Virus record (IMG/VR): IMGVR_UViG_3300037993_000081
Span: 1-55,699 of that record
DNA: 55,699 nucleotides
Direction: 5' to 3' (one strand)
DNA from: a virus
Lineage: Duplodnaviria > Caudoviricetes
The notes under the pieces were generated by a model, which saw only the letters and a program-made list of their open reading frames with translations, was not told the DNA's origin and did no database searches. Positions 1-55,699 of this stretch are shown one piece after another (position 1 is the first letter of the stretch; the number at the start of each line of letters is the position of its first letter). The position numbers were made by a program, and so were the translations under genes.

Positions 1-82
1 GCCACAGTTCAGCCCAGACCGCGCTTCGGTACCAACACCCGAGCACTGAGGACTTGGTTTTAAAACTCTCGGAGTTACAGTG

Positions 83-274
83 ATGGCTTATTTCGTAAAA
101 GTTAAAGTGGTAAAGAAAATCAAGTGCGCTGAGTGTAAAAAGAAATTTGAACCGAATACCGCCCACCCCCGAAAATTCTGCTCTCTGTTGTGTGCGACGC
201 GACAAACATCTAGGTTGTGGGAGAGAAAAAAACGGAAGAAATTGAAGAAATTGAAACAAACTAGGAGGGGATGA
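83..274 (+). CDS. Small basic Zn-finger protein
   Basis: CAEC...FCSLLC motif and Lys-rich tail; ATG at 83 overlaps an upstream TGA (TGATG). Confidence 0.6.
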   Translation: MAYFVKVKVVKKIKCAECKKKFEPNTAHPRKFCSLLCATRQTSRLWERKKRKKLKKLKQTRRG

Positions 275-489
275 CAATGGAAGGATGTAATATAAACAAT
301 CGACACTGCTATTGCACTGTAACAACAACGTGGCAAACCGTGGAGTATTACCAAGTGCTGAACCATAGTCGCCAAATTGTAGTTTGCCAGTTTTGCGGAG
401 AGGTCAAAGACCCTTTTTCACAAATCCAGTCCGTTCAGACGGTTCCTGATGTGAAACCCAGCAGCAATGTCGAAAGGCGCAAGCCGTAG
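271..489 (+). CDS. Hypothetical Cys-rich protein
   Basis: ATGA overlap with previous gene, GGAGG RBS, CQFC motif. Confidence 0.5.
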   Translation: MTMEGCNINNRHCYCTVTTTWQTVEYYQVLNHSRQIVVCQFCGEVKDPFSQIQSVQTVPDVKPSSNVERRKP

Positions 490-1318
490 GCCACCAGCAT
501 TGCGAAATGTTCATTCCTGGTGCTTTTTTTGTCTCCTGAATCTGCCGCATCCTTGACTCTGCGAGCGCCCGAATTTCAGACGCCAGCTTGATAGGCGGAG
601 GATCGCAGTCCAGTGTGAAAATTGCATCCTGCATCACACCGTCCTCGTTTATCTGGTCGATCCATTTTGCGCGTGAGATCGTGTCCTGCTCCTCGCGCCA
701 TACTCGCGTCCAGTCTTTCGAAAAGCCCTCTCCCGTTCTCTTGCGAATACGCAAGGTCCGCGACCGTGGATGCAGGTAGCCTTGCGAGAATGGCCCGATG
801 TGCTTCCCGTTCCGGCGCTGTCCGATTACAACGACGTGGATGGTCATGGGCAGTTCATAAACCGACTGCTCTCCCAAACTCTTCCACGAATACTGCTCTG
901 CCTTGGAACGCTCATCGCTCCATCGGTCTACGATTAAAACCCTATGCAAACGCACGCCAGAGGGGTCCAGGAAGGCAGACGAGGCCCAACTGACACCTTG
1001 GACCGTCCGATCCTCTGGTCGCGCCCAGGGAGGCTCTAATGCGCGAAGCAGTATGGTCACTAAGTCTGCTAAGGCCGCGTTGTGCAAGGCTATGGGGTAG
1101 ACGCCGGAACCTTCGATGTCCAAGCCGCGCTCTGCTGCCAGCGTCATCACATAATCCCCTGCTGTTTGGCCGGGATCGTCTTCCTCGGACATCAGACCAA
1201 CGTCTACCGCCCGTCTCAGGATTTCGGTTGGATGGATTCTGGAAAACTCCCAGTCTCGGGAATAAAAGCCTGCTCTTGGACACCGATCAGAAGCGGCCAG
1301 AAGATCAGCCGAGAACAC
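404..1318 (-). CDS. Cas4/AddB-like PD-(D/E)XK-family protein with Fe-S-type Cys staple
   Basis: N-terminal DRCPR and C-terminal CWWPTACAFRHCC match the 1+3 Cys layout; catalytic D..ExK not evident. Confidence 0.6.
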   Translation of the reverse strand: MFSADLLAASDRCPRAGFYSRDWEFSRIHPTEILRRAVDVGLMSEEDDPGQTAGDYVMTLAAERGLDIEGSGVYPIALHNAALADLVTILLRALEPPWARPEDRTVQGVSWASSAFLDPSGVRLHRVLIVDRWSDERSKAEQYSWKSLGEQSVYELPMTIHVVVIGQRRNGKHIGPFSQGYLHPRSRTLRIRKRTGEGFSKDWTRVWREEQDTISRAKWIDQINEDGVMQDAIFTLDCDPPPIKLASEIRALAESRMRQIQETKKAPGMNISQCWWPTACAFRHCCWVSHQEPSERTGFVKKGL

Positions 1319-3045
1319 TACCGCTCCTCGCCCGTGGGCATGTTCGGGTTGGTGGACCGCATCTCTTGCAACTCGCGCTTTTGAACACCAGTAGGCTTGC
1401 CCTGTAGAGAACGCAGCATGTTTCCAGCGGTAGCACCAGCGGCAAACGTAGTTCCAGACACAAGGCGATTCAACGCAGCCACATTCCCCGCTTTTATTGC
1501 TGCCAAGCCAGCATCAGTTGTCATTACGTGGATCAAGGGCAGAAACGGCAGACCAATCATATTGCGATAGAACGTGCTGTGTAGGCCATATCCGACTTTT
1601 AATTCCTTTCCGACTTTTTCAGAAGCCCGGTCGAGTACGTCGGCTGCTTGGCGGAGATTAGAAATTTCTTTCGGAGTAAAAGCTCTCTGAAGATCGCCGG
1701 ATTTGCTCAGTTCATTTAGGCGATTGACGATACTTGGCCCACGCAGTTGTGTCGGGACTGGGCTTAGATCGGGCGATTGTTCTGCTATTGGAGTGCCCTT
1801 CGTTCGTCTTCGAATTGCATCTGCCACCTTCCGCAGCGCAAAACCTTTTGACCAAAGACGATTTGCTTCTTTCCAGTCATCAAGAAGTGGAGTGTCTTTC
1901 AACGCCGCGTCCATTTTGGCGTTCATCCCAGACACTTCATCGCCAATCTTGTTTTTCAATGCTGCATCCGAAGTCGAGCGCTGCATTTTCAAGAGCTGCG
2001 AACGAATCTTAATGTAGGTCGAAAGCGGCTGGCCCGTCGTACTCGGTACAAGTCCCTGCTCTTTCAGGTTTTGCCATGCAACCGGATCAGTCTCAGGTGT
2101 GAATGTGCGACCGTTGATGACAACCCAATCGCCTGCCCCTTCGGTTACTTCAACGCCGAGTTTCTTCGCTCGCGCAATCGCCTGCTCTGTGATCTTCGAA
2201 ACATTCTCCAACCTGTCCGGCACGGTAATAAGAGATTTGTCCAGCGCGTTATACATCGGTCGCGCTTTGGCAAAGGTCGTTTCTTCTGCGTCGGTCATTG
2301 CTTCGGCAGGTTCATCTTTCATCCGCCCGAACATGCCAGAGGTTTGCTGCGCGACATTCCTAATTACTTGCTTTATGGCTGCCTGTTGTTTCCGCGCAAA
2401 TTCAGTAAATTGAGCTTCTCCAAAACCGGAACGTTTAAATGTCGCCTGTGTTCGTCCCATGAATGTTTCCGGCTTCGCTTCGCCAATGAGCACGGGAACT
2501 TTCTCTCCCCCAATTGGTACGTCGATTGGCTGCATACCCTTTTTGATGGATGGAGGTATCAGTGCCGCTCCGCCCTTCGTAAAAGTGTCAACCGGGTGCC
2601 TGATAGCTTTGGCCGTTGCGCCAATTGGGGATTCCGTGATCCCTCTCCCTTTAACATCCCCCAACATCGGCAAGATATTCGCCGCTGTCGCGCCCCAGTC
2701 CACATCTCCGCCCTCGTACTGACGCATGACCGGATTGAGAGATTTGATGTCTGCCCAGAGTTCTTTGTAGTTGGAAGAATCCACAATCGGCCAGTGTTTC
2801 GCAAGCAAAAGGCTCACCAGAGCTTTGGGCATTTTGGATAGCTGCGTTTCAAACGAAGTCAGGTTGCGAGCAAGCGATCCTTCGCCAGTATCCCCGTCAT
2901 TAGGAAGAGTCCCTTTCGGGGGTGGAGCGCCAACGCCAGAAGCAAGGTTGACATTCGGAGGAAGGGAGGAATCTATGTTACCAGTGGCATATTTCGCCCA
3001 CGGTCCATTTTGTTCTGTTGCGTATTTCTCCCAAGGATCGGGCAT
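1318..3045 (-). CDS. Internal virion (DNA ejection) protein
   Basis: Helical Ala/Lys-rich; N-terminal DPWEKY/GPWAKY repeats typical of podovirus ejection proteins; TAATG coupling sets the start at 3045. Confidence 0.65.
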   Translation of the reverse strand: MPDPWEKYATEQNGPWAKYATGNIDSSLPPNVNLASGVGAPPPKGTLPNDGDTGEGSLARNLTSFETQLSKMPKALVSLLLAKHWPIVDSSNYKELWADIKSLNPVMRQYEGGDVDWGATAANILPMLGDVKGRGITESPIGATAKAIRHPVDTFTKGGAALIPPSIKKGMQPIDVPIGGEKVPVLIGEAKPETFMGRTQATFKRSGFGEAQFTEFARKQQAAIKQVIRNVAQQTSGMFGRMKDEPAEAMTDAEETTFAKARPMYNALDKSLITVPDRLENVSKITEQAIARAKKLGVEVTEGAGDWVVINGRTFTPETDPVAWQNLKEQGLVPSTTGQPLSTYIKIRSQLLKMQRSTSDAALKNKIGDEVSGMNAKMDAALKDTPLLDDWKEANRLWSKGFALRKVADAIRRRTKGTPIAEQSPDLSPVPTQLRGPSIVNRLNELSKSGDLQRAFTPKEISNLRQAADVLDRASEKVGKELKVGYGLHSTFYRNMIGLPFLPLIHVMTTDAGLAAIKAGNVAALNRLVSGTTFAAGATAGNMLRSLQGKPTGVQKRELQEMRSTNPNMPTGEER

Positions 3046-4505
3046 TATTGTGCGACCTTTGTCCAACTACTCTTATCAGCAGGATTGCCGCCAATGAAAC
3101 GGTATCCACCGTCTGTTGTTCCAATCGCCGGGACGTTACTCAGATTGAATGCTCCGTTGTAAGCGGCTTGCTTGGCATTCAACCACTCTCGCGCTCCGTC
3201 TACCATCTGCCGTATTAGGTCAGTAGGAAGCGCACCAGTTGTAGTGTCATTCGCCCATTGCTCGATTGTAGCCCCCCAACCGATCTTTTTAATGTAATCC
3301 AAGGCTTGTGTCGTGAAGCGTCCTGCACTAGCTCTTTCGAGAGCCACGGCAAGACGTTTCTGATTGAAAGCATCGTCTGGTTTACTAGCAACGTCATTCG
3401 CAGTCGTCATCAAACCTTTAGCATCGTCTAGTTCAGTTTGGGCTTTATTTTGAGAAGCCGTATTTTTGTGTCCGACTGGTGCTCCCTCAGATACCACGCC
3501 AGCGCCGTTTTTAGCTAACTTATTTTTCATCGCACCAACTTCTTTCATCTGCTGACCCGCTGGTTTTGTCGGCGTAGTTGGCTTGTTTGAACGTAATCCC
3601 GGAGGGGCTGGCGTGCCGCTCCCATGAATAAATTTCTGAGTTACTCCGCGCATGATTACTGGAACTTGATCCCCGTTAGCCTTGGTTACAATAACCACCC
3701 GATCACCCACCGTGCTTGCTTCCGACTGCATGGCCTTCCATGTCTCGTAAAAAGCCTTTTGCTCCGGCTTCATGTCCTTCCACGCTACAGGTGGATCGAA
3801 GGAATTACCGTAAGATTCAAGGCTTATTTCAGTGCTGGTTTCAGGCTTTGGTGGTTTTAGCGCTGGTTTCCATCCGGCGAGAACGTCTTCTGGAATATTT
3901 TGCCCTGCCGAATTAACGACATTAGAAGGATCAGCCTCTTCTCGGTAAATCGTCATCGGATTCCCGGCAGAATCAGTTCCGTCTTCCCGCTTAAACTTTG
4001 GCTTTGTCGGTTTCTCCTCAATTCCACCCTGTTTCTTTGCCCACGTCTCCGCTTGCTCTGGCGGTAAGTCTTTTCCCGTCGCTTCCTTCCAAATCTTCTG
4101 AAAGTCTTTGAACTTGTCTGGCTGTTGCGGTGCCGCCGCCGTCATCGACGCGACCGATGGCAGATTGTTGATTGGCTGCTTCTGGGTCGGCTCCTGTTGG
4201 CGAAACACATGCCGAAATAGTTTCTTGACTCGCCCAAGAGCGTCGGGATTGTTCGACGGATGCAAGAGTTGAAAGAGTTGGTCGCGCTCGCCACTGAGAG
4301 CCTTTGTCAGTTCGGGATCACCGGGATTCTGCCCGAGCTTTGCTTGAATGCCCTTCATGGTGTCTACGTGCATCTGTACAGCATCTTCCAGAGCTTCATC
4401 GGAGAGATTCTGTCGGCGCTGTTTCTGCGCTTCAATGCGGTTGACAACATCTCCCGCGCCCGCCGCTCCCGCAAAGCCTTCGACCAAACCCTCAAGAAGT
4501 GGCAT
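3045..4505 (-). CDS. Internal virion (DNA ejection) protein
   Basis: N-terminal GLVEGFAGAAG, C-terminal GYRFIGGNPADKSSW; TAATG coupling sets the start at 4505; position after tail genes. Confidence 0.65.
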   Translation of the reverse strand: MPLLEGLVEGFAGAAGAGDVVNRIEAQKQRRQNLSDEALEDAVQMHVDTMKGIQAKLGQNPGDPELTKALSGERDQLFQLLHPSNNPDALGRVKKLFRHVFRQQEPTQKQPINNLPSVASMTAAAPQQPDKFKDFQKIWKEATGKDLPPEQAETWAKKQGGIEEKPTKPKFKREDGTDSAGNPMTIYREEADPSNVVNSAGQNIPEDVLAGWKPALKPPKPETSTEISLESYGNSFDPPVAWKDMKPEQKAFYETWKAMQSEASTVGDRVVIVTKANGDQVPVIMRGVTQKFIHGSGTPAPPGLRSNKPTTPTKPAGQQMKEVGAMKNKLAKNGAGVVSEGAPVGHKNTASQNKAQTELDDAKGLMTTANDVASKPDDAFNQKRLAVALERASAGRFTTQALDYIKKIGWGATIEQWANDTTTGALPTDLIRQMVDGAREWLNAKQAAYNGAFNLSNVPAIGTTDGGYRFIGGNPADKSSWTKVAQ

Positions 4506-5053
4506 TATCCCCCCGTTCCGCCCGCGACTCCAGACACAATTTGGGCAATGCTGTTGAAAATATCTTCCCACTTGGCCTGATTTTGTTTCTGCATAGTAGT
4601 GGCTGCATTGAAGCCTGCCTCGTGCCCGCTCAAGCCAGTGCTCAGAAGGCCGCTTCCCGACGATCCCAAGGCTCCTGCCGCTGTCCCAGTCAGTTTTGAG
4701 ATCATGCTGTCAATCGAAGACCGCGTAGTGTCGTCAGTCGTTTGCATGAAGGCATTCGTGCCGCCGCCGCGGTTGCCAAACTCAGACGCGGTTTTCTTGG
4801 CTTGCTGCCCTTGTTTGTTGACCGCGCTCATCTCCGGCCCGAGCACTTTGGAAATCTGGCCCATGTCGCCAGAGAGAATCGCCTTCCAGAAATTGTCGCT
4901 CGCAAGGATGTCGCCTTCGCCTTGAGACGTAGCAAAGTTGGAAAGCGCGGCAATGTCGCTGTACTGCGTTTTCTCGTTCCCGCTTGGCCCGAAGCCGATG
5001 CCGAAGAAACCGTCTTCGTTTTTCCAGAGGTAGCGCAACCATTGTTTCAGCAT
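4505..5053 (-). CDS. Small ejection/pilot protein (P22 gp7-like position)
   Basis: Gly/Ser/Ala-rich 182 aa, first of three coupled ejection-like genes. Confidence 0.6.
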   Translation of the reverse strand: MLKQWLRYLWKNEDGFFGIGFGPSGNEKTQYSDIAALSNFATSQGEGDILASDNFWKAILSGDMGQISKVLGPEMSAVNKQGQQAKKTASEFGNRGGGTNAFMQTTDDTTRSSIDSMISKLTGTAAGALGSSGSGLLSTGLSGHEAGFNAATTMQKQNQAKWEDIFNSIAQIVSGVAGGTGG

Positions 5054-5083
5054 AATTCCCTCGTTTCTATCCTACCCCACTCG

Positions 5084-5878
5084 TCAATGAGTAACGCAAA
5101 CGTGGTCAGGATCAGAACCATCCCGGTACAAGTTCCCTGCGACAAGTCCTGCTGCCACTGCCGCCCCGTTATTCGCAAAGACTTGCAAATTTTTGATGCT
5201 CATAGTGCTGTATAGCTTCGGGCTGTAAAGTGACGCTCCGCTGTCCAGCACGACTGGCCCGCTCCCAACCGTGCTGTCCATCAGGTCAGAAGCTCCAGGC
5301 CGAGCCGCCGTGAATGCCCCGCTCGCTGCGTTGTAGCTCGTCAGAAAGTAGTGCGGCACGAAGCTGAAAGTCTGTGCAAATGGCGGAATCGTCGTAGCCC
5401 ACCAGTTCGTGCCGTCGAAAAATACCAGCGCAAACTGACCCACCGGGATCAGCCATGAACTGAGATTATTGATCTGCCCGGTCGTAGGCGTGAGAGTTGC
5501 AAGCCCAAGACACTGATTTTCGATTACCACATAGAACGGCGCGGCAATCGTGCTTGTCAGTGATACGGCAAACGTAGCTGCCGATTCCAGAATGAGCAGC
5601 GCACCAAAATCCCCCGCCACCAGACTGTACGCCCCGGTGCTCTGCTGGTTGACAATCCCGATGCTTGAGCCGCTTGGAGCTGATCCGCCAGCCACCTGGC
5701 TCAATGCAGAAGTGGCCATAATCGTTTTGGTATTCGCATTGACTTTCGGGACGAGATTGGCAATCGCCTGATTCAAGTCATCCAAACCGGAAAAGGCGTA
5801 GCGCAAGGCTTGGGCGACCATCGGATGCACGTCATCCGGCAGAACAAACGGCAGACGAAATGAAGTAGGTGCACTCAC
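5084..5878 (-). CDS. Tail fibre / fibre adaptor protein (no signal peptide)
   Basis: Short N-terminal coiled coil, NQQSTGAYSLVAGDFG segment and C-terminal FANNGAAVAAGLVAGNLYR, both fibre-type motifs. Confidence 0.6.
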   Translation of the reverse strand: MSAPTSFRLPFVLPDDVHPMVAQALRYAFSGLDDLNQAIANLVPKVNANTKTIMATSALSQVAGGSAPSGSSIGIVNQQSTGAYSLVAGDFGALLILESAATFAVSLTSTIAAPFYVVIENQCLGLATLTPTTGQINNLSSWLIPVGQFALVFFDGTNWWATTIPPFAQTFSFVPHYFLTSYNAASGAFTAARPGASDLMDSTVGSGPVVLDSGASLYSPKLYSTMSIKNLQVFANNGAAVAAGLVAGNLYRDGSDPDHVCVTH

Positions 5879-7509
5879 GAGAATGGCTTCAGAACCTTGT
5901 AGCCCTCAGTTCTGCCCCATGTCCCAACTTTCAGTTCCATGTCATTCTGCCATAGCAAAAATGGGGAAGCCGAGCTTATAAACCCTTCGATCAACTTCCA
6001 CTTATTTGCTGGCAAAGTAACCTTCTGCTTGATCTCGCTTCCACTAGAACTCGGGAGTGTGATGGTGATCGCGGGCCATTGATCGAACGTCAGTAAGAGT
6101 GTAATCGCCGTTGTCGAGCTATAAGCGATGTTCATTTCCCTCGCGTGCTGCCAACCGACTCCGCCCAGACTCTTCATTAAAAAGTGGAAACTTAGCCGTT
6201 GGTAAACATCGTCATCCATTGGAATGATCGAAGGCTGACAAATATCAAGGATCGTCCCTGAGTTGACCGGCCAAGTAAAAACTACGCCGAGATCGCGCGC
6301 GTAGAGACCTTCACTGTCGTTGAAGTCGAGAATGATCGCGTTGCGGCCTTGCACTGTTGATTCATTGATTGCAATGCTCGTAGTCGGAACCGCTGTTTCG
6401 TAAAGCGCCGTGCATGGCTGGACGTAAAGCGAGAGATCGGGAACAAACGCACCCGAGGTATAGCTCGGGATGCAGGATGTTCCGCCACCGCCACCGCCAC
6501 CGCTTGTCAAAACGTTCAAAGTCACCGTGACAGTCTGTGGTGATCCGGTCGCTCCCGTTGCGGTGATTGTGAGATGCCCTATGTAAGTACCGGGAGCAAG
6601 TCCTGTGATGTTCACGCTTGCGACCACGGTCGCAGCGCCAGTACCGCTTGCAGGCGAACCGGAAAGCCAAACGGAATCCGATGCGACTGTCCAGTTCATT
6701 GTTCCGCCATTTCCGTTCGAGATGCCGACGTTTTGAGAGGCTGGATTTGAACCGGATTGTAGCGCTGAAAACGTTAGCGCCGTTGGTGACACGGCGAGAA
6801 TCGGAGTGCTGCCAGAACCATAGAAAGCCGCAGCTACACTCCCCCAAGTGTTCGCGACTCCCAAGGAATTGAAGTAAGCAGGATAGGTTCCTGGCGTAGC
6901 GTTCGCAATGTATTCAGCAACCCCATAATACGGCCAACTCCCGCCCGTCGTGGCTGGAGTTAGGGTAAATCCACTTCCCGCATTGACAGATGCAACTTGA
7001 AAATTGCTAGCCACCGCAAGCACAAGGTCAGTATTAGGAACGGTCAGGTTGCCCGCGCTCGGATTAGCAGTCAAGCCGGTTGCCGATGCAGAAGCGTCAA
7101 CAGCTCCGTATCCATTTGCTTCGATCAAATAGCCCATCACACTAAGACTGGTGGCATTGGTCGGCGTAGTAATTTGCAGCGTGGTGTTGACAGCGCTGCC
7201 CATAGAGGCTGCGGATTGGATGTAATAAAGGGCGGCTCTACTGACGATGTAATGGTTCGCGGAATATAACTGTTGTGGACTAACTCCACTATCGGCAACG
7301 AGCGTCCACACAAAGCCGGGAGTGCTCGGGGGAACGATGGTTGGAGTTGGCACAGGAGACGTGGATTCGTCCACATAGGCAATCAAGAGACAGTAGAGGC
7401 TGTTACCTAAAACAGTTGCATTCGCAAAATTGATCGTAGTGCTGAGCGAAGAGACGCCAGTGTTGTTATTCGCCCACTTTGCCGCCGAATCTTGAATGAT
7501 TGTGCCCAT
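5875..7509 (-). CDS. Tail protein with BACON/Ig-like domain and nozzle-like C-terminus
   Basis: LAVSPTALTFSA...MNWTVASDSVWLS.SPASGTG...VTVTLNV (~6510-6805) is BACON-like; beta-rich C-terminus. Confidence 0.65.
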   Translation of the reverse strand: MGTIIQDSAAKWANNNTGVSSLSTTINFANATVLGNSLYCLLIAYVDESTSPVPTPTIVPPSTPGFVWTLVADSGVSPQQLYSANHYIVSRAALYYIQSAASMGSAVNTTLQITTPTNATSLSVMGYLIEANGYGAVDASASATGLTANPSAGNLTVPNTDLVLAVASNFQVASVNAGSGFTLTPATTGGSWPYYGVAEYIANATPGTYPAYFNSLGVANTWGSVAAAFYGSGSTPILAVSPTALTFSALQSGSNPASQNVGISNGNGGTMNWTVASDSVWLSGSPASGTGAATVVASVNITGLAPGTYIGHLTITATGATGSPQTVTVTLNVLTSGGGGGGGTSCIPSYTSGAFVPDLSLYVQPCTALYETAVPTTSIAINESTVQGRNAIILDFNDSEGLYARDLGVVFTWPVNSGTILDICQPSIIPMDDDVYQRLSFHFLMKSLGGVGWQHAREMNIAYSSTTAITLLLTFDQWPAITITLPSSSGSEIKQKVTLPANKWKLIEGFISSASPFLLWQNDMELKVGTWGRTEGYKVLKPFS

Positions 7510-7515
7510 CAGCTT

Positions 7516-10371
7516 TTACTCTGCTTCAACATACACATCACCGAAATGCTTCAAAGCTCTTACGTCTCCCGCAATCTCGCATCGCGTCAACACAACCGCG
7601 CACGCCGTCTCGACACCAGAATCCACCAGCGGTCGCACCGAACCGTCAGAGCATCCCACCAGCGTTCCGTTCACGTTCCCGCCCTCTTCCAGCCGGTGAA
7701 TCCGCGCCGGGTACTCGTAGGCATCCACAACCCAACCCTTACCCTGAATGTCATAGACCAGCGTGCGGTAGTAGCCGTTCACGTCCAGGTAATCGTAATA
7801 CAGATAGCCGTTCGCGCACTCCATGCTCTGATACGTCGGCTTCGTGTCGTCTGGCGGGTAGACCGTGTAGGCTCCGCGAGTCACCGGCTGCGGAATCACG
7901 CCTTCGTGCGGGAAGAGATTGTAAATGTCTTCGCTGATCGACTTGGACTGTACCCCGCCCGCCGATGCGTGAATCCCGTCTTTCACGCGGAAGAAGATAT
8001 TCCCGCTCGCTTCCATCGCTAGTGCCTTCGGGATATAAAGACCACGATCAATGCTCGATTCCTGAAGCGTCCATGTCGAACCAACTGTGCCCAAAACAGT
8101 AGCGTTCGCGTTGAAGAAGTTTGGCAGAATCAGCCATGCCCGTTCTGTTGAGAACAGCACTCCGCGCCCACCGCTCATGGCTCCGTTGACCAAGGCTTCC
8201 GATGGACTGGTAACATCCATCTGGTTTGTGTCGGGAGCGGAATCGAGATTATTTCCCTTGCACCAATAAAGCGTGCCCGGTCGCAGAGGATCGCCTACAC
8301 CAAAAATAAAGTTGATGTTGTCGGTTGGGCCGAACAGGTAAGGCAACGGCTGTGCTGCCAAATCCGGCTCCGCGATCTCATAAACCAAGCCAGTTCCATC
8401 ACCCGGTACAACTACAACCTCAACTCCGCCCTCGACGGTCACGTTGCTGGCTGTCAATTGCAGCGTAGACGTTGGCCGCTTGTCCAAGGTGTAAGCGACG
8501 GTTCCGATGATGATGACGGTTCCCGGCAACCAGCGCACATTGAATTTGTCGCCAGAAACCCACGTAACCACGCCGCTCGTAACATCTACCGTCCCGGCTC
8601 TCGGCAAGTCGATAGATGGAAATGGCTGATAATTGTCGAATTGCAAAAGCGGGTTTGCCGCCACTTCAGTATCGAGCAGAGTATCGCTAAACGAGACGCT
8701 GGAGTTTGGACCCGTTCCGACGTAAGTGAAATTCAAGAGGCCAGTATCAATCCGATACCAGTCAATTTTGTCCACTTGCGGATCGGTTGAAGGTGTCGCC
8801 GTAAGCGTGTTTGCCAGTACGGAAAGGTTTTGTTCTGGAGATGCAGGAGAAGGATTGGAAGTCGCTCCAGTTTTCGATCCCCGGTAAGTGTAGCGATACT
8901 GCGCGTCGGTGATAACCTGCTGCGAAATTGGGAGGATGTTCGATGTCCCAGCGCTGACCGAGCCAGCACTGCACAAGAGTGTCAGAACAGGATAGTAGTG
9001 ATACCAGAAGTCCCAATCAATTTCAAAAGGATAGTTTCCGGCTGCGGAGAAGTTCAGAACAACCGTCGATCCGCCAAACGTACTTGCTTCGCCGAATCCG
9101 CCACCGCCGTCATGCTGATCCGGGTTGCGCGGCAGCAAGGAATAACCGTTAAGCGCGGTCTCCGTTTGGCCCGCAAATGAATTTTGACCGCCAAAAGAGC
9201 CGCTGCCGTAGCTAACCACGCTGACCTTCCCGATAGCGTTGTTTCCAATTCCCCAGATGATGTCGTCCTTGAAATAGGCGGTAAGCGTGTAGTTTCCTGC
9301 CGCTGGAACGTAGAACGTTCCTGTGATCGCGCAGCGGAAGTTTTGGTATCCACCGCCGCCAGGAGCCGGAGTAAAGAGTGGAACCGTGCCTTGAACCGCG
9401 ACTGCTTGGTACGCCACATTGCTTGCAGGAGCCGGACTGTAGGCTACGGTGATCGAGAATGTAGTGTTTGTCGGCGCTGGCGCGGCAGCGATTGTAAATA
9501 AGCCCGTGCCGATAATGACCGAATTTCCTGCCGCCAAACCGCCAAACTGCGAACCATTCACCCATGCGATATTCAGGCCCGTGGCATCAACGTTCACCGT
9601 GCCGTTGTAGGACTGGTATTCCGTCCATTGAATCGGATTCACGCCAGGGTTTCCGCCAATGTCGAACAGTAGAGAGTTCCCTGTCACCGTACCAATGGGC
9701 GGAATGCTAACCAGCACAGGGCCGCTCGCTCCAGTATCGCCAGCATTTTTCCAGATGAATTCTCCAGGGGCCGATCCGGTGTTCAGGTTGCTCCAATACT
9801 CAACCGTCACCGGCCCAAGCAAGGAAATGGCAGACGCGGACGGCACTGGAATCGACGTGATTGTGGGAGCCGCTTGCGGTTCTGCGATGCCCATTGAAAA
9901 ACAAAGGCCATCGGAGCGCACTTTAAGCATCCCGTTTGGAACTAACGTACTTCCGCTTGAAGAATCAGTGTAGACACCGGTTATCGCGGAATCTCCCACG
10001 TACATCCACGGTTGCACGCTGGCCGCTGGACGAAATGGGATCAGAGACAAAGGATTTCCACTCAATCCACTTGCGACTTGTACAGAATTTGCGTAGAGAA
10101 GACCCGCAGCGCCGCCAATCAAGACGTATCCCGCTACTGGCCCAGCCGGTGTCAGATCGTTCAGTCTGCGAAGCGAGTGGACAGAAGCTCCGAGCGTCAT
10201 GGTTGACGAATCTTCTGCTGCGCGGGCGGAAGTCCGTTCTCCGACGTAGGCGCGAACGTTTTGGGCATAAGCAAACTTACCGGGAGGCAGACCGTCAGCC
10301 GGCAGTACAGTGTTCATGCCGTGCATCCCTAGCCGTTCACCGGGTTTGTTCCGTTCGTAAGGTCTGCCCAT
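7516..10371 (-). CDS. Tail nozzle/hub protein (tubular protein B / P22 gp10-like) with PA14-like insertion
   Basis: 951 aa beta-rich protein after the adaptor; NFRCAITGTFYVPAAGNYTL..KDD..AGNYPFEIDW (~8990-9345) is PA14-like. Confidence 0.6.
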   Translation of the reverse strand: MGRPYERNKPGERLGMHGMNTVLPADGLPPGKFAYAQNVRAYVGERTSARAAEDSSTMTLGASVHSLRRLNDLTPAGPVAGYVLIGGAAGLLYANSVQVASGLSGNPLSLIPFRPAASVQPWMYVGDSAITGVYTDSSSGSTLVPNGMLKVRSDGLCFSMGIAEPQAAPTITSIPVPSASAISLLGPVTVEYWSNLNTGSAPGEFIWKNAGDTGASGPVLVSIPPIGTVTGNSLLFDIGGNPGVNPIQWTEYQSYNGTVNVDATGLNIAWVNGSQFGGLAAGNSVIIGTGLFTIAAAPAPTNTTFSITVAYSPAPASNVAYQAVAVQGTVPLFTPAPGGGGYQNFRCAITGTFYVPAAGNYTLTAYFKDDIIWGIGNNAIGKVSVVSYGSGSFGGQNSFAGQTETALNGYSLLPRNPDQHDGGGGFGEASTFGGSTVVLNFSAAGNYPFEIDWDFWYHYYPVLTLLCSAGSVSAGTSNILPISQQVITDAQYRYTYRGSKTGATSNPSPASPEQNLSVLANTLTATPSTDPQVDKIDWYRIDTGLLNFTYVGTGPNSSVSFSDTLLDTEVAANPLLQFDNYQPFPSIDLPRAGTVDVTSGVVTWVSGDKFNVRWLPGTVIIIGTVAYTLDKRPTSTLQLTASNVTVEGGVEVVVVPGDGTGLVYEIAEPDLAAQPLPYLFGPTDNINFIFGVGDPLRPGTLYWCKGNNLDSAPDTNQMDVTSPSEALVNGAMSGGRGVLFSTERAWLILPNFFNANATVLGTVGSTWTLQESSIDRGLYIPKALAMEASGNIFFRVKDGIHASAGGVQSKSISEDIYNLFPHEGVIPQPVTRGAYTVYPPDDTKPTYQSMECANGYLYYDYLDVNGYYRTLVYDIQGKGWVVDAYEYPARIHRLEEGGNVNGTLVGCSDGSVRPLVDSGVETACAVVLTRCEIAGDVRALKHFGDVYVEAE

Positions 10372-11676
10372 TTAGTCTCTCGGTTGCGCGATATTCTGTT
10401 TCTGCCCTACCTGTCCCACTACATCTCGGTATAAACCCATGTTAGCAAGGCGTTTATTCGTACTAATGGCTGCTTGAAAAAAGTTGTTCTCCAAATCTTT
10501 TGTTGATGAGAATACGGCACCCCCGCACTTAAACGTCGCCAGCATTTGAGCGTAGTCCAGAATCACGTCAAACACGTCCCGGCTGACTTGCACGTAGTCT
10601 GCATCCAAGGTCGGTATGGGAGCGTTTTGCACAAGAATTACACCCACTGTGGAAACGACTCCTACCGGGCACGGCGCTACAAAGTCCATTCCGGCCTGAA
10701 TCAGTGTTGACCACGCGGAAGCGTTGACTTCCCATTCCGGCGAAAAGGCGTCGAAATCCTTGAGTGCCGGAGTGTCAACCGGCAATCCGTTCACTGTGGC
10801 GCTTAGGAGCCAATTAGAGCGTGCCATGATTTTCAAGGCGTCTGAGTACCTTTTCAGGCAGTAATCGCCTCTGAAGTGATCTGTGGCCTCGGATTCGCGG
10901 TTTAAGAGGTCGGCCAGAGCGCCCCACTTGGCGACCCAAGCCCAGTCGTCCGGCACCCCCAAAAGCGTGCTTGCCGGTGGCGCAAAAACCAGCCCCGACT
11001 TGAGCGCGATCACATCGTAGTTTCCGGTCACAGGAACAGCCGTATCGACATCCATCGCCAAGGGCGGTTCGGTAATCACACTCCATGACGACGGCAGCGC
11101 ATGACTTTGCAAATACCCCGGCTCAAAGGCGTCAAATTGCAAGGTGTCTTCCCGGCAAAGCGTGATCGGTCCAGCCGTCGAATCAGGGATGAATCTTGCC
11201 CGAATTGGTTCCAGCGTCGAATCAGGGAAATACGTTCTGCGCTGACCGTAGGTAGAAGCCAGCGCGGGTAGCTGTGTCAGGTTGCATCCTGAGATTTGGA
11301 TCACCTCATCTCTGCGTCTCTGCAAGGCATACTGAAGGTCTGAGAGTGAGAACTGCGAGGTTCCTGTCCACGTTCCGGCTCCCGTGGGCGGCTCAAGTAA
11401 GTGAAATTGCAGGAGGGTGTAGAGGTAGGCGTCTGTCAGGGTTCGAAGGCGGAGAGAGCCGGATTGTGTGGACAGGTTGTACCACGTAACTGCGGGGTTG
11501 GTGATAAAAGAAAAGCTCTCATTGAACTGCTCTGTTAGAGCATTCCAAGTGCGGAGTGCTTCCGCAAGATAGATGCCATTCTCAGCATCCGTCCAAAACG
11601 TATTCCCAGTATCGGCAAGCCGAGCGGCAAGTGCTTGCCGAGCTTGTAAATAAGTAAGCCACGTAAACTGGGACAA
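10372..11676 (-). CDS. Head-tail adaptor-like virion protein
   Basis: N-terminal TYLQARQALAARLAD..FWTDAE..YLAEAL resembles phage adaptors; lies directly before the nozzle gene. Confidence 0.55.
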   Translation of the reverse strand: MSQFTWLTYLQARQALAARLADTGNTFWTDAENGIYLAEALRTWNALTEQFNESFSFITNPAVTWYNLSTQSGSLRLRTLTDAYLYTLLQFHLLEPPTGAGTWTGTSQFSLSDLQYALQRRRDEVIQISGCNLTQLPALASTYGQRRTYFPDSTLEPIRARFIPDSTAGPITLCREDTLQFDAFEPGYLQSHALPSSWSVITEPPLAMDVDTAVPVTGNYDVIALKSGLVFAPPASTLLGVPDDWAWVAKWGALADLLNRESEATDHFRGDYCLKRYSDALKIMARSNWLLSATVNGLPVDTPALKDFDAFSPEWEVNASAWSTLIQAGMDFVAPCPVGVVSTVGVILVQNAPIPTLDADYVQVSRDVFDVILDYAQMLATFKCGGAVFSSTKDLENNFFQAAISTNKRLANMGLYRDVVGQVGQKQNIAQPRD

Positions 11677-11679
11677 TCG

Positions 11680-11925
11680 TCACCGCTTTCGTCTTGCTTT
11701 CTTCGTGCGCCGCTTCTTTGATTGACCACTCTCCGAAAGCCCAATCGCAATCGCTTGCGCTCTCGATTTCACAACACGGCCATGCTTTGATCCGCTGTGC
11801 AAAGTCCCTTTTTTGAACTTGTGCATCTCGGTTTTCATTCTGCTACGCTTGGCCTTTTTTGACGCCTTTCTGCTCAATCTCGGCATACTCGCTAACTCCA
11901 CTTCGTTATAGAGCGGGTCGCTCAT
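11680..11925 (-). CDS. DUF6496-like small basic protein
   Basis: MHKFKKGTLHSGS..VVKSRAQAIAIGLSE motif with Lys/Arg-rich flanks. Confidence 0.75.
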   Translation of the reverse strand: MSDPLYNEVELASMPRLSRKASKKAKRSRMKTEMHKFKKGTLHSGSKHGRVVKSRAQAIAIGLSESGQSKKRRTKKARRKR

Positions 11926-12683
11926 TGTGCAAGCGCCGCCAGATCAGCTTGCAGTTGTGTAAGATTGAATCCTGAGTAGGTCTTTCCGCTCAGTTGGTTG
12001 ATCCAGTCCTGCGTAATTACGCAAAAGGCTTGGTTGCAAATTTGCTGGAAGCACGGCCATCCCATCTGCTGCAAGGCTCCCCATGTGACGCAGGTGCAAC
12101 CCTCAGAGCCGTAGCCGAAGATCGGAACAGAGTGACCGCCAAGATCGGAGCCGGAAGGATTGTCCCACGCTTCGCTGGCGTTGAACTGATCCATCATGCT
12201 CTGATAGACCTCGATGCCAAGATCGACGCCACCGAACAGCCACAAAGCCTGCTCGACTTCGGTCTGGTTCGTCTGGTCAATCTCGGCCCATGCCACGATC
12301 TTGTGAATGACTCCGCCGACCGTCATTCCGGTCTGCTGCCAGTAGTTCAAAACGTCGGCAATATTGGCCCCGTTGTCGGTCGATGGATCACGGGGAACGT
12401 ACCCAGTGATGGCGGAATAGATGGCTAGGACTTCCGTAGTCGTAGGCACTACCATCGTCCCGGTGTGCGCCGTTGCCAGCATAATCATGTGGGCAATGCA
12501 GGCGCACGTGCAGTCTCCAACCGTATCGTTCCCTTCCATTTCCCAAGGCTCTTGAACTTTGTATTCCCAGTAAACCTTGACTGGAGGCGATGGCACTGCG
12601 CCCAGATAGTCGCTGAGTTGGAGTATCGGGCCACGGAACTTCATTGGCGGTGTTGCTTTAAAGTCCATATCAGCCCTTCCCAA
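11922..12683 (-). CDS. Papain-fold cysteine peptidase
   Basis: GNDTVGDCTCA (Cys), GGHSVPIFGY (His), VTWG. Confidence 0.75.
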   Translation of the reverse strand: MGRADMDFKATPPMKFRGPILQLSDYLGAVPSPPVKVYWEYKVQEPWEMEGNDTVGDCTCACIAHMIMLATAHTGTMVVPTTTEVLAIYSAITGYVPRDPSTDNGANIADVLNYWQQTGMTVGGVIHKIVAWAEIDQTNQTEVEQALWLFGGVDLGIEVYQSMMDQFNASEAWDNPSGSDLGGHSVPIFGYGSEGCTCVTWGALQQMGWPCFQQICNQAFCVITQDWINQLSGKTYSGFNLTQLQADLAALAQ

Positions 12684-13299
12684 TCTTAGCCGCTCGCTCT
12701 TGCAGCTTCTTCAGCTTCTTCGCTTCGGCTTTCTTAATGCGGTCGATCTTAGCTGCGGTCGCGGAAACGTTGGTACCGCCACCAAAGCTGATGCCGGAGT
12801 AAAAGAAGAACCCATTGCTGCTCGCTCCCGGCAGGCTAGGCCCGAAATGCCCCCAGCCGCCCTTGAATAGCAGACTGTAGGTACCCTTACCCGTGGGATC
12901 GTAGCCAAGCCCTAAGCCCCCTAGCGCGGCAAAGCCTTGGCTCGACGGGTTGCTCCCATACTGCAACCTTCCCAATCCAGCCTCGCCCGTCAGAAACGGC
13001 ATGAACTTGCCGCAACTGAGCGACGTGTTGGCGAGTATGGGGCAGAGTGGCGAAATGTCCCAACTGTCACCGCCAAAGTAGCCGGTGTAGGAAGCTCCGG
13101 GCATGGTAATGAAATCGGCCTGAATGCGGTTGTTGGTTGTGAACTGGGTTCCAAACGTCACATCCAGCGCAGAGGTTTGGTTGTAAGGACCGCCAGTAAG
13201 GAAGCTGAGATTGACCTGGTACTGCGAAGCGTTGATCGGCGGATTCTGCGCGAAGGCCGCTACACTGAGAAGCAGAACAGCAAGAAACACGTTTTTCAT
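12670..13299 (-). CDS. Secreted, possibly outer-membrane beta-barrel protein
   Basis: Signal peptide MKNVFLAVLLLSVAAFA/Q; amphipathic Gly/aromatic strands; basic helical tail. Confidence 0.5.
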   Translation of the reverse strand: MKNVFLAVLLLSVAAFAQNPPINASQYQVNLSFLTGGPYNQTSALDVTFGTQFTTNNRIQADFITMPGASYTGYFGGDSWDISPLCPILANTSLSCGKFMPFLTGEAGLGRLQYGSNPSSQGFAALGGLGLGYDPTGKGTYSLLFKGGWGHFGPSLPGASSNGFFFYSGISFGGGTNVSATAAKIDRIKKAEAKKLKKLQERAAKIGKG

Positions 13300-13312
13300 A
13301 ATTTCTCCTTTT

Positions 13313-13726
13313 TCAATTACCACCACCAGTCCCAGAGGTGTCGCTCGTCGTAGGGTCCAGATACGTTATGGTCTGCGGTCCCTCCGCGAGCGCGTCTTGG
13401 ATTTTCACGAACAGAATATCAAACTCAGCGACCGAGTGCCCGATGAAGTCCTGCCCGATTATACTGCCAACAAGACAGCAATCCTTGGTATCCTTTGGCA
13501 AATTGCCCCAATGAATCTCAATGCCTATGTGACCAGGCACGTCGTTTACGAACGGCATCCAGCGGTCGAAGTGATCTGACCAGTCAATCGTGAGTGGATA
13601 GGTACCAGCCGAGATTGGGTTCTTCGGTTCCAGAGTGTAACATTCGTGCACGCCCCGGAAGAACATTTCCCCGAGCGTGCACTGCGTATCGGGCTGTTGT
13701 CGCTGCACCACAAGCAGGCTGTTCAT
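13313..13726 (-). CDS. DUF5675-family putative endolysin
   Basis: TLGEM..CYTLEP..ISAGTY..IEIHWGN..DTKDCCLVG; next to membrane-protein genes. Confidence 0.75.
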   Translation of the reverse strand: MNSLLVVQRQQPDTQCTLGEMFFRGVHECYTLEPKNPISAGTYPLTIDWSDHFDRWMPFVNDVPGHIGIEIHWGNLPKDTKDCCLVGSIIGQDFIGHSVAEFDILFVKIQDALAEGPQTITYLDPTTSDTSGTGGGN

Positions 13727-13998
13727 CTCGAATCAATGTTCTCCTCTTGTTTCGGAGACGGGGAGATATTGGCGTAGCTCGGCTCGTGAGACAACATAAA
13801 GCGATCCAGCCGTTCCGTTCGGGCGTCGATGGCCTGCACCTTATGCAGCATCTCGTTATGGTCATGCTCGATGAGCGTCAACCGCTTGTCGAATGCAGAC
13901 CAGCCGAGCGACAGGGCGACGATGAGTACGACGATGTTGATGACGGTGCCGATGTTGAACGCACCGTCCCACTTGATTGCCGAGCTTGTCCCGTTCAC
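13723..13998 (-). CDS. Single-TM plus coiled-coil protein (holin/lysis accessory)
   Basis: One hydrophobic segment then a heptad region; overlaps the endolysin start. Confidence 0.55.
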   Translation of the reverse strand: MNGTSSAIKWDGAFNIGTVINIVVLIVALSLGWSAFDKRLTLIEHDHNEMLHKVQAIDARTERLDRFMLSHEPSYANISPSPKQEENIDSR

Positions 13999-14010
13999 GT
14001 TTTGGCTCCC

Positions 14011-14166
14011 TTACTTGAACAATATTGACGCTACCCAAAATGCCAAGCCCGCGCTCACAAAGTTAAACCGCTGCGGCCACGGCGCTCCAACAGCGATCCA
14101 TGGGCCAAAGAACGTGCCGATTACAAACAGCACAAATGCAAAAACAAGCAATACGGTGGTAATCAT
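14011..14166 (-). CDS. 51-aa two-TM peptide, holin candidate (below ORF-track cutoff)
   Basis: MITTVLLVFAFVLFVIGTFFGPWIAVGAPWPQRFNFVSAGLAFWVASILFK with AGGAG RBS. Confidence 0.7.
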   Translation of the reverse strand: MITTVLLVFAFVLFVIGTFFGPWIAVGAPWPQRFNFVSAGLAFWVASILFK

Positions 14167-14178
14167 AGTGTTTTCTCC

Positions 14179-14322
14179 TTATTGATTCATGTACTTAAAC
14201 GGCCAAATTGAAGTGATTGCCGCCACGGGAGAGACCACGATCTTCTTCCATAGCGGAGCATCTGAGTTCCAAACTTCCGACCACGGCGACTGGTCTTTTT
14301 TAGCGTTCAGATCGTTGGTCAT
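14179..14322 (-). CDS. 47-aa hypothetical peptide (below ORF-track cutoff)
   Basis: MTNDLNAKKDQSPWSEVWNSDAPLWKKIVVSPVAAITSIWPFKYMNQ; AGGAG RBS; fills the gap exactly. Confidence 0.55.
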   Translation of the reverse strand: MTNDLNAKKDQSPWSEVWNSDAPLWKKIVVSPVAAITSIWPFKYMNQ

Positions 14323-14325
14323 CTG

Positions 14326-14766
14326 TTACTCCTTGTTAGCCGCTTGCTGCGCAGCGACTTGCAGGTTCGTGGGCGACTTGCTCGGCAACGGAGCAGGCAT
14401 CTGTGGCAAGAATCCGTTCAGGAATGGAATCTTGGTCACTGCCAGATCGACAATCGAGTCCACGGTATGCCCGAAGAAGAACGCGCACGGCCCAAACTGG
14501 GTAATTACCGACGCCACCCAGCCAAAGTTGCTCCACCCGAGGTAGTTCAAGGCGGCAGGCAGCAGTTGTGGCGTAAAACACATCCAGAAGATGGCGCTGT
14601 CGATGGCGGCACGTATCAGCAGGGGAACCCAGCACCGCTGCCAGAACTGTTTATAGTTGTTAGCGACAGGGTTCGGACCAGTGACAAGAAAGTACATACG
14701 CTTCAGCATGTATAGTCCCATGCCGACCGAGTACCAGAACCAGAGCCAGATCAGATGCGTGTTCAT
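14326..14766 (-). CDS. Multi-TM membrane protein, holin-like
   Basis: About three hydrophobic segments; AGGAG RBS before ATG 14766. Confidence 0.6.
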   Translation of the reverse strand: MNTHLIWLWFWYSVGMGLYMLKRMYFLVTGPNPVANNYKQFWQRCWVPLLIRAAIDSAIFWMCFTPQLLPAALNYLGWSNFGWVASVITQFGPCAFFFGHTVDSIVDLAVTKIPFLNGFLPQMPAPLPSKSPTNLQVAAQQAANKE

Positions 14767-14777
14767 CGCTGTTCTCC

Positions 14778-15173
14778 TTACTTCAAAATACACCCTGTTG
14801 CAACTAGGCCGCCCGTGTTTGAAATTGTGAATGTCGAGCACGTCACCGTAGTTGGAGGGCTAGAAAGCTGTGCGTAGCTGTAATCGTTAGCCGCTGCCGC
14901 AACCGCTCCCGTGCGCCCGAACACGCTCGTCACGCCACCGGCCCCGACCTTGCTCACAAGGAAGTATGCCGCTCCATTTGCCGAGACGTAATCGCCGTCA
15001 GGGTTCGATCCGTCTCCAGCAACGTTGCAGTGAATGAGAGCCTTCGCTGCCGGAGCAGGACAAGCGCTCAAGGTCGAACCGGGCGAAATGGACAGAGACG
15101 ATTGACTGTGGCTGAGCACGAGTCCAAAGGCCACGAGCAAGATCAATACCGCTGATGGGAACACAGTTTTCAT
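14778..15173 (-). CDS. Signal-peptide-bearing short fibre protein
   Basis: Sec-type leader; GVTSVFGRTGAV...DY tail-fibre motif; 4 Cys. Confidence 0.65.
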   Translation of the reverse strand: MKTVFPSAVLILLVAFGLVLSHSQSSLSISPGSTLSACPAPAAKALIHCNVAGDGSNPDGDYVSANGAAYFLVSKVGAGGVTSVFGRTGAVAAAANDYSYAQLSSPPTTVTCSTFTISNTGGLVATGCILK

Positions 15174-15183
15174 AGTCTTCTCC

Positions 15184-18100
15184 TTATCTCGTTGTCAATA
15201 ATATTACATCTCCGCGCGGATTTGGATTGCTGCCAACATCCGTCCACGTCACACAATTGTCAGTAACAGTGCCACCTAGAGTAGCACCATTGAACGCATT
15301 CCACAGAGCAGTTGGCATGTCACCAGAACCGTTCAAAGCGCTACTGACCGGGGCAACGTCGCATCCGTATGGCGAATGAGCGCTGCTGATTGCCGTAACT
15401 TGAAATACGTCTATTCCACCTTGTCCGGCCTGCGCTGCATTCGGTGGCAGCGGGTCCATTAGTTCGCCAACCAAATACGGATAGGAAGGCTGCCACGGAG
15501 GTCCGCAGAGGCAGAGCAAAGTTGCAGGCATTCCCAAGTAAGGAACATAGGTTGCTGGAAGGCTAGTAGGGGCACCTATGTTACCACCATTCGAGTACGA
15601 GCCGAACTGGTCGAACCACTCTGTCCCAAAAGCGGTGAACGTGCCATCAATTGCGCTGCTACTGACTTGCACGCTGGTCTCGAATATGTTGCTTGTGGCG
15701 TAGGCAAGGGTGTGGCCGAAACGCTTCTGCGTTCCTACGGTCGTGACCGGAGAACAGGCTGGCTGGCCAGCACCGCCGCATTGAGGCAATTGTTGATAGG
15801 CCGTAACCTCGCTCTGCCAAGCCGAATTTGCGAAAGGAAGGAATTGACTGGCGTTGTTGACCACGCCAATCAGCCATCCGGCATCGTTTTGTCCTGGATC
15901 GTAAGCGGCATCAAAGTGCCAGTCCCAAATCCCAATGATGTTGCATGGCGGAGCACCACTCGTAGTACCGTTCTGAGCATTTGTCGGATTCAGTGCAAAG
16001 ATGCCAAACACGTTCGGTTGCATCCCGTTGCCAGGATAGCCGGAGTTTGAGATTGTAGACGAGGAGCAGTTCGATCCCGTGATCGAGAAAGTGTACGGTT
16101 CCTGAGTGAATGTCGGCGGTGTCCCACAGCTACCGGAGTTTGGAGTGCAAATCAAGCAACTTCCCGAGCCACCTGTTCCGCATCTGACTGGAAGTGCGCC
16201 GTTGTTTCCAGAGACGTTGATGTTAGGGTAAGCAACGGTCATCACGCCGCTGGTTTGACCATATCCGCCCCCGGCTCCGCCATCTGACCAGACGTTTGAC
16301 TTACCAAGTGCGTAGTGTGGTACTCCAGCTTGGAAAGTTTGCAAATTGATGTAGGGATCAAAAGCGCCATTGTCCAGCGGACCGCGAGGCAGCCATTCAA
16401 AATAGTGATAGGTATTGCTGCAACTCGTACTAAGAATATCGGAATACCAAGGGGAGATGTTGATCGTTACCGCAAGTCCTGTGTACCAGACTTTCTCGTT
16501 ATGCACACCACCATAGCATTGCAAACTAGAGCCGTATCCTGTCGGTTGGCCGCTGGTCGAGCCGCCGCTGGGGTTCGTCAGAGCAAAAAATGGACTGCCG
16601 GTCGGGAAAGACGCAGAGGTCGGTGTTGACCAAGTAACGCCAGATGTGTTGCAGGCGGTGCCGCCGAGATAAGCCCCACTAGATAGGGTCGTACCGGAGC
16701 AGGTCTCGTTGGTCTGGATTCCACTTGCGGTGTTGAGCGTATAGAACGTTGGCGATCCGCTCACTGGATCAGAGGTGTCTGCCTCTATCGCCCACTGTGC
16801 CGAACCTTGACCGGCTGTATTATTCGAGGTTGTTGTCGCAGCGGTTATGTAATTTCCAGCCGCATTCGGGCCGTAGGTGTTGGTGGAAATGCTGAGTCCA
16901 AACTTCTTGTTGTCGCCACTAACTCCGGCAGTGACGTTCCAGAGATTTACCCCCGCAGCGTTGATCAAGGCTAATGTTCCCAGATTGGGGCCTGAGTTCT
17001 GCCACACCGCGCCACTATCGGTGATCGAGGTAGCGATGTCAGGGTTCACACAGGCATTTGCGCCCGACGCGCAAGCAACGTGCCCACCATTGGCATAAGG
17101 CGAAAATGTTCCACCCGCCGTCGTCCCGGCCTGTATTGCTTGCAGGACAAATGATGGTCCATTCTGACCGGACGTTCCCGTCCCGGCAACCCAGATTCCA
17201 TACCAGTGCTGATTCACGCAACTGCCGCCGGTACAGCCGCTCTCGACGACTCGGTTCCCTATGCACGGGTTCTCGGTCGGGAAACTGGCAAGGCTCGCTC
17301 CCGTCTCGCCGCCGTCGATTCCTGCCTTGTACACACAGAACCCGGTATTCGTGCTGACGCCGTCGCTGTTCGCTCCCGGCTGGATCAATGCACCCTTCGG
17401 ATAATAGGTATTTATCGCATACTGGTAAATCTCCGGGGTCGCGGTTCCCGGCAAATACATCGTGTGCTTCACGTACTGACCGAAGGTGTAGCCCGTCGAT
17501 ATGGCGTGTTCCGACACCGCGCTGCCCATCGGCAACGCATAGTAGAAATCAACTATCGGAATCGTCGTGTAGGTAAACGATCCATCTGGAACAAAAGTTG
17601 ACAAACCTACATGGGTTCCACCGAACACCACCGGTCCTGTGACGGTCGTGTTCGTTGAGTACTGGAAGTTGCTCGGCCCCCAAGCCCAGAGCCACGACGG
17701 ATTATTAAGGTCAAAGTCCGGCGACCCAAAGTTGAAGGAAGTGGTGTTAGACCCTCCAGCCGGATAGTCCGTCACGTCCATGTTCGGCGTGACTACGATA
17801 CTGGCGGATCGCGTGGCCGTACCAAAAGTGCAAGCCGCGCCGCATGTAATAACGTCTGCCGGACCGCCGAGATAAGTAGGAGCCTTGCAGAAATGGGTAC
17901 CCGTCACCGGATCGGTCCAGATAGTGGTCATCAGGGTACGAGCAACGTTCAAGAGCAGTAGGGTCGAATTGGAATTGACAAGTTGATAGAGGGAATTCCC
18001 GCCGATGCCCTCCGCAGCATTGTGGTTCAGGGCGTCTTGAAAGCTCCGGGCATCCGTGCAGCGCGTGTACGTGCTCTGGTTGTGGATACCAAGCCAGTCG

Positions 18101-18396
18101 AAGTACGACGGGTCGGTAACAACGGCAGGATACCCCCCGGAAAACAGATTACAGGAAGTCGATACGCTGTTCACCGTACAAGCCGTGCTCAGGAGTGGCG
18201 TGCTCGATCCAGTGTAGGTACCAGGAGCAGGAACAATTAAGTTGCTGACAATCGCGCCTCCGTAGTCTGGAGGTCCGAAGGTGATATTGTTGAGTCCCGT
18301 ATTACCCTTAATGGTGACGTTGCCTTTGACAGTTACTTGGCCCAAGCATACGACTGTCGATAAGGCGATAATGACGATGATGGCGAAGGTCTTCAT
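15184..18396 (-). CDS. Large secreted Cys/Gly/Thr-rich beta protein, putative receptor-binding or carbohydrate-active
   Basis: Start 18396 by ATGA overlap; leader MKTFAIIVIIALSTVVCLG/Q; many Cys pairs; WQPSYPYLVGE-type repeats. Confidence 0.65.
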   Translation of the reverse strand: MKTFAIIVIIALSTVVCLGQVTVKGNVTIKGNTGLNNITFGPPDYGGAIVSNLIVPAPGTYTGSSTPLLSTACTVNSVSTSCNLFSGGYPAVVTDPSYFDWLGIHNQSTYTRCTDARSFQDALNHNAAEGIGGNSLYQLVNSNSTLLLLNVARTLMTTIWTDPVTGTHFCKAPTYLGGPADVITCGAACTFGTATRSASIVVTPNMDVTDYPAGGSNTTSFNFGSPDFDLNNPSWLWAWGPSNFQYSTNTTVTGPVVFGGTHVGLSTFVPDGSFTYTTIPIVDFYYALPMGSAVSEHAISTGYTFGQYVKHTMYLPGTATPEIYQYAINTYYPKGALIQPGANSDGVSTNTGFCVYKAGIDGGETGASLASFPTENPCIGNRVVESGCTGGSCVNQHWYGIWVAGTGTSGQNGPSFVLQAIQAGTTAGGTFSPYANGGHVACASGANACVNPDIATSITDSGAVWQNSGPNLGTLALINAAGVNLWNVTAGVSGDNKKFGLSISTNTYGPNAAGNYITAATTTSNNTAGQGSAQWAIEADTSDPVSGSPTFYTLNTASGIQTNETCSGTTLSSGAYLGGTACNTSGVTWSTPTSASFPTGSPFFALTNPSGGSTSGQPTGYGSSLQCYGGVHNEKVWYTGLAVTINISPWYSDILSTSCSNTYHYFEWLPRGPLDNGAFDPYINLQTFQAGVPHYALGKSNVWSDGGAGGGYGQTSGVMTVAYPNINVSGNNGALPVRCGTGGSGSCLICTPNSGSCGTPPTFTQEPYTFSITGSNCSSSTISNSGYPGNGMQPNVFGIFALNPTNAQNGTTSGAPPCNIIGIWDWHFDAAYDPGQNDAGWLIGVVNNASQFLPFANSAWQSEVTAYQQLPQCGGAGQPACSPVTTVGTQKRFGHTLAYATSNIFETSVQVSSSAIDGTFTAFGTEWFDQFGSYSNGGNIGAPTSLPATYVPYLGMPATLLCLCGPPWQPSYPYLVGELMDPLPPNAAQAGQGGIDVFQVTAISSAHSPYGCDVAPVSSALNGSGDMPTALWNAFNGATLGGTVTDNCVTWTDVGSNPNPRGDVILLTTR

Positions 18397-20069
18397 TTGA
18401 TGGTCACGCTGCCTTGAACTTTCATGGTGCCATTCAAAGTTCCCATGTAGATGTACTGGTAAGCTCCTATGTCCCAAGCCCCAGTGGAAGGACGGGCGTT
18501 TCCCGCCTTGTCGTAACAAAGAGCAGGAATGGTCGAGCACAAACTGGTAAGGTTTGTACCAGATTGAATAGCCGGGGAACCCGCTTGCAGGGTATAACTG
18601 CCCGATAGTTTCGGATCGGAGAAAAGTCCGTGACAGTCATAACCTCCACCAGATGGACAAGTCCCGCCATTCAGCACTTGCCACGCTGCAAAAGTAGAAG
18701 CCCGAGTTGGTCCCGTGCCAATATTCCAGCCATTACCTTGTGGATAGCCAGCCGGACCCCAGTAAAGGTTGTAATCGGGAATGATGGTGTTGAATGCTAT
18801 GTTTTGGTTTTGAGCGATGTAATAAGTTAAGTCTCCGGAACCGCCAACGAAGATGTTGTTTTCATAGGTTAGAGGCTGTGCGACATTCATTCCGAAGATA
18901 TAAAAATGATACCCAAAATTTATGAACGTGTTGTTGTAATAGTAATATGGGCCTAGCAGATTAGAGACCGTGGGGTTACCGAACTGTATAGCCGAACCGT
19001 TATCTACAGTACGTCCTTCTCCAACGAATAAATTGTCAAAAACGTAACAGGACGTTGAACTTCCGTCACCGCTCGATCCATAAGTGCAGTACACAAATCC
19101 CGTGGGCGATCCACTCACAGGAGCAACGTAATCGCCATGAATGTAGTTCCGGTAAATGTAGAGCGTCTGTGATAGTCCTAACCCTCCGTCACCATTGGCT
19201 ATAATGCCATCCAAGTGATACGGGTTCCCTCCAGGATAAAACCAATTACTCCATCCCGTCATCGTGTTGTTGTAGATGTTGACGCTTCCGCCGCCGCCCA
19301 TATGCATGTGCCACGCGTGATCCGAGAGACTGTTGTTGTAGATGTTGATTCCCGAAGCTGCTTGTGTGTCAGTACAGGTTGTGGGACCGTTGGCGACTGT
19401 CGAGCCAGTCAATTGACCGTCGATTCCCGCATGAGCACCAATAAACGTGTTGTTGCAAAGCTCGATGTTAGTGACTTCGCTGCCTAGTTGCAGATCAGCA
19501 GTTCCTTGTCCGGGAACAGCAACGGTCTCGTCGGACGAGTTAATGTAGATGTTCTGGATCGTCAGATTCTTTACTAGAATGTGATCGGATACCGTACTGA
19601 CTCCCTTGCCGATAAACATTCCTATGCTGCTTTGCTGGTTAGCTAGCGAACTTCCATTGGCGGTATTCTGAATGATCCCTGTATTCTGTCCATCGACGGT
19701 GATGTAGCTCTGGCCCGCGATGTTGACCCCTCCTCCGCACGACACTCCAGTGCAGCCGTTGTTCACGCTGCCGTAAAAATACGTGGACTGGATGATCGCT
19801 CCGGTGTCGAAGTTGAGCACCAAAGGATTCCCGGAACTTCCACTCCAACTGTACGTCAATCCTTGACCATTCGCGGCGACCGTGATCGTGCCGCAAACCC
19901 AAGTGATGTCTCCGGGCGATTCGGCGGTTGAGTTCCACGTCGAGATGGTTATAGCTGTTTGCCCGTAACAGTTAGAGCCTCCCAAGAACGTTCCCGCGCT
20001 TTGGGCGACGTAGCGCTGTGATGCTGAAACTGACATGCACAACAACAACAATGTGATGATGTATCTCAT
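18393..20069 (-). CDS. Secreted parallel beta-helix (tailspike/pectin-lyase fold) protein
   Basis: Leader MRYIITLLLLCMSVSA; repeated IYNNT/YRNYI/YNNTF rungs; C-terminal GSPAIQSG...WDIGAYQY motif. Confidence 0.75.
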   Translation of the reverse strand: MRYIITLLLLCMSVSASQRYVAQSAGTFLGGSNCYGQTAITISTWNSTAESPGDITWVCGTITVAANGQGLTYSWSGSSGNPLVLNFDTGAIIQSTYFYGSVNNGCTGVSCGGGVNIAGQSYITVDGQNTGIIQNTANGSSLANQQSSIGMFIGKGVSTVSDHILVKNLTIQNIYINSSDETVAVPGQGTADLQLGSEVTNIELCNNTFIGAHAGIDGQLTGSTVANGPTTCTDTQAASGINIYNNSLSDHAWHMHMGGGGSVNIYNNTMTGWSNWFYPGGNPYHLDGIIANGDGGLGLSQTLYIYRNYIHGDYVAPVSGSPTGFVYCTYGSSGDGSSTSCYVFDNLFVGEGRTVDNGSAIQFGNPTVSNLLGPYYYYNNTFINFGYHFYIFGMNVAQPLTYENNIFVGGSGDLTYYIAQNQNIAFNTIIPDYNLYWGPAGYPQGNGWNIGTGPTRASTFAAWQVLNGGTCPSGGGYDCHGLFSDPKLSGSYTLQAGSPAIQSGTNLTSLCSTIPALCYDKAGNARPSTGAWDIGAYQYIYMGTLNGTMKVQGSVTIK

Positions 20070-20836
20070 GGTTTGAATGCCGCTACGCCGAGCGCCGAAA
20101 AACCGTATCCGTTTGTCCACGTAATCGACTGCGTACCGGAACTCCCGGCAAGGTTGTAGCCCACCATATCCTTAACTGATCCGACCACTGCTGCGTCGCA
20201 AATGGTGATGCTTCCAGTCACGGCGCAAATGTTGGCATCTCCACGGGAGTAACCTCCGACGATCAACTCTCCAGAGGCAGCGACGGAGCCGGTTGGGCCA
20301 ACGGCATTGCCATATTCCGTAGTCCCAAGTTGAACATCGAGCGTCGGCCAACTTGTGCAAGTACCGCTGCAACTAAATTCCTGAACAAGCAAGCCTGTAT
20401 AAACAGTTCCCCCAACTGCTGTTACCGTGATAGTTTCCGCCTTCGTTGACGATGCCGTCGCATACCAAGCACATTCTCCACTAGGACCATTGCTGTTGTA
20501 TAAGCAACCATCGGAATCGGCTGCGCTGAAAAGTTTTGTAAACGAAAATCCTGCTGTTTCGCTAATGGTCAAATCGGTAGCGACACCACCAATAGAAGCC
20601 CATACAAGAAGAAGGTTGCCGGAAGTAACGTTGCTGCCGTAGGCTTGGCTCAAACTGGATACTGGCCCGTTCTCGTTGTATGCTCCCTGCACGCGGGTGT
20701 GAGTAGGGGCGCCAACCGCAACCGCTCCACCAACGCCAGCCTTCCCGCCAATGCCAGCCTTCCCGCCAATGCCCTGCCCAAAAGCCAACATGAACCCGAG
20801 TAAGCATAGCGTGATGATTGAGAGAATATGTTTCAT
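20066..20836 (-). CDS. Secreted beta-sandwich virion-type protein
   Basis: Leader ending AFG/Q; SNVTSGNLLLVW domain resembles the N-terminal domain of 5875..7509. Confidence 0.6.
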   Translation of the reverse strand: MKHILSIITLCLLGFMLAFGQGIGGKAGIGGKAGVGGAVAVGAPTHTRVQGAYNENGPVSSLSQAYGSNVTSGNLLLVWASIGGVATDLTISETAGFSFTKLFSAADSDGCLYNSNGPSGECAWYATASSTKAETITVTAVGGTVYTGLLVQEFSCSGTCTSWPTLDVQLGTTEYGNAVGPTGSVAASGELIVGGYSRGDANICAVTGSITICDAAVVGSVKDMVGYNLAGSSGTQSITWTNGYGFSALGVAAFKP

Positions 20837-20845
20837 GTCCGTCCT

Positions 20846-23800
20846 TTAAGGTGTCGTATACTGTGCGCTTACGGTAAAGACATCCGTCGTGCAGGTTGCT
20901 CCTCCGGTCGAGATGTAAATACCGATGTGGTCTCCGCCAGCGAAAGTCTGCGTTTCTGCTTGAGTCGTTCCAGTGCCCTTAGTCTGGGTCGAAGCGCTCC
21001 CCGTTACCGCCGTGCCTGTGTTGGAAGTCCCGTCAAACACGTTGAACTGCGGCTGGGTTGAGCAGGTTCCGCCTAATACTGTAGTCACAGTGATGCTTGT
21101 GAAGTGGCCCGCAATGGGAGCCACGGTCTCAGCGAGGACTGCACTGACGGCGGTCGTTCCGAATAAACCGGTTCCGGCTGAGATCGTTCCGTTCACTGCC
21201 GAGATCGTTTCCGTCATCGTGCCAGTAGAATTTGTGAACAGCGAGAATCCGGTCGCCGGTGTCCCTGCTAAGATACGGAGTTGTGACGTAACCGATGTAG
21301 GGGCTTGTATACAAATCGATGTAGCCGCATTACACGGTGCCACCGCTGCGCTCGTAGTACCCTGTGGCAAATCAACGAATCCAGCCGTGGTTCCCTTGGC
21401 TTGAAATGCACCGGTCGGGAGTACGCTCGCCACGATTGTTTGTCCAGAAAGGACGCCAGCCGTCCATGTTCCGCCCGTGCCCCAGTCGGTCAGGTCGCCG
21501 CTGGTCGAAGCACCATTGACGTTCAGCACCGTCTGTCCAGAAGATGTGCCCGGAGCCGTAATACCCATCGTGATTGAAGTATTACTGTTCGAGGAGTTCG
21601 TGTTCTGGAAAACCCACGGTGCGGTTAAGTTGGCGGTTGCGATCCCCGCCCGCGTTACCGAATAAGTTGCGCCACCTTCGGTGATTGTTCCTGCCGCTGC
21701 CGCGCCGGTTAGGTTGTTTTCTACATAACCAGTGACGGTCGTTAAGGTTCCCGAGGTGGGAGTGCCTAGCGCCGGAGTGACAAGAGTAAGGTTGGTTGCG
21801 CTCAAACCAGTGGGCAACGTCGTCGATGCGCTAAGCGTGCCGCTACTGGATTGGACAACTCCGCTGGACATTCCAGTGATGATGACCGATCCTGCCGTTC
21901 CTGTCCCCCCAGTTCCCGCAGCTCCCGGAGTCAGGGTAACGCTTCCGCCGCTGCCGCCTGCGGTTGCGCCGTTTCCGCCTGCTCCGGCAGTCAGCGTAAG
22001 CGATCCACCCGCTCCGCCCGTTCCAGAAGTGACTTGTGCTCCTCCATAACCAGCAGTGAACCCAATTGCTCCACCTACCCCGCCCGTTCCGGAAGTTCCG
22101 CCACCCGCAGCGCCGTTTCCGCTGCCAAGAGCTATTGCACCGCCAGCTCCGCCTGCTCCGGTAGCACCGCCCGCGCCTCCATTACCTACGGTTAGGCCAA
22201 ATGCCCCACCGATACCACCGGCGTTCGCAGTTCCATTAGCCGCTCCGCCAGCGCCTGTAATCAAAGTGATCGGAGCACCAACGTATCCAGTGTGACTCGA
22301 AGCCGCACCACCAGCGGCTGCCGCTGAGATATTGATAAGAGCGGGCGCGTTCGCTCCTGTCGGACCCGCCGCGCCCTGCGTGATTTGCAAGGGGATGGCC
22401 GATGAGGTCGTAAGCGTGGTGATGTAAGCGATAGCATTACTCGCTCCCGTTGCCGCCGTACTCTCACCGATTGTCGCCCCCGTGCCTGAGCCGGTCAGGG
22501 CCACGTTGTCCGTAAGACCAACGATTGTCGCGGACCCCAGTTGCGTGCTGTTTCCGACTTTATCGAGTTTCCACTGCGATGTACTGCCAAGCTGGAAATC
22601 GGCGAGCAGCGATCCCGTGGCGGAGCCAGTGTTTGTCGGGTTCACCAGCAAAGCGCCGGGGAAAGTAATAGAGCCGTTGTTCCACGTAGGCGTGATCGCG
22701 ACAATCGAATTGCTCCCAGCCGTCGTAGGATTGATGGTCAGCGTAGGGGAACTGTACGAAAGAGTCGATACACCGTTGGGAGTGGCTCCAGCGCCCGCAC
22801 TAACCAGTATATTTCCCGATGTTCCGCAGCAGGACGTGAGCGTGTCAGCTTGAATTTTGCCCGTGCCCATCGACTCCAGTAGTCCGGCTACGGTCATATA
22901 CACGCCGTTAGCCGTGCCTCTGGAGGTTATCTGGATTGGCAACGCGGTCGAGGCCGATAAGGTTTGAACGTTCAGCTCAATGTCGCCGGAACCTGTAGCC
23001 GCTGAAGTTTCACCGAAAGTGAACGCGCTTTGACTTACTGTCGTCTGCGCCCAGTTCCAGACTTGAGGCCAGTTGCCGTTAGCAAGAGTGTTAGCGGCTG
23101 AGGCTGCGGTAATCCCCGATAGCGCACCGCCGCATGATGCCCATGTCATCACCGAGGCTCCGCCACCTTGGGATGTCAAACACTGGTTAGCGCTTCCTGC
23201 CGTGGTTGGCCAGTTCCAGTTGTAGGTTCCTGCCGTGTCTTGAGCGATCAGTGAAATAACGCCACTGGTTTTTCCATTTATCAAAATAGAACCTGTCGTA
23301 CTGGCGTTGCCAAGAGAAAGCGCGGTCGAGAACGACGGATCAGCACCGGTTGCACCAATAAGCACGGTGCCGGTAGGTCCAACGCTGATTGTGCCGAATG
23401 GACTCGATCCCTCACCGACCAATACGGTATGCGCTGTTGGGCTGCTAATTCCACTGCCACCGTTGACGGCTGGAAGGACTCCACTGACATCGCCCGTTGC
23501 CGCCGACAATCCGATGGTCGATTCGTAGTATCCACAAAGATTAGTAGCAGAAGCCGTGCATCCTGTTTGATTTTGCGACGTTCCAAATTTCAGAAAGAAA
23601 TTTCCCGAACTGGCATTCGTTCCTGCCGAAGCCGCGCTCGGCAGAATCGGATTGTATGAGGTCACTGTAGTTGGAGCGCCAAGGCCGATACTGGTCGTGC
23701 CGAGACCCCACGGGGTTGTACCCTGCCCGAGATAGGCAATGCCGGGATTGGCATTCGAGATAGTGACCGATGCAGCGGTAACATTGCCGCTGGAGTCCGA

Positions 23801-26341
23801 TGTAAATCCCGCGTAGCTCGTGATTGACGAACTACTGGCCGCAACAGCCACTTGGGTAGCCACCAGACTTGAGCCGGTCACGCTGCCGGTCGTACACGCA
23901 CCCCAGACACCGTTTGTGCCGTTAGACGTGAGGCACTGGTTATTACTGCCCCCGGTCGAAGGAAGTTGCCATGACGACCATCCAGGATTTGCCGAACCAT
24001 TCGAGATCAGGAATTGGTACTGAGTTCCCGCAGCCGTTGCTTGTATGGCACCCGTTGCTTCGCCAAGCAATACTCCATATTGAGTGAGTGTGGTTGCTCC
24101 AGTGCCGCCTTGGGCGACCGTCACCGTCGTACCCGAAGAAAGCAGGGTGCCGGTCACGTCTGGAATAGTGACCGTTGCCGCTACGGTCCCCGATGCCGGA
24201 GTGAGCGTCATCACACCCGTATTTCCACTGTTAGCAAAAGCCAGGGTGCCTGTAGTCGTGCTGACAACACCCAAGGTTGGAGTGGCAGTAAATCCCGGAG
24301 ACGCTCCAGCTAGCACTTGTCCAGCCGCGCCGGTGATCGAGATCACGCCAGTAGTCGCTGACAGGACAACAGGAGCCGTAGCAGTGGTCGCCACCGTGCC
24401 TGAAGTATTCGGCCAGAGAATAGCAGGGGTTCCCGTAACGGCTTGTGCCTTGACCGTGACCGTACCGCTGGTATGGCCAGTCATAATCAGCGATCCCTCA
24501 GCGGCGGCTGAGTTTGTGAGGGTCAGTGATCCAGCGGTAGTACCCGCAATCCCCAAGGTCGGAGTGGCTGTCCAACTGGAAGCCGAGGATGAAGTAGTGT
24601 TCGGAACTTGTCCGGCAGCGGCAGACGTGGCATTAGTACCCCCGCCAGCTATGGGAATGGTCGGTAGATCGCCTGTGGCGATGGCGGAAGCCGTGTAAAT
24701 GTGTCCGGTCGCTGTCGCGTGCAGAACGTCACTCGTGGTTGTGTCCGAAGAACTATCCAGCGCTACTCCACCTGTAGCGTTTGGAAGCGTAATGGTACGC
24801 GCTGCCGTCGCCGTGCCCGTCAGGTTGATGTTGTTCGTTGCCGCGCCGCCGATGTACACACTCGAAGCAGGGAGTGCCGCTGTACCAAGAGTGCATCCAC
24901 CGACCGTCGCGCAGTGTAGGTCCGTTGTAAACGCCGGACTGGTCGCAAATACGGCCACACCCGTTCCAGTCTCGTCTGACAACACACCCGCAAGCTGTGC
25001 CGAAGTCGTTGCGGCAAAGACCGAGAGGTTGTCTGTAAATACCGCCAGTGTTGTCGCGCCGCCATTGTTGTTGTTCACTTTCAAGCGATGCGCCGTTGAA
25101 TCTCCATAAAGGAAATCATTCGACGCTACGCCAGATGGAGCAACAATTTCTGTCAATTCCAGAGGGCCAGCCGTAAGCTGCAAGCCACCCGTTCCTGTGT
25201 AGGAAAGCAGTGTGCCGGTGTCCGTTAAAAGAGAGTTGTTGATCGTGGATGCTGCGGTGAATTTAGCAATTGCGTTGACTGTGCCGCCGCCCGTACCGAC
25301 CGCCCCGGTAGAACATGATCCCCAAACTGCATCCGTGCCGTTACTTGTTAAACACTGTGCGTTTGTTCCGCCCGTGGCTGGCACTTTCCAAGAAGACCAC
25401 CCAGGATCGGTCGCACCCACCTGAAGAAACTGATACTGAGTACCCGCTGCGGTCGCCGTCACTGCCGATGTTCCTTGACCAAGTAAAACGCCGTGCGCGG
25501 TTAAAGTCGTTGCGCCGGTTCCACCGCCGCCCACTACCGCTGTGCCAAATACGGGATCGGCTCCCGTTTGCCCAATTAGAGGGATGCCTGTTGTTCCTAC
25601 CGCCGTTCCGCTGATCGCACTTCCATTACCTTCGTTTAACGCTACGCCGTGCGCTGTCGCGCCCACGTTGACGTTGCAGGTTGAGCCGAGCGTACATGTC
25701 TGACCGTTCGACGTTACCACACTGTTTGAAAGACCCGCATTTGTCAGAGTACCGCTAATCGCAAACTGGACATTCGACCCAGAAGGATTCGAGGCGTTGA
25801 TCGTAATACCTGTTACCGCAGAGCCGTTCTGGAAGTTGATCGGTGTGGCCAGATTGCTTCCACCGTTAACGGTGATGTTGATCCCGCCGCCGCAATCTGC
25901 CGTAGTTGCCGACAGCAAACCGCTGGTTTCGCGGACACAAAACGGCCCGCCGCTCATGTTGGTGGTTGTGTTTCCCGTGACGGTCAATGTTCCCGGAAGC
26001 GTAACCGCGCTCGGGAAAGAGAGCGTCCACGAACCCGATAAGGTGATCGGCGAAGAACCCGTCACGGTAATCTGATTGGCAGTGCCAGCCAACCCAACGC
26101 TAGTCACAGTACCGGTCGCGCCGCCCGATGCTAACGCCGTCCACGTTCCAGTACCCGCCACAATGCTCTGGCACGCATAGACCGTGCCCGCTCCGTTTAT
26201 CAAAACTTGCAAGCGCACTCCCGCAGCGCATGATCCAGACGGAGCAACGGCAACATAGAGCACGTCATGCGATCCGAACTGAGCAAACGCGCACCCGGCA
26301 AACAAGAAAAGAAACAGCAGAATTAATAGAGTTTTAGCCAT
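20846..26341 (-). CDS. Long tail-fibre-like protein (~1830 aa) with Sec signal peptide
   Basis: Start 26341 MAKTLLILLFLFLFAGCAFA/Q; fibre motifs GTVTSVGL, GGTGATTLT..GVLLG, TTSAQLAGVLSDETGTG, LVTPALGTP; Gly-rich tract. Confidence 0.75.
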   Translation of the reverse strand: MAKTLLILLFLFLFAGCAFAQFGSHDVLYVAVAPSGSCAAGVRLQVLINGAGTVYACQSIVAGTGTWTALASGGATGTVTSVGLAGTANQITVTGSSPITLSGSWTLSFPSAVTLPGTLTVTGNTTTNMSGGPFCVRETSGLLSATTADCGGGINITVNGGSNLATPINFQNGSAVTGITINASNPSGSNVQFAISGTLTNAGLSNSVVTSNGQTCTLGSTCNVNVGATAHGVALNEGNGSAISGTAVGTTGIPLIGQTGADPVFGTAVVGGGGTGATTLTAHGVLLGQGTSAVTATAAGTQYQFLQVGATDPGWSSWKVPATGGTNAQCLTSNGTDAVWGSCSTGAVGTGGGTVNAIAKFTAASTINNSLLTDTGTLLSYTGTGGLQLTAGPLELTEIVAPSGVASNDFLYGDSTAHRLKVNNNNGGATTLAVFTDNLSVFAATTSAQLAGVLSDETGTGVAVFATSPAFTTDLHCATVGGCTLGTAALPASSVYIGGAATNNINLTGTATAARTITLPNATGGVALDSSSDTTTSDVLHATATGHIYTASAIATGDLPTIPIAGGGTNATSAAAGQVPNTTSSSASSWTATPTLGIAGTTAGSLTLTNSAAAEGSLIMTGHTSGTVTVKAQAVTGTPAILWPNTSGTVATTATAPVVLSATTGVISITGAAGQVLAGASPGFTATPTLGVVSTTTGTLAFANSGNTGVMTLTPASGTVAATVTIPDVTGTLLSSGTTVTVAQGGTGATTLTQYGVLLGEATGAIQATAAGTQYQFLISNGSANPGWSSWQLPSTGGSNNQCLTSNGTNGVWGACTTGSVTGSSLVATQVAVAASSSSITSYAGFTSDSSGNVTAASVTISNANPGIAYLGQGTTPWGLGTTSIGLGAPTTVTSYNPILPSAASAGTNASSGNFFLKFGTSQNQTGCTASATNLCGYYESTIGLSAATGDVSGVLPAVNGGSGISSPTAHTVLVGEGSSPFGTISVGPTGTVLIGATGADPSFSTALSLGNASTTGSILINGKTSGVISLIAQDTAGTYNWNWPTTAGSANQCLTSQGGGASVMTWASCGGALSGITAASAANTLANGNWPQVWNWAQTTVSQSAFTFGETSAATGSGDIELNVQTLSASTALPIQITSRGTANGVYMTVAGLLESMGTGKIQADTLTSCCGTSGNILVSAGAGATPNGVSTLSYSSPTLTINPTTAGSNSIVAITPTWNNGSITFPGALLVNPTNTGSATGSLLADFQLGSTSQWKLDKVGNSTQLGSATIVGLTDNVALTGSGTGATIGESTAATGASNAIAYITTLTTSSAIPLQITQGAAGPTGANAPALINISAAAAGGAASSHTGYVGAPITLITGAGGAANGTANAGGIGGAFGLTVGNGGAGGATGAGGAGGAIALGSGNGAAGGGTSGTGGVGGAIGFTAGYGGAQVTSGTGGAGGSLTLTAGAGGNGATAGGSGGSVTLTPGAAGTGGTGTAGSVIITGMSSGVVQSSSGTLSASTTLPTGLSATNLTLVTPALGTPTSGTLTTVTGYVENNLTGAAAAGTITEGGATYSVTRAGIATANLTAPWVFQNTNSSNSNTSITMGITAPGTSSGQTVLNVNGASTSGDLTDWGTGGTWTAGVLSGQTIVASVLPTGAFQAKGTTAGFVDLPQGTTSAAVAPCNAATSICIQAPTSVTSQLRILAGTPATGFSLFTNSTGTMTETISAVNGTISAGTGLFGTTAVSAVLAETVAPIAGHFTSITVTTVLGGTCSTQPQFNVFDGTSNTGTAVTGSASTQTKGTGTTQAETQTFAGGDHIGIYISTGGATCTTDVFTVSAQYTTP
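23885..25525 (-). repeat. Internal ~75-aa duplicated module in the long fibre
   Basis: GGTGATTLT..GVLLG...AAGTQYQFL...PGWSSW..P.TGG.N.QCLTSNGT..VWG.C at ~25310-25525 and ~23885-24105. Confidence 0.85.
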
Positions 26342-26699
26342 GATGAACCTCGACATTGACCACCGCCCCGTTCGCGCTGGCCGTGATGTAAATGTCATTG
26401 AGATTCGTGCTGTAGTCAGGCGCTTGCTGCACGTCTGTGTCTCCCGCCGCGAGTTCCTTCGCTTGGCAAGTGCCATCGGTCTTCACTCCCGCATTACCCT
26501 TGTAAACAATCGTCCCGGCATTGGTGTAAGACGCCTGGATTGACAAATAGGTAACAGAAGCAATGAGGATCGGCACGGTGGGAGTGGAAGGAGAAGCCGT
26601 CTTTACTGTGTACCCCGCAACAGTGGCTTGCGTGAACAGGTTATACAAATTCTGCGGCGTTTTCGTTATATCTGTGATCGTAATCGTGCAGACTGCCAT
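26334..26699 (-). CDS. Small virion structural protein
   Basis: Beta-rich 121 aa within the structural operon. Confidence 0.55.
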   Translation of the reverse strand: MAVCTITITDITKTPQNLYNLFTQATVAGYTVKTASPSTPTVPILIASVTYLSIQASYTNAGTIVYKGNAGVKTDGTCQAKELAAGDTDVQQAPDYSTNLNDIYITASANGAVVNVEVHHG

Positions 26700-26702
26700 G
26701 AC

Positions 26703-27713
26703 TCACCAACTTCCTACGTTCAGTTGTCCAAGACGATTCGTAGAGAATCCGTCTTGGGTCCAAGATGGCCGACGTTTTGGCCTGGTTAAGAAATCGCGAT
26801 GCAGGTTCGCGTCGATAGCTCGAATTTTCTTGAGGCATTCGACGTATTCTTTGCGTGACATTTCAGCGAGAAAGCGCCAATCTGCTCCCGATCCGCGTTG
26901 CTGGTTTTCGCCCTTTTGCGCTTCCTTGTACTGGTACAGAACTTCTTTCGCTCGCCACGTTACCAACTCTTCCGTGAGTGGGTAGGGAACTGTGTCTGTG
27001 GGATTCGTAAGTAAAGTCCCGCGCCGCTTGAATGTGAAGCTTAGAGGCCAGATTGACAAAATGTGAGGCCAGACCTCGTAACGCAGATAGCCCAAGGTGG
27101 CGCTCCCGGTTCTGCGGTCAACATCAAATGGAACCGCATAGGTTGGTAGCGCCGGTCCAAAAATGACGCGCTCGGGGTCTTCTACCGAAAGATCATCTTG
27201 AGACAGGTCGGTAAAACTTACATAGTCGCCATCGGTCGTGTCCCTGATCTCCACAAACGATCTGAAATCAGACACCGGAACAGGAAAGTACGCTTGATAG
27301 ATGTAGTAGTTATTCCCGGCACCGCTTGCCGGTTCCGCCCAAACTCGATCAAGGGTGAGGGTTGCAAAAGGGGGACTGCCTACCGCGTTGTAGCCGATGA
27401 TGTCATATAGGGCGTAAGAGGGGTTACGGAACTGTAGGTTCGTCAGTGGCGTGCTGGCGTTAGCCAAGGCCCAAACAGTCGTCGCAGTCGCGTCTCCGAT
27501 CACCGTAGCGCTCCCAGGAGTGGTTGTAACCGTCCCTTTGCTCGCCACAAGGCCGGGAATTAGCCAGCCACCAGAATTGCCAAGCTGAAAGCTCCACACT
27601 GTCTCGTCGTAAACCCTTCCAAGGGCGTCGTTGATCTTTGATTTGACGAGTTCCAGAGACACGCCGGGGATTTCGCCCTGTGCCAGAGACTTCGCCATCG
27701 TGATATACGACAT
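26703..27713 (-). CDS. Head-tail adaptor / tubular protein A-like
   Basis: INDALGRVYDETVWSF N-terminal motif and helical C-terminus; follows the capsid genes. Confidence 0.6.
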   Translation of the reverse strand: MSYITMAKSLAQGEIPGVSLELVKSKINDALGRVYDETVWSFQLGNSGGWLIPGLVASKGTVTTTPGSATVIGDATATTVWALANASTPLTNLQFRNPSYALYDIIGYNAVGSPPFATLTLDRVWAEPASGAGNNYYIYQAYFPVPVSDFRSFVEIRDTTDGDYVSFTDLSQDDLSVEDPERVIFGPALPTYAVPFDVDRRTGSATLGYLRYEVWPHILSIWPLSFTFKRRGTLLTNPTDTVPYPLTEELVTWRAKEVLYQYKEAQKGENQQRGSGADWRFLAEMSRKEYVECLKKIRAIDANLHRDFLTRPKRRPSWTQDGFSTNRLGQLNVGSW

Positions 27714-27724
27714 AACCTGCTCCT

Positions 27725-27764
27725 AAGAAAAAAGGGAGCGGCGGTTCCCCACCGCGCGCTCCCT
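27725..27764 (-). terminator. Intrinsic terminator after capsid/decoration genes
   Basis: GGGAGCG..GCGG/CCGC.CGCTCCC stem followed by a T-run on the minus strand. Confidence 0.8.
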
Positions 27765-27789
27765 ACGCCAAACGGACAGCCGGAAACTT

Positions 27790-28122
27790 TTAGAATTCGC
27801 CTCCCCAAGCGCTAAACTGGACAACGATTGCTGCAAGGGCGGTGCTGCTATTCGCTACTTCCGCCATGCTTGCAGCAGTGAACCATCTGAACGCCCACGT
27901 TGCTCGTGTCGATCCCACAACGCTCGGATAAGGAAACGCGATGTAGGTATGGGTCGTGTCCATGCAAGGCTCAACAGAGTCGATGTAGACTCCCACTGGA
28001 AACGAAATCGGATCGAAAGTGGATGTTGAATAGATCGCTGGTCCCGTCCCATAGAACGTCCACTTCTGTCGTTGACCGACCGAGAGACCGCCTTCATAAC
28101 CTTTGACAATTGATGCTTGCAC
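27790..28122 (-). CDS. Putative head decoration protein
   Basis: GTG start with GGAGG RBS; second small gene after MCP, before the terminator. Confidence 0.55.
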   Translation of the reverse strand: MQASIVKGYEGGLSVGQRQKWTFYGTGPAIYSTSTFDPISFPVGVYIDSVEPCMDTTHTYIAFPYPSVVGSTRATWAFRWFTAASMAEVANSSTALAAIVVQFSAWGGEF

Positions 28123-28132
28123 AGTCCCTCCC

Positions 28133-28759
28133 TTATCCTTGAACCAGCGGTATATCGAGCAACACGCGGTACGTCCCACCAGCCGCACCGTGATTTGCCG
28201 GACTTAGAGCAAACCCAATCGTTGTCGCGACAATCGACCCAGGCGATGCCAGATCGTCCGTAAAGCCGTTCGCAATCGAGTTGATGACATCCCCAACCAG
28301 TGGACTCGCGTTGGTCACGCCACCCGATTTTCCGATCACCGTTGCATCTCCAGCTTCTTGGACGAAGACATAAGCGCCTGCCGTAACCTGTGCGGCGGTG
28401 ATGGTTGCCAAGAACACAACAGGACGGACGGGGCTGATGCTGCTCTTAATGAAGAAGCTCGCATCGTAGCTCGTGATGACGTTCACGCCTTTTGCGAGAG
28501 AAGCCATCAAGCCGATAGACCCACGAACGATATACGCGGCAGTCGCGCCGGAGTCAATCTGGACGAAGCGGTAACGACCAGAGTGTAATTGCTGCCGACC
28601 GTAGGCTTGCGCTTCCGCTTCTGTCAGATCGAAGTAACCGCCGACGATGAGACCCCCTGCGTAATACGGGTAGCCCGTCCGGGTGTCAAGCAATCCCGAA
28701 GGAGAGTTGTAAACAGCAACCAAGTCCTGCGGTAGAAATTCATTCCATTGCAAAGGCAT
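28133..28759 (-). CDS. Putative capsid cement/decoration protein
   Basis: Directly after MCP; GRYRFVQ...YVFVQEAG beta-rich pattern. Confidence 0.6.
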   Translation of the reverse strand: MPLQWNEFLPQDLVAVYNSPSGLLDTRTGYPYYAGGLIVGGYFDLTEAEAQAYGRQQLHSGRYRFVQIDSGATAAYIVRGSIGLMASLAKGVNVITSYDASFFIKSSISPVRPVVFLATITAAQVTAGAYVFVQEAGDATVIGKSGGVTNASPLVGDVINSIANGFTDDLASPGSIVATTIGFALSPANHGAAGGTYRVLLDIPLVQG

Positions 28760-28769
28760 CTTAGCTCTC

Positions 28770-30035
28770 CTACGCGGTGAAGCCCGACACGATCAATCCG
28801 TGTCTGGGGTTGAAAACGTAAAGGTTCGTCGCAAGCCGCTGGAACATATTCGCAGCGCTAACGTTATCGGGAATTTCCTTGACCTTGGTCGCGAAGAACC
28901 AGCTCTTTTCTGCGGTCGGACGTAACTTGATCGCTTCTGGATCGAACAGAACCAAAATTTCCGATGCCTGAATCGTGGTCGCAGATGGGAAATTCGATCC
29001 AGTCGGAGAAGCCGCAGCAGCCGCAATTGCGACACCGCTCGACAAGTACGTTGGACTGGTATAGGAACTCAATTGGGTTGTACTTCCGCTGCCATCCACG
29101 AAGTTTGTGTTTGGAGACGCCGTGCCATAAGCCGCTGTGTTTCCACCCGGCAAATAATTCCAAGTCTTACCAGAAGGGCAGAGCGGATCGGCGTAAATCT
29201 TGACGCCGAAGAAATCGACCGAAGGCCAGCCGAAGTCTGTTCCTTCCTTGACACTCTGCTGATCGACTCTCGCAATCGCTCGAAGCATATTCACCAGAGC
29301 CGCCCATCCAAAGGGACTTGTGATGCCCACCTTGGCTTTGGCATTGAGCGTGAGCAATTGGGCGATCACGTTGGTCAGCACGGGATAGGTAATCGGCCCC
29401 GGATAGCCATTCGACTGACCGCAGTAGTACGGTGTCGAGTTGTACGCCTGCCCCACTGCTCCGTTGCGCGTCACACCACCAGTCAAAGTAAACACGTTGC
29501 CATCCGGCGAAGGATCAATGCCGTTTGAGAAGCCCTCAAAGAATCCGTTTGAGGACTTCGAGCGATCATCGGAAACAGCAGAGGTTCCACCGTTAGCCGA
29601 AGACGGCTGGCCGTGGCGATACCCGTCCATTTCCAGCATCGTGTTCATCTGCGAGACAAGGTTCGCCTCAAGCAGCGCCCGTTGGTCGATGGCTTGCGTG
29701 TCACCGGCCCGGTTGAGCACATCCAACTCGAAGTCTTCGATCTGCGTATAGACCGCATACGCCTTCTCGTAGAACTTCGCGGCACTCGCAATCTGGTTGC
29801 GAGTCACTGTGATCGTCTGCCCCGGCGTTACCGCTGCGCCTTGCAAGCGAGCATAGTTGAACGCTTCCACCATCCCGGAGCCGCCTAGGAAGTCCTCGAC
29901 AATCCCGTAGCGCCGGAGGATGTCCTGTAAAGGAGTGTCCACAAAAAAGCACTCACTTATGACATTTTTTCTGATGCTTTCGCGGGTGGACACCTCAATC
30001 TCATTATATTGTGGGTCGTATAACGGGGCTCCCAT
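28770..30035 (-). CDS. Major capsid protein
   Basis: 421 aa after the scaffold; GWPSVDFFGVKIYADPLCP and C-terminal NLYVFNPRHGLIVSG are HK97-fold-like. Confidence 0.85.
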   Translation of the reverse strand: MGAPLYDPQYNEIEVSTRESIRKNVISECFFVDTPLQDILRRYGIVEDFLGGSGMVEAFNYARLQGAAVTPGQTITVTRNQIASAAKFYEKAYAVYTQIEDFELDVLNRAGDTQAIDQRALLEANLVSQMNTMLEMDGYRHGQPSSANGGTSAVSDDRSKSSNGFFEGFSNGIDPSPDGNVFTLTGGVTRNGAVGQAYNSTPYYCGQSNGYPGPITYPVLTNVIAQLLTLNAKAKVGITSPFGWAALVNMLRAIARVDQQSVKEGTDFGWPSVDFFGVKIYADPLCPSGKTWNYLPGGNTAAYGTASPNTNFVDGSGSTTQLSSYTSPTYLSSGVAIAAAAASPTGSNFPSATTIQASEILVLFDPEAIKLRPTAEKSWFFATKVKEIPDNVSAANMFQRLATNLYVFNPRHGLIVSGFTA

Positions 30036-30074
30036 GTTAGCTCACCTTTCCTTGTGAAATCGGGATCACGACAA

Positions 30075-30902
30075 CTATGCCGCTCCCCTGATCTGTTCAA
30101 CATCCTTGTGGAGATTTTCGAGCAATCTCCGTTGCCGTTCACGGACAGGAACGTTCCCATCCGACTTGTGAAAATCTTCACCCTTGATCTTCGGAACAAA
30201 GCTCGAACGCGAGGACTCGCCCGCACGAAGGTTTGGATTACTGCCACGCTTTTCAGCATCAATGCGGAGCTGTTCATCAACCTTGACCTTCACCGCGTCA
30301 TCGACTTTCTTTTGGAAAACTTCTGCTTCTTTCGCGGTCTGGCGCTCGCGGAACTTGTACTTCTCCGCGATGTACTCTCCAACCGACTTCCGGGCGCGAG
30401 ATGCTTCTTCCGCAATATTGGTCGAAGGATCAGGAATAGGAACGCCGTAGAGCCTGATGTGCTCATTGTTGGCGTCAAGCCACTGGCTCATCACGTTTCC
30501 AACTCTGCCCATAATCTTGTCTGCGTCCACCGCGTTGCCTCCGATTGCCGGACTGCCGGGAACTACCGGCTTTGCGCCTTCTGCCGTTGGCAGATTGACA
30601 TCGAACCCCTGAGTCTTGAGCGACTTCAGATACTCGACTGTCGCGTCGTACTTCGCTTGGAGCGATCCTTGCTCGGTCAAAGTCTTCTGGTACTTATCGA
30701 CGTAGGCGTTGATTTCTTTCCGCTCAAGTTCGGTCTGCCGTCTGGCTTCTTCCGCCTTCGTCGCTTCTTGCGCAGCAGTGGACAGTTTCGTGTCGGCTTC
30801 GGCAACGAATCCGGTGAGCGCGGCAACAACTTCCTTGGGGAGTCCGGCAGCCACTTCATCTGCGATGCCGGATTGTTTCAGAATTTCGGCCACGGTTGGC
30901 AT
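30075..30902 (-). CDS. Capsid scaffolding protein
   Basis: Charged coiled-coil protein immediately upstream of MCP. Confidence 0.7.
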   Translation of the reverse strand: MPTVAEILKQSGIADEVAAGLPKEVVAALTGFVAEADTKLSTAAQEATKAEEARRQTELERKEINAYVDKYQKTLTEQGSLQAKYDATVEYLKSLKTQGFDVNLPTAEGAKPVVPGSPAIGGNAVDADKIMGRVGNVMSQWLDANNEHIRLYGVPIPDPSTNIAEEASRARKSVGEYIAEKYKFRERQTAKEAEVFQKKVDDAVKVKVDEQLRIDAEKRGSNPNLRAGESSRSSFVPKIKGEDFHKSDGNVPVRERQRRLLENLHKDVEQIRGAA

Positions 30903-30905
30903 AAT

Positions 30906-31175
30906 CTATTGTCCTTGTGGGCCAGTTTGCGGCTCTTGCTGTGGCCGCGCTGCCATCATCGTCTTCTGGAGAGCCTTTACAAACGCCGTGCGAGCCTCCA
31001 TGAGTTCCCCCTGCACGATTGGGTTTTGCTGAGAAAGTTGCTCACACGCTTGTGCGAGTTTTGCAAGCGTCTGTTGCAGAGGATTCGCCTGTTGTTGCGC
31101 GGGAGAGACTCCCCCTGGAGAAGGAGTCCCACCCTGCGGCTGCGAATCTGGTTGCGGTGTTGGCTGAGCGGCCAT
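30906..31175 (-). CDS. Gln/Pro-rich small helical protein, paralogue of 38643..38870
   Basis: TAATG overlap sets the start at 31175; shared helical core. Confidence 0.65.
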   Translation of the reverse strand: MAAQPTPQPDSQPQGGTPSPGGVSPAQQQANPLQQTLAKLAQACEQLSQQNPIVQGELMEARTAFVKALQKTMMAARPQQEPQTGPQGQ

Positions 31176-31303
31176 TAGGTTTTCCCTGACTTCCATGACC
31201 CCTTGTTGTGCCGTTTGTTGCTCGTTCGGCCCTTCAAGCGACCCTTCTGCCAGCCAACCGCTCTGGTTTTGATCTTCAGCCTGCTACCTTTGCGCTTGGC
31301 CAT
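31175..31303 (-). CDS. 42-aa highly basic peptide (not in ORF track)
   Basis: MAKRKGSRLKIKTRAVGWQKGRLKGRTSNKRHNKGSWKSGKT; AGGAG RBS; TAATG coupling to the next gene. Confidence 0.7.
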   Translation of the reverse strand: MAKRKGSRLKIKTRAVGWQKGRLKGRTSNKRHNKGSWKSGKT

Positions 31304-31312
31304 GATCGGCTC

Positions 31313-31423
31313 CTACCGCTTGCTGCGGCGTTTCTTGCCACCTTTCTTGTGGCCTTTCTTGTGGCCTTTCTTGGCCATGTGTGCGCCGCCCTTGATTACC
31401 AGCCCCTTGTGTCTCTTTGCCAT
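31313..31423 (-). CDS. 36-aa protamine/histone-tail-like peptide (not in ORF track)
   Basis: MAKRHKGLVIKGGAHMAKKGHKKGHKKGGKKRRSKR; strong AAGGAGGT RBS. Confidence 0.75.
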   Translation of the reverse strand: MAKRHKGLVIKGGAHMAKKGHKKGHKKGGKKRRSKR

Positions 31424-31449
31424 TTGAAACCTCCTTTGAATTTTGCTCC

Positions 31450-31487
31450 AAAAGAAAACGCCTCGCGACGTTTTCCGTCCGAGGCGT
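31450..31487 (-). terminator. Intrinsic terminator upstream of the head-gene block
   Basis: ACGCCTCG/CGAGGCGT stem followed by TTTCTTTT on the minus strand. Confidence 0.7.
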
Positions 31488-31535
31488 CATTATTTTCTCA
31501 AAAGAGGATAATGGCGAATCTCTTTACCAATTCGA

Positions 31536-31565
31536 CAATTACTCCAAACTCAATACCCGTGTCAA
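31536..31565 (-). promoter_or_regulatory. Possible sigma70-type promoter
   Basis: Perfect TTGACA (31565-31560); only a weak -10 (GTAATT region). Confidence 0.4.
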
Positions 31566-31813
31566 GGGGTTTTTTCTGACTCGACACGTTTCTTCAGAAT
31601 TTCGTCCAACTCGCCCATGCTGATCGGGATGTGTTCCTTGGTCTTAATCGTTCGCAAACCACCTTGATTGTAAGCCGCTTCGGAACTGAAATCGGAGATG
31701 CCAGTGAAGCGAATGTTTCGCAGATAGTGCGATAACTCTTGCGAGTTTTGCGGCTCCAACGTTTGTTCGATGACGGCAAAAACTTTTATCTGTTTCACTT
31801 TGGGCGCTTCCAT
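31562..31813 (-). CDS. Hypothetical protein
   Basis: GAGGT RBS; follows the portal. Confidence 0.6.
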   Translation of the reverse strand: MEAPKVKQIKVFAVIEQTLEPQNSQELSHYLRNIRFTGISDFSSEAAYNQGGLRTIKTKEHIPISMGELDEILKKRVESEKTP

Positions 31814-31819
31814 CTTACC

Positions 31820-33874
31820 TCACTGACTCTGACTGACTACTGTCCTTGGGTTCCCCGTACTCTGCCCGCGCTTCTCCAGCTTTGGTGGCTTCTTCCCAGT
31901 CGGCGGTCGGCCTCCGCCCTTACCTTGACCCTTGCCTTTCTCCTCACCACCCAAGCCTTCGACTTGTGCGATCTGCGCGGCCTTCGCCTTCATCTCCAAG
32001 AGTTCAAACTGTTCGTGCTTGTACTTCTCAAACTCGGTCGCTCCAGGCGTGTCGCCCCAATTCTCGACGCCAAGTTTTTTCATCGCCGTCGAAAACGACA
32101 CCGGCATCCCGCGTTGCAGGAAGTTCAGCCACTTCATTTGCTCCTGCATTTGCGTCACGTTCAATAAGAAACTGGGAACAGAGATCACTTCAAGATTCTG
32201 CGCGAACCACTTCGCACGCTCCAGCCGCGATTTCTCGCTCGTCTTCTCTTTATCCTTTTCCCAAGGCAGATGCGACGGCACGATTGAGTTTGGCTCAAAA
32301 TCGAAAACCATCGTAGATATGCCATCGGGACCAATGTAGGACATCAGCTTTCTTGTGCTGAAATACTGCAAGATGTCGAATTTCAACATGTGCGCGATCT
32401 TGGAGTGCGCCACTTCGAGGTTGCCAGCAATGCCCTTGGCAATCGGCCCGATGGTCTCTAGTAACTTGTCCGCTGTCTCACTCGACAAATTAAATTTCAA
32501 CTGCGCGAGGCTCCCAAGATCGTTCAGCCCAAGTGTCTTCTGGCGCAGTTTGTCGAGAAGCTCGTACATACTGAAATCTTCTTTGTTAACATTCACACTG
32601 TCTGGTAGAAGCGATTGCAAGGCTTTTCGTGGATCGCCATCGACGCCAATCGTGTCGCCGTTTTCCCCCAGCCAGTCAAGACGCTTCAGGTCTTCACGCG
32701 GCACGCCAGCGTTGAGGTCGTAGCCTTTCAGCGGATTCATTTTGGCGCGAAGCACGCGATACATCAGATCGAGGAATGCCCTGCTGCCTTTTTCCAGACT
32801 CGCTACATCGTCCAAAAGAGAGAAGCCAATCGCCATCCAAGGCCAGTCATCCACGTCGTACTGCACAGGCGGCATCTGACCATGCAGATCGAATGCTGGC
32901 CCATCGTATAGGGGCCTATCCATGCCAGGATTCGTGATGATCTGGCGGAGATTCGGATAGATGCGGCAATCTTCTACTTTGGCTTGCCGTGAGGCAGGCA
33001 GACCATTCTCAGGGTCAGTCCATGAGATCAATCCGCCAACCGAAGGAACTTCATAAGACCAACTCGTTAACGGAACTTGCACGCCACCGCGCTCCCCCCA
33101 GTCGCCCATTGGCAGCATCTTGCCAGTGCGATTGATGCGAAGATCGCGCACAAAGGTATGCCGGATTTCGCAGTACCGTTGTTCCCAGTTTTGTTTTTCG
33201 TTGCCGTAGCGAAGATCCCAGTATTCGTGCCTGCGAACCTGATTCGGAGATGTGTACTTGAATCTCGAAATTGGGATGAGTTTTTCTTGATCGTTTGGAA
33301 ACCGGGCATGAGCTTCGGCCACACCCATGCACTCAACCACCGTAACCGCGTATGACCCCTGAATGTCGTTTGACCGGGGAACCTGACTAGGCAACACTTC
33401 CCTTGGTCCCAGTGCGTCGAACTGGATGTCGCCAGTACCCCATCCAAACTCGCTCCGAATATATCGCGGCCAGAGATACCCACGCTTGAGAGCAACTGAA
33501 TACTGAAGAGCTTGCCGCGACTGGCGAGGGAAGTGGGACTTCTGGTACACCACCTTCACGACTTTGTTAAACATCTCGACAATGGACTTGAACTGCTCGG
33601 CTCCACTGCCATAGGTGGCAATCTCCCGAATATCGGAGATGGTTTCCACAAATTTGCGAATGTCTGATTTTAGACTGTTGGATTTGAGCTTTTCCGTACC
33701 TCTCGCGCTCAAGAGGCTCAGGTTTGCTTCGCTGGAATTTACATCTTGGCTTTCCAGCCAACTCTCGCCCTCTTGAACTTGCTCAACTACCCAGTCTTGG
33801 CGACGATTAGCATCAGCCTCGAAGGGTGGAACTTGCCAGTCGGTGAGCTTTGATGGATCGTGAAAATCGTCCAT
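31820..33874 (-). CDS. Portal protein
   Basis: 684 aa upstream of scaffold/MCP; size and helical/beta pattern; C-terminal GGRPP tail. Confidence 0.8.
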   Translation of the reverse strand: MDDFHDPSKLTDWQVPPFEADANRRQDWVVEQVQEGESWLESQDVNSSEANLSLLSARGTEKLKSNSLKSDIRKFVETISDIREIATYGSGAEQFKSIVEMFNKVVKVVYQKSHFPRQSRQALQYSVALKRGYLWPRYIRSEFGWGTGDIQFDALGPREVLPSQVPRSNDIQGSYAVTVVECMGVAEAHARFPNDQEKLIPISRFKYTSPNQVRRHEYWDLRYGNEKQNWEQRYCEIRHTFVRDLRINRTGKMLPMGDWGERGGVQVPLTSWSYEVPSVGGLISWTDPENGLPASRQAKVEDCRIYPNLRQIITNPGMDRPLYDGPAFDLHGQMPPVQYDVDDWPWMAIGFSLLDDVASLEKGSRAFLDLMYRVLRAKMNPLKGYDLNAGVPREDLKRLDWLGENGDTIGVDGDPRKALQSLLPDSVNVNKEDFSMYELLDKLRQKTLGLNDLGSLAQLKFNLSSETADKLLETIGPIAKGIAGNLEVAHSKIAHMLKFDILQYFSTRKLMSYIGPDGISTMVFDFEPNSIVPSHLPWEKDKEKTSEKSRLERAKWFAQNLEVISVPSFLLNVTQMQEQMKWLNFLQRGMPVSFSTAMKKLGVENWGDTPGATEFEKYKHEQFELLEMKAKAAQIAQVEGLGGEEKGKGQGKGGGRPPTGKKPPKLEKRGQSTGNPRTVVSQSQ

Positions 33875-33904
33875 GTTCTACCGAATCGAATCGTAGCATG
33901 GATT

Positions 33905-34597
33905 TTATTTAAATCCAACAGCTTGATGATGCGCCACCGATCCTACCTTGAATCCCCACTTCGTTTCGAAGAACGCTCGGTCGAGATCAGCTTGATGCTC
34001 AATCTCCGCTCTTTCCTCTACTGGAGCGTTCTTGAGTGTCGAACTGCCAAGGTGAAAGTAGGGTACGTTCGCCTTCATCATGGGGATTCCAAGCTTCGCT
34101 CCGCGAACATGATAGTCCACATCTGAGGCGTAGAATTTCATGCCTTCATCAAATCGTCCGATCTTCTCCCATGCCTCGCGCCGGATTAAGAATGCCGAAA
34201 AGTCTGGACACGGTTGCAGCGGCATTCTCTTCGCTGGTTCCTTGATCGCGTCCATCTTATCCACGGCAACTCCAGTCACAAAGGGAGCTTCGTAAGAAAG
34301 CAGTTCGCGATAAAACCAGTGCGGCAGGATCACGTCGTTACCGATAACAAGACAATGCTCTGCTTCTGCCAAGAGAAGCGTGAGTCCGAGGTTCCATCCT
34401 GTGCTGACTCCATGATTGTCGGTAAACTGACAAATCAACACCTTGCACTTCTCTAACCACTCCACGGTTCCATCGGTTGAGCCGTTGTCGATGACGTGGG
34501 CTTTGGCTTCGACTCCCTGTTGATAGACGGATTCGATGGCAAGCGCTGTCAAGTTGAGGTTGTTGTGCGTAAGCGTTAACACTGGATGCTTTGTCAT
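33905..34597 (-). CDS. GT2-family glycosyltransferase
   Basis: VIDNGSTDGT, NHGVSTGWNLG, GND, IGRFDE..YASDVDY. Confidence 0.9.
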   Translation of the reverse strand: MTKHPVLTLTHNNLNLTALAIESVYQQGVEAKAHVIDNGSTDGTVEWLEKCKVLICQFTDNHGVSTGWNLGLTLLLAEAEHCLVIGNDVILPHWFYRELLSYEAPFVTGVAVDKMDAIKEPAKRMPLQPCPDFSAFLIRREAWEKIGRFDEGMKFYASDVDYHVRGAKLGIPMMKANVPYFHLGSSTLKNAPVEERAEIEHQADLDRAFFETKWGFKVGSVAHHQAVGFK

Positions 34598-35268
34598 GGT
34601 GCCTCATAGGGTAGAACGTCTTTGTAGTGGTAATAAAGCCAACGATGCGCGGCTTCGATATCTTCTCGGACAATGGAAGGACTCTTGCCACCAAGATGTT
34701 CGCAATCCACTCCAACGAGACGGTTGCGGAATCCCTGGCGGCGAACTTCCATAGAAATCCAGTAGTCATAGCACCAGTAGTTGATCGGGGTTCCATCCGG
34801 CCAACCCCCAGCCGTTTCTAGAATGTCGCGACGAACGAAGATCGCTAATCCGTCGAACACAGCAACGTCACGCTCCCCCGAGAAACGTGAACCGTGAAGC
34901 TCAGCCGTTCTCATGTTCGACATAAAATTCTGGCGAGCAAATTGTTTCATCTCGTAAGGTTTGTTGTACATTTGGGGATCGCCGTGTCCGGTCGCTCCAG
35001 CAAATCCAACCATACCGATATTTGGATCATTGAACTCTTGGAGCACGCGCTGATCCCAGTTTTTCTCAAAAATCATTACGTCGTCATGCGCGTAGGCGAT
35101 AATTTCCTCACGAGTGTTCTGGAGTACTTGGTTGTAGGCTTCCATCAGGGGCTTCTCAAACACCATGTACGCCGGGTAGGACCGCGAGGCCGTTGCGTAC
35201 CAGCTTCGCACGCACTTGCCCCAGTCTTCCCAATGCCGAGTAGCTAGTGAATGAACCATGCTTTTCAT
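34594..35268 (-). CDS. GT-A fold glycosyltransferase
   Basis: AYN..IIAYAHDDV, GMVGFAGA, VAVFDGLAIF, CYDYWIS. Confidence 0.85.
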   Translation of the reverse strand: MKSMVHSLATRHWEDWGKCVRSWYATASRSYPAYMVFEKPLMEAYNQVLQNTREEIIAYAHDDVMIFEKNWDQRVLQEFNDPNIGMVGFAGATGHGDPQMYNKPYEMKQFARQNFMSNMRTAELHGSRFSGERDVAVFDGLAIFVRRDILETAGGWPDGTPINYWCYDYWISMEVRRQGFRNRLVGVDCEHLGGKSPSIVREDIEAAHRWLYYHYKDVLPYEAP

Positions 35269-35876
35269 GCCCGTCTCCTAAACATAATGTCGTTGTGATC
35301 TTGAATCGGAGTCTCCTGTTGAAATCCTTGTGATGCGAGATAGTCGATGACCTCTTGCGCGGAGAATCCGCCCTCATAGAGAGACACACGAGAACATTCG
35401 ATATTCAAAAAGTCAAATGCTTTCAGTTTGTGTCCAAACCCGCGAATCACCTGCATCTCCATGCCCTGTGTGTCCACAACTAGGGTGTCGTAACCGGATA
35501 GGTCAATACCAAGAGAATCGAAGCGAACAATAGGGCAAGATTGTTTCCCGATGAATGTGTACGGGCCAGAGTATTCCCGTAAGAATGAACTGCCCATTCC
35601 GTCGCCTTGGGTCACGTTCAACCAAGATTCGCTAGGAGTATCGCCCAAGGCGCACTGCATCAACGTCACGCGATCATCCTCGCCATATTTGTGCAGGAGT
35701 TCTCCAAATGCGCTATCGAGCGGTTCAAACGCAAGAACTTTCTCCACTCCCATCGCCAGATAGAACTGGATCTCGTAACCGTCGTTCGCGCCAACGTGAA
35801 CTACGCCGCGAATCTTCAAGCTCTGCTTGGTGAAGTGCTTGATTTCGACTTTCTCTGCCGCCTCTTCCGGCGTCAT
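35265..35876 (-). CDS. FkbM-family SAM methyltransferase
   Basis: VHVGANDG, AFEP, ALGD, VDTQGMEMQVIRG. Confidence 0.9.
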   Translation of the reverse strand: MTPEEAAEKVEIKHFTKQSLKIRGVVHVGANDGYEIQFYLAMGVEKVLAFEPLDSAFGELLHKYGEDDRVTLMQCALGDTPSESWLNVTQGDGMGSSFLREYSGPYTFIGKQSCPIVRFDSLGIDLSGYDTLVVDTQGMEMQVIRGFGHKLKAFDFLNIECSRVSLYEGGFSAQEVIDYLASQGFQQETPIQDHNDIMFRRRA

Positions 35877-36448
35877 GCCGCATCCGTTCTGGCCAATATC
35901 CCTAACCCTTCGGAGTCGTAGTAGTTGTAGAATTTCCGTCCGAAGATTTGAGAGAGATCGCCAACTGCCCGTCTCACTTCGGTAAAACTGATCGTGTCAT
36001 GAAAGATCACGCATTCGGCCCGCGTGAGCGCAATCGCTCCGCAAGCAAACGTGTCTTCGTAGGTGTGCAGAATATCAATGTGAATCAGTTCGGGTTGAAA
36101 GTAGTGGTAGGTAAAAAACCTCTGGTAGCTTTCTTTTCGCAATTCGATGTTCGGCCAAGGTTCCAACGTTTTAGCGGTCGTCTCCAACATGGGAGCCGTT
36201 GTACCGGCAAGCAGATCGCCCTCGAAAATATCGACGCCGATTACTCTGCGAAAGTGATTTGCGAGCGCGGCAGTTGAGTACCCGTGCCACACGCCAAACT
36301 CCAAGGCAAGGTAACTCTTGCCTCCGCAGAAACGTCGAATGATGTCGGGGATGATCCTCTCCAGACCATTCCAAGACGTAGGAACGTTTGGCAAGCGATC
36401 ATGTTCCACAACCAACTTTGGAACATAGGGGAAAATTTCTACTGACAT
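35873..36448 (-). CDS. Class I SAM methyltransferase (Methyltransf_24-like)
   Basis: LEFGVWHGYST, GVDIF, IHIDILHTYE, IFHD. Confidence 0.85.
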   Translation of the reverse strand: MSVEIFPYVPKLVVEHDRLPNVPTSWNGLERIIPDIIRRFCGGKSYLALEFGVWHGYSTAALANHFRRVIGVDIFEGDLLAGTTAPMLETTAKTLEPWPNIELRKESYQRFFTYHYFQPELIHIDILHTYEDTFACGAIALTRAECVIFHDTISFTEVRRAVGDLSQIFGRKFYNYYDSEGLGILARTDAA

Positions 36449-36460
36449 ACAAGACTCCTT

Positions 36461-37462
36461 TCACGCATGAACCCAACTCGGCGGTAGATTTTTCGTAATT
36501 TCAATGTCCTTAAACTCTTTGCTCTGCCGCGCTCCGTGTTCCTTCACCCACTCAGCCATGCGTAAAAGCGCAGCCATGTGCGAAAGGGATTTTATTTCCC
36601 CGAATACTCTTTCTAGTTTTGAATGATCGCAAAATGCTTTGGCGACTTCTTGACGCACATCGAAACGTGCGACTCGCCACGGGTACTTCATCACGGTCGC
36701 TACGTCTTCGGAGAGTTGGTTGACAGTTATCGGATAATCCGATCCGATATTGAAGGTTCGATTCAGCGCCTTCGGATTATCCACGCACTCCGAAATGATG
36801 GGAGCGACGCCACCAACGTAACTGAAAGCCCTCATTTGATTCCCGTTGCCGAAGATCGTCATCGGCTCGCCCTTGAGACACTGATTCATAAAGATACCCA
36901 CAACGTTGCGGTACTTGTCTCCAATGTTCTGCCGCTCTCCGAATACGTTGTGCGGTCGGAAGATCACGTAGGGTAATCTGAACATCTTGTGACTGATCTC
37001 AAGTTCACGCTCGACCGCGTACTTGGCAATACCGTAAGAGTCTTCTGGCATGGGAATCATTTCTTCTCTGAATGGAACCTGCTGCGATCCGTACACGGCC
37101 ATGCTCGACGTGAACACGAAACACTTAACTTCGTAGTTGACGGCGCAGTTGATGAGGTTCACCGACCCAAGGAGATTATTCCCGTAGTTGAAACGCTTGA
37201 TGAAATGTGAAAGACCCTCGGCTGCATAGCAAGCAAAGTGATACACGTAATCAGGTCTGACCTGCTTGAAAAGTTCCTCGACAAGAACGGGTTCTGTGAT
37301 GTCCCAAGGAAAGAACTCTGCTTCTTTCGGTATGTTCTCTTCAAATCCTCCGCTAAGATCATCGACCACCACAACGCGATGTCCCATTGTCAACAGATGA
37401 TCCGCGACGTGCGATCCGATGAACCCTGCTCCCCCGGTTACGAGTGAGACTGGTTTAAACAT
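36461..37462 (-). CDS. NAD-dependent nucleotide-sugar epimerase/dehydratase
   Basis: TGGAGFIGSH, TSSMAVYG, YGIAK (YxxxK), RPHNVFG. Confidence 0.92.
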   Translation of the reverse strand: MFKPVSLVTGGAGFIGSHVADHLLTMGHRVVVVDDLSGGFEENIPKEAEFFPWDITEPVLVEELFKQVRPDYVYHFACYAAEGLSHFIKRFNYGNNLLGSVNLINCAVNYEVKCFVFTSSMAVYGSQQVPFREEMIPMPEDSYGIAKYAVERELEISHKMFRLPYVIFRPHNVFGERQNIGDKYRNVVGIFMNQCLKGEPMTIFGNGNQMRAFSYVGGVAPIISECVDNPKALNRTFNIGSDYPITVNQLSEDVATVMKYPWRVARFDVRQEVAKAFCDHSKLERVFGEIKSLSHMAALLRMAEWVKEHGARQSKEFKDIEITKNLPPSWVHA

Positions 37463-38646
37463 GCGGCTCCTTTCCGAAACCACGCTTCCCAACGCGGCCA
37501 GTTATTTTTCCAATCAAGATGCGGCGGGAGAGTGTACCGTAATCCAGATGGAAGAGAAAGAATAGCGTTCACCCAATCTTGCGGTGAGAAAACAGGCCGC
37601 ACGCAACTGTAGACTCCTTCTGTGCGAAACGTCCCGGTTGTAACCAGTATTTCTTTCGGCATGTGCTCTGGCGCTCCACCATAGTTCCCGTGGATGCACG
37701 GACAGCCGCAAGCAAGGCTCTCGAATATTGGGTATCCAAATCCTTCGCCTAGTCCAATTCCCAGAGTCACGTCACACGCTGAGTACAATTTCGCCATCGT
37801 ATCATCGCTGAGATTGCCAAGTGAAATCAGATTGCCTTGGTTGAGACCAAAATCTGCGAGCAGGTAGGGAATAGACCAATGCCGGTCAAGTACGTCCGTG
37901 TGAATCCAAATGCGAATTTTGCGGGTCTTTGCCAACTCAGCACACGTCGCAATAGCAAGCCCGTAATCTTTCCTCGCCTGATTCGTCGCCACAATCCCAA
38001 TCAACAATTCATCGTCCGGGATGGCAACTTGCTTGCCGACTGCCATTTGACCGAACATTTGCCGCTGCCGTGCACGAGGCCGGGGAAAAAAAACGCTTGT
38101 GTCGATACCGTGAGGGAGTTGGTCAAGATCGCGCTTCGCGGATTCTTTTTCGCCAAGCGTGTTGAAAAGTATTCCTGTGGCCCACTGCGAATAGCAGAGC
38201 ACGCGGTCATAGCCCATTAAGCATTCTTTCAACATCAGAGACAGCCGATCATTCGGCCCAGTCGCATCTATTGGGAAGTATCCCCATCTTTTGAAGGGTG
38301 CTTTTTCAAGGAAACGCTGCACGGGTGGAGCGGAACACGTCTCAGGCCGTGCCAACCACAACATGCGATGAGGATCGTAGATGCTAAAAAATATACCTTT
38401 CTGATCCCCCGCAAAATCCTTCCACACTTCCGGCAGATCGTGAATAATCCATTCATTGTTTTCTTTCCATGAATACTGAGGGAAAAAAAACTTGCTTGAA
38501 CCGCTGCCACCGTATCCGATGGTCGCTACTCGAAATACGTCTGAAAGATTCGCGTAAATACGAGTCGCAAGATCGCGTGTGATCCGTGCTAGGCCGGTAG
38601 GAGCGGAGATCGCATCAGAGAAGATCAAAAGGGGAATGGGTTTCAT
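37438..38646 (-). CDS. GT4-like (GT-B) glycosyltransferase
   Basis: PHGIDTSVF, NQARKD, EGFGYPIFESLACG. Confidence 0.9.
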   Translation of the reverse strand: MKPIPLLIFSDAISAPTGLARITRDLATRIYANLSDVFRVATIGYGGSGSSKFFFPQYSWKENNEWIIHDLPEVWKDFAGDQKGIFFSIYDPHRMLWLARPETCSAPPVQRFLEKAPFKRWGYFPIDATGPNDRLSLMLKECLMGYDRVLCYSQWATGILFNTLGEKESAKRDLDQLPHGIDTSVFFPRPRARQRQMFGQMAVGKQVAIPDDELLIGIVATNQARKDYGLAIATCAELAKTRKIRIWIHTDVLDRHWSIPYLLADFGLNQGNLISLGNLSDDTMAKLYSACDVTLGIGLGEGFGYPIFESLACGCPCIHGNYGGAPEHMPKEILVTTGTFRTEGVYSCVRPVFSPQDWVNAILSLPSGLRYTLPPHLDWKNNWPRWEAWFRKGAACLNQSHS

Positions 38647-38870
38647 TGTCTTTTTAGTTTTCTGTCTTGGATGCGAATATTTTTTTTAAGCGTTGATCTC
38701 AACAATGTACCGGATATTCCCATCGTTGCTTGTAACGCCCCTACAAAGCTACGGCGAACTTTTATCATCTCTTTTTTGATTTTTGGGTTTTCTTTGCCGA
38801 CTTGCTCACAAAGAGCAGCCATCTTCACTAAGCACACCTGAAACGGATCAGCAGCATCTATTGGGTTCAT
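38643..38870 (-). CDS. Small helical protein, paralogue of 30906..31175
   Basis: ATGA overlaps on both sides; shared CEQ..NP...R..FV.ALQ.TM pattern. Confidence 0.65.
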   Translation of the reverse strand: MNPIDAADPFQVCLVKMAALCEQVGKENPKIKKEMIKVRRSFVGALQATMGISGTLLRSTLKKNIRIQDRKLKRQ

Positions 38871-39355
38871 TTTTTTGGCCCCATGATTTCGTTTATCAGG
38901 TCTTCGCCTGCATTCGCAGTCGCTTCGTAGGCTTCCTGTACTTGAAAGCTCTCGGCGCGATAGCGTTTCTTTTTCGCTTCCATGTAGTCAAGGCAATGCA
39001 GCGCCGATTCTGCCGCTTTCTTGTCGGCATTGGATTTGTGAGAGGAAATCAGCACGTCCTGCAATTGCTGCCGAAGACGTTTGCGAACCACATCCTCGCG
39101 CTCAAGGTAAGCGTGATCTTCCGCTTCGTTGTCCCGCGCTACTTGCTGGCGTAGTCTCTTTGCCCACATATCGTACTCTGCCGCATGATGAATCTCATGC
39201 TTCAGGTAGCCGCTGTGCTCAAAGGTTGAAGCAAAGGCATCGTCCATACAAAAGCAGAGAATCCGTCCCGTGTCGATGTGGGTAAGGACGCATACGCGCT
39301 CTTTGTGCGCGATCTGCGCTGGACGGCAAGAGGCGGGCAAAATCAGGTCACTCAT
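38867..39355 (-). CDS. Hypothetical protein
   Basis: ATGA-coupled to TerL. Confidence 0.65.
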   Translation of the reverse strand: MSDLILPASCRPAQIAHKERVCVLTHIDTGRILCFCMDDAFASTFEHSGYLKHEIHHAAEYDMWAKRLRQQVARDNEAEDHAYLEREDVVRKRLRQQLQDVLISSHKSNADKKAAESALHCLDYMEAKKKRYRAESFQVQEAYEATANAGEDLINEIMGPKK

Positions 39356-41511
39356 ACGGTGATGGTGTTCTCCAAATAATCCATGTTGATCGGCGGCATC
39401 TTTTCGTTTGGGTTGCCGTACTTGGCCTGCTGGCGGTTCACAAGAACGTCTTCGCCGTGCGATGTGAAGTACGCCATCGCAATTGCTCGCAGGTTGTCAT
39501 CGTGCTTTCCGCTTTCGTGATCGAGTTTTGTTTTACCAGAAATAGATGTCTTTCGCACCCATGTCTTTAACTGCCGCAAGGTCATGGGATGGCTGATTTT
39601 GAGCCACCCCCCTTGCAGCGCATCAGTGAATCGGTTGAGCAACATCGGAACGCTCCAGGCATTTGAGAACCATCCGATCTTTTTCGCGTGTTCCTTGTTC
39701 ACCACCTTGTCATCGTAGGTGTGAAATCTGTGGTGCCAGAAAAATCCCATGAGCTTGAGCTGGAACTGGCAATCGTCTCCGTATCGAGCGCGTTGTTCGA
39801 TAATGAATTTCACGCCACGAGGGTCTTTCGTGTGCGCTCGCTGATAGTACCATTGGCCATAGTAGGCTGCTAGACACGCTGCAATCGAAACCATCTGCGG
39901 AGGGTTCACGCCATTTGATACAAATGTTGCCGCCTCTTCGTCACGCTCCATGCCCGTGTGATTCTCAAGTACCGTACAGACCGAGCGATCTTCGTCTGGG
40001 TAGCCAAGTCCGTCTGCCGTATCGATCCCGATGGAATAATTGCAGCCCTCTTCTGGATGCTTAAAAATCAGAACCTTATTGAAACAAAGCGTGTCATCCG
40101 TGTCCTTAAACTCTCGTAGCGGCACCATCTCCCAGAAATTCATCTGACCGCTTTTCGACTTCCAAGACACCGGGATGCGCGGCTTTGTGTCGTCAATCTC
40201 TTCCGGCTCCGGTTCGTAGGGTTCAATGTCCTGACCGATCAAAACAGACTTGCCGCAAATCGCATAAGATTCGTATTGCTTTTCGCTGCGGTTCCGCACT
40301 TCGTAGATCACATCTTCCGAGAACACGAGATCGTCTTTTGACTGTAAGGCTTCGTCATCGGTCACGGGGTATTGCGACAGGAAGACTTTGATGGTGTGGC
40401 TTTGAACCGCTTCTCTGTATTTTGTCTCCCAAAACCATGCCTGCTCGGGCGGCATTGCCCAATCTCCACCCATGATTCGCGCCAGGTAGTCAGTCGAGCG
40501 AATGTACAGCTCTGCCTTCCGCTGCATCCTCTTCGTCTCGTCCAGAGGTCTCCAAAGCTCAGGAATGGGGTGTTGGCGCAACCAATCGGGTTGCGGATAA
40601 AGGTCCGTAGCGCACGGCCACGTAATGAACATGCAAAGGAACCGACCACCATTTGCGCGTTCTGCTTTGTAGTAGCGCCATTTCTCGGCCTGCCAACTTG
40701 TCGAGTCTCCGCCAGTTCCTTCGAGCACAAAAAAACATTTACGCGAAGAGTGAACGGCAGGAAACAATCCTTCTTCGAGAACTTTCTTTGGTCGCGGGAT
40801 GTCGGCAATCTCTGAAATATGCACCGCTGTGGGAGTCCAACCTTGCGCGATACCCATTGCCTGCGAGCCACTCTGAATCGAGAGAATCGAACCGTTCGAC
40901 CATGATGGCGTTGATGCTTTTGTGGACACCTTAACCGGACCAAGCCAGAACGGTTGACGCTCCTCGCAGATTTCCAACATCCTGCCAATCAGTTCTGAGT
41001 TGGTCGCTTTCACTGAGGCCATGACCGCCTGCGTGTGTGGAATAAAATTCAGTCGGTGCTTGAACTTCATCGCCACTGCCGTCGTGATTCCGACCTGCCG
41101 ACTCTTAATGCAGAACAGTTCTATCGCCCACTGATTTTCATCAAACGGTTCAAGTATCTTGTGAAAAATCTCTTGCGACTTCCGAGGCTTGTAGCGGAAG
41201 ATTTCGTTCTGCTCATTGCAAATCCACGCGTATCGACTTTCCCAATATGCCGAATCAGCGAAACATAGAAACTGTTCTCCGATGATCCATTTCTGGATTT
41301 CTTTCTTCCGGCGCTCGGTCAGTCGCACGCCGTCTTTTATGTCGATATACTTGTTGGTCTGATTTTTTTCGATCTTGACAAGCGAATCAATGTAGTTTGA
41401 AAACTCTTCGACTTCCCCAATGGAGTGATACTGCGGTCGCCATCCTTCGCGTGCTTCAAAGGCGTCGATAGTCGCTGTGATGACCCGAGGCGAGTACATT
41501 TCAATCTTCAA
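39352..41511 (-). CDS. terL: Terminase large subunit
   Basis: Walker A KSRQVGITT, Walker B VHISE, LEGTG coupling motif, nuclease IGIDTADG and HDD. Confidence 0.92.
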   Translation of the reverse strand: MKIEMYSPRVITATIDAFEAREGWRPQYHSIGEVEEFSNYIDSLVKIEKNQTNKYIDIKDGVRLTERRKKEIQKWIIGEQFLCFADSAYWESRYAWICNEQNEIFRYKPRKSQEIFHKILEPFDENQWAIELFCIKSRQVGITTAVAMKFKHRLNFIPHTQAVMASVKATNSELIGRMLEICEERQPFWLGPVKVSTKASTPSWSNGSILSIQSGSQAMGIAQGWTPTAVHISEIADIPRPKKVLEEGLFPAVHSSRKCFFVLEGTGGDSTSWQAEKWRYYKAERANGGRFLCMFITWPCATDLYPQPDWLRQHPIPELWRPLDETKRMQRKAELYIRSTDYLARIMGGDWAMPPEQAWFWETKYREAVQSHTIKVFLSQYPVTDDEALQSKDDLVFSEDVIYEVRNRSEKQYESYAICGKSVLIGQDIEPYEPEPEEIDDTKPRIPVSWKSKSGQMNFWEMVPLREFKDTDDTLCFNKVLIFKHPEEGCNYSIGIDTADGLGYPDEDRSVCTVLENHTGMERDEEAATFVSNGVNPPQMVSIAACLAAYYGQWYYQRAHTKDPRGVKFIIEQRARYGDDCQFQLKLMGFFWHHRFHTYDDKVVNKEHAKKIGWFSNAWSVPMLLNRFTDALQGGWLKISHPMTLRQLKTWVRKTSISGKTKLDHESGKHDDNLRAIAMAYFTSHGEDVLVNRQQAKYGNPNEKMPPINMDYLENTITV

Positions 41512-41652
41512 TCTCTAAAAACACCGGGGAGTTGGATTGACCCAAGGGTATGATCCCAATGAAAGCCCCAACTTCCCTACTGATGGCTTGCACTGCGTAA
41601 CGCAAGGTGCGCGTATCCATACACGCTACGCCACTATGACCATCAGATTCCT

Positions 41653-42381
41653 TCAATTCCCACTCTCCAGCATCTTGCTTCGGTCGTGCTGCCACTTTTC
41701 CTGCCGGTCGGTAATCATCGGGAAAAGCTCGTTCACTTCTGGCGCGGTCGCTTCGCTGGCATCGTTTTGCTTGCCATCTTCCGGTTTCCCAAAATTGAAG
41801 TTGATACTCGGTCCTTTTGGAGTCTGCAAGAAACCAACCGCTTCGTGCATCATTCTTTTGGCTTGCACTGCTCCCGGCACCATCGCGTCTTGAATACTAG
41901 CGCTAACTAAATCTGGATGTGCATCGAGTGCACGCATAGCGCTTTTCTGCACTTGTGTGGCTTTAAATGAGAACATCATTGCACCCAATAGTTCCGCAAA
42001 ATTACAATGCGCTTTGAGTGCAATCGCCTCAAAAGAAATTTGTTTTCGGTCACATGAAGGAATCGCATCGTATACCTTCAAAAAACTGACTACGGAAGGT
42101 TCTTCTGAAAACCTTATTGCGTCAAGAACGGATCGCCGAGTAGGAAAATAGGACGTGATATTCGGCACGGTCTCAACTTGGCTTGGTTTGATTCCCGTCC
42201 CTTTCAGGAAACGGAGGAGCGATGCGTCCCGTCGCGGTAGCCGCCGCAGTGCCACTTTCTTCGAGCCGCTTAGCGAACCTAGAAGGGCCAGCCGCGCTCT
42301 CCGTTTCCGCGATCCATTCGTCAGTCGGTTTGTCGTTGTACTGCTCGCGTCGTTCGTCGGCTCGGATAATTTCTGCATCAC
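41653..42381 (-). CDS. Possible terminase small subunit (start uncertain)
   Basis: Helical protein just upstream of TerL; position only. Confidence 0.4.
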   Translation of the reverse strand: MMQKLSEPTNDASSTTTNRLTNGSRKRRARLALLGSLSGSKKVALRRLPRRDASLLRFLKGTGIKPSQVETVPNITSYFPTRRSVLDAIRFSEEPSVVSFLKVYDAIPSCDRKQISFEAIALKAHCNFAELLGAMMFSFKATQVQKSAMRALDAHPDLVSASIQDAMVPGAVQAKRMMHEAVGFLQTPKGPSINFNFGKPEDGKQNDASEATAPEVNELFPMITDRQEKWQHDRSKMLESGN

Positions 42382-42508
42382 GTTTCACCTTCGGAGCGGG
42401 AAATTGTTTGTCGAACTTCTCTCGCTCAAGTTTAAGCCATCCTTCCAAGGCGGAGGCAATACGCTCCATCGCCCGCGTGTCACGTGTGAATTCGTCTTCA
42501 ATGCTCAT
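42173..42508 (-). CDS. Hypothetical protein
   Basis: ATGA coupling; ERIASALE helix. Confidence 0.55.
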   Translation of the reverse strand: MSIEDEFTRDTRAMERIASALEGWLKLEREKFDKQFPAPKVKRDAEIIRADERREQYNDKPTDEWIAETESAAGPSRFAKRLEESGTAAATATGRIAPPFPERDGNQTKPS

Positions 42509-42897
42509 GACTTGACCTTTCTCGGGGCGTATTTCAGGTGCTTTGTGACCTTCTTGCCGTCGATCACGGTCTGCACAGGAACGGCTTGGTCAGTCTCCTG
42601 GCGTAGTTGGTTAGGAGGCATCGGCTCGACCATCAAAGTCGCCTCCACGGTTTCCGGTTCGCTCTCTGAAGCCAATCCTGAGTCGAGTTCGACCGTAGCA
42701 GCTACGTTGTTGCTAACGTCTGGACGTGCAATGTCGGTTAAGATCATCTTGACGAATACCTCTATCCTTACTTTGGCGTAAGAATTTCCAAGGCTTAAGT
42801 GGCAGTTCTTTTGCATACACTCGCGCAATTTGAACAGCGTTGCTTCTTGAATCTCTTCGCCGTTAAGAGGGAGCGGGATGCTCTTCTCCGATTCCAT
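42505..42897 (-). CDS. Hypothetical protein
   Basis: TGATG coupling and GGAG RBS. Confidence 0.6.
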   Translation of the reverse strand: MESEKSIPLPLNGEEIQEATLFKLRECMQKNCHLSLGNSYAKVRIEVFVKMILTDIARPDVSNNVAATVELDSGLASESEPETVEATLMVEPMPPNQLRQETDQAVPVQTVIDGKKVTKHLKYAPRKVKS

Positions 42898-43292
42898 CAC
42901 TTCTTCTCCGGCTTCTTGGTGGCATCATCAAACTTTTTAGGAACCGGACGCAAGGCAATCCTGCCCACAGCCACATCCTTGCACTCGGGAAGTGTGGGAC
43001 CGTCGCACAAGGAATACTCTTCGCCGGTGATCTTCCGAGAACTGTAAACCTGCGAAGCAAGCTCTTGGAGTTTTTTCTGGGCATCGTTTGCACGCTGATA
43101 TTCGGGCATGCGTTGCAAGAGGGTTTGCAACACCTGAGATGCCGTGAGTTGCTCTTTTTGAGCGGCCAATAAACCAATTTCTTCCTCTGCGGAGATCGCT
43201 GCGACCGGCTTTGTTTCCTGCTTTTTATCCTGTGTGACCGCTTGGACGAGTAAAATACAGAACAACAACACTAACGCGTAAAGCATTTTCAT
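42897..43292 (-). CDS. Secreted coiled-coil protein
   Basis: Hydrophobic leader then QDKK; one Cys pair in the mature region. Confidence 0.6.
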   Translation of the reverse strand: MKMLYALVLLFCILLVQAVTQDKKQETKPVAAISAEEEIGLLAAQKEQLTASQVLQTLLQRMPEYQRANDAQKKLQELASQVYSSRKITGEEYSLCDGPTLPECKDVAVGRIALRPVPKKFDDATKKPEKK

Positions 43293-43294
43293 TT

Positions 43295-43498
43295 TCAATT
43301 CTCCTTGTGTCGTTCAACAAGAGCTTCAAATTCGTTCAGGTGACGCAGCGTTGGCCGGTAAGTACCCCTCTCGATGTACTGTACTGCTCTCTGGCTGATC
43401 CCGAGACACAAAGCCAACATCCCCTGACTCATTCTCTTCGCTTTCCTGAATCGGCGGAAGCGGACAGCGGCGGAGATCATGCGGATTGATTTCGGCAT
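43295..43498 (-). CDS. XRE/Cro-like HTH regulator
   Basis: RKAKRMSQGMLALCLGISQRAVQYIERGTYRP. Confidence 0.85.
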   Translation of the reverse strand: MPKSIRMISAAVRFRRFRKAKRMSQGMLALCLGISQRAVQYIERGTYRPTLRHLNEFEALVERHKEN

Positions 43499-43535
43499 AC
43501 ATTTCCAGCCCCAAAAAGTCTAATTTCAGACTGGT

Positions 43536-43570
43536 AAAAATTGGGAACGGTTCACACAGCCCGCTCCCAT
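43536..43570 (-). terminator. Intrinsic terminator
   Basis: TGGGAGCGG/CCGTTCCCA stem then ATTTTT after the Ig-domain gene. Confidence 0.6.
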
Positions 43571-43587
43571 CGCTGTCTCTTCCAGTT

Positions 43588-44187
43588 TCAGTTTGCGCTG
43601 AGTGTAAGCGTTGCCGACACCGCAGGCGGTGGAGGCGGAGCCTGAACCGTCAAAATGTCACTGGCGGTAAGATTGTTGACTGGATCAGTTCCGCTAATGT
43701 TCGCCGTGCCCGCCGACACTCCGGTTGCAACTCCGGTCACAGGATCAACGGTTGCTACTGCTGTGTTATCTGACGTGAACGCAGGCGTTCCGGCATCGGG
43801 CACTACCACACCCGTACCGCTTGGCCCCGACCACTCTTGGAACAACGAATTCGCTGTCCCGCCGACAAGGATTGTTGCTGCCATAGCAGGTTTCCTTTCT
43901 ATAAACAATTCGAGTGTAGCCGATTGTGGACGATGCAGAAAGTTCCAAGTCGCATCCACCCGCTCAAGAATCAGGTCCAACTCGGAGATGATGATGTTCT
44001 CTTTGTCGATAATTTCCTGAGTCCTGTCGTGCGGCATTGTCGCTTTGAGTTTGTTGTGCGAGACGATCAAATCGGAGAGTGCGCCTTCGATGAACTTGTT
44101 GTGCGTGTTAGCCTCTTCCTCTAGCCAATGATGGCAGGGACTCTCTCGGAGACCGCAAACGGTACATATAAAACTGAACACCGGCAT
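43588..44187 (-). CDS. Protein with C-terminal Big_2 Ig-like domain; internal in-frame start near 43884
   Basis: FTSDNTAVATVDPVTGVATGVSAGTANISGT; GAAAGGA RBS before the internal MAATILV. Confidence 0.7.
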   Translation of the reverse strand: MPVFSFICTVCGLRESPCHHWLEEEANTHNKFIEGALSDLIVSHNKLKATMPHDRTQEIIDKENIIISELDLILERVDATWNFLHRPQSATLELFIERKPAMAATILVGGTANSLFQEWSGPSGTGVVVPDAGTPAFTSDNTAVATVDPVTGVATGVSAGTANISGTDPVNNLTASDILTVQAPPPPPAVSATLTLSAN

Positions 44188-44375
44188 CACACATCTCTTT
44201 TCTGTGAGGAGACGACAACTGCATCCCCGCCCCTTTCCTCACTGCAACACCCTAGTGCTTCAGCGAGAAACGATGGAAGCCAATCCTTCTGGGTCATGTT
44301 CTCTTCCGCACATCTGATCCTGATCGCCTTCAAAAGTTCATCGCTGACCTCAACGTTGATGTTCGGCACATGCAC
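44187..44375 (-). CDS. Ribbon-helix-helix DNA-binding protein, probably leaderless
   Basis: NINVEVSDELLKAIRIRCAEENMTQKDWL; starts right after a promoter. Confidence 0.65.
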   Translation of the reverse strand: MHVPNINVEVSDELLKAIRIRCAEENMTQKDWLPSFLAEALGCCSEERGGDAVVVSSQKRDV

Positions 44376-44404
44376 ACCTTAGTACACTTAGTACGACGTG
44401 TCAA
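44376..44404 (-). promoter_or_regulatory. Sigma70-type promoter with direct-repeat operator
   Basis: TTGACA-17 nt-TAAGGT; GTACTAAG twice in the spacer/-10. Confidence 0.65.
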
Positions 44405-44405
44405 G

Positions 44406-44876
44406 CTAGAACTTCGCGCACCAGGCCTGCTTGCCATCCTCGCTGACAAGCCGGACTTGGCTTAAATCGACACACGACCACTCCCTGTTTGGAATGCACC
44501 CATATCCACCGCCGCCGTAAATACCAATCTGAGTATCGGCTGGACAATCCCACCAATCATTCACAAGTATCACCTCGTGGTGGATCGCCGGAACGACCAT
44601 CGGGGCGGGCGGTTCCCAATGTACCACAGTGACCTCCGGTGCGAGCAATGAGCAAGGGGGCAACACAAATACCGGCATCCCAGTTGGAAAAACAGCCGAC
44701 GCCAATAATTCCGGCTCTGGCAGCGGCAGTGTGGGATGGCGGGTCACGGCGGGTAGGCAATATTCGTCCAACATCTGCCTCCATCCATACCCCGTACGCT
44801 GTGTACAAACGAAGTCCCCAGTACCTTGCCCCCACCCGACCGCTGCCAGCAGCAGCACAACGCACAAGAGTCTCAC
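44406..44876 (-). CDS. Secreted Cys-rich protein
   Basis: MRLLCVVLLLAAVGWG/Q leader. Confidence 0.6.
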   Translation of the reverse strand: MRLLCVVLLLAAVGWGQGTGDFVCTQRTGYGWRQMLDEYCLPAVTRHPTLPLPEPELLASAVFPTGMPVFVLPPCSLLAPEVTVVHWEPPAPMVVPAIHHEVILVNDWWDCPADTQIGIYGGGGYGCIPNREWSCVDLSQVRLVSEDGKQAWCAKF

Positions 44877-45001
44877 ATTAGGCCCCCTTTCTTGAGAATC
44901 TCCTCAAGGTGGTCTAGGCGAGCATTCGCCATCCATCCAAGGAGTATTCCTATTAGGGCAAGAAACAACAGCACCCAGTCCGTTTTAACTTGTTCGTTCA
45001 C
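44873..45001 (-). CDS. Small single-TM protein
   Basis: GTGA/ATGA overlaps; hydrophobic core. Confidence 0.55.
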   Translation of the reverse strand: MNEQVKTDWVLLFLALIGILLGWMANARLDHLEEILKKGGLM

Positions 45002-45777
45002 GTCTGCTCCTTCCCGGCTACCTGCTCCAGCGCAGCCTCGAATCCGCAATCGCACGGTAAGGGTTTAACTCGTGGCTTTTTCGTTGCACATTGAGCCGTA
45101 TGTGTTCCAAACTCGCAGAGCGCTTCTGTCAGGCTGCGTACCTGCTCCTGGTGCTCCGCGACGGGCATATACTCTATTCCGCCCCACGTAACTCGTTGCA
45201 GTTGCTTCTGGAGGCTACGTACCTGCTCGCGTAGCCTCTCAGCCTCCTGATAGGCATTCGCGACGGGCATATACTCTATTCCGCCCCACGTAACTCGTTG
45301 CAGTTGCTTCTGGAGGCTACGTACCTGCTCGCGTAGCCTCTCAGCCTCCTGATAGGCATTCAAATAGCATGTTTGAAGCGCGGCATATTTGTCGCTCAGT
45401 CCCTCCGCTCCAGCATAACGAATGTCGTGGAGCACGTCTGTGGATGTCCTTGGTGTATCCGGCACAGTATTTCCGATCTGATTCTCTGGTTTCTCTGCTA
45501 CACTCGGCGGAGTGTTGCTCAATCCCTCCGCTGGCGGTGCGGGCGCTTGCTCGACAGCCACGTGACAACCTTCACCAGAACTTAGTGGCAGGTGGCAAAG
45601 CTGGCATACGTCGAGTTTGAAATCGTTCGACGTGGCGCTATTAGTGAGTGCGGGTGCTTGCTCGTTGTGCCAGTGCCAAGGGTCGCCGCACATTTCACGA
45701 GGCATTCCCTCGATCCACTTGTAACCACAGTGGCACGTCGGGCAACTCTCGGGCGCTTGCTTGGATGGATCAGTCAT
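44998..45777 (-). CDS. Mosaic Cys-rich/coiled-coil hypothetical protein
   Basis: GAGGTG RBS; EQAP-linked modules; exact internal duplication. Confidence 0.6.
   Translation of the reverse strand: MTDPSKQAPESCPTCHCGYKWIEGMPREMCGDPWHWHNEQAPALTNSATSNDFKLDVCQLCHLPLSSGEGCHVAVEQAPAPPAEGLSNTPPSVAEKPENQIGNTVPDTPRTSTDVLHDIRYAGAEGLSDKYAALQTCYLNAYQEAERLREQVRSLQKQLQRVTWGGIEYMPVANAYQEAERLREQVRSLQKQLQRVTWGGIEYMPVAEHQEQVRSLTEALCEFGTHTAQCATKKPRVKPLPCDCGFEAALEQVAGKEQT
45157..45361. repeat. Exact 102-bp tandem duplication (34 aa)
   Basis: Units start at 45157 and 45259. Confidence 0.95.
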
Positions 45778-45940
45778 AGCACACCTCAATTTTGATTATG
45801 CGTGGAGTTTTTAGGTATTGCTCGCGTTTCCATCGTACTGCCGCAGGATAGGTGAAAAATGTCGCGGGCACGCCGAGGTTCCTCTCAGTGATAGTGCCGT
45901 CTGGAAAGACAAGCACCCATAAATAACCCTTCCTATTCAC
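45770..45940 (-). CDS. Hypothetical protein
   Basis: GTG start after GAGGAGG. Confidence 0.55.
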   Translation of the reverse strand: MNRKGYLWVLVFPDGTITERNLGVPATFFTYPAAVRWKREQYLKTPRIIKIEVCYD

Positions 45941-45971
45941 GTTTCCTCCTCTGCTCGCTCGTGCTCTCCGC

Positions 45972-46042
45972 TGCGCCCGCAAGTCCCGAAGACTCTTATG
46001 CGGCTTTAGAGACCGCTAGCAATCTCGCACCGAAGCGGGCGC
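45972..46042 (-). ncRNA. tRNA-like cloverleaf with CUCUAAA anticodon loop, non-canonical
   Basis: 8-bp acceptor-like stem, 5-bp stem with 7-nt loop, T-like arm with 5-nt loop, weak D arm, no CCA. Confidence 0.45.
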
Positions 46043-46070
46043 ACCGCAAAGCACGAACCGCGCTACTCAC

Positions 46071-46268
46071 TTATGGGCTTACAAATTCTCCGTTGGACGG
46101 ATCGAGACCATAGCCATCCGGCATTTTATATTTCCGTCGAAGGAGTTCAACTTCCCATGCGGGATCGCCCATTGGCATCCCGCCAGAAAGAAACATTCCT
46201 GAAACTCTTTGCGCGGTTTTCACACATTCCAATTCTTCCGTCGTCACAAACTTGCCCGTTCTTTGCAT
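46071..46268 (-). CDS. Hypothetical protein
   Basis: GGAGG RBS. Confidence 0.6.
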   Translation of the reverse strand: MQRTGKFVTTEELECVKTAQRVSGMFLSGGMPMGDPAWEVELLRRKYKMPDGYGLDPSNGEFVSP

Positions 46269-46305
46269 AATTCCTCCATGCGCCCGCTATCGCCATCTCC
46301 CGCGT

Positions 46306-46593
46306 TCACGCGCCTGCCCCGGTTTTGCGATACAAGTTTTCGCCGATGTCGTCAGTCCCTACTATTTCATACTCGCCTTTTTCTACAAGCGGCATAATCG
46401 CCTGAGTCATTTCTATCGCTAATTTTGCGACTCTAATCTGATCTGCACTTGGTTCTTCTATGTTGAGACGACAGCACGATTCCTCGATAGCTAACCGAAT
46501 GCCGGAACGATACGGTTCAGTAAAACTATCGGCCATTGCTGTAATGTGGGCAAAAAGACGTTGTAACCTTTCAATGCTAATTGGCTCCTTCAT
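46306..46593 (-). CDS. Hypothetical protein
   Basis: GAGGTG RBS; its stop codon lies inside repeat A. Confidence 0.6.
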   Translation of the reverse strand: MKEPISIERLQRLFAHITAMADSFTEPYRSGIRLAIEESCCRLNIEEPSADQIRVAKLAIEMTQAIMPLVEKGEYEIVGTDDIGENLYRKTGAGA

Positions 46594-46722
46594 AGATCAC
46601 CTCACTTTCTATCTGCGGGCGTGCCCCCGCTCTTTGTGCGCTATCGCCCTCTCCCGCGTTCACGCGCCCGATTCCGGGATTGCGCCAGATTGCTCCTGTC
46701 CATTGAGCCGACCTCGGCTGCG

Positions 46723-46923
46723 TTAGTCTATGGTGGTCACGATTTGACACGCACAATAAGTTAGTAGCGCGATTCCGGCAGAAAGCATGATGATTGGTGG
46801 AATATATTCCCAAGAATAACCTGAACCACCAATTTCTACGATCTTCCCAACCATCGCCAGACAGGCACTAGCACAGCCGATGATGATAAAGGATAGTATC
46901 AGTCCAATAACTCGCGTTGTCAT
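46723..46923 (-). CDS. Small two-TM protein
   Basis: AAGGAG RBS; two hydrophobic segments. Confidence 0.6.
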   Translation of the reverse strand: MTTRVIGLILSFIIIGCASACLAMVGKIVEIGGSGYSWEYIPPIIMLSAGIALLTYCACQIVTTID

Positions 46924-47094
46924 ATTGTCATTCTCCTTTCCTACGCTGCGGGCGTGCCCCACGAACAGATGCCGCTTAAGGGAGAAGCATCCTCGCCTTG
47001 CACGCCCGCTGGCTCTAACCGTGCCACACTCGGGTAGTTTATATTGCCCGCTTCGCATTCTGCGGGAACCGCTATCACGCACGCACGGTTAAAC

Positions 47095-47355
47095 TCATTT
47101 ACCCTTCTCCCCGACAGGTTCGTAACTTGCTGCGAAAATGTCGGGCTTGCACGGATAAAATTCTCCTCGAATCCCTCTGATTATCCAGTCACCGCTTGAA
47201 GCGAAAATGAATCCCTCCATCGTGGCAATACGTAATATTTTATGATCGCTGCCGTCGTAGTTCGCTGAAGGACAGAACTTGCGAATCGTGCGTAAATTAT
47301 TCCCGGTCCAGCGAACTGCTTCTTTTATCAGTGGCCTCGTGCGAAACTTAGCCAT
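47095..47355 (-). CDS. Conserved small phage protein (PGDYG-like)
   Basis: TMEG...GDWIIRGIRGEFYPCKPDIFAASYE. Confidence 0.8.
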   Translation of the reverse strand: MAKFRTRPLIKEAVRWTGNNLRTIRKFCPSANYDGSDHKILRIATMEGFIFASSGDWIIRGIRGEFYPCKPDIFAASYEPVGEKGK

Positions 47356-47468
47356 TGCCCTACTCCTTCTCTGCGGCTATCGAGGTTCTGTGTGGCTACT
47401 CCTCCAAGATAAATTCCAGTGATCCGAAAAACGTTGTGCCCTGCGAGAACTACGTCACCTACTTGCAT
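47328..47468 (-). CDS. Short, possibly truncated hypothetical protein
   Basis: AAGGAG RBS; MQVGDVV start. Confidence 0.45.
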   Translation of the reverse strand: MQVGDVVLAGHNVFRITGIYLGGVATQNLDSRREGVGQWLSFARGH

Positions 47469-47603
47469 TATGTTTTCTCCTTTTTCCTGCTCGCTATCGC
47501 TCTCCCATCCCGCGTTCACGCGCCGACCCCGGTTACTGCACTATTGGGTGTGTTGGATCAAAGGTCAGATCTCCCGGCCTTGGCACTGGCATCACCACCT
47601 TTC

Positions 47604-47918
47604 CTACCCTGCCCGGCGTGCCCCACGATGCTCCTGCTTGCGGATCGCCTGCTCGACTTCATTGACGAATTTCCCCGCAACTTCGAGCTGCCGCAAACCT
47701 GCATCAGAAACACATGAGCGGTTTCTTAATTCAAATAGTTCGTCATACTTTGCGGCAGCAATTTTGATGTCAGCTTCCTTCTGCTCTCGCCGCCCAGCCT
47801 CGTAGCCGACCTTGAATAGATCGATTAATAATCCCGCTTGCTCCTGCTCGTCCAGTGGCCCCAACTTCGCCATAATCCTGTCCGACGGCGCTTTTCGCTG
47901 CTCCTTCGTCAGTGACAT
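47604..47918 (-). CDS. Hypothetical protein
   Basis: GGAGG RBS; its stop codon lies inside repeat B. Confidence 0.55.
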   Translation of the reverse strand: MSLTKEQRKAPSDRIMAKLGPLDEQEQAGLLIDLFKVGYEAGRREQKEADIKIAAAKYDELFELRNRSCVSDAGLRQLEVAGKFVNEVEQAIRKQEHRGARRAG

Positions 47919-48015
47919 CCTTCCTCCATTTTCTGCTTTTGCAAGCCGGACACTCCAGCGGCTTCTCCGTCCTTCCCAACCATTCATGCCCGCATTTTTT
48001 ACATGTCTGTTTCAT
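47770..48015 (-). CDS. Zn-ribbon protein, first gene of the leftward early operon
   Basis: CKKCGHEW...PLECPACKSRKW. Confidence 0.65.
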   Translation of the reverse strand: MKQTCKKCGHEWLGRTEKPLECPACKSRKWRKDVTDEGAAKSAVGQDYGEVGATGRAGASGIINRSIQGRLRGWAARAEGS

Positions 48016-48019
48016 GTTT

Positions 48020-48038
48020 GATTATGATTATCATAATC
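48020..48038. promoter_or_regulatory. Palindromic operator overlapping the probable -10 of the leftward operon
   Basis: GATTATGAT-T-ATCATAATC, perfect 9-bp arms. Confidence 0.65.
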
Positions 48039-48404
48039 CTAATCCGATCTCAAGTAAAATTTTTATTTTCTGCGAACCAAGAGAAAAAACCCGTCCACGC
48101 CATCGCGCCGACGCCGGGGTGCGGACAACCTTTCTAACCCGACAAGGTGCCGGAAACGGGCCGATTACTAACTTAGAGTTATGCGTATCATCCTTCAGTG
48201 ACAAGCACTTAGCGGTGACAAGACACCATAACAGTACCGAATGACGGCGAATCGACCGACAATCGACCGCGAATCACCGACAGATCGGAAGCAACATCTA
48301 ACCTCAGCGCTCGGCAAACTTCGCACGATGGGCGAATAGAACGATAGGCAACTATGCAAAGGCCTTTTGACTGGCACGCTGATAAAGGATGTGGTTCAAT
48401 TGAA

Positions 48405-48420
48405 CGTTCCACGTGGAACA
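48405..48420. promoter_or_regulatory. parS: parS-like centromere site
   Basis: CGTTCCACGTGGAACA matches the bacterial chromosomal parS palindrome. Confidence 0.75.
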
Positions 48421-48432
48421 TAGCGAGGGGAT

Positions 48433-48666
48433 ATGCTGAAAGGACGGACGAAAGGACACCGAACCATTGAATGCTCGCACTGCCATCGGGTTAAAGACAC
48501 GGTAGGAACGTATTGTAAGCACTGCCGGTCGGAGTATTCAAACGAATGGCAAAAGCTTCAAAGGATGGAGTTAAAGCTTGCCAGGGCGCAGCTAAAGGCG
48601 ATTAGGGGGCAATCTGTAGAGGATTCGCAAGAGGATAGGGAGCAAGATAAAACCCCAGAGGGTTAG
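48433..48666 (+). CDS. Zn-finger plus coiled-coil protein
   Basis: CSHC...YCKHC; GAGGGG RBS. Confidence 0.6.
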   Translation: MLKGRTKGHRTIECSHCHRVKDTVGTYCKHCRSEYSNEWQKLQRMELKLARAQLKAIRGQSVEDSQEDREQDKTPEG

Positions 48667-48759
48667 AGGTCTCTAGAGATACCAAGGAGCAAGACGCGGC
48701 GCTAATCGTCTGTCTAAATTCAGACACGGAGATTTCCACAGGAGTGTAAAACTTACCTA

Positions 48760-48788
48760 TTGACAAGATTCCAGCGTTCGATTACATT
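48760..48788 (+). promoter_or_regulatory. Sigma70-type promoter of the rightward early operon
   Basis: TTGACA-17 nt-TACATT. Confidence 0.7.
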
Positions 48789-48826
48789 CTAACCATCGGA
48801 CATATCCGATAGAGCGAGGATGAGAG

Positions 48827-49030
48827 ATGACAAAGGGTGAATTGAGACGGGCGCGCCGCGCTGCGCGTGCCGAAGGTAAACCGTTGACGGGCGAATTAGC
48901 TCTCCCGCAAGATAATCGACATGACAAGCAAGTATTCTCTGAATCACCGCGAGGGTATCGGGCGCGTGAGCGATGGGCACGTTTCTACGATGAATTGAAT
49001 GGCGCGCCTGAAAGCGATTACGACAGATAG
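48827..49030 (+). CDS. Hypothetical protein
   Basis: GAGGA RBS after the promoter. Confidence 0.6.
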   Translation: MTKGELRRARRAARAEGKPLTGELALPQDNRHDKQVFSESPRGYRARERWARFYDELNGAPESDYDR

Positions 49031-49101
49031 TTACGGCCAGATGCGGCCCATTTGCGGGATGGCTGCATCGGGATACAACTAACATCGGAGGAAACGCTAA
49101 A

Positions 49102-49317
49102 ATGACGATCATCGAAGTTTGCCCCGCTACTAATGGTCCTACCCGCTGCCAATTGCCGATTGGGCATTGTGGCCCACATGAAGGCCCGAAGCACTTGTAC
49201 CTGCCTGAGATGCCAAGGGTGCGTTGGTTTGACTGCATTTGTCATGAGGGCTTCGGGATGAATCTTAGTTGCCGACAACATGGACCGGAGAGCGGGGAAT
49301 GGTACGGCAAGGTATAG
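49102..49317 (+). CDS. Cys/His-rich small protein
   Basis: GGAGG RBS; RCQLPIGHCGPH. Confidence 0.55.
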   Translation: MTIIEVCPATNGPTRCQLPIGHCGPHEGPKHLYLPEMPRVRWFDCICHEGFGMNLSCRQHGPESGEWYGKV

Positions 49318-49386
49318 CCTCAACCTCGGCCCTCGGCACAGCGGGGGCCGGTGATGCGGCTACACAATTCAGACGAAGGAGCGACT

Positions 49387-49899
49387 ATGAAAACGAGTGA
49401 CGCGGTAACGCAGTCCGTTGAACGTTGCGACAAGCAAACACCTTACAAACGGCACGATTGGTACGAGGCGCCACAAACCGAAACCACTAACGCATACTAT
49501 GCCTGTCGAACGTGCGGGTACTTGGCACCACGTAAGGAAGAGAAGAGAATTGAAGCGATCTTGCATCTGCGCAAGATACTACCCAAGGGCAGCACGGTGT
49601 ATACAATCCTCAAGCATGTTAGCCGAAGCGGGATGACGCGGGGGATTGATTGCTACGCGCTGTCAGTCGAGGGCGGCCCATGCGTCGCTGGACATAACAA
49701 CGGCACGTATGCGGTGCCGATCTGGATCACATCTTGGGTTGGTCACGCGATTGATTCTCCCCAGCCTATTGACTACTGGCGCAAGTCAATGGGCCTCAAG
49801 GTCGGTGGATGCGGAATGGACATGGGGTTTCACGTTGTCAACTCGCTATCCTATGCGTTGTACGATGACGGATATGCGCTCAAACACGCTTGGCTGTGA
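49387..49899 (+). CDS. Conserved phage hypothetical protein
   Basis: TVYTILKHVSRSGM and VGGCGMDMGF motifs; AAGGAG RBS. Confidence 0.7.
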   Translation: MKTSDAVTQSVERCDKQTPYKRHDWYEAPQTETTNAYYACRTCGYLAPRKEEKRIEAILHLRKILPKGSTVYTILKHVSRSGMTRGIDCYALSVEGGPCVAGHNNGTYAVPIWITSWVGHAIDSPQPIDYWRKSMGLKVGGCGMDMGFHVVNSLSYALYDDGYALKHAWL

Positions 49900-49950
49900 G
49901 CTTTCGGCAGTGTCTAATTGCCTCGCTCGCGGGAAGAATGGAGGGACAAG

Positions 49951-50343
49951 GTGAGCATTATCAGGATGGGTATTGACGACGACAACACGGTAAAGATTAC
50001 ATTCGCTTGCGGTCATCCTGGTGAAACCGTGAAACGCTGCGCGGAATCGTATCGAGAGCGATGGTGCGATGACTGCGCTAGGGCCAAGATGCCGCAAGCG
50101 GTTGAATGCTTGCGCGAATTGATGCAGAAGAACGGTGACTGGCTAGGCCCGAATCTAGGGCCAATTGGAGCGGTCATCTATGTCCGGCAGTGCCGGGGCT
50201 TTCAGGGCATCGTTGCGTGGTCTGGTTTGGATTGGATGTTTGACGCGCTGGAAGGAGTCGAACCAACACGCAAGATCACGCCGTACATTGAACTGTTTGA
50301 GAAGATCGAGCTTTCGGCAGCTCCTGGCCTCGCTCGCAAATGA
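49951..50343 (+). CDS. Hypothetical Zn-binding protein
   Basis: GGAGG RBS before GTG; CGH...CDDC. Confidence 0.55.
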   Translation: MSIIRMGIDDDNTVKITFACGHPGETVKRCAESYRERWCDDCARAKMPQAVECLRELMQKNGDWLGPNLGPIGAVIYVRQCRGFQGIVAWSGLDWMFDALEGVEPTRKITPYIELFEKIELSAAPGLARK

Positions 50344-50409
50344 CTGCCGACCATAGCGGGCCTCGCTCGTGAGGCTCGCTTGGTGAGTGGTCCAACGAAA
50401 GGCAAACGA

Positions 50410-50592
50410 ATGACGAACCAAGCAGCACAAGAACTAGGACGACTACGCTGGAAGGGAATCACGAAAGCGGAACGATCCGCACTCGTACCCCACAACGGCG
50501 GACGCCCAAGACTCTATCCGCCTTGCACGAAACACAAAGGACGACACAGCTTCAAGAACGGTGTGTGCGATTGCGGAGTAGTTAGAAAATAA
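50410..50592 (+). CDS. Small basic protein
   Basis: NQAAQELGRL...GGRPR motif. Confidence 0.55.
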   Translation: MTNQAAQELGRLRWKGITKAERSALVPHNGGRPRLYPPCTKHKGRHSFKNGVCDCGVVRK

Positions 50593-50618
50593 CAGTTGAC
50601 GGAAAGGATACTGAATTT

Positions 50619-51413
50619 ATGTGCAAAGCCTTTAGCTGTATCGTTGACCGAAATGCCAAGGTCACTTGGAAACTAGGCGCGGATTCTCACGAATCCCTAC
50701 TCGCCCTAACTTCGTTGAAAGACAACACTGCCGATCCTGCTTTGATGACATTCGCAAGAGTAGAGATCACGCCAAAAAACGGCGATTACCTGTTCCCAGA
50801 CGTTTGGGAATTGAAAGTGGATCAAGCAATTACTCCAACTTGGTTCACCGAAAAGCACAGAACTGCGGCAACTGCTGCTCACGGAAAATGGTTAACAAAG
50901 CTCGACAAGTTTCTTGTGAGAAAGAAGATCGTCCATCCTTTCAATATCGTGCCTCCATCGGTCATCACAAAGCAGCATATCAATATGCTGCGGAAGTGGG
51001 CCAGCGTGCGGGACAGCGTGCGGGCCAGCGTGGGGGACAGCGTGGGGGCCAGCGTGCGGGACAGCGTGTGGGCCAGCGTGTGGGACAGCGTGCGGGCCAG
51101 TGTGTGGGACAGCGTGGGGGACAGCGTGGGGGACAGCGTGGGGGCCAGCGTGCGGGACAGCGTGTGGGCCAGCGTGTGGGACAGCGTGCGGGCCAGTGTG
51201 TGGGACAGCGTGGGGGCTTATATTGGATCATTTTTCATTTTGCCCGTCTGGAAATACGTTAAACATCCTCGCGACAAGTATCCGTTTGCGCCATGCGTTC
51301 AGCTTTGGAACATCGGCCTCGTTGCATCCTTTGACGGAGAGACATGGCGCTTGCATGGGCACAAGAATGCCAGAGTTCTATTTCAGATCACAGCGGAAGA
51401 TTTAAAGAAATGA
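50619..51413 (+). CDS. Tetrapeptide-repeat phage protein
   Basis: MCKAFSC N-terminus, 18 (A/D)SV(R/W/G) repeats, C-terminal LWNIGLVASFDG. Confidence 0.75.
   Translation: MCKAFSCIVDRNAKVTWKLGADSHESLLALTSLKDNTADPALMTFARVEITPKNGDYLFPDVWELKVDQAITPTWFTEKHRTAATAAHGKWLTKLDKFLVRKKIVHPFNIVPPSVITKQHINMLRKWASVRDSVRASVGDSVGASVRDSVWASVWDSVRASVWDSVGDSVGDSVGASVRDSVWASVWDSVRASVWDSVGAYIGSFFILPVWKYVKHPRDKYPFAPCVQLWNIGLVASFDGETWRLHGHKNARVLFQITAEDLKK
51000..51215 (+). repeat. 12-bp coding tandem repeat, 18 units
   Basis: G(C/A)CAG(C/T)GTG(C/G/T)GG units. Confidence 0.95.
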
Positions 51414-51592
51414 GCAAAAACGAGATCGTAAAACTCTTGCTGGCAGGAGTAGAGTCGAAATTGATTGACGCTCGCCCTGGCGCTAGAAGTTTGTGGCTTG
51501 GACCGGCAAGAGCTACGAAAGCGAGACTAAAAAAGCGAAGGGAGAAGAAGTATGTCATTACAATTGAATCACATCAACGTCAAGGTCGTTGA
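51410..51592 (+). CDS. Small basic hypothetical protein
   Basis: ATGA overlap. Confidence 0.45.
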   Translation: MSKNEIVKLLLAGVESKLIDARPGARSLWLGPARATKARLKKRREKKYVITIESHQRQGR

Positions 51593-51794
51593 GATGCCGC
51601 GCCAATCATCCATTCTCGACACAGATTACGAAGAGGAGCCGCGCAGAAAACGATTGCGAGAATTGCAGAATGTGGATTGGTTTGTGGCTTGTGCCTGGGG
51701 CTGCACTGGGTTGGTGATGGTAGTTTGGGCGCGAATCATTTACTTGGTTGGCCGCGATCTGCTCTATTGGTTTTCCACTAGGATGATGCGGTAA
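51552..51794 (+). CDS. Small membrane protein
   Basis: GGAG RBS; C-terminal hydrophobic helix. Confidence 0.5.
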   Translation: MSLQLNHINVKVVEMPRQSSILDTDYEEEPRRKRLRELQNVDWFVACAWGCTGLVMVVWARIIYLVGRDLLYWFSTRMMR

Positions 51795-51810
51795 GTCTCA
51801 CAGAACTTCG

Positions 51811-52389
51811 CTAAAACGGTATCTCTGCGTCTTCCAAATATTCTGAAACTGGCAGCGTAGAACCCGGTGGGAGTGGAGGCAATTTGCTCTTACGATCCAA
51901 CAATTTAAGCCGTCTCTCGTCTTCGTAGAATTGCTCCACGGTGTCCGGTAATCCTTGCACGAATTGGTCAATGGAAATCCACTCATCTAGCGCCTGCCAG
52001 CGGTTTTCTTTCTTGCGCCAAGACTGGATCAGGATCAAGCAACCAGAAAGAATGCAGAGCTTTGCTTCGGCGCTGGCGATGATCTTGTTCCGGCGTGTTG
52101 CGTGATTCGCGGACGAGGTGACTTGAACGAAAACGACTCCTGATTCCATGTCAAAATTTCGGCGTTCCATAAATTCAGAAGCGGGGAAAAATCCGTGCAT
52201 TCTTGGTCGAACCGCGATAAGATCGAAAACGTTCCAGAGATCGTGAGCGATGTCAATCATCTGCCGAGAACCGCATGCCTTGCATGGCTGAGACTTTGGT
52301 GCGGGGAATCTTTTCCGGCGCTCGACTGAGCCGGTCAGATAACCACGACTACGCAAGAGTGCTTCGGTCCTACGCTGGAGATCGCTCAT
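51811..52389 (-). CDS. PD-(D/E)XK nuclease, resolvase-like, with a CxxC insert
   Basis: FDLIAVR...VVFVQVTS; start 52389 by ATGA overlap. Confidence 0.6.
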   Translation of the reverse strand: MSDLQRRTEALLRSRGYLTGSVERRKRFPAPKSQPCKACGSRQMIDIAHDLWNVFDLIAVRPRMHGFFPASEFMERRNFDMESGVVFVQVTSSANHATRRNKIIASAEAKLCILSGCLILIQSWRKKENRWQALDEWISIDQFVQGLPDTVEQFYEDERRLKLLDRKSKLPPLPPGSTLPVSEYLEDAEIPF

Positions 52390-52634
52390 TGTCCATGCTC
52401 CTTTCGATGGCAAAGGCCGCAAAGCCCCTTGCACGATTCAAAACTATCGTCGCGCTTACCACCACCCATTCCACGGCCGTTTTTGTGGTGAACGTGGAAA
52501 GATTCTGGAAAAAATAACTCTACTGTGTAGCTAGTCATTCTCCCACAATCGAAACATCTGTATTTCTGTAAGAACCACAAGGCATTACGAAAACCTGTAA
52601 TCGTCCTACCGTCCTTGGTCACCCGTATCGACAT
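52386..52634 (-). CDS. HNH endonuclease
   Basis: CFDCG...HVHH...LCGLCHRKEH. Confidence 0.8.
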   Translation of the reverse strand: MSIRVTKDGRTITGFRNALWFLQKYRCFDCGRMTSYTVELFFPESFHVHHKNGRGMGGGKRDDSFESCKGLCGLCHRKEHGQ

Positions 52635-53226
52635 TCGCTAGAAGCTCCTCAAATGCCTGCTCGTAGGTGATTTCTTGACCATTCCGAGCGCGGCAGTCAT
52701 CTAAGAACTTACGCCACTTAGAATACAAAGTAAAGTCTAAATTTAGACTCAACCTGAGACGGGTTTCGATGATTGCTAGTGGAAACTCTTTTGCCACCTT
52801 TTCGCGAAAGACTTTCGGCTTGGCCCGAGCTGCTTGCTGCACGTCTGGATCGCGTTGCAAGGCCGCTGGGAGCTGCCGGTAGATTTGTGCGGAGCCGAGC
52901 GACATCTGCAAGATCGACTCACCGGCGTTCGGACTGGTTTCCTTGTACAAAGTCTTGTAAGCGTAGATACTTGATCGGTCATAACCTGAGAGTAGTTCAA
53001 TTTCCAAGATGCAGGCTCCCATAGAGTCGTAGCCCAAGGCTGTGTAATCCCGGTCACATTCCATCTGGACGACCAATCGGCCTATCCTGGCCCATATACG
53101 GCCCGCGTCCACAGCTTGCTTGCCAAGACTCACCAACTCGTCGAACCTAGCACGTGCGCGTCCTGGCACCGCTAATGCGTCGGGCGGGGCATCTGACGAC
53201 GGAATCACAACCGCTGTCGCTATCAC
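52606..53226 (-). CDS. Hypothetical helical protein, possibly DNA-binding
   Basis: GGAGG RBS and GTGA overlap; YTALGYDSM motif. Confidence 0.55.
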   Translation of the reverse strand: MIATAVVIPSSDAPPDALAVPGRARARFDELVSLGKQAVDAGRIWARIGRLVVQMECDRDYTALGYDSMGACILEIELLSGYDRSSIYAYKTLYKETSPNAGESILQMSLGSAQIYRQLPAALQRDPDVQQAARAKPKVFREKVAKEFPLAIIETRLRLSLNLDFTLYSKWRKFLDDCRARNGQEITYEQAFEELLANVDTGDQGR

Positions 53227-53543
53227 ATTTTCCTCCATTGCAACTTTGCCGCAGGAATGATGGTTCCACACTCTGCGCAGCCATATTTACACTCACGCAG
53301 AATCCGATCCATCCTCTGTGGCCACGCTTCGAGAATGAAGTTAGAAATTTCCATCGGCAGAAGTCGCAGATCGGGGTGTTGACAGTTTTGGCACCTGGCT
53401 ACCATGAGATCGAGAGGCTTGCCGTACTCACGCGAGATTGACATTTTATTCCTGTGGTTCTGCGGTCTTTTTCCAAGATTTCGTCTATGACGGTCATCTT
53501 CGTTCTGTAACACTTTCAGCGCTAACTTTGTCGCGTCCATCAT
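53223..53543 (-). CDS. Zn-ribbon protein
   Basis: CQNC...CAECG. Confidence 0.55.
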   Translation of the reverse strand: MMDATKLALKVLQNEDDRHRRNLGKRPQNHRNKMSISREYGKPLDLMVARCQNCQHPDLRLLPMEISNFILEAWPQRMDRILRECKYGCAECGTIIPAAKLQWRKM

Positions 53544-53589
53544 TTGTCAAGCATTAAGTTCAGTTTGCTAAAATACCAAAGTTTGGCTA

Positions 53590-54093
53590 TCAAAAGGGAC
53601 ACTCCTGTACCATCCAATCCTCCGGCAAACTGCGATAGTGTGCCGGTGTCCCACCTTCCCGAGTAGCGTTCAACTCTTTGTACATCGTTATGTACTCATC
53701 GTTTATCGGCTTACGACCGTGGGTTTTACGAATCGCCGAAATCCGCTTAACCAGCCACATCACATCGTTCGAGTTGTACCCGGTATCGTCCAGCGAGCAG
53801 TCGCGTCCCTCGGGTTCGTTTTCTACAAACCATGTTCGGAGAAGTTGTAACAGGTCAGAAAGGGCGGGAAGTGTCTTGGCGTTGCGGCCCCAACTGTCTA
53901 AAGCCCATTCAATCGCTGCCACTGGGTAAGGCGCGAGATCGTTGAGTAACTGTTCCATTCGCTCGCCGCTCATTGACCTGCCCAAGCGCAGCGCCATTGC
54001 CGTTATTGCGGCTAAGATTTTCGAGGATTCTTCTAGCGGCCTGAGCAGTGTTTGTTGCATCACGTTCGTCGAACGTTTCGCCTGATTTGGCAT
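53590..54093 (-). CDS. Putative helicase loader/inhibitor-like replication protein
   Basis: LAPYPVAAIEWALDSW...LPALSDLL pattern; downstream of an initiator-like gene. Confidence 0.45.
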   Translation of the reverse strand: MPNQAKRSTNVMQQTLLRPLEESSKILAAITAMALRLGRSMSGERMEQLLNDLAPYPVAAIEWALDSWGRNAKTLPALSDLLQLLRTWFVENEPEGRDCSLDDTGYNSNDVMWLVKRISAIRKTHGRKPINDEYITMYKELNATREGGTPAHYRSLPEDWMVQECPF

Positions 54094-54460
54094 TGGGGTC
54101 TCTCCTGAATCTGTCGTGATTGTGAACTATGTACTCATCCAGTCGGGGAAGCCAGTAACCCGGTCTCTGGCGTGCTGGGATGTCGTCCGACTGCGCTATG
54201 TTTTTCAGCGCTAGCGCAAAATCGCGGTCGGTCATGTTGGGATTTTCTTCGAGAAGGGATTTGAGTTGGCGTGCTTCCATCGGTCCCCATCTAGGGTCAC
54301 AGTCCCAAACCCAGTGGAACATGCGGAAGATGTAGTCCTTGAAAACTATGAAGCGCGTGTCTTTCGGTTCTGGACAAGTGAGAGAAAATTCCATTTTCCG
54401 ATCTTCTAGGTAATCATCAAACTCTATTGCTCTTTTGAGGTCTCTGTCTAGTGGGTGCAT
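53909..54460 (-). CDS. Putative replication initiator (replisome-organiser C-terminal-like)
   Basis: AGGAG RBS; position and PGYWLPRLDEY pattern; weak call. Confidence 0.4.
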   Translation of the reverse strand: MHPLDRDLKRAIEFDDYLEDRKMEFSLTCPEPKDTRFIVFKDYIFRMFHWVWDCDPRWGPMEARQLKSLLEENPNMTDRDFALALKNIAQSDDIPARQRPGYWLPRLDEYIVHNHDRFRRDPNAKSGETFDERDATNTAQAARRILENLSRNNGNGAALGQVNERRANGTVTQRSRALPSGSD

Positions 54461-54469
54461 TTGATCTTG

Positions 54470-54825
54470 CTCCTAAAAGTCATGCTTGATTCCAGAGCAG
54501 AGAAAAGGCTGGGTTAGGAGCCTTTTCTAACCATGCTGTCATCCGTCGCGTGGTCAGAGTACAGTTGCCTTGGCTACCACTGGCCCCCGCAGGGGTCAAT
54601 CCCCCTAACGATGGGCAACGGCGTACACGCCTGCTGGCACCGACCGACACTCCCCGGAACAATCCTGGTTGCCTCGGCAGAATAATATTCTGGCAACTGG
54701 AAACCAAGTCGAATTTTCGAGAGGAGTCATGCGCCAGTGGTTCAGATGATCGGTTGGGCTGGTAGCTGGGAACCACTGGCGGTGAATTAACCAGCACGCC
54801 CAGCCCGCCCGAACTCGGAACTGCC
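54470..54825 (-). ncRNA. Long structured 5' leader / cis-regulatory RNA
   Basis: 12-bp and 10-bp perfect stems plus alternative pairings between the promoter and ATG 54460. Confidence 0.5.
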
Positions 54826-54827
54826 AA

Positions 54828-54856
54828 AATTCTCCCCCAACTCGATTCCGTTGTCA
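54828..54856 (-). promoter_or_regulatory. Sigma70-type promoter of the replication operon
   Basis: TTGACA-17 nt-GAGAAT. Confidence 0.65.
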
Positions 54857-55076
54857 AGAGCAAATTTGCATCTTTGAATTTTTTTGGCGCGGGGTCTGAG
54901 AGTTTTCCACAGCCTAAGTGATTGACGGTTGTTTGTTGGAGCCTACGCCCAAATTTCAGAAACAGGCGAAAGACCCTACGCCAAAATGAGAAATCGCCAG
55001 TGTTTATGCGGTCGAGGGGGCGAAAGCCAAAACTGCGTTTAGTAAAATGATCGTGTCAGATGGAGGTCTGACGTGA

Positions 55077-55280
55077 ATGAAAAATCACCCCTCAGATTTT
55101 GAATCGCCATTCGGGGTTGTGATTCTAGCTGGCAATCACCGAGACGTGATCGCAAGTTGCAACTGGTGCAACTGGATCAAGACGACAGAACACACCGAGC
55201 GTAAACACTGGAGCGCAGCGTCTCGGGCACGAATGGGATTACAACTCCATGCGCTCGCAAAGCACAAAACCGAGACCTAG
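55077..55280 (+). CDS. Small Zn-binding protein
   Basis: GGAGG RBS; CNWC...H...H. Confidence 0.55.
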   Translation: MKNHPSDFESPFGVVILAGNHRDVIASCNWCNWIKTTEHTERKHWSAASRARMGLQLHALAKHKTET

Positions 55281-55291
55281 GAGTACACCCG

Positions 55292-55546
55292 ATGACTCGT
55301 CTATCGGAACGGAAAACCAAACTTCGATTCACGACCGATGCGGAGGTGCGCTATCGTGGTCGCCTCCGCTCAGTTGTGGTTGAGGTGGATAACGGATTCA
55401 CGGCTAGTGTGCGACTTGCCGGAACAAGATTGCGATATGAATTTAGCTGGCACGGGCTTCATGATTGGGCAGCGGACTTGTATGCACGCCGCGAGAGGGA
55501 TCGGAAAAAGAAGGAGCGCGAGGAAAGGCGCAAGGCGCGACTGTAA
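55292..55546 (+). CDS. Small basic hypothetical protein
   Basis: AGGAG RBS; charged helical tail. Confidence 0.6.
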   Translation: MTRLSERKTKLRFTTDAEVRYRGRLRSVVVEVDNGFTASVRLAGTRLRYEFSWHGLHDWAADLYARRERDRKKKEREERRKARL

Positions 55547-55590
55547 TTTTTCTCTTGACAGTTTTGTGTGTGTGTGCTACTTGTACGAGC

Positions 55591-55699
55591 GTGGCAAAAC
55601 TAAAACAAGACGGCAAGCCAAAATGCCCGAAATGCACGAGCACAAACAGTTACGCTCGATTGGGTGGTAGCACTCGTGTCTGTCGGGCATGTGGAACCG
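55591..55699 (+). CDS. Zn-ribbon protein running off the end (continues at 1..83 if circular)
   Basis: GTG-AKLKQDGKPKCPKC...VCRACGT; TTGACA at 55555-55560 suggests a leaderless start. Confidence 0.55.
   Translation, partial: MAKLKQDGKPKCPKCTSTNSYARLGGSTRVCRACGT

What the first reader, a model, noticed from the sequence alone, without database searches (positions are those of the whole stretch)
14778..26341. Five tail-fibre/tailspike-like genes all carry Sec signal peptides: a candidate exported fibre system
Seen: five consecutive genes in the virion operon (starts 26341, 20836, 20069, 18396, 15173) begin with basic-hydrophobic-cleavage leaders. Their bodies have fibre motifs (GVTSVFGRTGAV, GGTGATTLT..GVLLG, TTSAQLAGVLSDETGTG) or a beta-helix spike fold, plus many closely spaced Cys pairs. 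Established: tailed-phage virion proteins normally fold and assemble in the cytoplasm without signal peptides. Inference: these proteins are exported and disulfide-bonded in the periplasm. They may then be added to the virion during or after lysis, perhaps on the signal-less adaptors (5084, 5875, 26334), or displayed on the infected cell as adhesins.
Basis: partly seen in the sequence, partly recalled or inferred. Interest (0 to 1): 0.85.

Follow-up and report, generated by a model that had tools for sequence, protein, structure and literature searches.

The report
Exported, disulfide-rich phage fibre gene cassette
Five neighbouring late genes of a soil phage encode tail-fibre- and tailspike-like proteins that all begin with secretion signals, which suggests that part of this phage's host-recognition gear is folded outside the cytoplasm, unlike in any well-studied tailed phage.

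Summary
The window is a whole 55.7 kb podovirus-type genome. Its only cultured relatives are the Acidobacteriota phages Tunturi 1 and 2. Five consecutive minus-strand genes (14778-26341, 21% of the genome) each open with a basic, then hydrophobic, then small-x-small leader, usually followed by Gln. Their start codons abut or overlap the upstream stop codons.

Once the leader is removed, every protein has an even number of cysteines (22, 6, 12, 28, 4). The same slot in four relatives, and in the cultured phage Tunturi 1, holds different genes that also carry leaders. Across these genomes 19 of 20 cassette proteins have even mature cysteine counts.

Among homologues of the giant fibre, the leader-bearing ones are Cys-rich with even counts. 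The leaderless ones are Cys-poor, have random parity, and include classical tail-fibre families.

Export followed by disulfide folding is therefore well supported, though only indirectly. Where the proteins end up is open. I favour late docking onto the virion after holin action (about 0.45) over free exported enzymes or binders (about 0.35). Virion proteomics on Tunturi 1 would decide. The searches I ran found no description of this.

The parts
20846..26341 (-). Gene 1: 1831-aa fibre protein. Leader of 20 aa (26341-26282; an alternative ATG lies 5 codons upstream at 26356). Then a conserved roughly 55-aa N-terminal domain with an invariant Cys pair, fibre repeats, a Gly-rich stretch and a C-terminal domain. 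22 Cys in the mature part.
   Evidence: N-domain conserved in 7 clusters, each with a leader; 2454 homologues at E<=1e-3
20066..20836 (-). Gene 2: 256-aa protein. 20-aa leader, a GIGGKAG repeat stalk, then a roughly 200-aa globular domain with 6 Cys.
   Evidence: look-alikes are viral hypothetical clusters; the single homologue P0004 also has a leader and 2 mature Cys
18393..20069 (-). Gene 3: 558-aa right-handed beta-helix protein, a candidate glycan depolymerase or tailspike body. 16-17-aa leader and 12 mature Cys.
15184..18396 (-). Gene 4: 1070-aa protein of unknown fold. 19-aa leader and 28 mature Cys. It is fused to a gene-3-like beta-helix in homologue P0002.
   Evidence: the structure model failed
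14778..15173 (-). Gene 5: 131-aa protein. 21-23-aa leader, 4 Cys, and the GVTSVFGRTGAV fibre motif.
   Evidence: weak phrog_16348 hit
26334..26699 (-). Leaderless 121-aa protein conserved in four relatives (47-63% identity). Its stop overlaps the start of gene 1. It marks the upstream border of the variable cassette.
26703..27713 (-). Leaderless 336-aa protein, a homologue of Tunturi_1 gp11 (annotated 'tail protein'). In Tunturi_1 the leader-bearing genes follow it directly.
12670..14766 (-). Probable lysis block at the downstream border of the cassette. It holds a multi-pass membrane protein (14326-14766), a 91-aa protein with a TM segment and coiled coil (13723-13998), a DUF5675 protein (13313-13726) and a leader-bearing 209-aa protein (12670-13299).
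   Evidence: The functional names are inference from composition and position.
5084..7509 (-). Two leaderless, Cys-poor fibre-like genes after the nozzle-like 951-aa gene: 544 aa with a viral BACON domain, and 264 aa. They are candidates for the classical, cytoplasm-assembled receptor binders.
   Evidence: (about 48% identity to the single-cell contig, against 74-79% for the neighbouring tail genes)

Best explanation
The block is a fast-turnover cassette of host-surface-recognition proteins in the late operon of an Acidobacteriota-type podovirus. It holds one giant fibre, a short stalked knob, a beta-helix glycan enzyme, a large partner domain and a small fibre piece.

Proposed course:
1. The genes are translated late, coupled to the head and connector genes (shown: gene layout).
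2. Each chain is sent through the host Sec channel, and signal peptidase I cuts after small-x-small, mostly exposing Gln (inferred from the leaders and their conservation).
3. The chains fold and form disulfides in the periplasm (inferred from the even-Cys rule).
4. DNA-filled, tailed particles assemble in the cytoplasm from leaderless proteins.
5. When the holin opens the inner membrane, or at lysis, the oxidised fibres and spikes meet the particles and dock by their conserved mature N-terminal modules. They then serve as receptor binders and depolymerases on the free virion (inferred; the least certain step).

I put steps 1-3 at about 0.85 and the whole chain including step 5 at about 0.45.
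For: Leaders and starts.

Leaders are conserved while the protein bodies are replaced. In L001-L003 and the single-cell contig (MCP and portal about 87-92% identical), the slot between the 121-aa gene and the lysis genes holds non-homologous genes that all carry leaders. The cultured phage Tunturi_1 shares the architecture: TerL, portal, MCP, p336, p434 and p951 are 26-35% identical, and gp12, 13, 14, 16 and 17 all have leaders.

Cysteine parity: mature Cys counts are even in 19 of 20 cassette proteins. In four of the five window proteins the total is odd and becomes even only when the leader Cys is removed.

Fibre identity: of the 150 best homologues of gene 1, I analysed the 133 that start with M and are at least 300 aa.
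- 68 have leaders: median 10 Cys, 51 even and 15 odd.
- 65 have none: median 2 Cys, 28 even, 24 odd, 13 with zero. Mann-Whitney p = 5.5e-11.
- 5 of 10 hand-picked leaderless homologues hit PHROG tail-fibre or virion-structural families.

Split versus fusion: P0002 is one 1654-aa protein with one leader that covers gene 3 (35% identity, E 5e-53) and gene 4 (36% identity, 90% coverage). In the window the two parts are separate genes and each has its own leader.

Docking-type conservation: the N-terminal 136 aa of the first cassette protein of the single-cell contig are 40% identical to Tunturi gp12, although the portals are only 28% identical. The N-domain of gene 1 recurs in 7 clusters with an invariant Cys pair.

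The beta-helix fold of gene 3 matches glycan lyases and hydrolases and the CBA120 and HK620 tailspikes.
Against: No experiment of any kind supports this, and SignalP was not run. A virion protein that must cross the inner membrane before joining a cytoplasmic particle has no precedent among tailed phages that I know of.

The phage already has leaderless fibre-like genes (544 aa with BACON, and 264 aa), which could be the whole receptor-binding apparatus.

In another viral contig (L015) a run of leader-bearing genes sits between the terminase and the portal, not in a tail module. That placement fits accessory genes better.

None of the five proteins hits a Pfam family, and only gene 5 hits a PHROG family, weakly. 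Only 2 of 10 leader-bearing homologues hit PHROG tail or virion families. tblastn of gene 1 and gene 3 against 50,697 phage records found nothing.

The beta-helix model is of modest quality (pLDDT 59.9), and gene 4 could not be modelled. The parity counts depend on a home-made cleavage rule.
Confidence: 0.45

Rival explanations
1. The proteins are exported but not part of the virion. They are periplasmic or released enzymes and binders that act on the infected cell's own envelope or exopolysaccharide. They might strip or mask receptors, cut nascent polysaccharide, ease the escape of progeny through the matrix, or stop progeny from re-adsorbing to debris. The phage's true receptor binders would then be the leaderless 544-aa and 264-aa proteins.
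For: Export signals and even Cys counts apply here as well. This reading removes the topological problem. The cassette abuts the lysis genes in the window, L003, L009 and the single-cell contig. In L015 the leader-bearing run lies between terminase and portal. Gene 3 looks like a glycan-degrading beta-helix enzyme. Bacteria have exported tailspike-like exopolysaccharide enzymes of their own, for example Pantoea WceF (search listing and abstract only). Leaderless fibre candidates exist.
Against: An 1831-aa fibre built from tail-fibre repeats, and a collagen-repeat protein in L003, are odd tools for work inside a periplasm. No outer-membrane translocation domain was seen, though no dedicated search was made. 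The mature N-terminal modules are more conserved between distant phages than the portal is, as expected for docking domains. Tunturi_1 has no large leaderless fibre or spike gene apart from the end of gp31 and the 124-aa gp33.
Confidence: 0.35
2. The proteins are conversion or adhesin genes. They would be displayed on the surface of a lysogen or a chronically infected cell to change its adhesion or its phage sensitivity, as the lambda Lom/Bor or T5 Llp type of exported phage protein does.
For: Exported phage proteins of this general kind are known (recalled). P. gingivalis prophages carry five unknown signal-peptide genes obeying the Gln-after-cleavage rule, which the authors read as surface modifiers (PMC10367356, passages read).
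Against: I saw no integrase or repressor among the ORFs I read in the window, though only some ORFs were family-scanned. The genes are translationally coupled to late structural genes, not set apart with their own promoter. Together they make up 21% of the genome. No lipobox or beta-barrel anchor was seen in the five. The Tunturi paper reports lytic infection cycles for its isolates (passage).
Confidence: 0.08
3. The leaders are not used for export. They would be hydrophobic N-terminal helices that stay on the protein, for example as oligomerisation or membrane-contact elements of a virion assembled wholly in the cytoplasm. Alternatively, the true starts lie downstream.
For: No signal-peptide predictor and no experiment was available. 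Hydrophobic N-termini can mislead.
Against: Each gene's ATG abuts the previous stop, and homologues conserve the leader's character but not its sequence. The hydrophobic cores are short and are followed by small-x-small. Cys parity becomes even only when the leader is removed. Leaderless homologues of the same modules exist and are Cys-poor.
Confidence: 0.07

Closest known systems
Classical tailspikes and tail fibres of tailed phages (P22/HK620 tailspikes, CBA120 TSP2; PHROG tail-fibre families 1980, 5668, 9942, 6002)
   Same: Gene 3 has a right-handed beta-helix body. Gene 1 shares fibre repeat modules with leaderless proteins that hit these PHROG families. The genes sit in the late operon, with conserved N-terminal modules and variable remainders, and they turn over fast between close relatives.
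   Different: Every member here has a Sec-type leader and a Cys-rich, even-numbered mature part. None of the five reaches a PHROG or Pfam tail family directly. Presence in virions is unproven.
Adsorption protein pIII of filamentous Ff phages (recalled, not tested here)
   Same: It is a phage receptor-binding protein made with a cleavable Sec signal and stabilised by disulfides formed in the periplasm.
   Different: Ff virions assemble at and extrude through the envelope, so export is part of assembly. This phage has a terminase, portal, HK97-type gene order and a lysis block, so its particle is built in the cytoplasm.
Bacterial exported tailspike-like exopolysaccharide enzymes (Pantoea stewartii WceF, Vibrio RbmB)
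   Same: These are beta-helix glycan enzymes with export signals. RbmB is among the Foldseek hits. WceF is known to me only from a search listing and abstract.
   Different: They are chromosomal genes of polysaccharide loci, single enzymes, not a five-gene variable cassette inside a phage structural operon.
Signal-peptide genes of Porphyromonas gingivalis prophages that obey the Bacteroidetes Q-rule (PMC10367356)
   Same: They are phage genes with SPI-type leaders whose predicted cleavage exposes Gln (passages read).
   Different: Those are genes of unknown function in temperate Bacteroidota phages, not described as fibre- or spike-like or as a consecutive block. The host phylum differs.
Exported accessory proteins in late operons (lambda Lom/Bor, T5 Llp; recalled)
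   Same: They are phage-encoded, carry export signals and lie next to receptor-binding genes.
   Different: They are small outer-membrane proteins or lipoproteins. Here the proteins reach up to 1831 aa and are built from fibre and spike modules.

Membership tests
Sec/signal peptidase I substrates | Positively charged n-region, uncharged hydrophobic core of about 8-15 residues, small residues at -3 and -1, no lipobox | tested here: met
   All five pass a home-made rule that flags 0.35% of internal control windows. The Cys in the leader of gene 1 (FAGC) is not conserved in homologues, whereas A-x-A|Q is, so SPI rather than SPII. SignalP was not run.
Sec/signal peptidase I substrates | Actual translocation and cleavage | not testable with these tools
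   Needs PhoA or Bla fusions, or N-terminal mass spectrometry.
Disulfide-bonded extracytoplasmic proteins | Bias to an even number of cysteines in the mature chain, with close pairs | tested here: met
   Window: 22, 6, 12, 28, 4. 19 of 20 cassette proteins across five genomes. 26 of 33 leader-bearing ORFs in L004-L016, against 17 even, 18 odd and 8 zero for leaderless ORFs. 51 even and 15 odd against 28 and 24 among fibre homologues.
Beta-helix tailspike or polysaccharide depolymerase (gene 3) | Right-handed parallel beta-helix fold | tested here: met
   The AF2 model shows a strand ladder, pTM 0.73 but mean pLDDT 59.9. Foldseek top hits are GH136, PL9, PL6 and GH28 enzymes (best E 8.9e-6, TM 0.43), with CBA120 TSP2 and the HK620 tailspike at E about 6-8e-3.
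Beta-helix tailspike or polysaccharide depolymerase (gene 3) | Trimer, catalytic acid residues, N-terminal particle-binding domain | not tested
   No multimer model or active-site mapping was done. The helix begins directly after the leader.
Phage tail fibre proteins (PHROG or Pfam families) | Significant match to a curated tail-fibre family | tested here: not met
   0 Pfam hits and 0 PHROG tail hits for the five. Only phrog_16348 (unknown function, E 4.5e-4) for gene 5. The link is indirect, through leaderless homologues, 5 of 10 of which hit tail or virion families.
Virion structural protein | Physical presence in purified particles | not testable with these tools
   The main text of the Tunturi paper has no occurrence of 'mass spectrometry' or 'signal peptide'.
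Lom/Bor/Llp-type exported accessory genes | Small outer-membrane protein or lipoprotein, separately expressed | tested here: not met
   Sizes are 131-1831 aa, there is no conserved lipobox, and the start codons are coupled to upstream late genes.

The most novel reading that the evidence does not exclude
Tailed phages of Acidobacteriota, podoviruses like this one and Tunturi 1/2 and at least one siphovirus, Tunturi 4, run a periplasmic branch of virion morphogenesis. Their receptor-binding fibres and depolymerase spikes are exported by Sec, trimmed to an N-terminal (pyro)Gln and oxidised by the host's disulfide machinery. They are then bolted onto finished cytoplasmic particles only in the seconds between holin triggering and outer-membrane rupture. 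This would give disulfide-hardened adsorption organelles for acidic soils. It would also make virion completion depend on the host's Sec and Dsb systems and on lysis timing.
Probability: 0.4. Interest if true: 0.9.

Novelty: new variant of a known kind. Interest (0 to 1): 0.78.

Why it matters
Textbook tailed-phage assembly is entirely cytoplasmic. Here a fifth of a phage genome, and the equivalent slot in cultured Acidobacteriota phages, is devoted to fibre- and spike-type proteins that bear every sequence mark of export and oxidative folding.

If they join the virion, this is a new assembly route with new host dependencies (Sec, signal peptidase, Dsb, holin timing). It would also change how receptor-binding proteins should be predicted in soil viromes. 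If they do not join the virion, phages of a dominant soil phylum secrete large, rapidly changing batteries of glycan-binding and glycan-cutting proteins. That matters for exopolysaccharide turnover and for phage-host arms races in soil.

Either way the question can be tested directly, because Tunturi 1, 2 and 4 and their hosts are in culture.

Tried and rejected
- **Family and database scans of the five proteins gave almost nothing.** This covers Pfam and PHROG, phmmer against PDB sequences for genes 1, 3 and 4, and tblastn of genes 1 and 3 against 50,697 phage records. blastn of the head region against the phage records also found nothing.
- **Gene 4.** Only 3 homologues exist among 5.8 billion proteins. 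The ESM Atlas gave no usable hit. The AlphaFold2 model from 4 sequences was useless (pLDDT 26.5), so I make no statement about its fold.
- **Complex prediction.** I tested the 121-aa upstream protein against residues 22-130 of gene 1. The result was 'no answer', score 0.00. This counts as no evidence either way, and the adaptor idea remains untested.
- **Host rules from the single-cell genome.** The genome carrying a related phage contig did not help. Its other contigs have 42-47% GC, and only 2 of 36 leader-like ORFs have Gln at +1. I rejected it as a proxy for the host.
- **'All Acidobacteriota phage tail genes carry leaders': rejected.** The main tail module of the Tunturi_4 siphovirus is leaderless. 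Its separate fibre cluster is mixed: gp111 and gp112 are leaderless, gp113 and gp114 carry leaders.
- **A shared N-terminal motif.** The similarity between leader-bearing proteins (L003, Tunturi gp13) and the leaderless Tunturi_4 gp112 is weak (pairwise E 0.001 and 0.07). I do not rest on it.
- **Cluster names.** A look-up for ten leader-bearing homologues gave only 'hypothetical protein'.
- **Literature.** Six searches found no description of signal peptides on tail-fibre or tailspike genes of tailed phages. The AlgoCIS paper and the rumen phage paper looked promising but turned out to be irrelevant. Subscription journals are not covered, and supplements were closed, including the annotation tables of the Tunturi paper, which might list signal peptides. 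Tunturi_3 and Tunturi_5 were not examined.

Full report
**What the window is.** The window is a complete virus record of 55,699 bp with no terminal repeat and no tRNA genes. Nearly all long ORFs lie on the minus strand. tblastn of the 684-aa protein against 50,697 phage records finds only Tunturiibacter phages Tunturi_1 and Tunturi_2, at 27.8% identity over 92%, annotated as portal. These are podoviruses isolated on an Acidobacteriota host (PMC11924767, passages read).

A local tblastn shows that Tunturi_1 shares the window's gene order:
- terminase (39352-41511);
- portal (31820-33874);
- major capsid protein (28770-30035);
- a 336-aa protein matching gp11 'tail protein' (26703-27713);
- later, a 434-aa and a 951-aa tail protein.

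Between the 336-aa and 121-aa genes and the 434-aa gene lie the five genes of the finding, followed by a probable lysis block. That block holds membrane proteins, a DUF5675 protein and a leader-bearing 209-aa protein.

**The observation.** Each product opens with one or two basic residues, an uncharged hydrophobic core, and small residues at -3 and -1. In each case Gln sits at the predicted +1 position or within two residues after it.

No signal-peptide program was on hand, so I wrote a simple rule. It flags 8 of 45 curated genes, the five among them, and 35 of 9,862 internal control windows. Over all ORFs of at least 80 aa it flags 11. Three of those I regard as doubtful ORFs, and three are further small genes with starts at 13299, 43298 and 44876.

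The Cys inside the leader of gene 1 forms a lipobox-like FAGC. That Cys is not conserved in homologues, whereas A-x-A|Q is, so I read the leaders as signal peptidase I type.

**Cysteines.** The totals are 23, 7, 13, 29 and 4. Four of the five leaders contain one Cys, so the mature chains hold 22, 6, 12, 28 and 4, all even. Many pairs are 1-16 residues apart. The leaderless proteins of the window are poorer in Cys overall: 1.22 against 2.05 per 100 residues.

**What the proteins look like.** Pfam and PHROG give nothing for the five except a weak PHROG of unknown function for gene 5. PDB sequences also give nothing.
- Gene 3, modelled from ten sequences, is a strand ladder (pLDDT 59.9, pTM 0.73). 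Its best structural matches are right-handed beta-helix glycan hydrolases and lyases. The CBA120 TSP2 and HK620 tailspikes appear further down the list.
- Gene 1 (first 1200 aa) has 2,454 homologues at E<=1e-3 among 1.84 billion representatives.
- The globular part of gene 2 resembles only viral hypothetical clusters.
- Gene 4 has three homologues and could not be modelled.

**Relatives keep the leaders and swap the bodies.** Three IMG/VR contigs (L001-L003) and a contig in a single-cell genome share capsid and portal at about 87-92% identity, the 336-aa protein at 69-81% and the 121-aa protein at 47-63%. After the 121-aa gene, homology largely stops. Only the first 69 residues of gene 1 (64% to L003), some fibre repeats and a few domains recur. 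Yet every gene in that slot starts with a leader:
- four in L003;
- six in the single-cell contig;
- the first gene in each of L001 and L002, which then run off the locus.

Tunturi_1 gp12, 13, 14, 16 and 17, in the same slot, also have leaders. Across the window, L003, the single-cell contig and Tunturi_1, 19 of 20 cassette proteins have an even mature Cys count. The exception is the 149-aa Tunturi gp16.

**Two flavours of the same modules.** Of the 150 best homologues of gene 1, I kept the 133 that begin with M and are at least 300 aa; the other 17 were dropped.
- 68 have a leader-like N-terminus: median 10 Cys (1.14 per 100 aa), 51 even, 15 odd, 2 with zero.
- 65 have none: median 2 Cys (0.24 per 100 aa), 28 even, 24 odd, 13 with zero.
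- Mann-Whitney p = 5.5e-11. Binomial p = 1e-5 for the leader set and 0.68 for the leaderless set.

Five of ten hand-picked leaderless homologues hit PHROG tail-fibre or virion-structural families. Two of ten hand-picked leader-bearing ones do. So the window's fibre is built from modules that also serve classical, cytoplasm-made tail fibres. In one flavour the leader and a high, paired Cys content travel together.

**Beyond this lineage.** All 11 homologues of gene 3 whose N-terminus lies on the locus carry leaders. One further homologue is cut by the contig end, and one is only a 92-codon frame. Their neighbours are runs of leader-bearing large ORFs: six in L009, five in L013 and four in L008. 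In these loci 26 of 33 leader-bearing ORFs have even Cys counts, against 17 even, 18 odd and 8 zero for leaderless ORFs.

In L009 the run is followed by a spanin-like gene. In L015 it lies between terminase and portal. The siphovirus Tunturi_4 has a leaderless main tail module. It also has a separate fibre cluster in which gp111 and gp112 lack leaders and gp113 and gp114 have them.

**Split and fusion.** Homologue P0002 (1654 aa, one leader) aligns with gene 3 over its first 501 residues and with gene 4 over the rest. In the window the two parts are separate genes, each with its own leader. This argues that the leader is required by each polypeptide.

**Mechanism.** Export through Sec, cleavage by signal peptidase I and disulfide formation in the periplasm is the simplest reading of these facts. 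I put it at about 0.85. Acidobacteriota being diderm is established knowledge, not tested here.

The destination is open. I favour docking on the finished particle after the holin opens the inner membrane, at about 0.45 for the whole chain, for four reasons:
- The proteins are fibre and spike modules.
- They form the most variable block of the late operon.
- Their mature N-terminal modules are conserved across distant phages, at 40% identity where the portals share 28%.
- Tunturi_1 has hardly any other candidate receptor binder.

That P22 tailspikes and T4 fibres can be added to particles in vitro is recalled knowledge. It makes late docking physically plausible.

The main rival, at about 0.35, is that the proteins are exported but never join the virion and act on the cell's own envelope or exopolysaccharide. 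Three observations favour it: the leaderless 544-aa BACON and 264-aa proteins, the position next to the lysis genes, and the L015 layout.

**Comparison with print.** The main text of the Tunturi paper contains neither 'signal peptide' nor 'mass spectrometry'. A P. gingivalis prophage study reports five unknown signal-peptide genes with Gln at +1. The paper defining that rule calls it Bacteroidetes-specific and does not mention Acidobacteria. Six full-text searches found no report of signal peptides on tail-fibre or tailspike genes of tailed phages. Supplements and subscription journals were out of reach.

**Limits.** All support for export is indirect. The cleavage rule is home-made. The sets of ten proteins sent to PHROG were hand-picked. 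Host assignment rests on 26-35% identical isolates. The complex prediction gave no verdict and is reported only under things tried.

Noticed in passing
window 33905-38646 (- strand); L015 5987-14543: Between the terminase and the portal the window carries two glycosyltransferases, a nucleotide-sugar epimerase and a methyltransferase-like gene. In L015 the same terminase-portal slot is filled by leader-bearing ORFs. Virion glycosylation or host polysaccharide modification are both possible.
   Followed up: partly
window leaders at 26282, 20777, 20019, 18340, 15105, 13249; Tunturi_1 gp12, 13, 16, 17 (L021): Predicted cleavage exposes Gln in most leaders. It does so in 27 of 61 leader-bearing fibre homologues, in 11 of 33 in L004-L016 and in 4 of 5 in Tunturi_1. 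The 'Q-rule' is described as Bacteroidetes-specific. Acidobacteriota or their phages may follow it too.
   Followed up: partly
window 12670-13299 (-): A leader-bearing 209-aa protein with a Gly- and aromatic-rich body and a Lys-rich C-terminal helix sits next to the DUF5675 gene. It could be an outer-membrane lysis factor or a Lom-like protein. No family hit.
   Followed up: no
window 42897-43298 and 44406-44876 (-): Two further small leader-bearing ORFs lie in the early or middle region. The second has 7 Cys in the mature part.
   Followed up: no
G001 contigs (L023-L036) versus G001:C5 (L017, L019, L020): The single-cell genome that carries a close relative of this phage has 42-47% GC on its other large contigs, and its leaders are of a different style. 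The phage contig may be a co-sorted particle rather than an infection of that cell.
   Followed up: partly
window about 18330-18425 (junction of genes 3 and 4): The end of gene 3 (…KVQGSVTIK) and the mature start of gene 4 (QVTVKGNVTIKGN…) resemble each other on either side of the gene-4 leader. P0002 is the fused form. The split or fusion event may have involved a short duplication.
   Followed up: no
window 5875-7509 versus L021 31690-31977: The last 97 residues of the 544-aa BACON protein match the C-terminal end of Tunturi_1 gp31, whose front part matches the window's 951-aa protein. This looks like another split or fusion, here at the nozzle-fibre boundary.
   Followed up: no
window 11922-12683 (-); L009 18313-19089: A phrog_19005 protein (unknown function) with a GDCTCAC motif is conserved beside the lysis genes in the window and in the otherwise unrelated L009. 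The resemblance to a cysteine-peptidase motif is my recollection only.
   Followed up: no
window 50619-51413 (+): A 264-aa ORF carries a long run of SV(R/W/G)(D/A)SV repeats. Not examined further.
   Followed up: no
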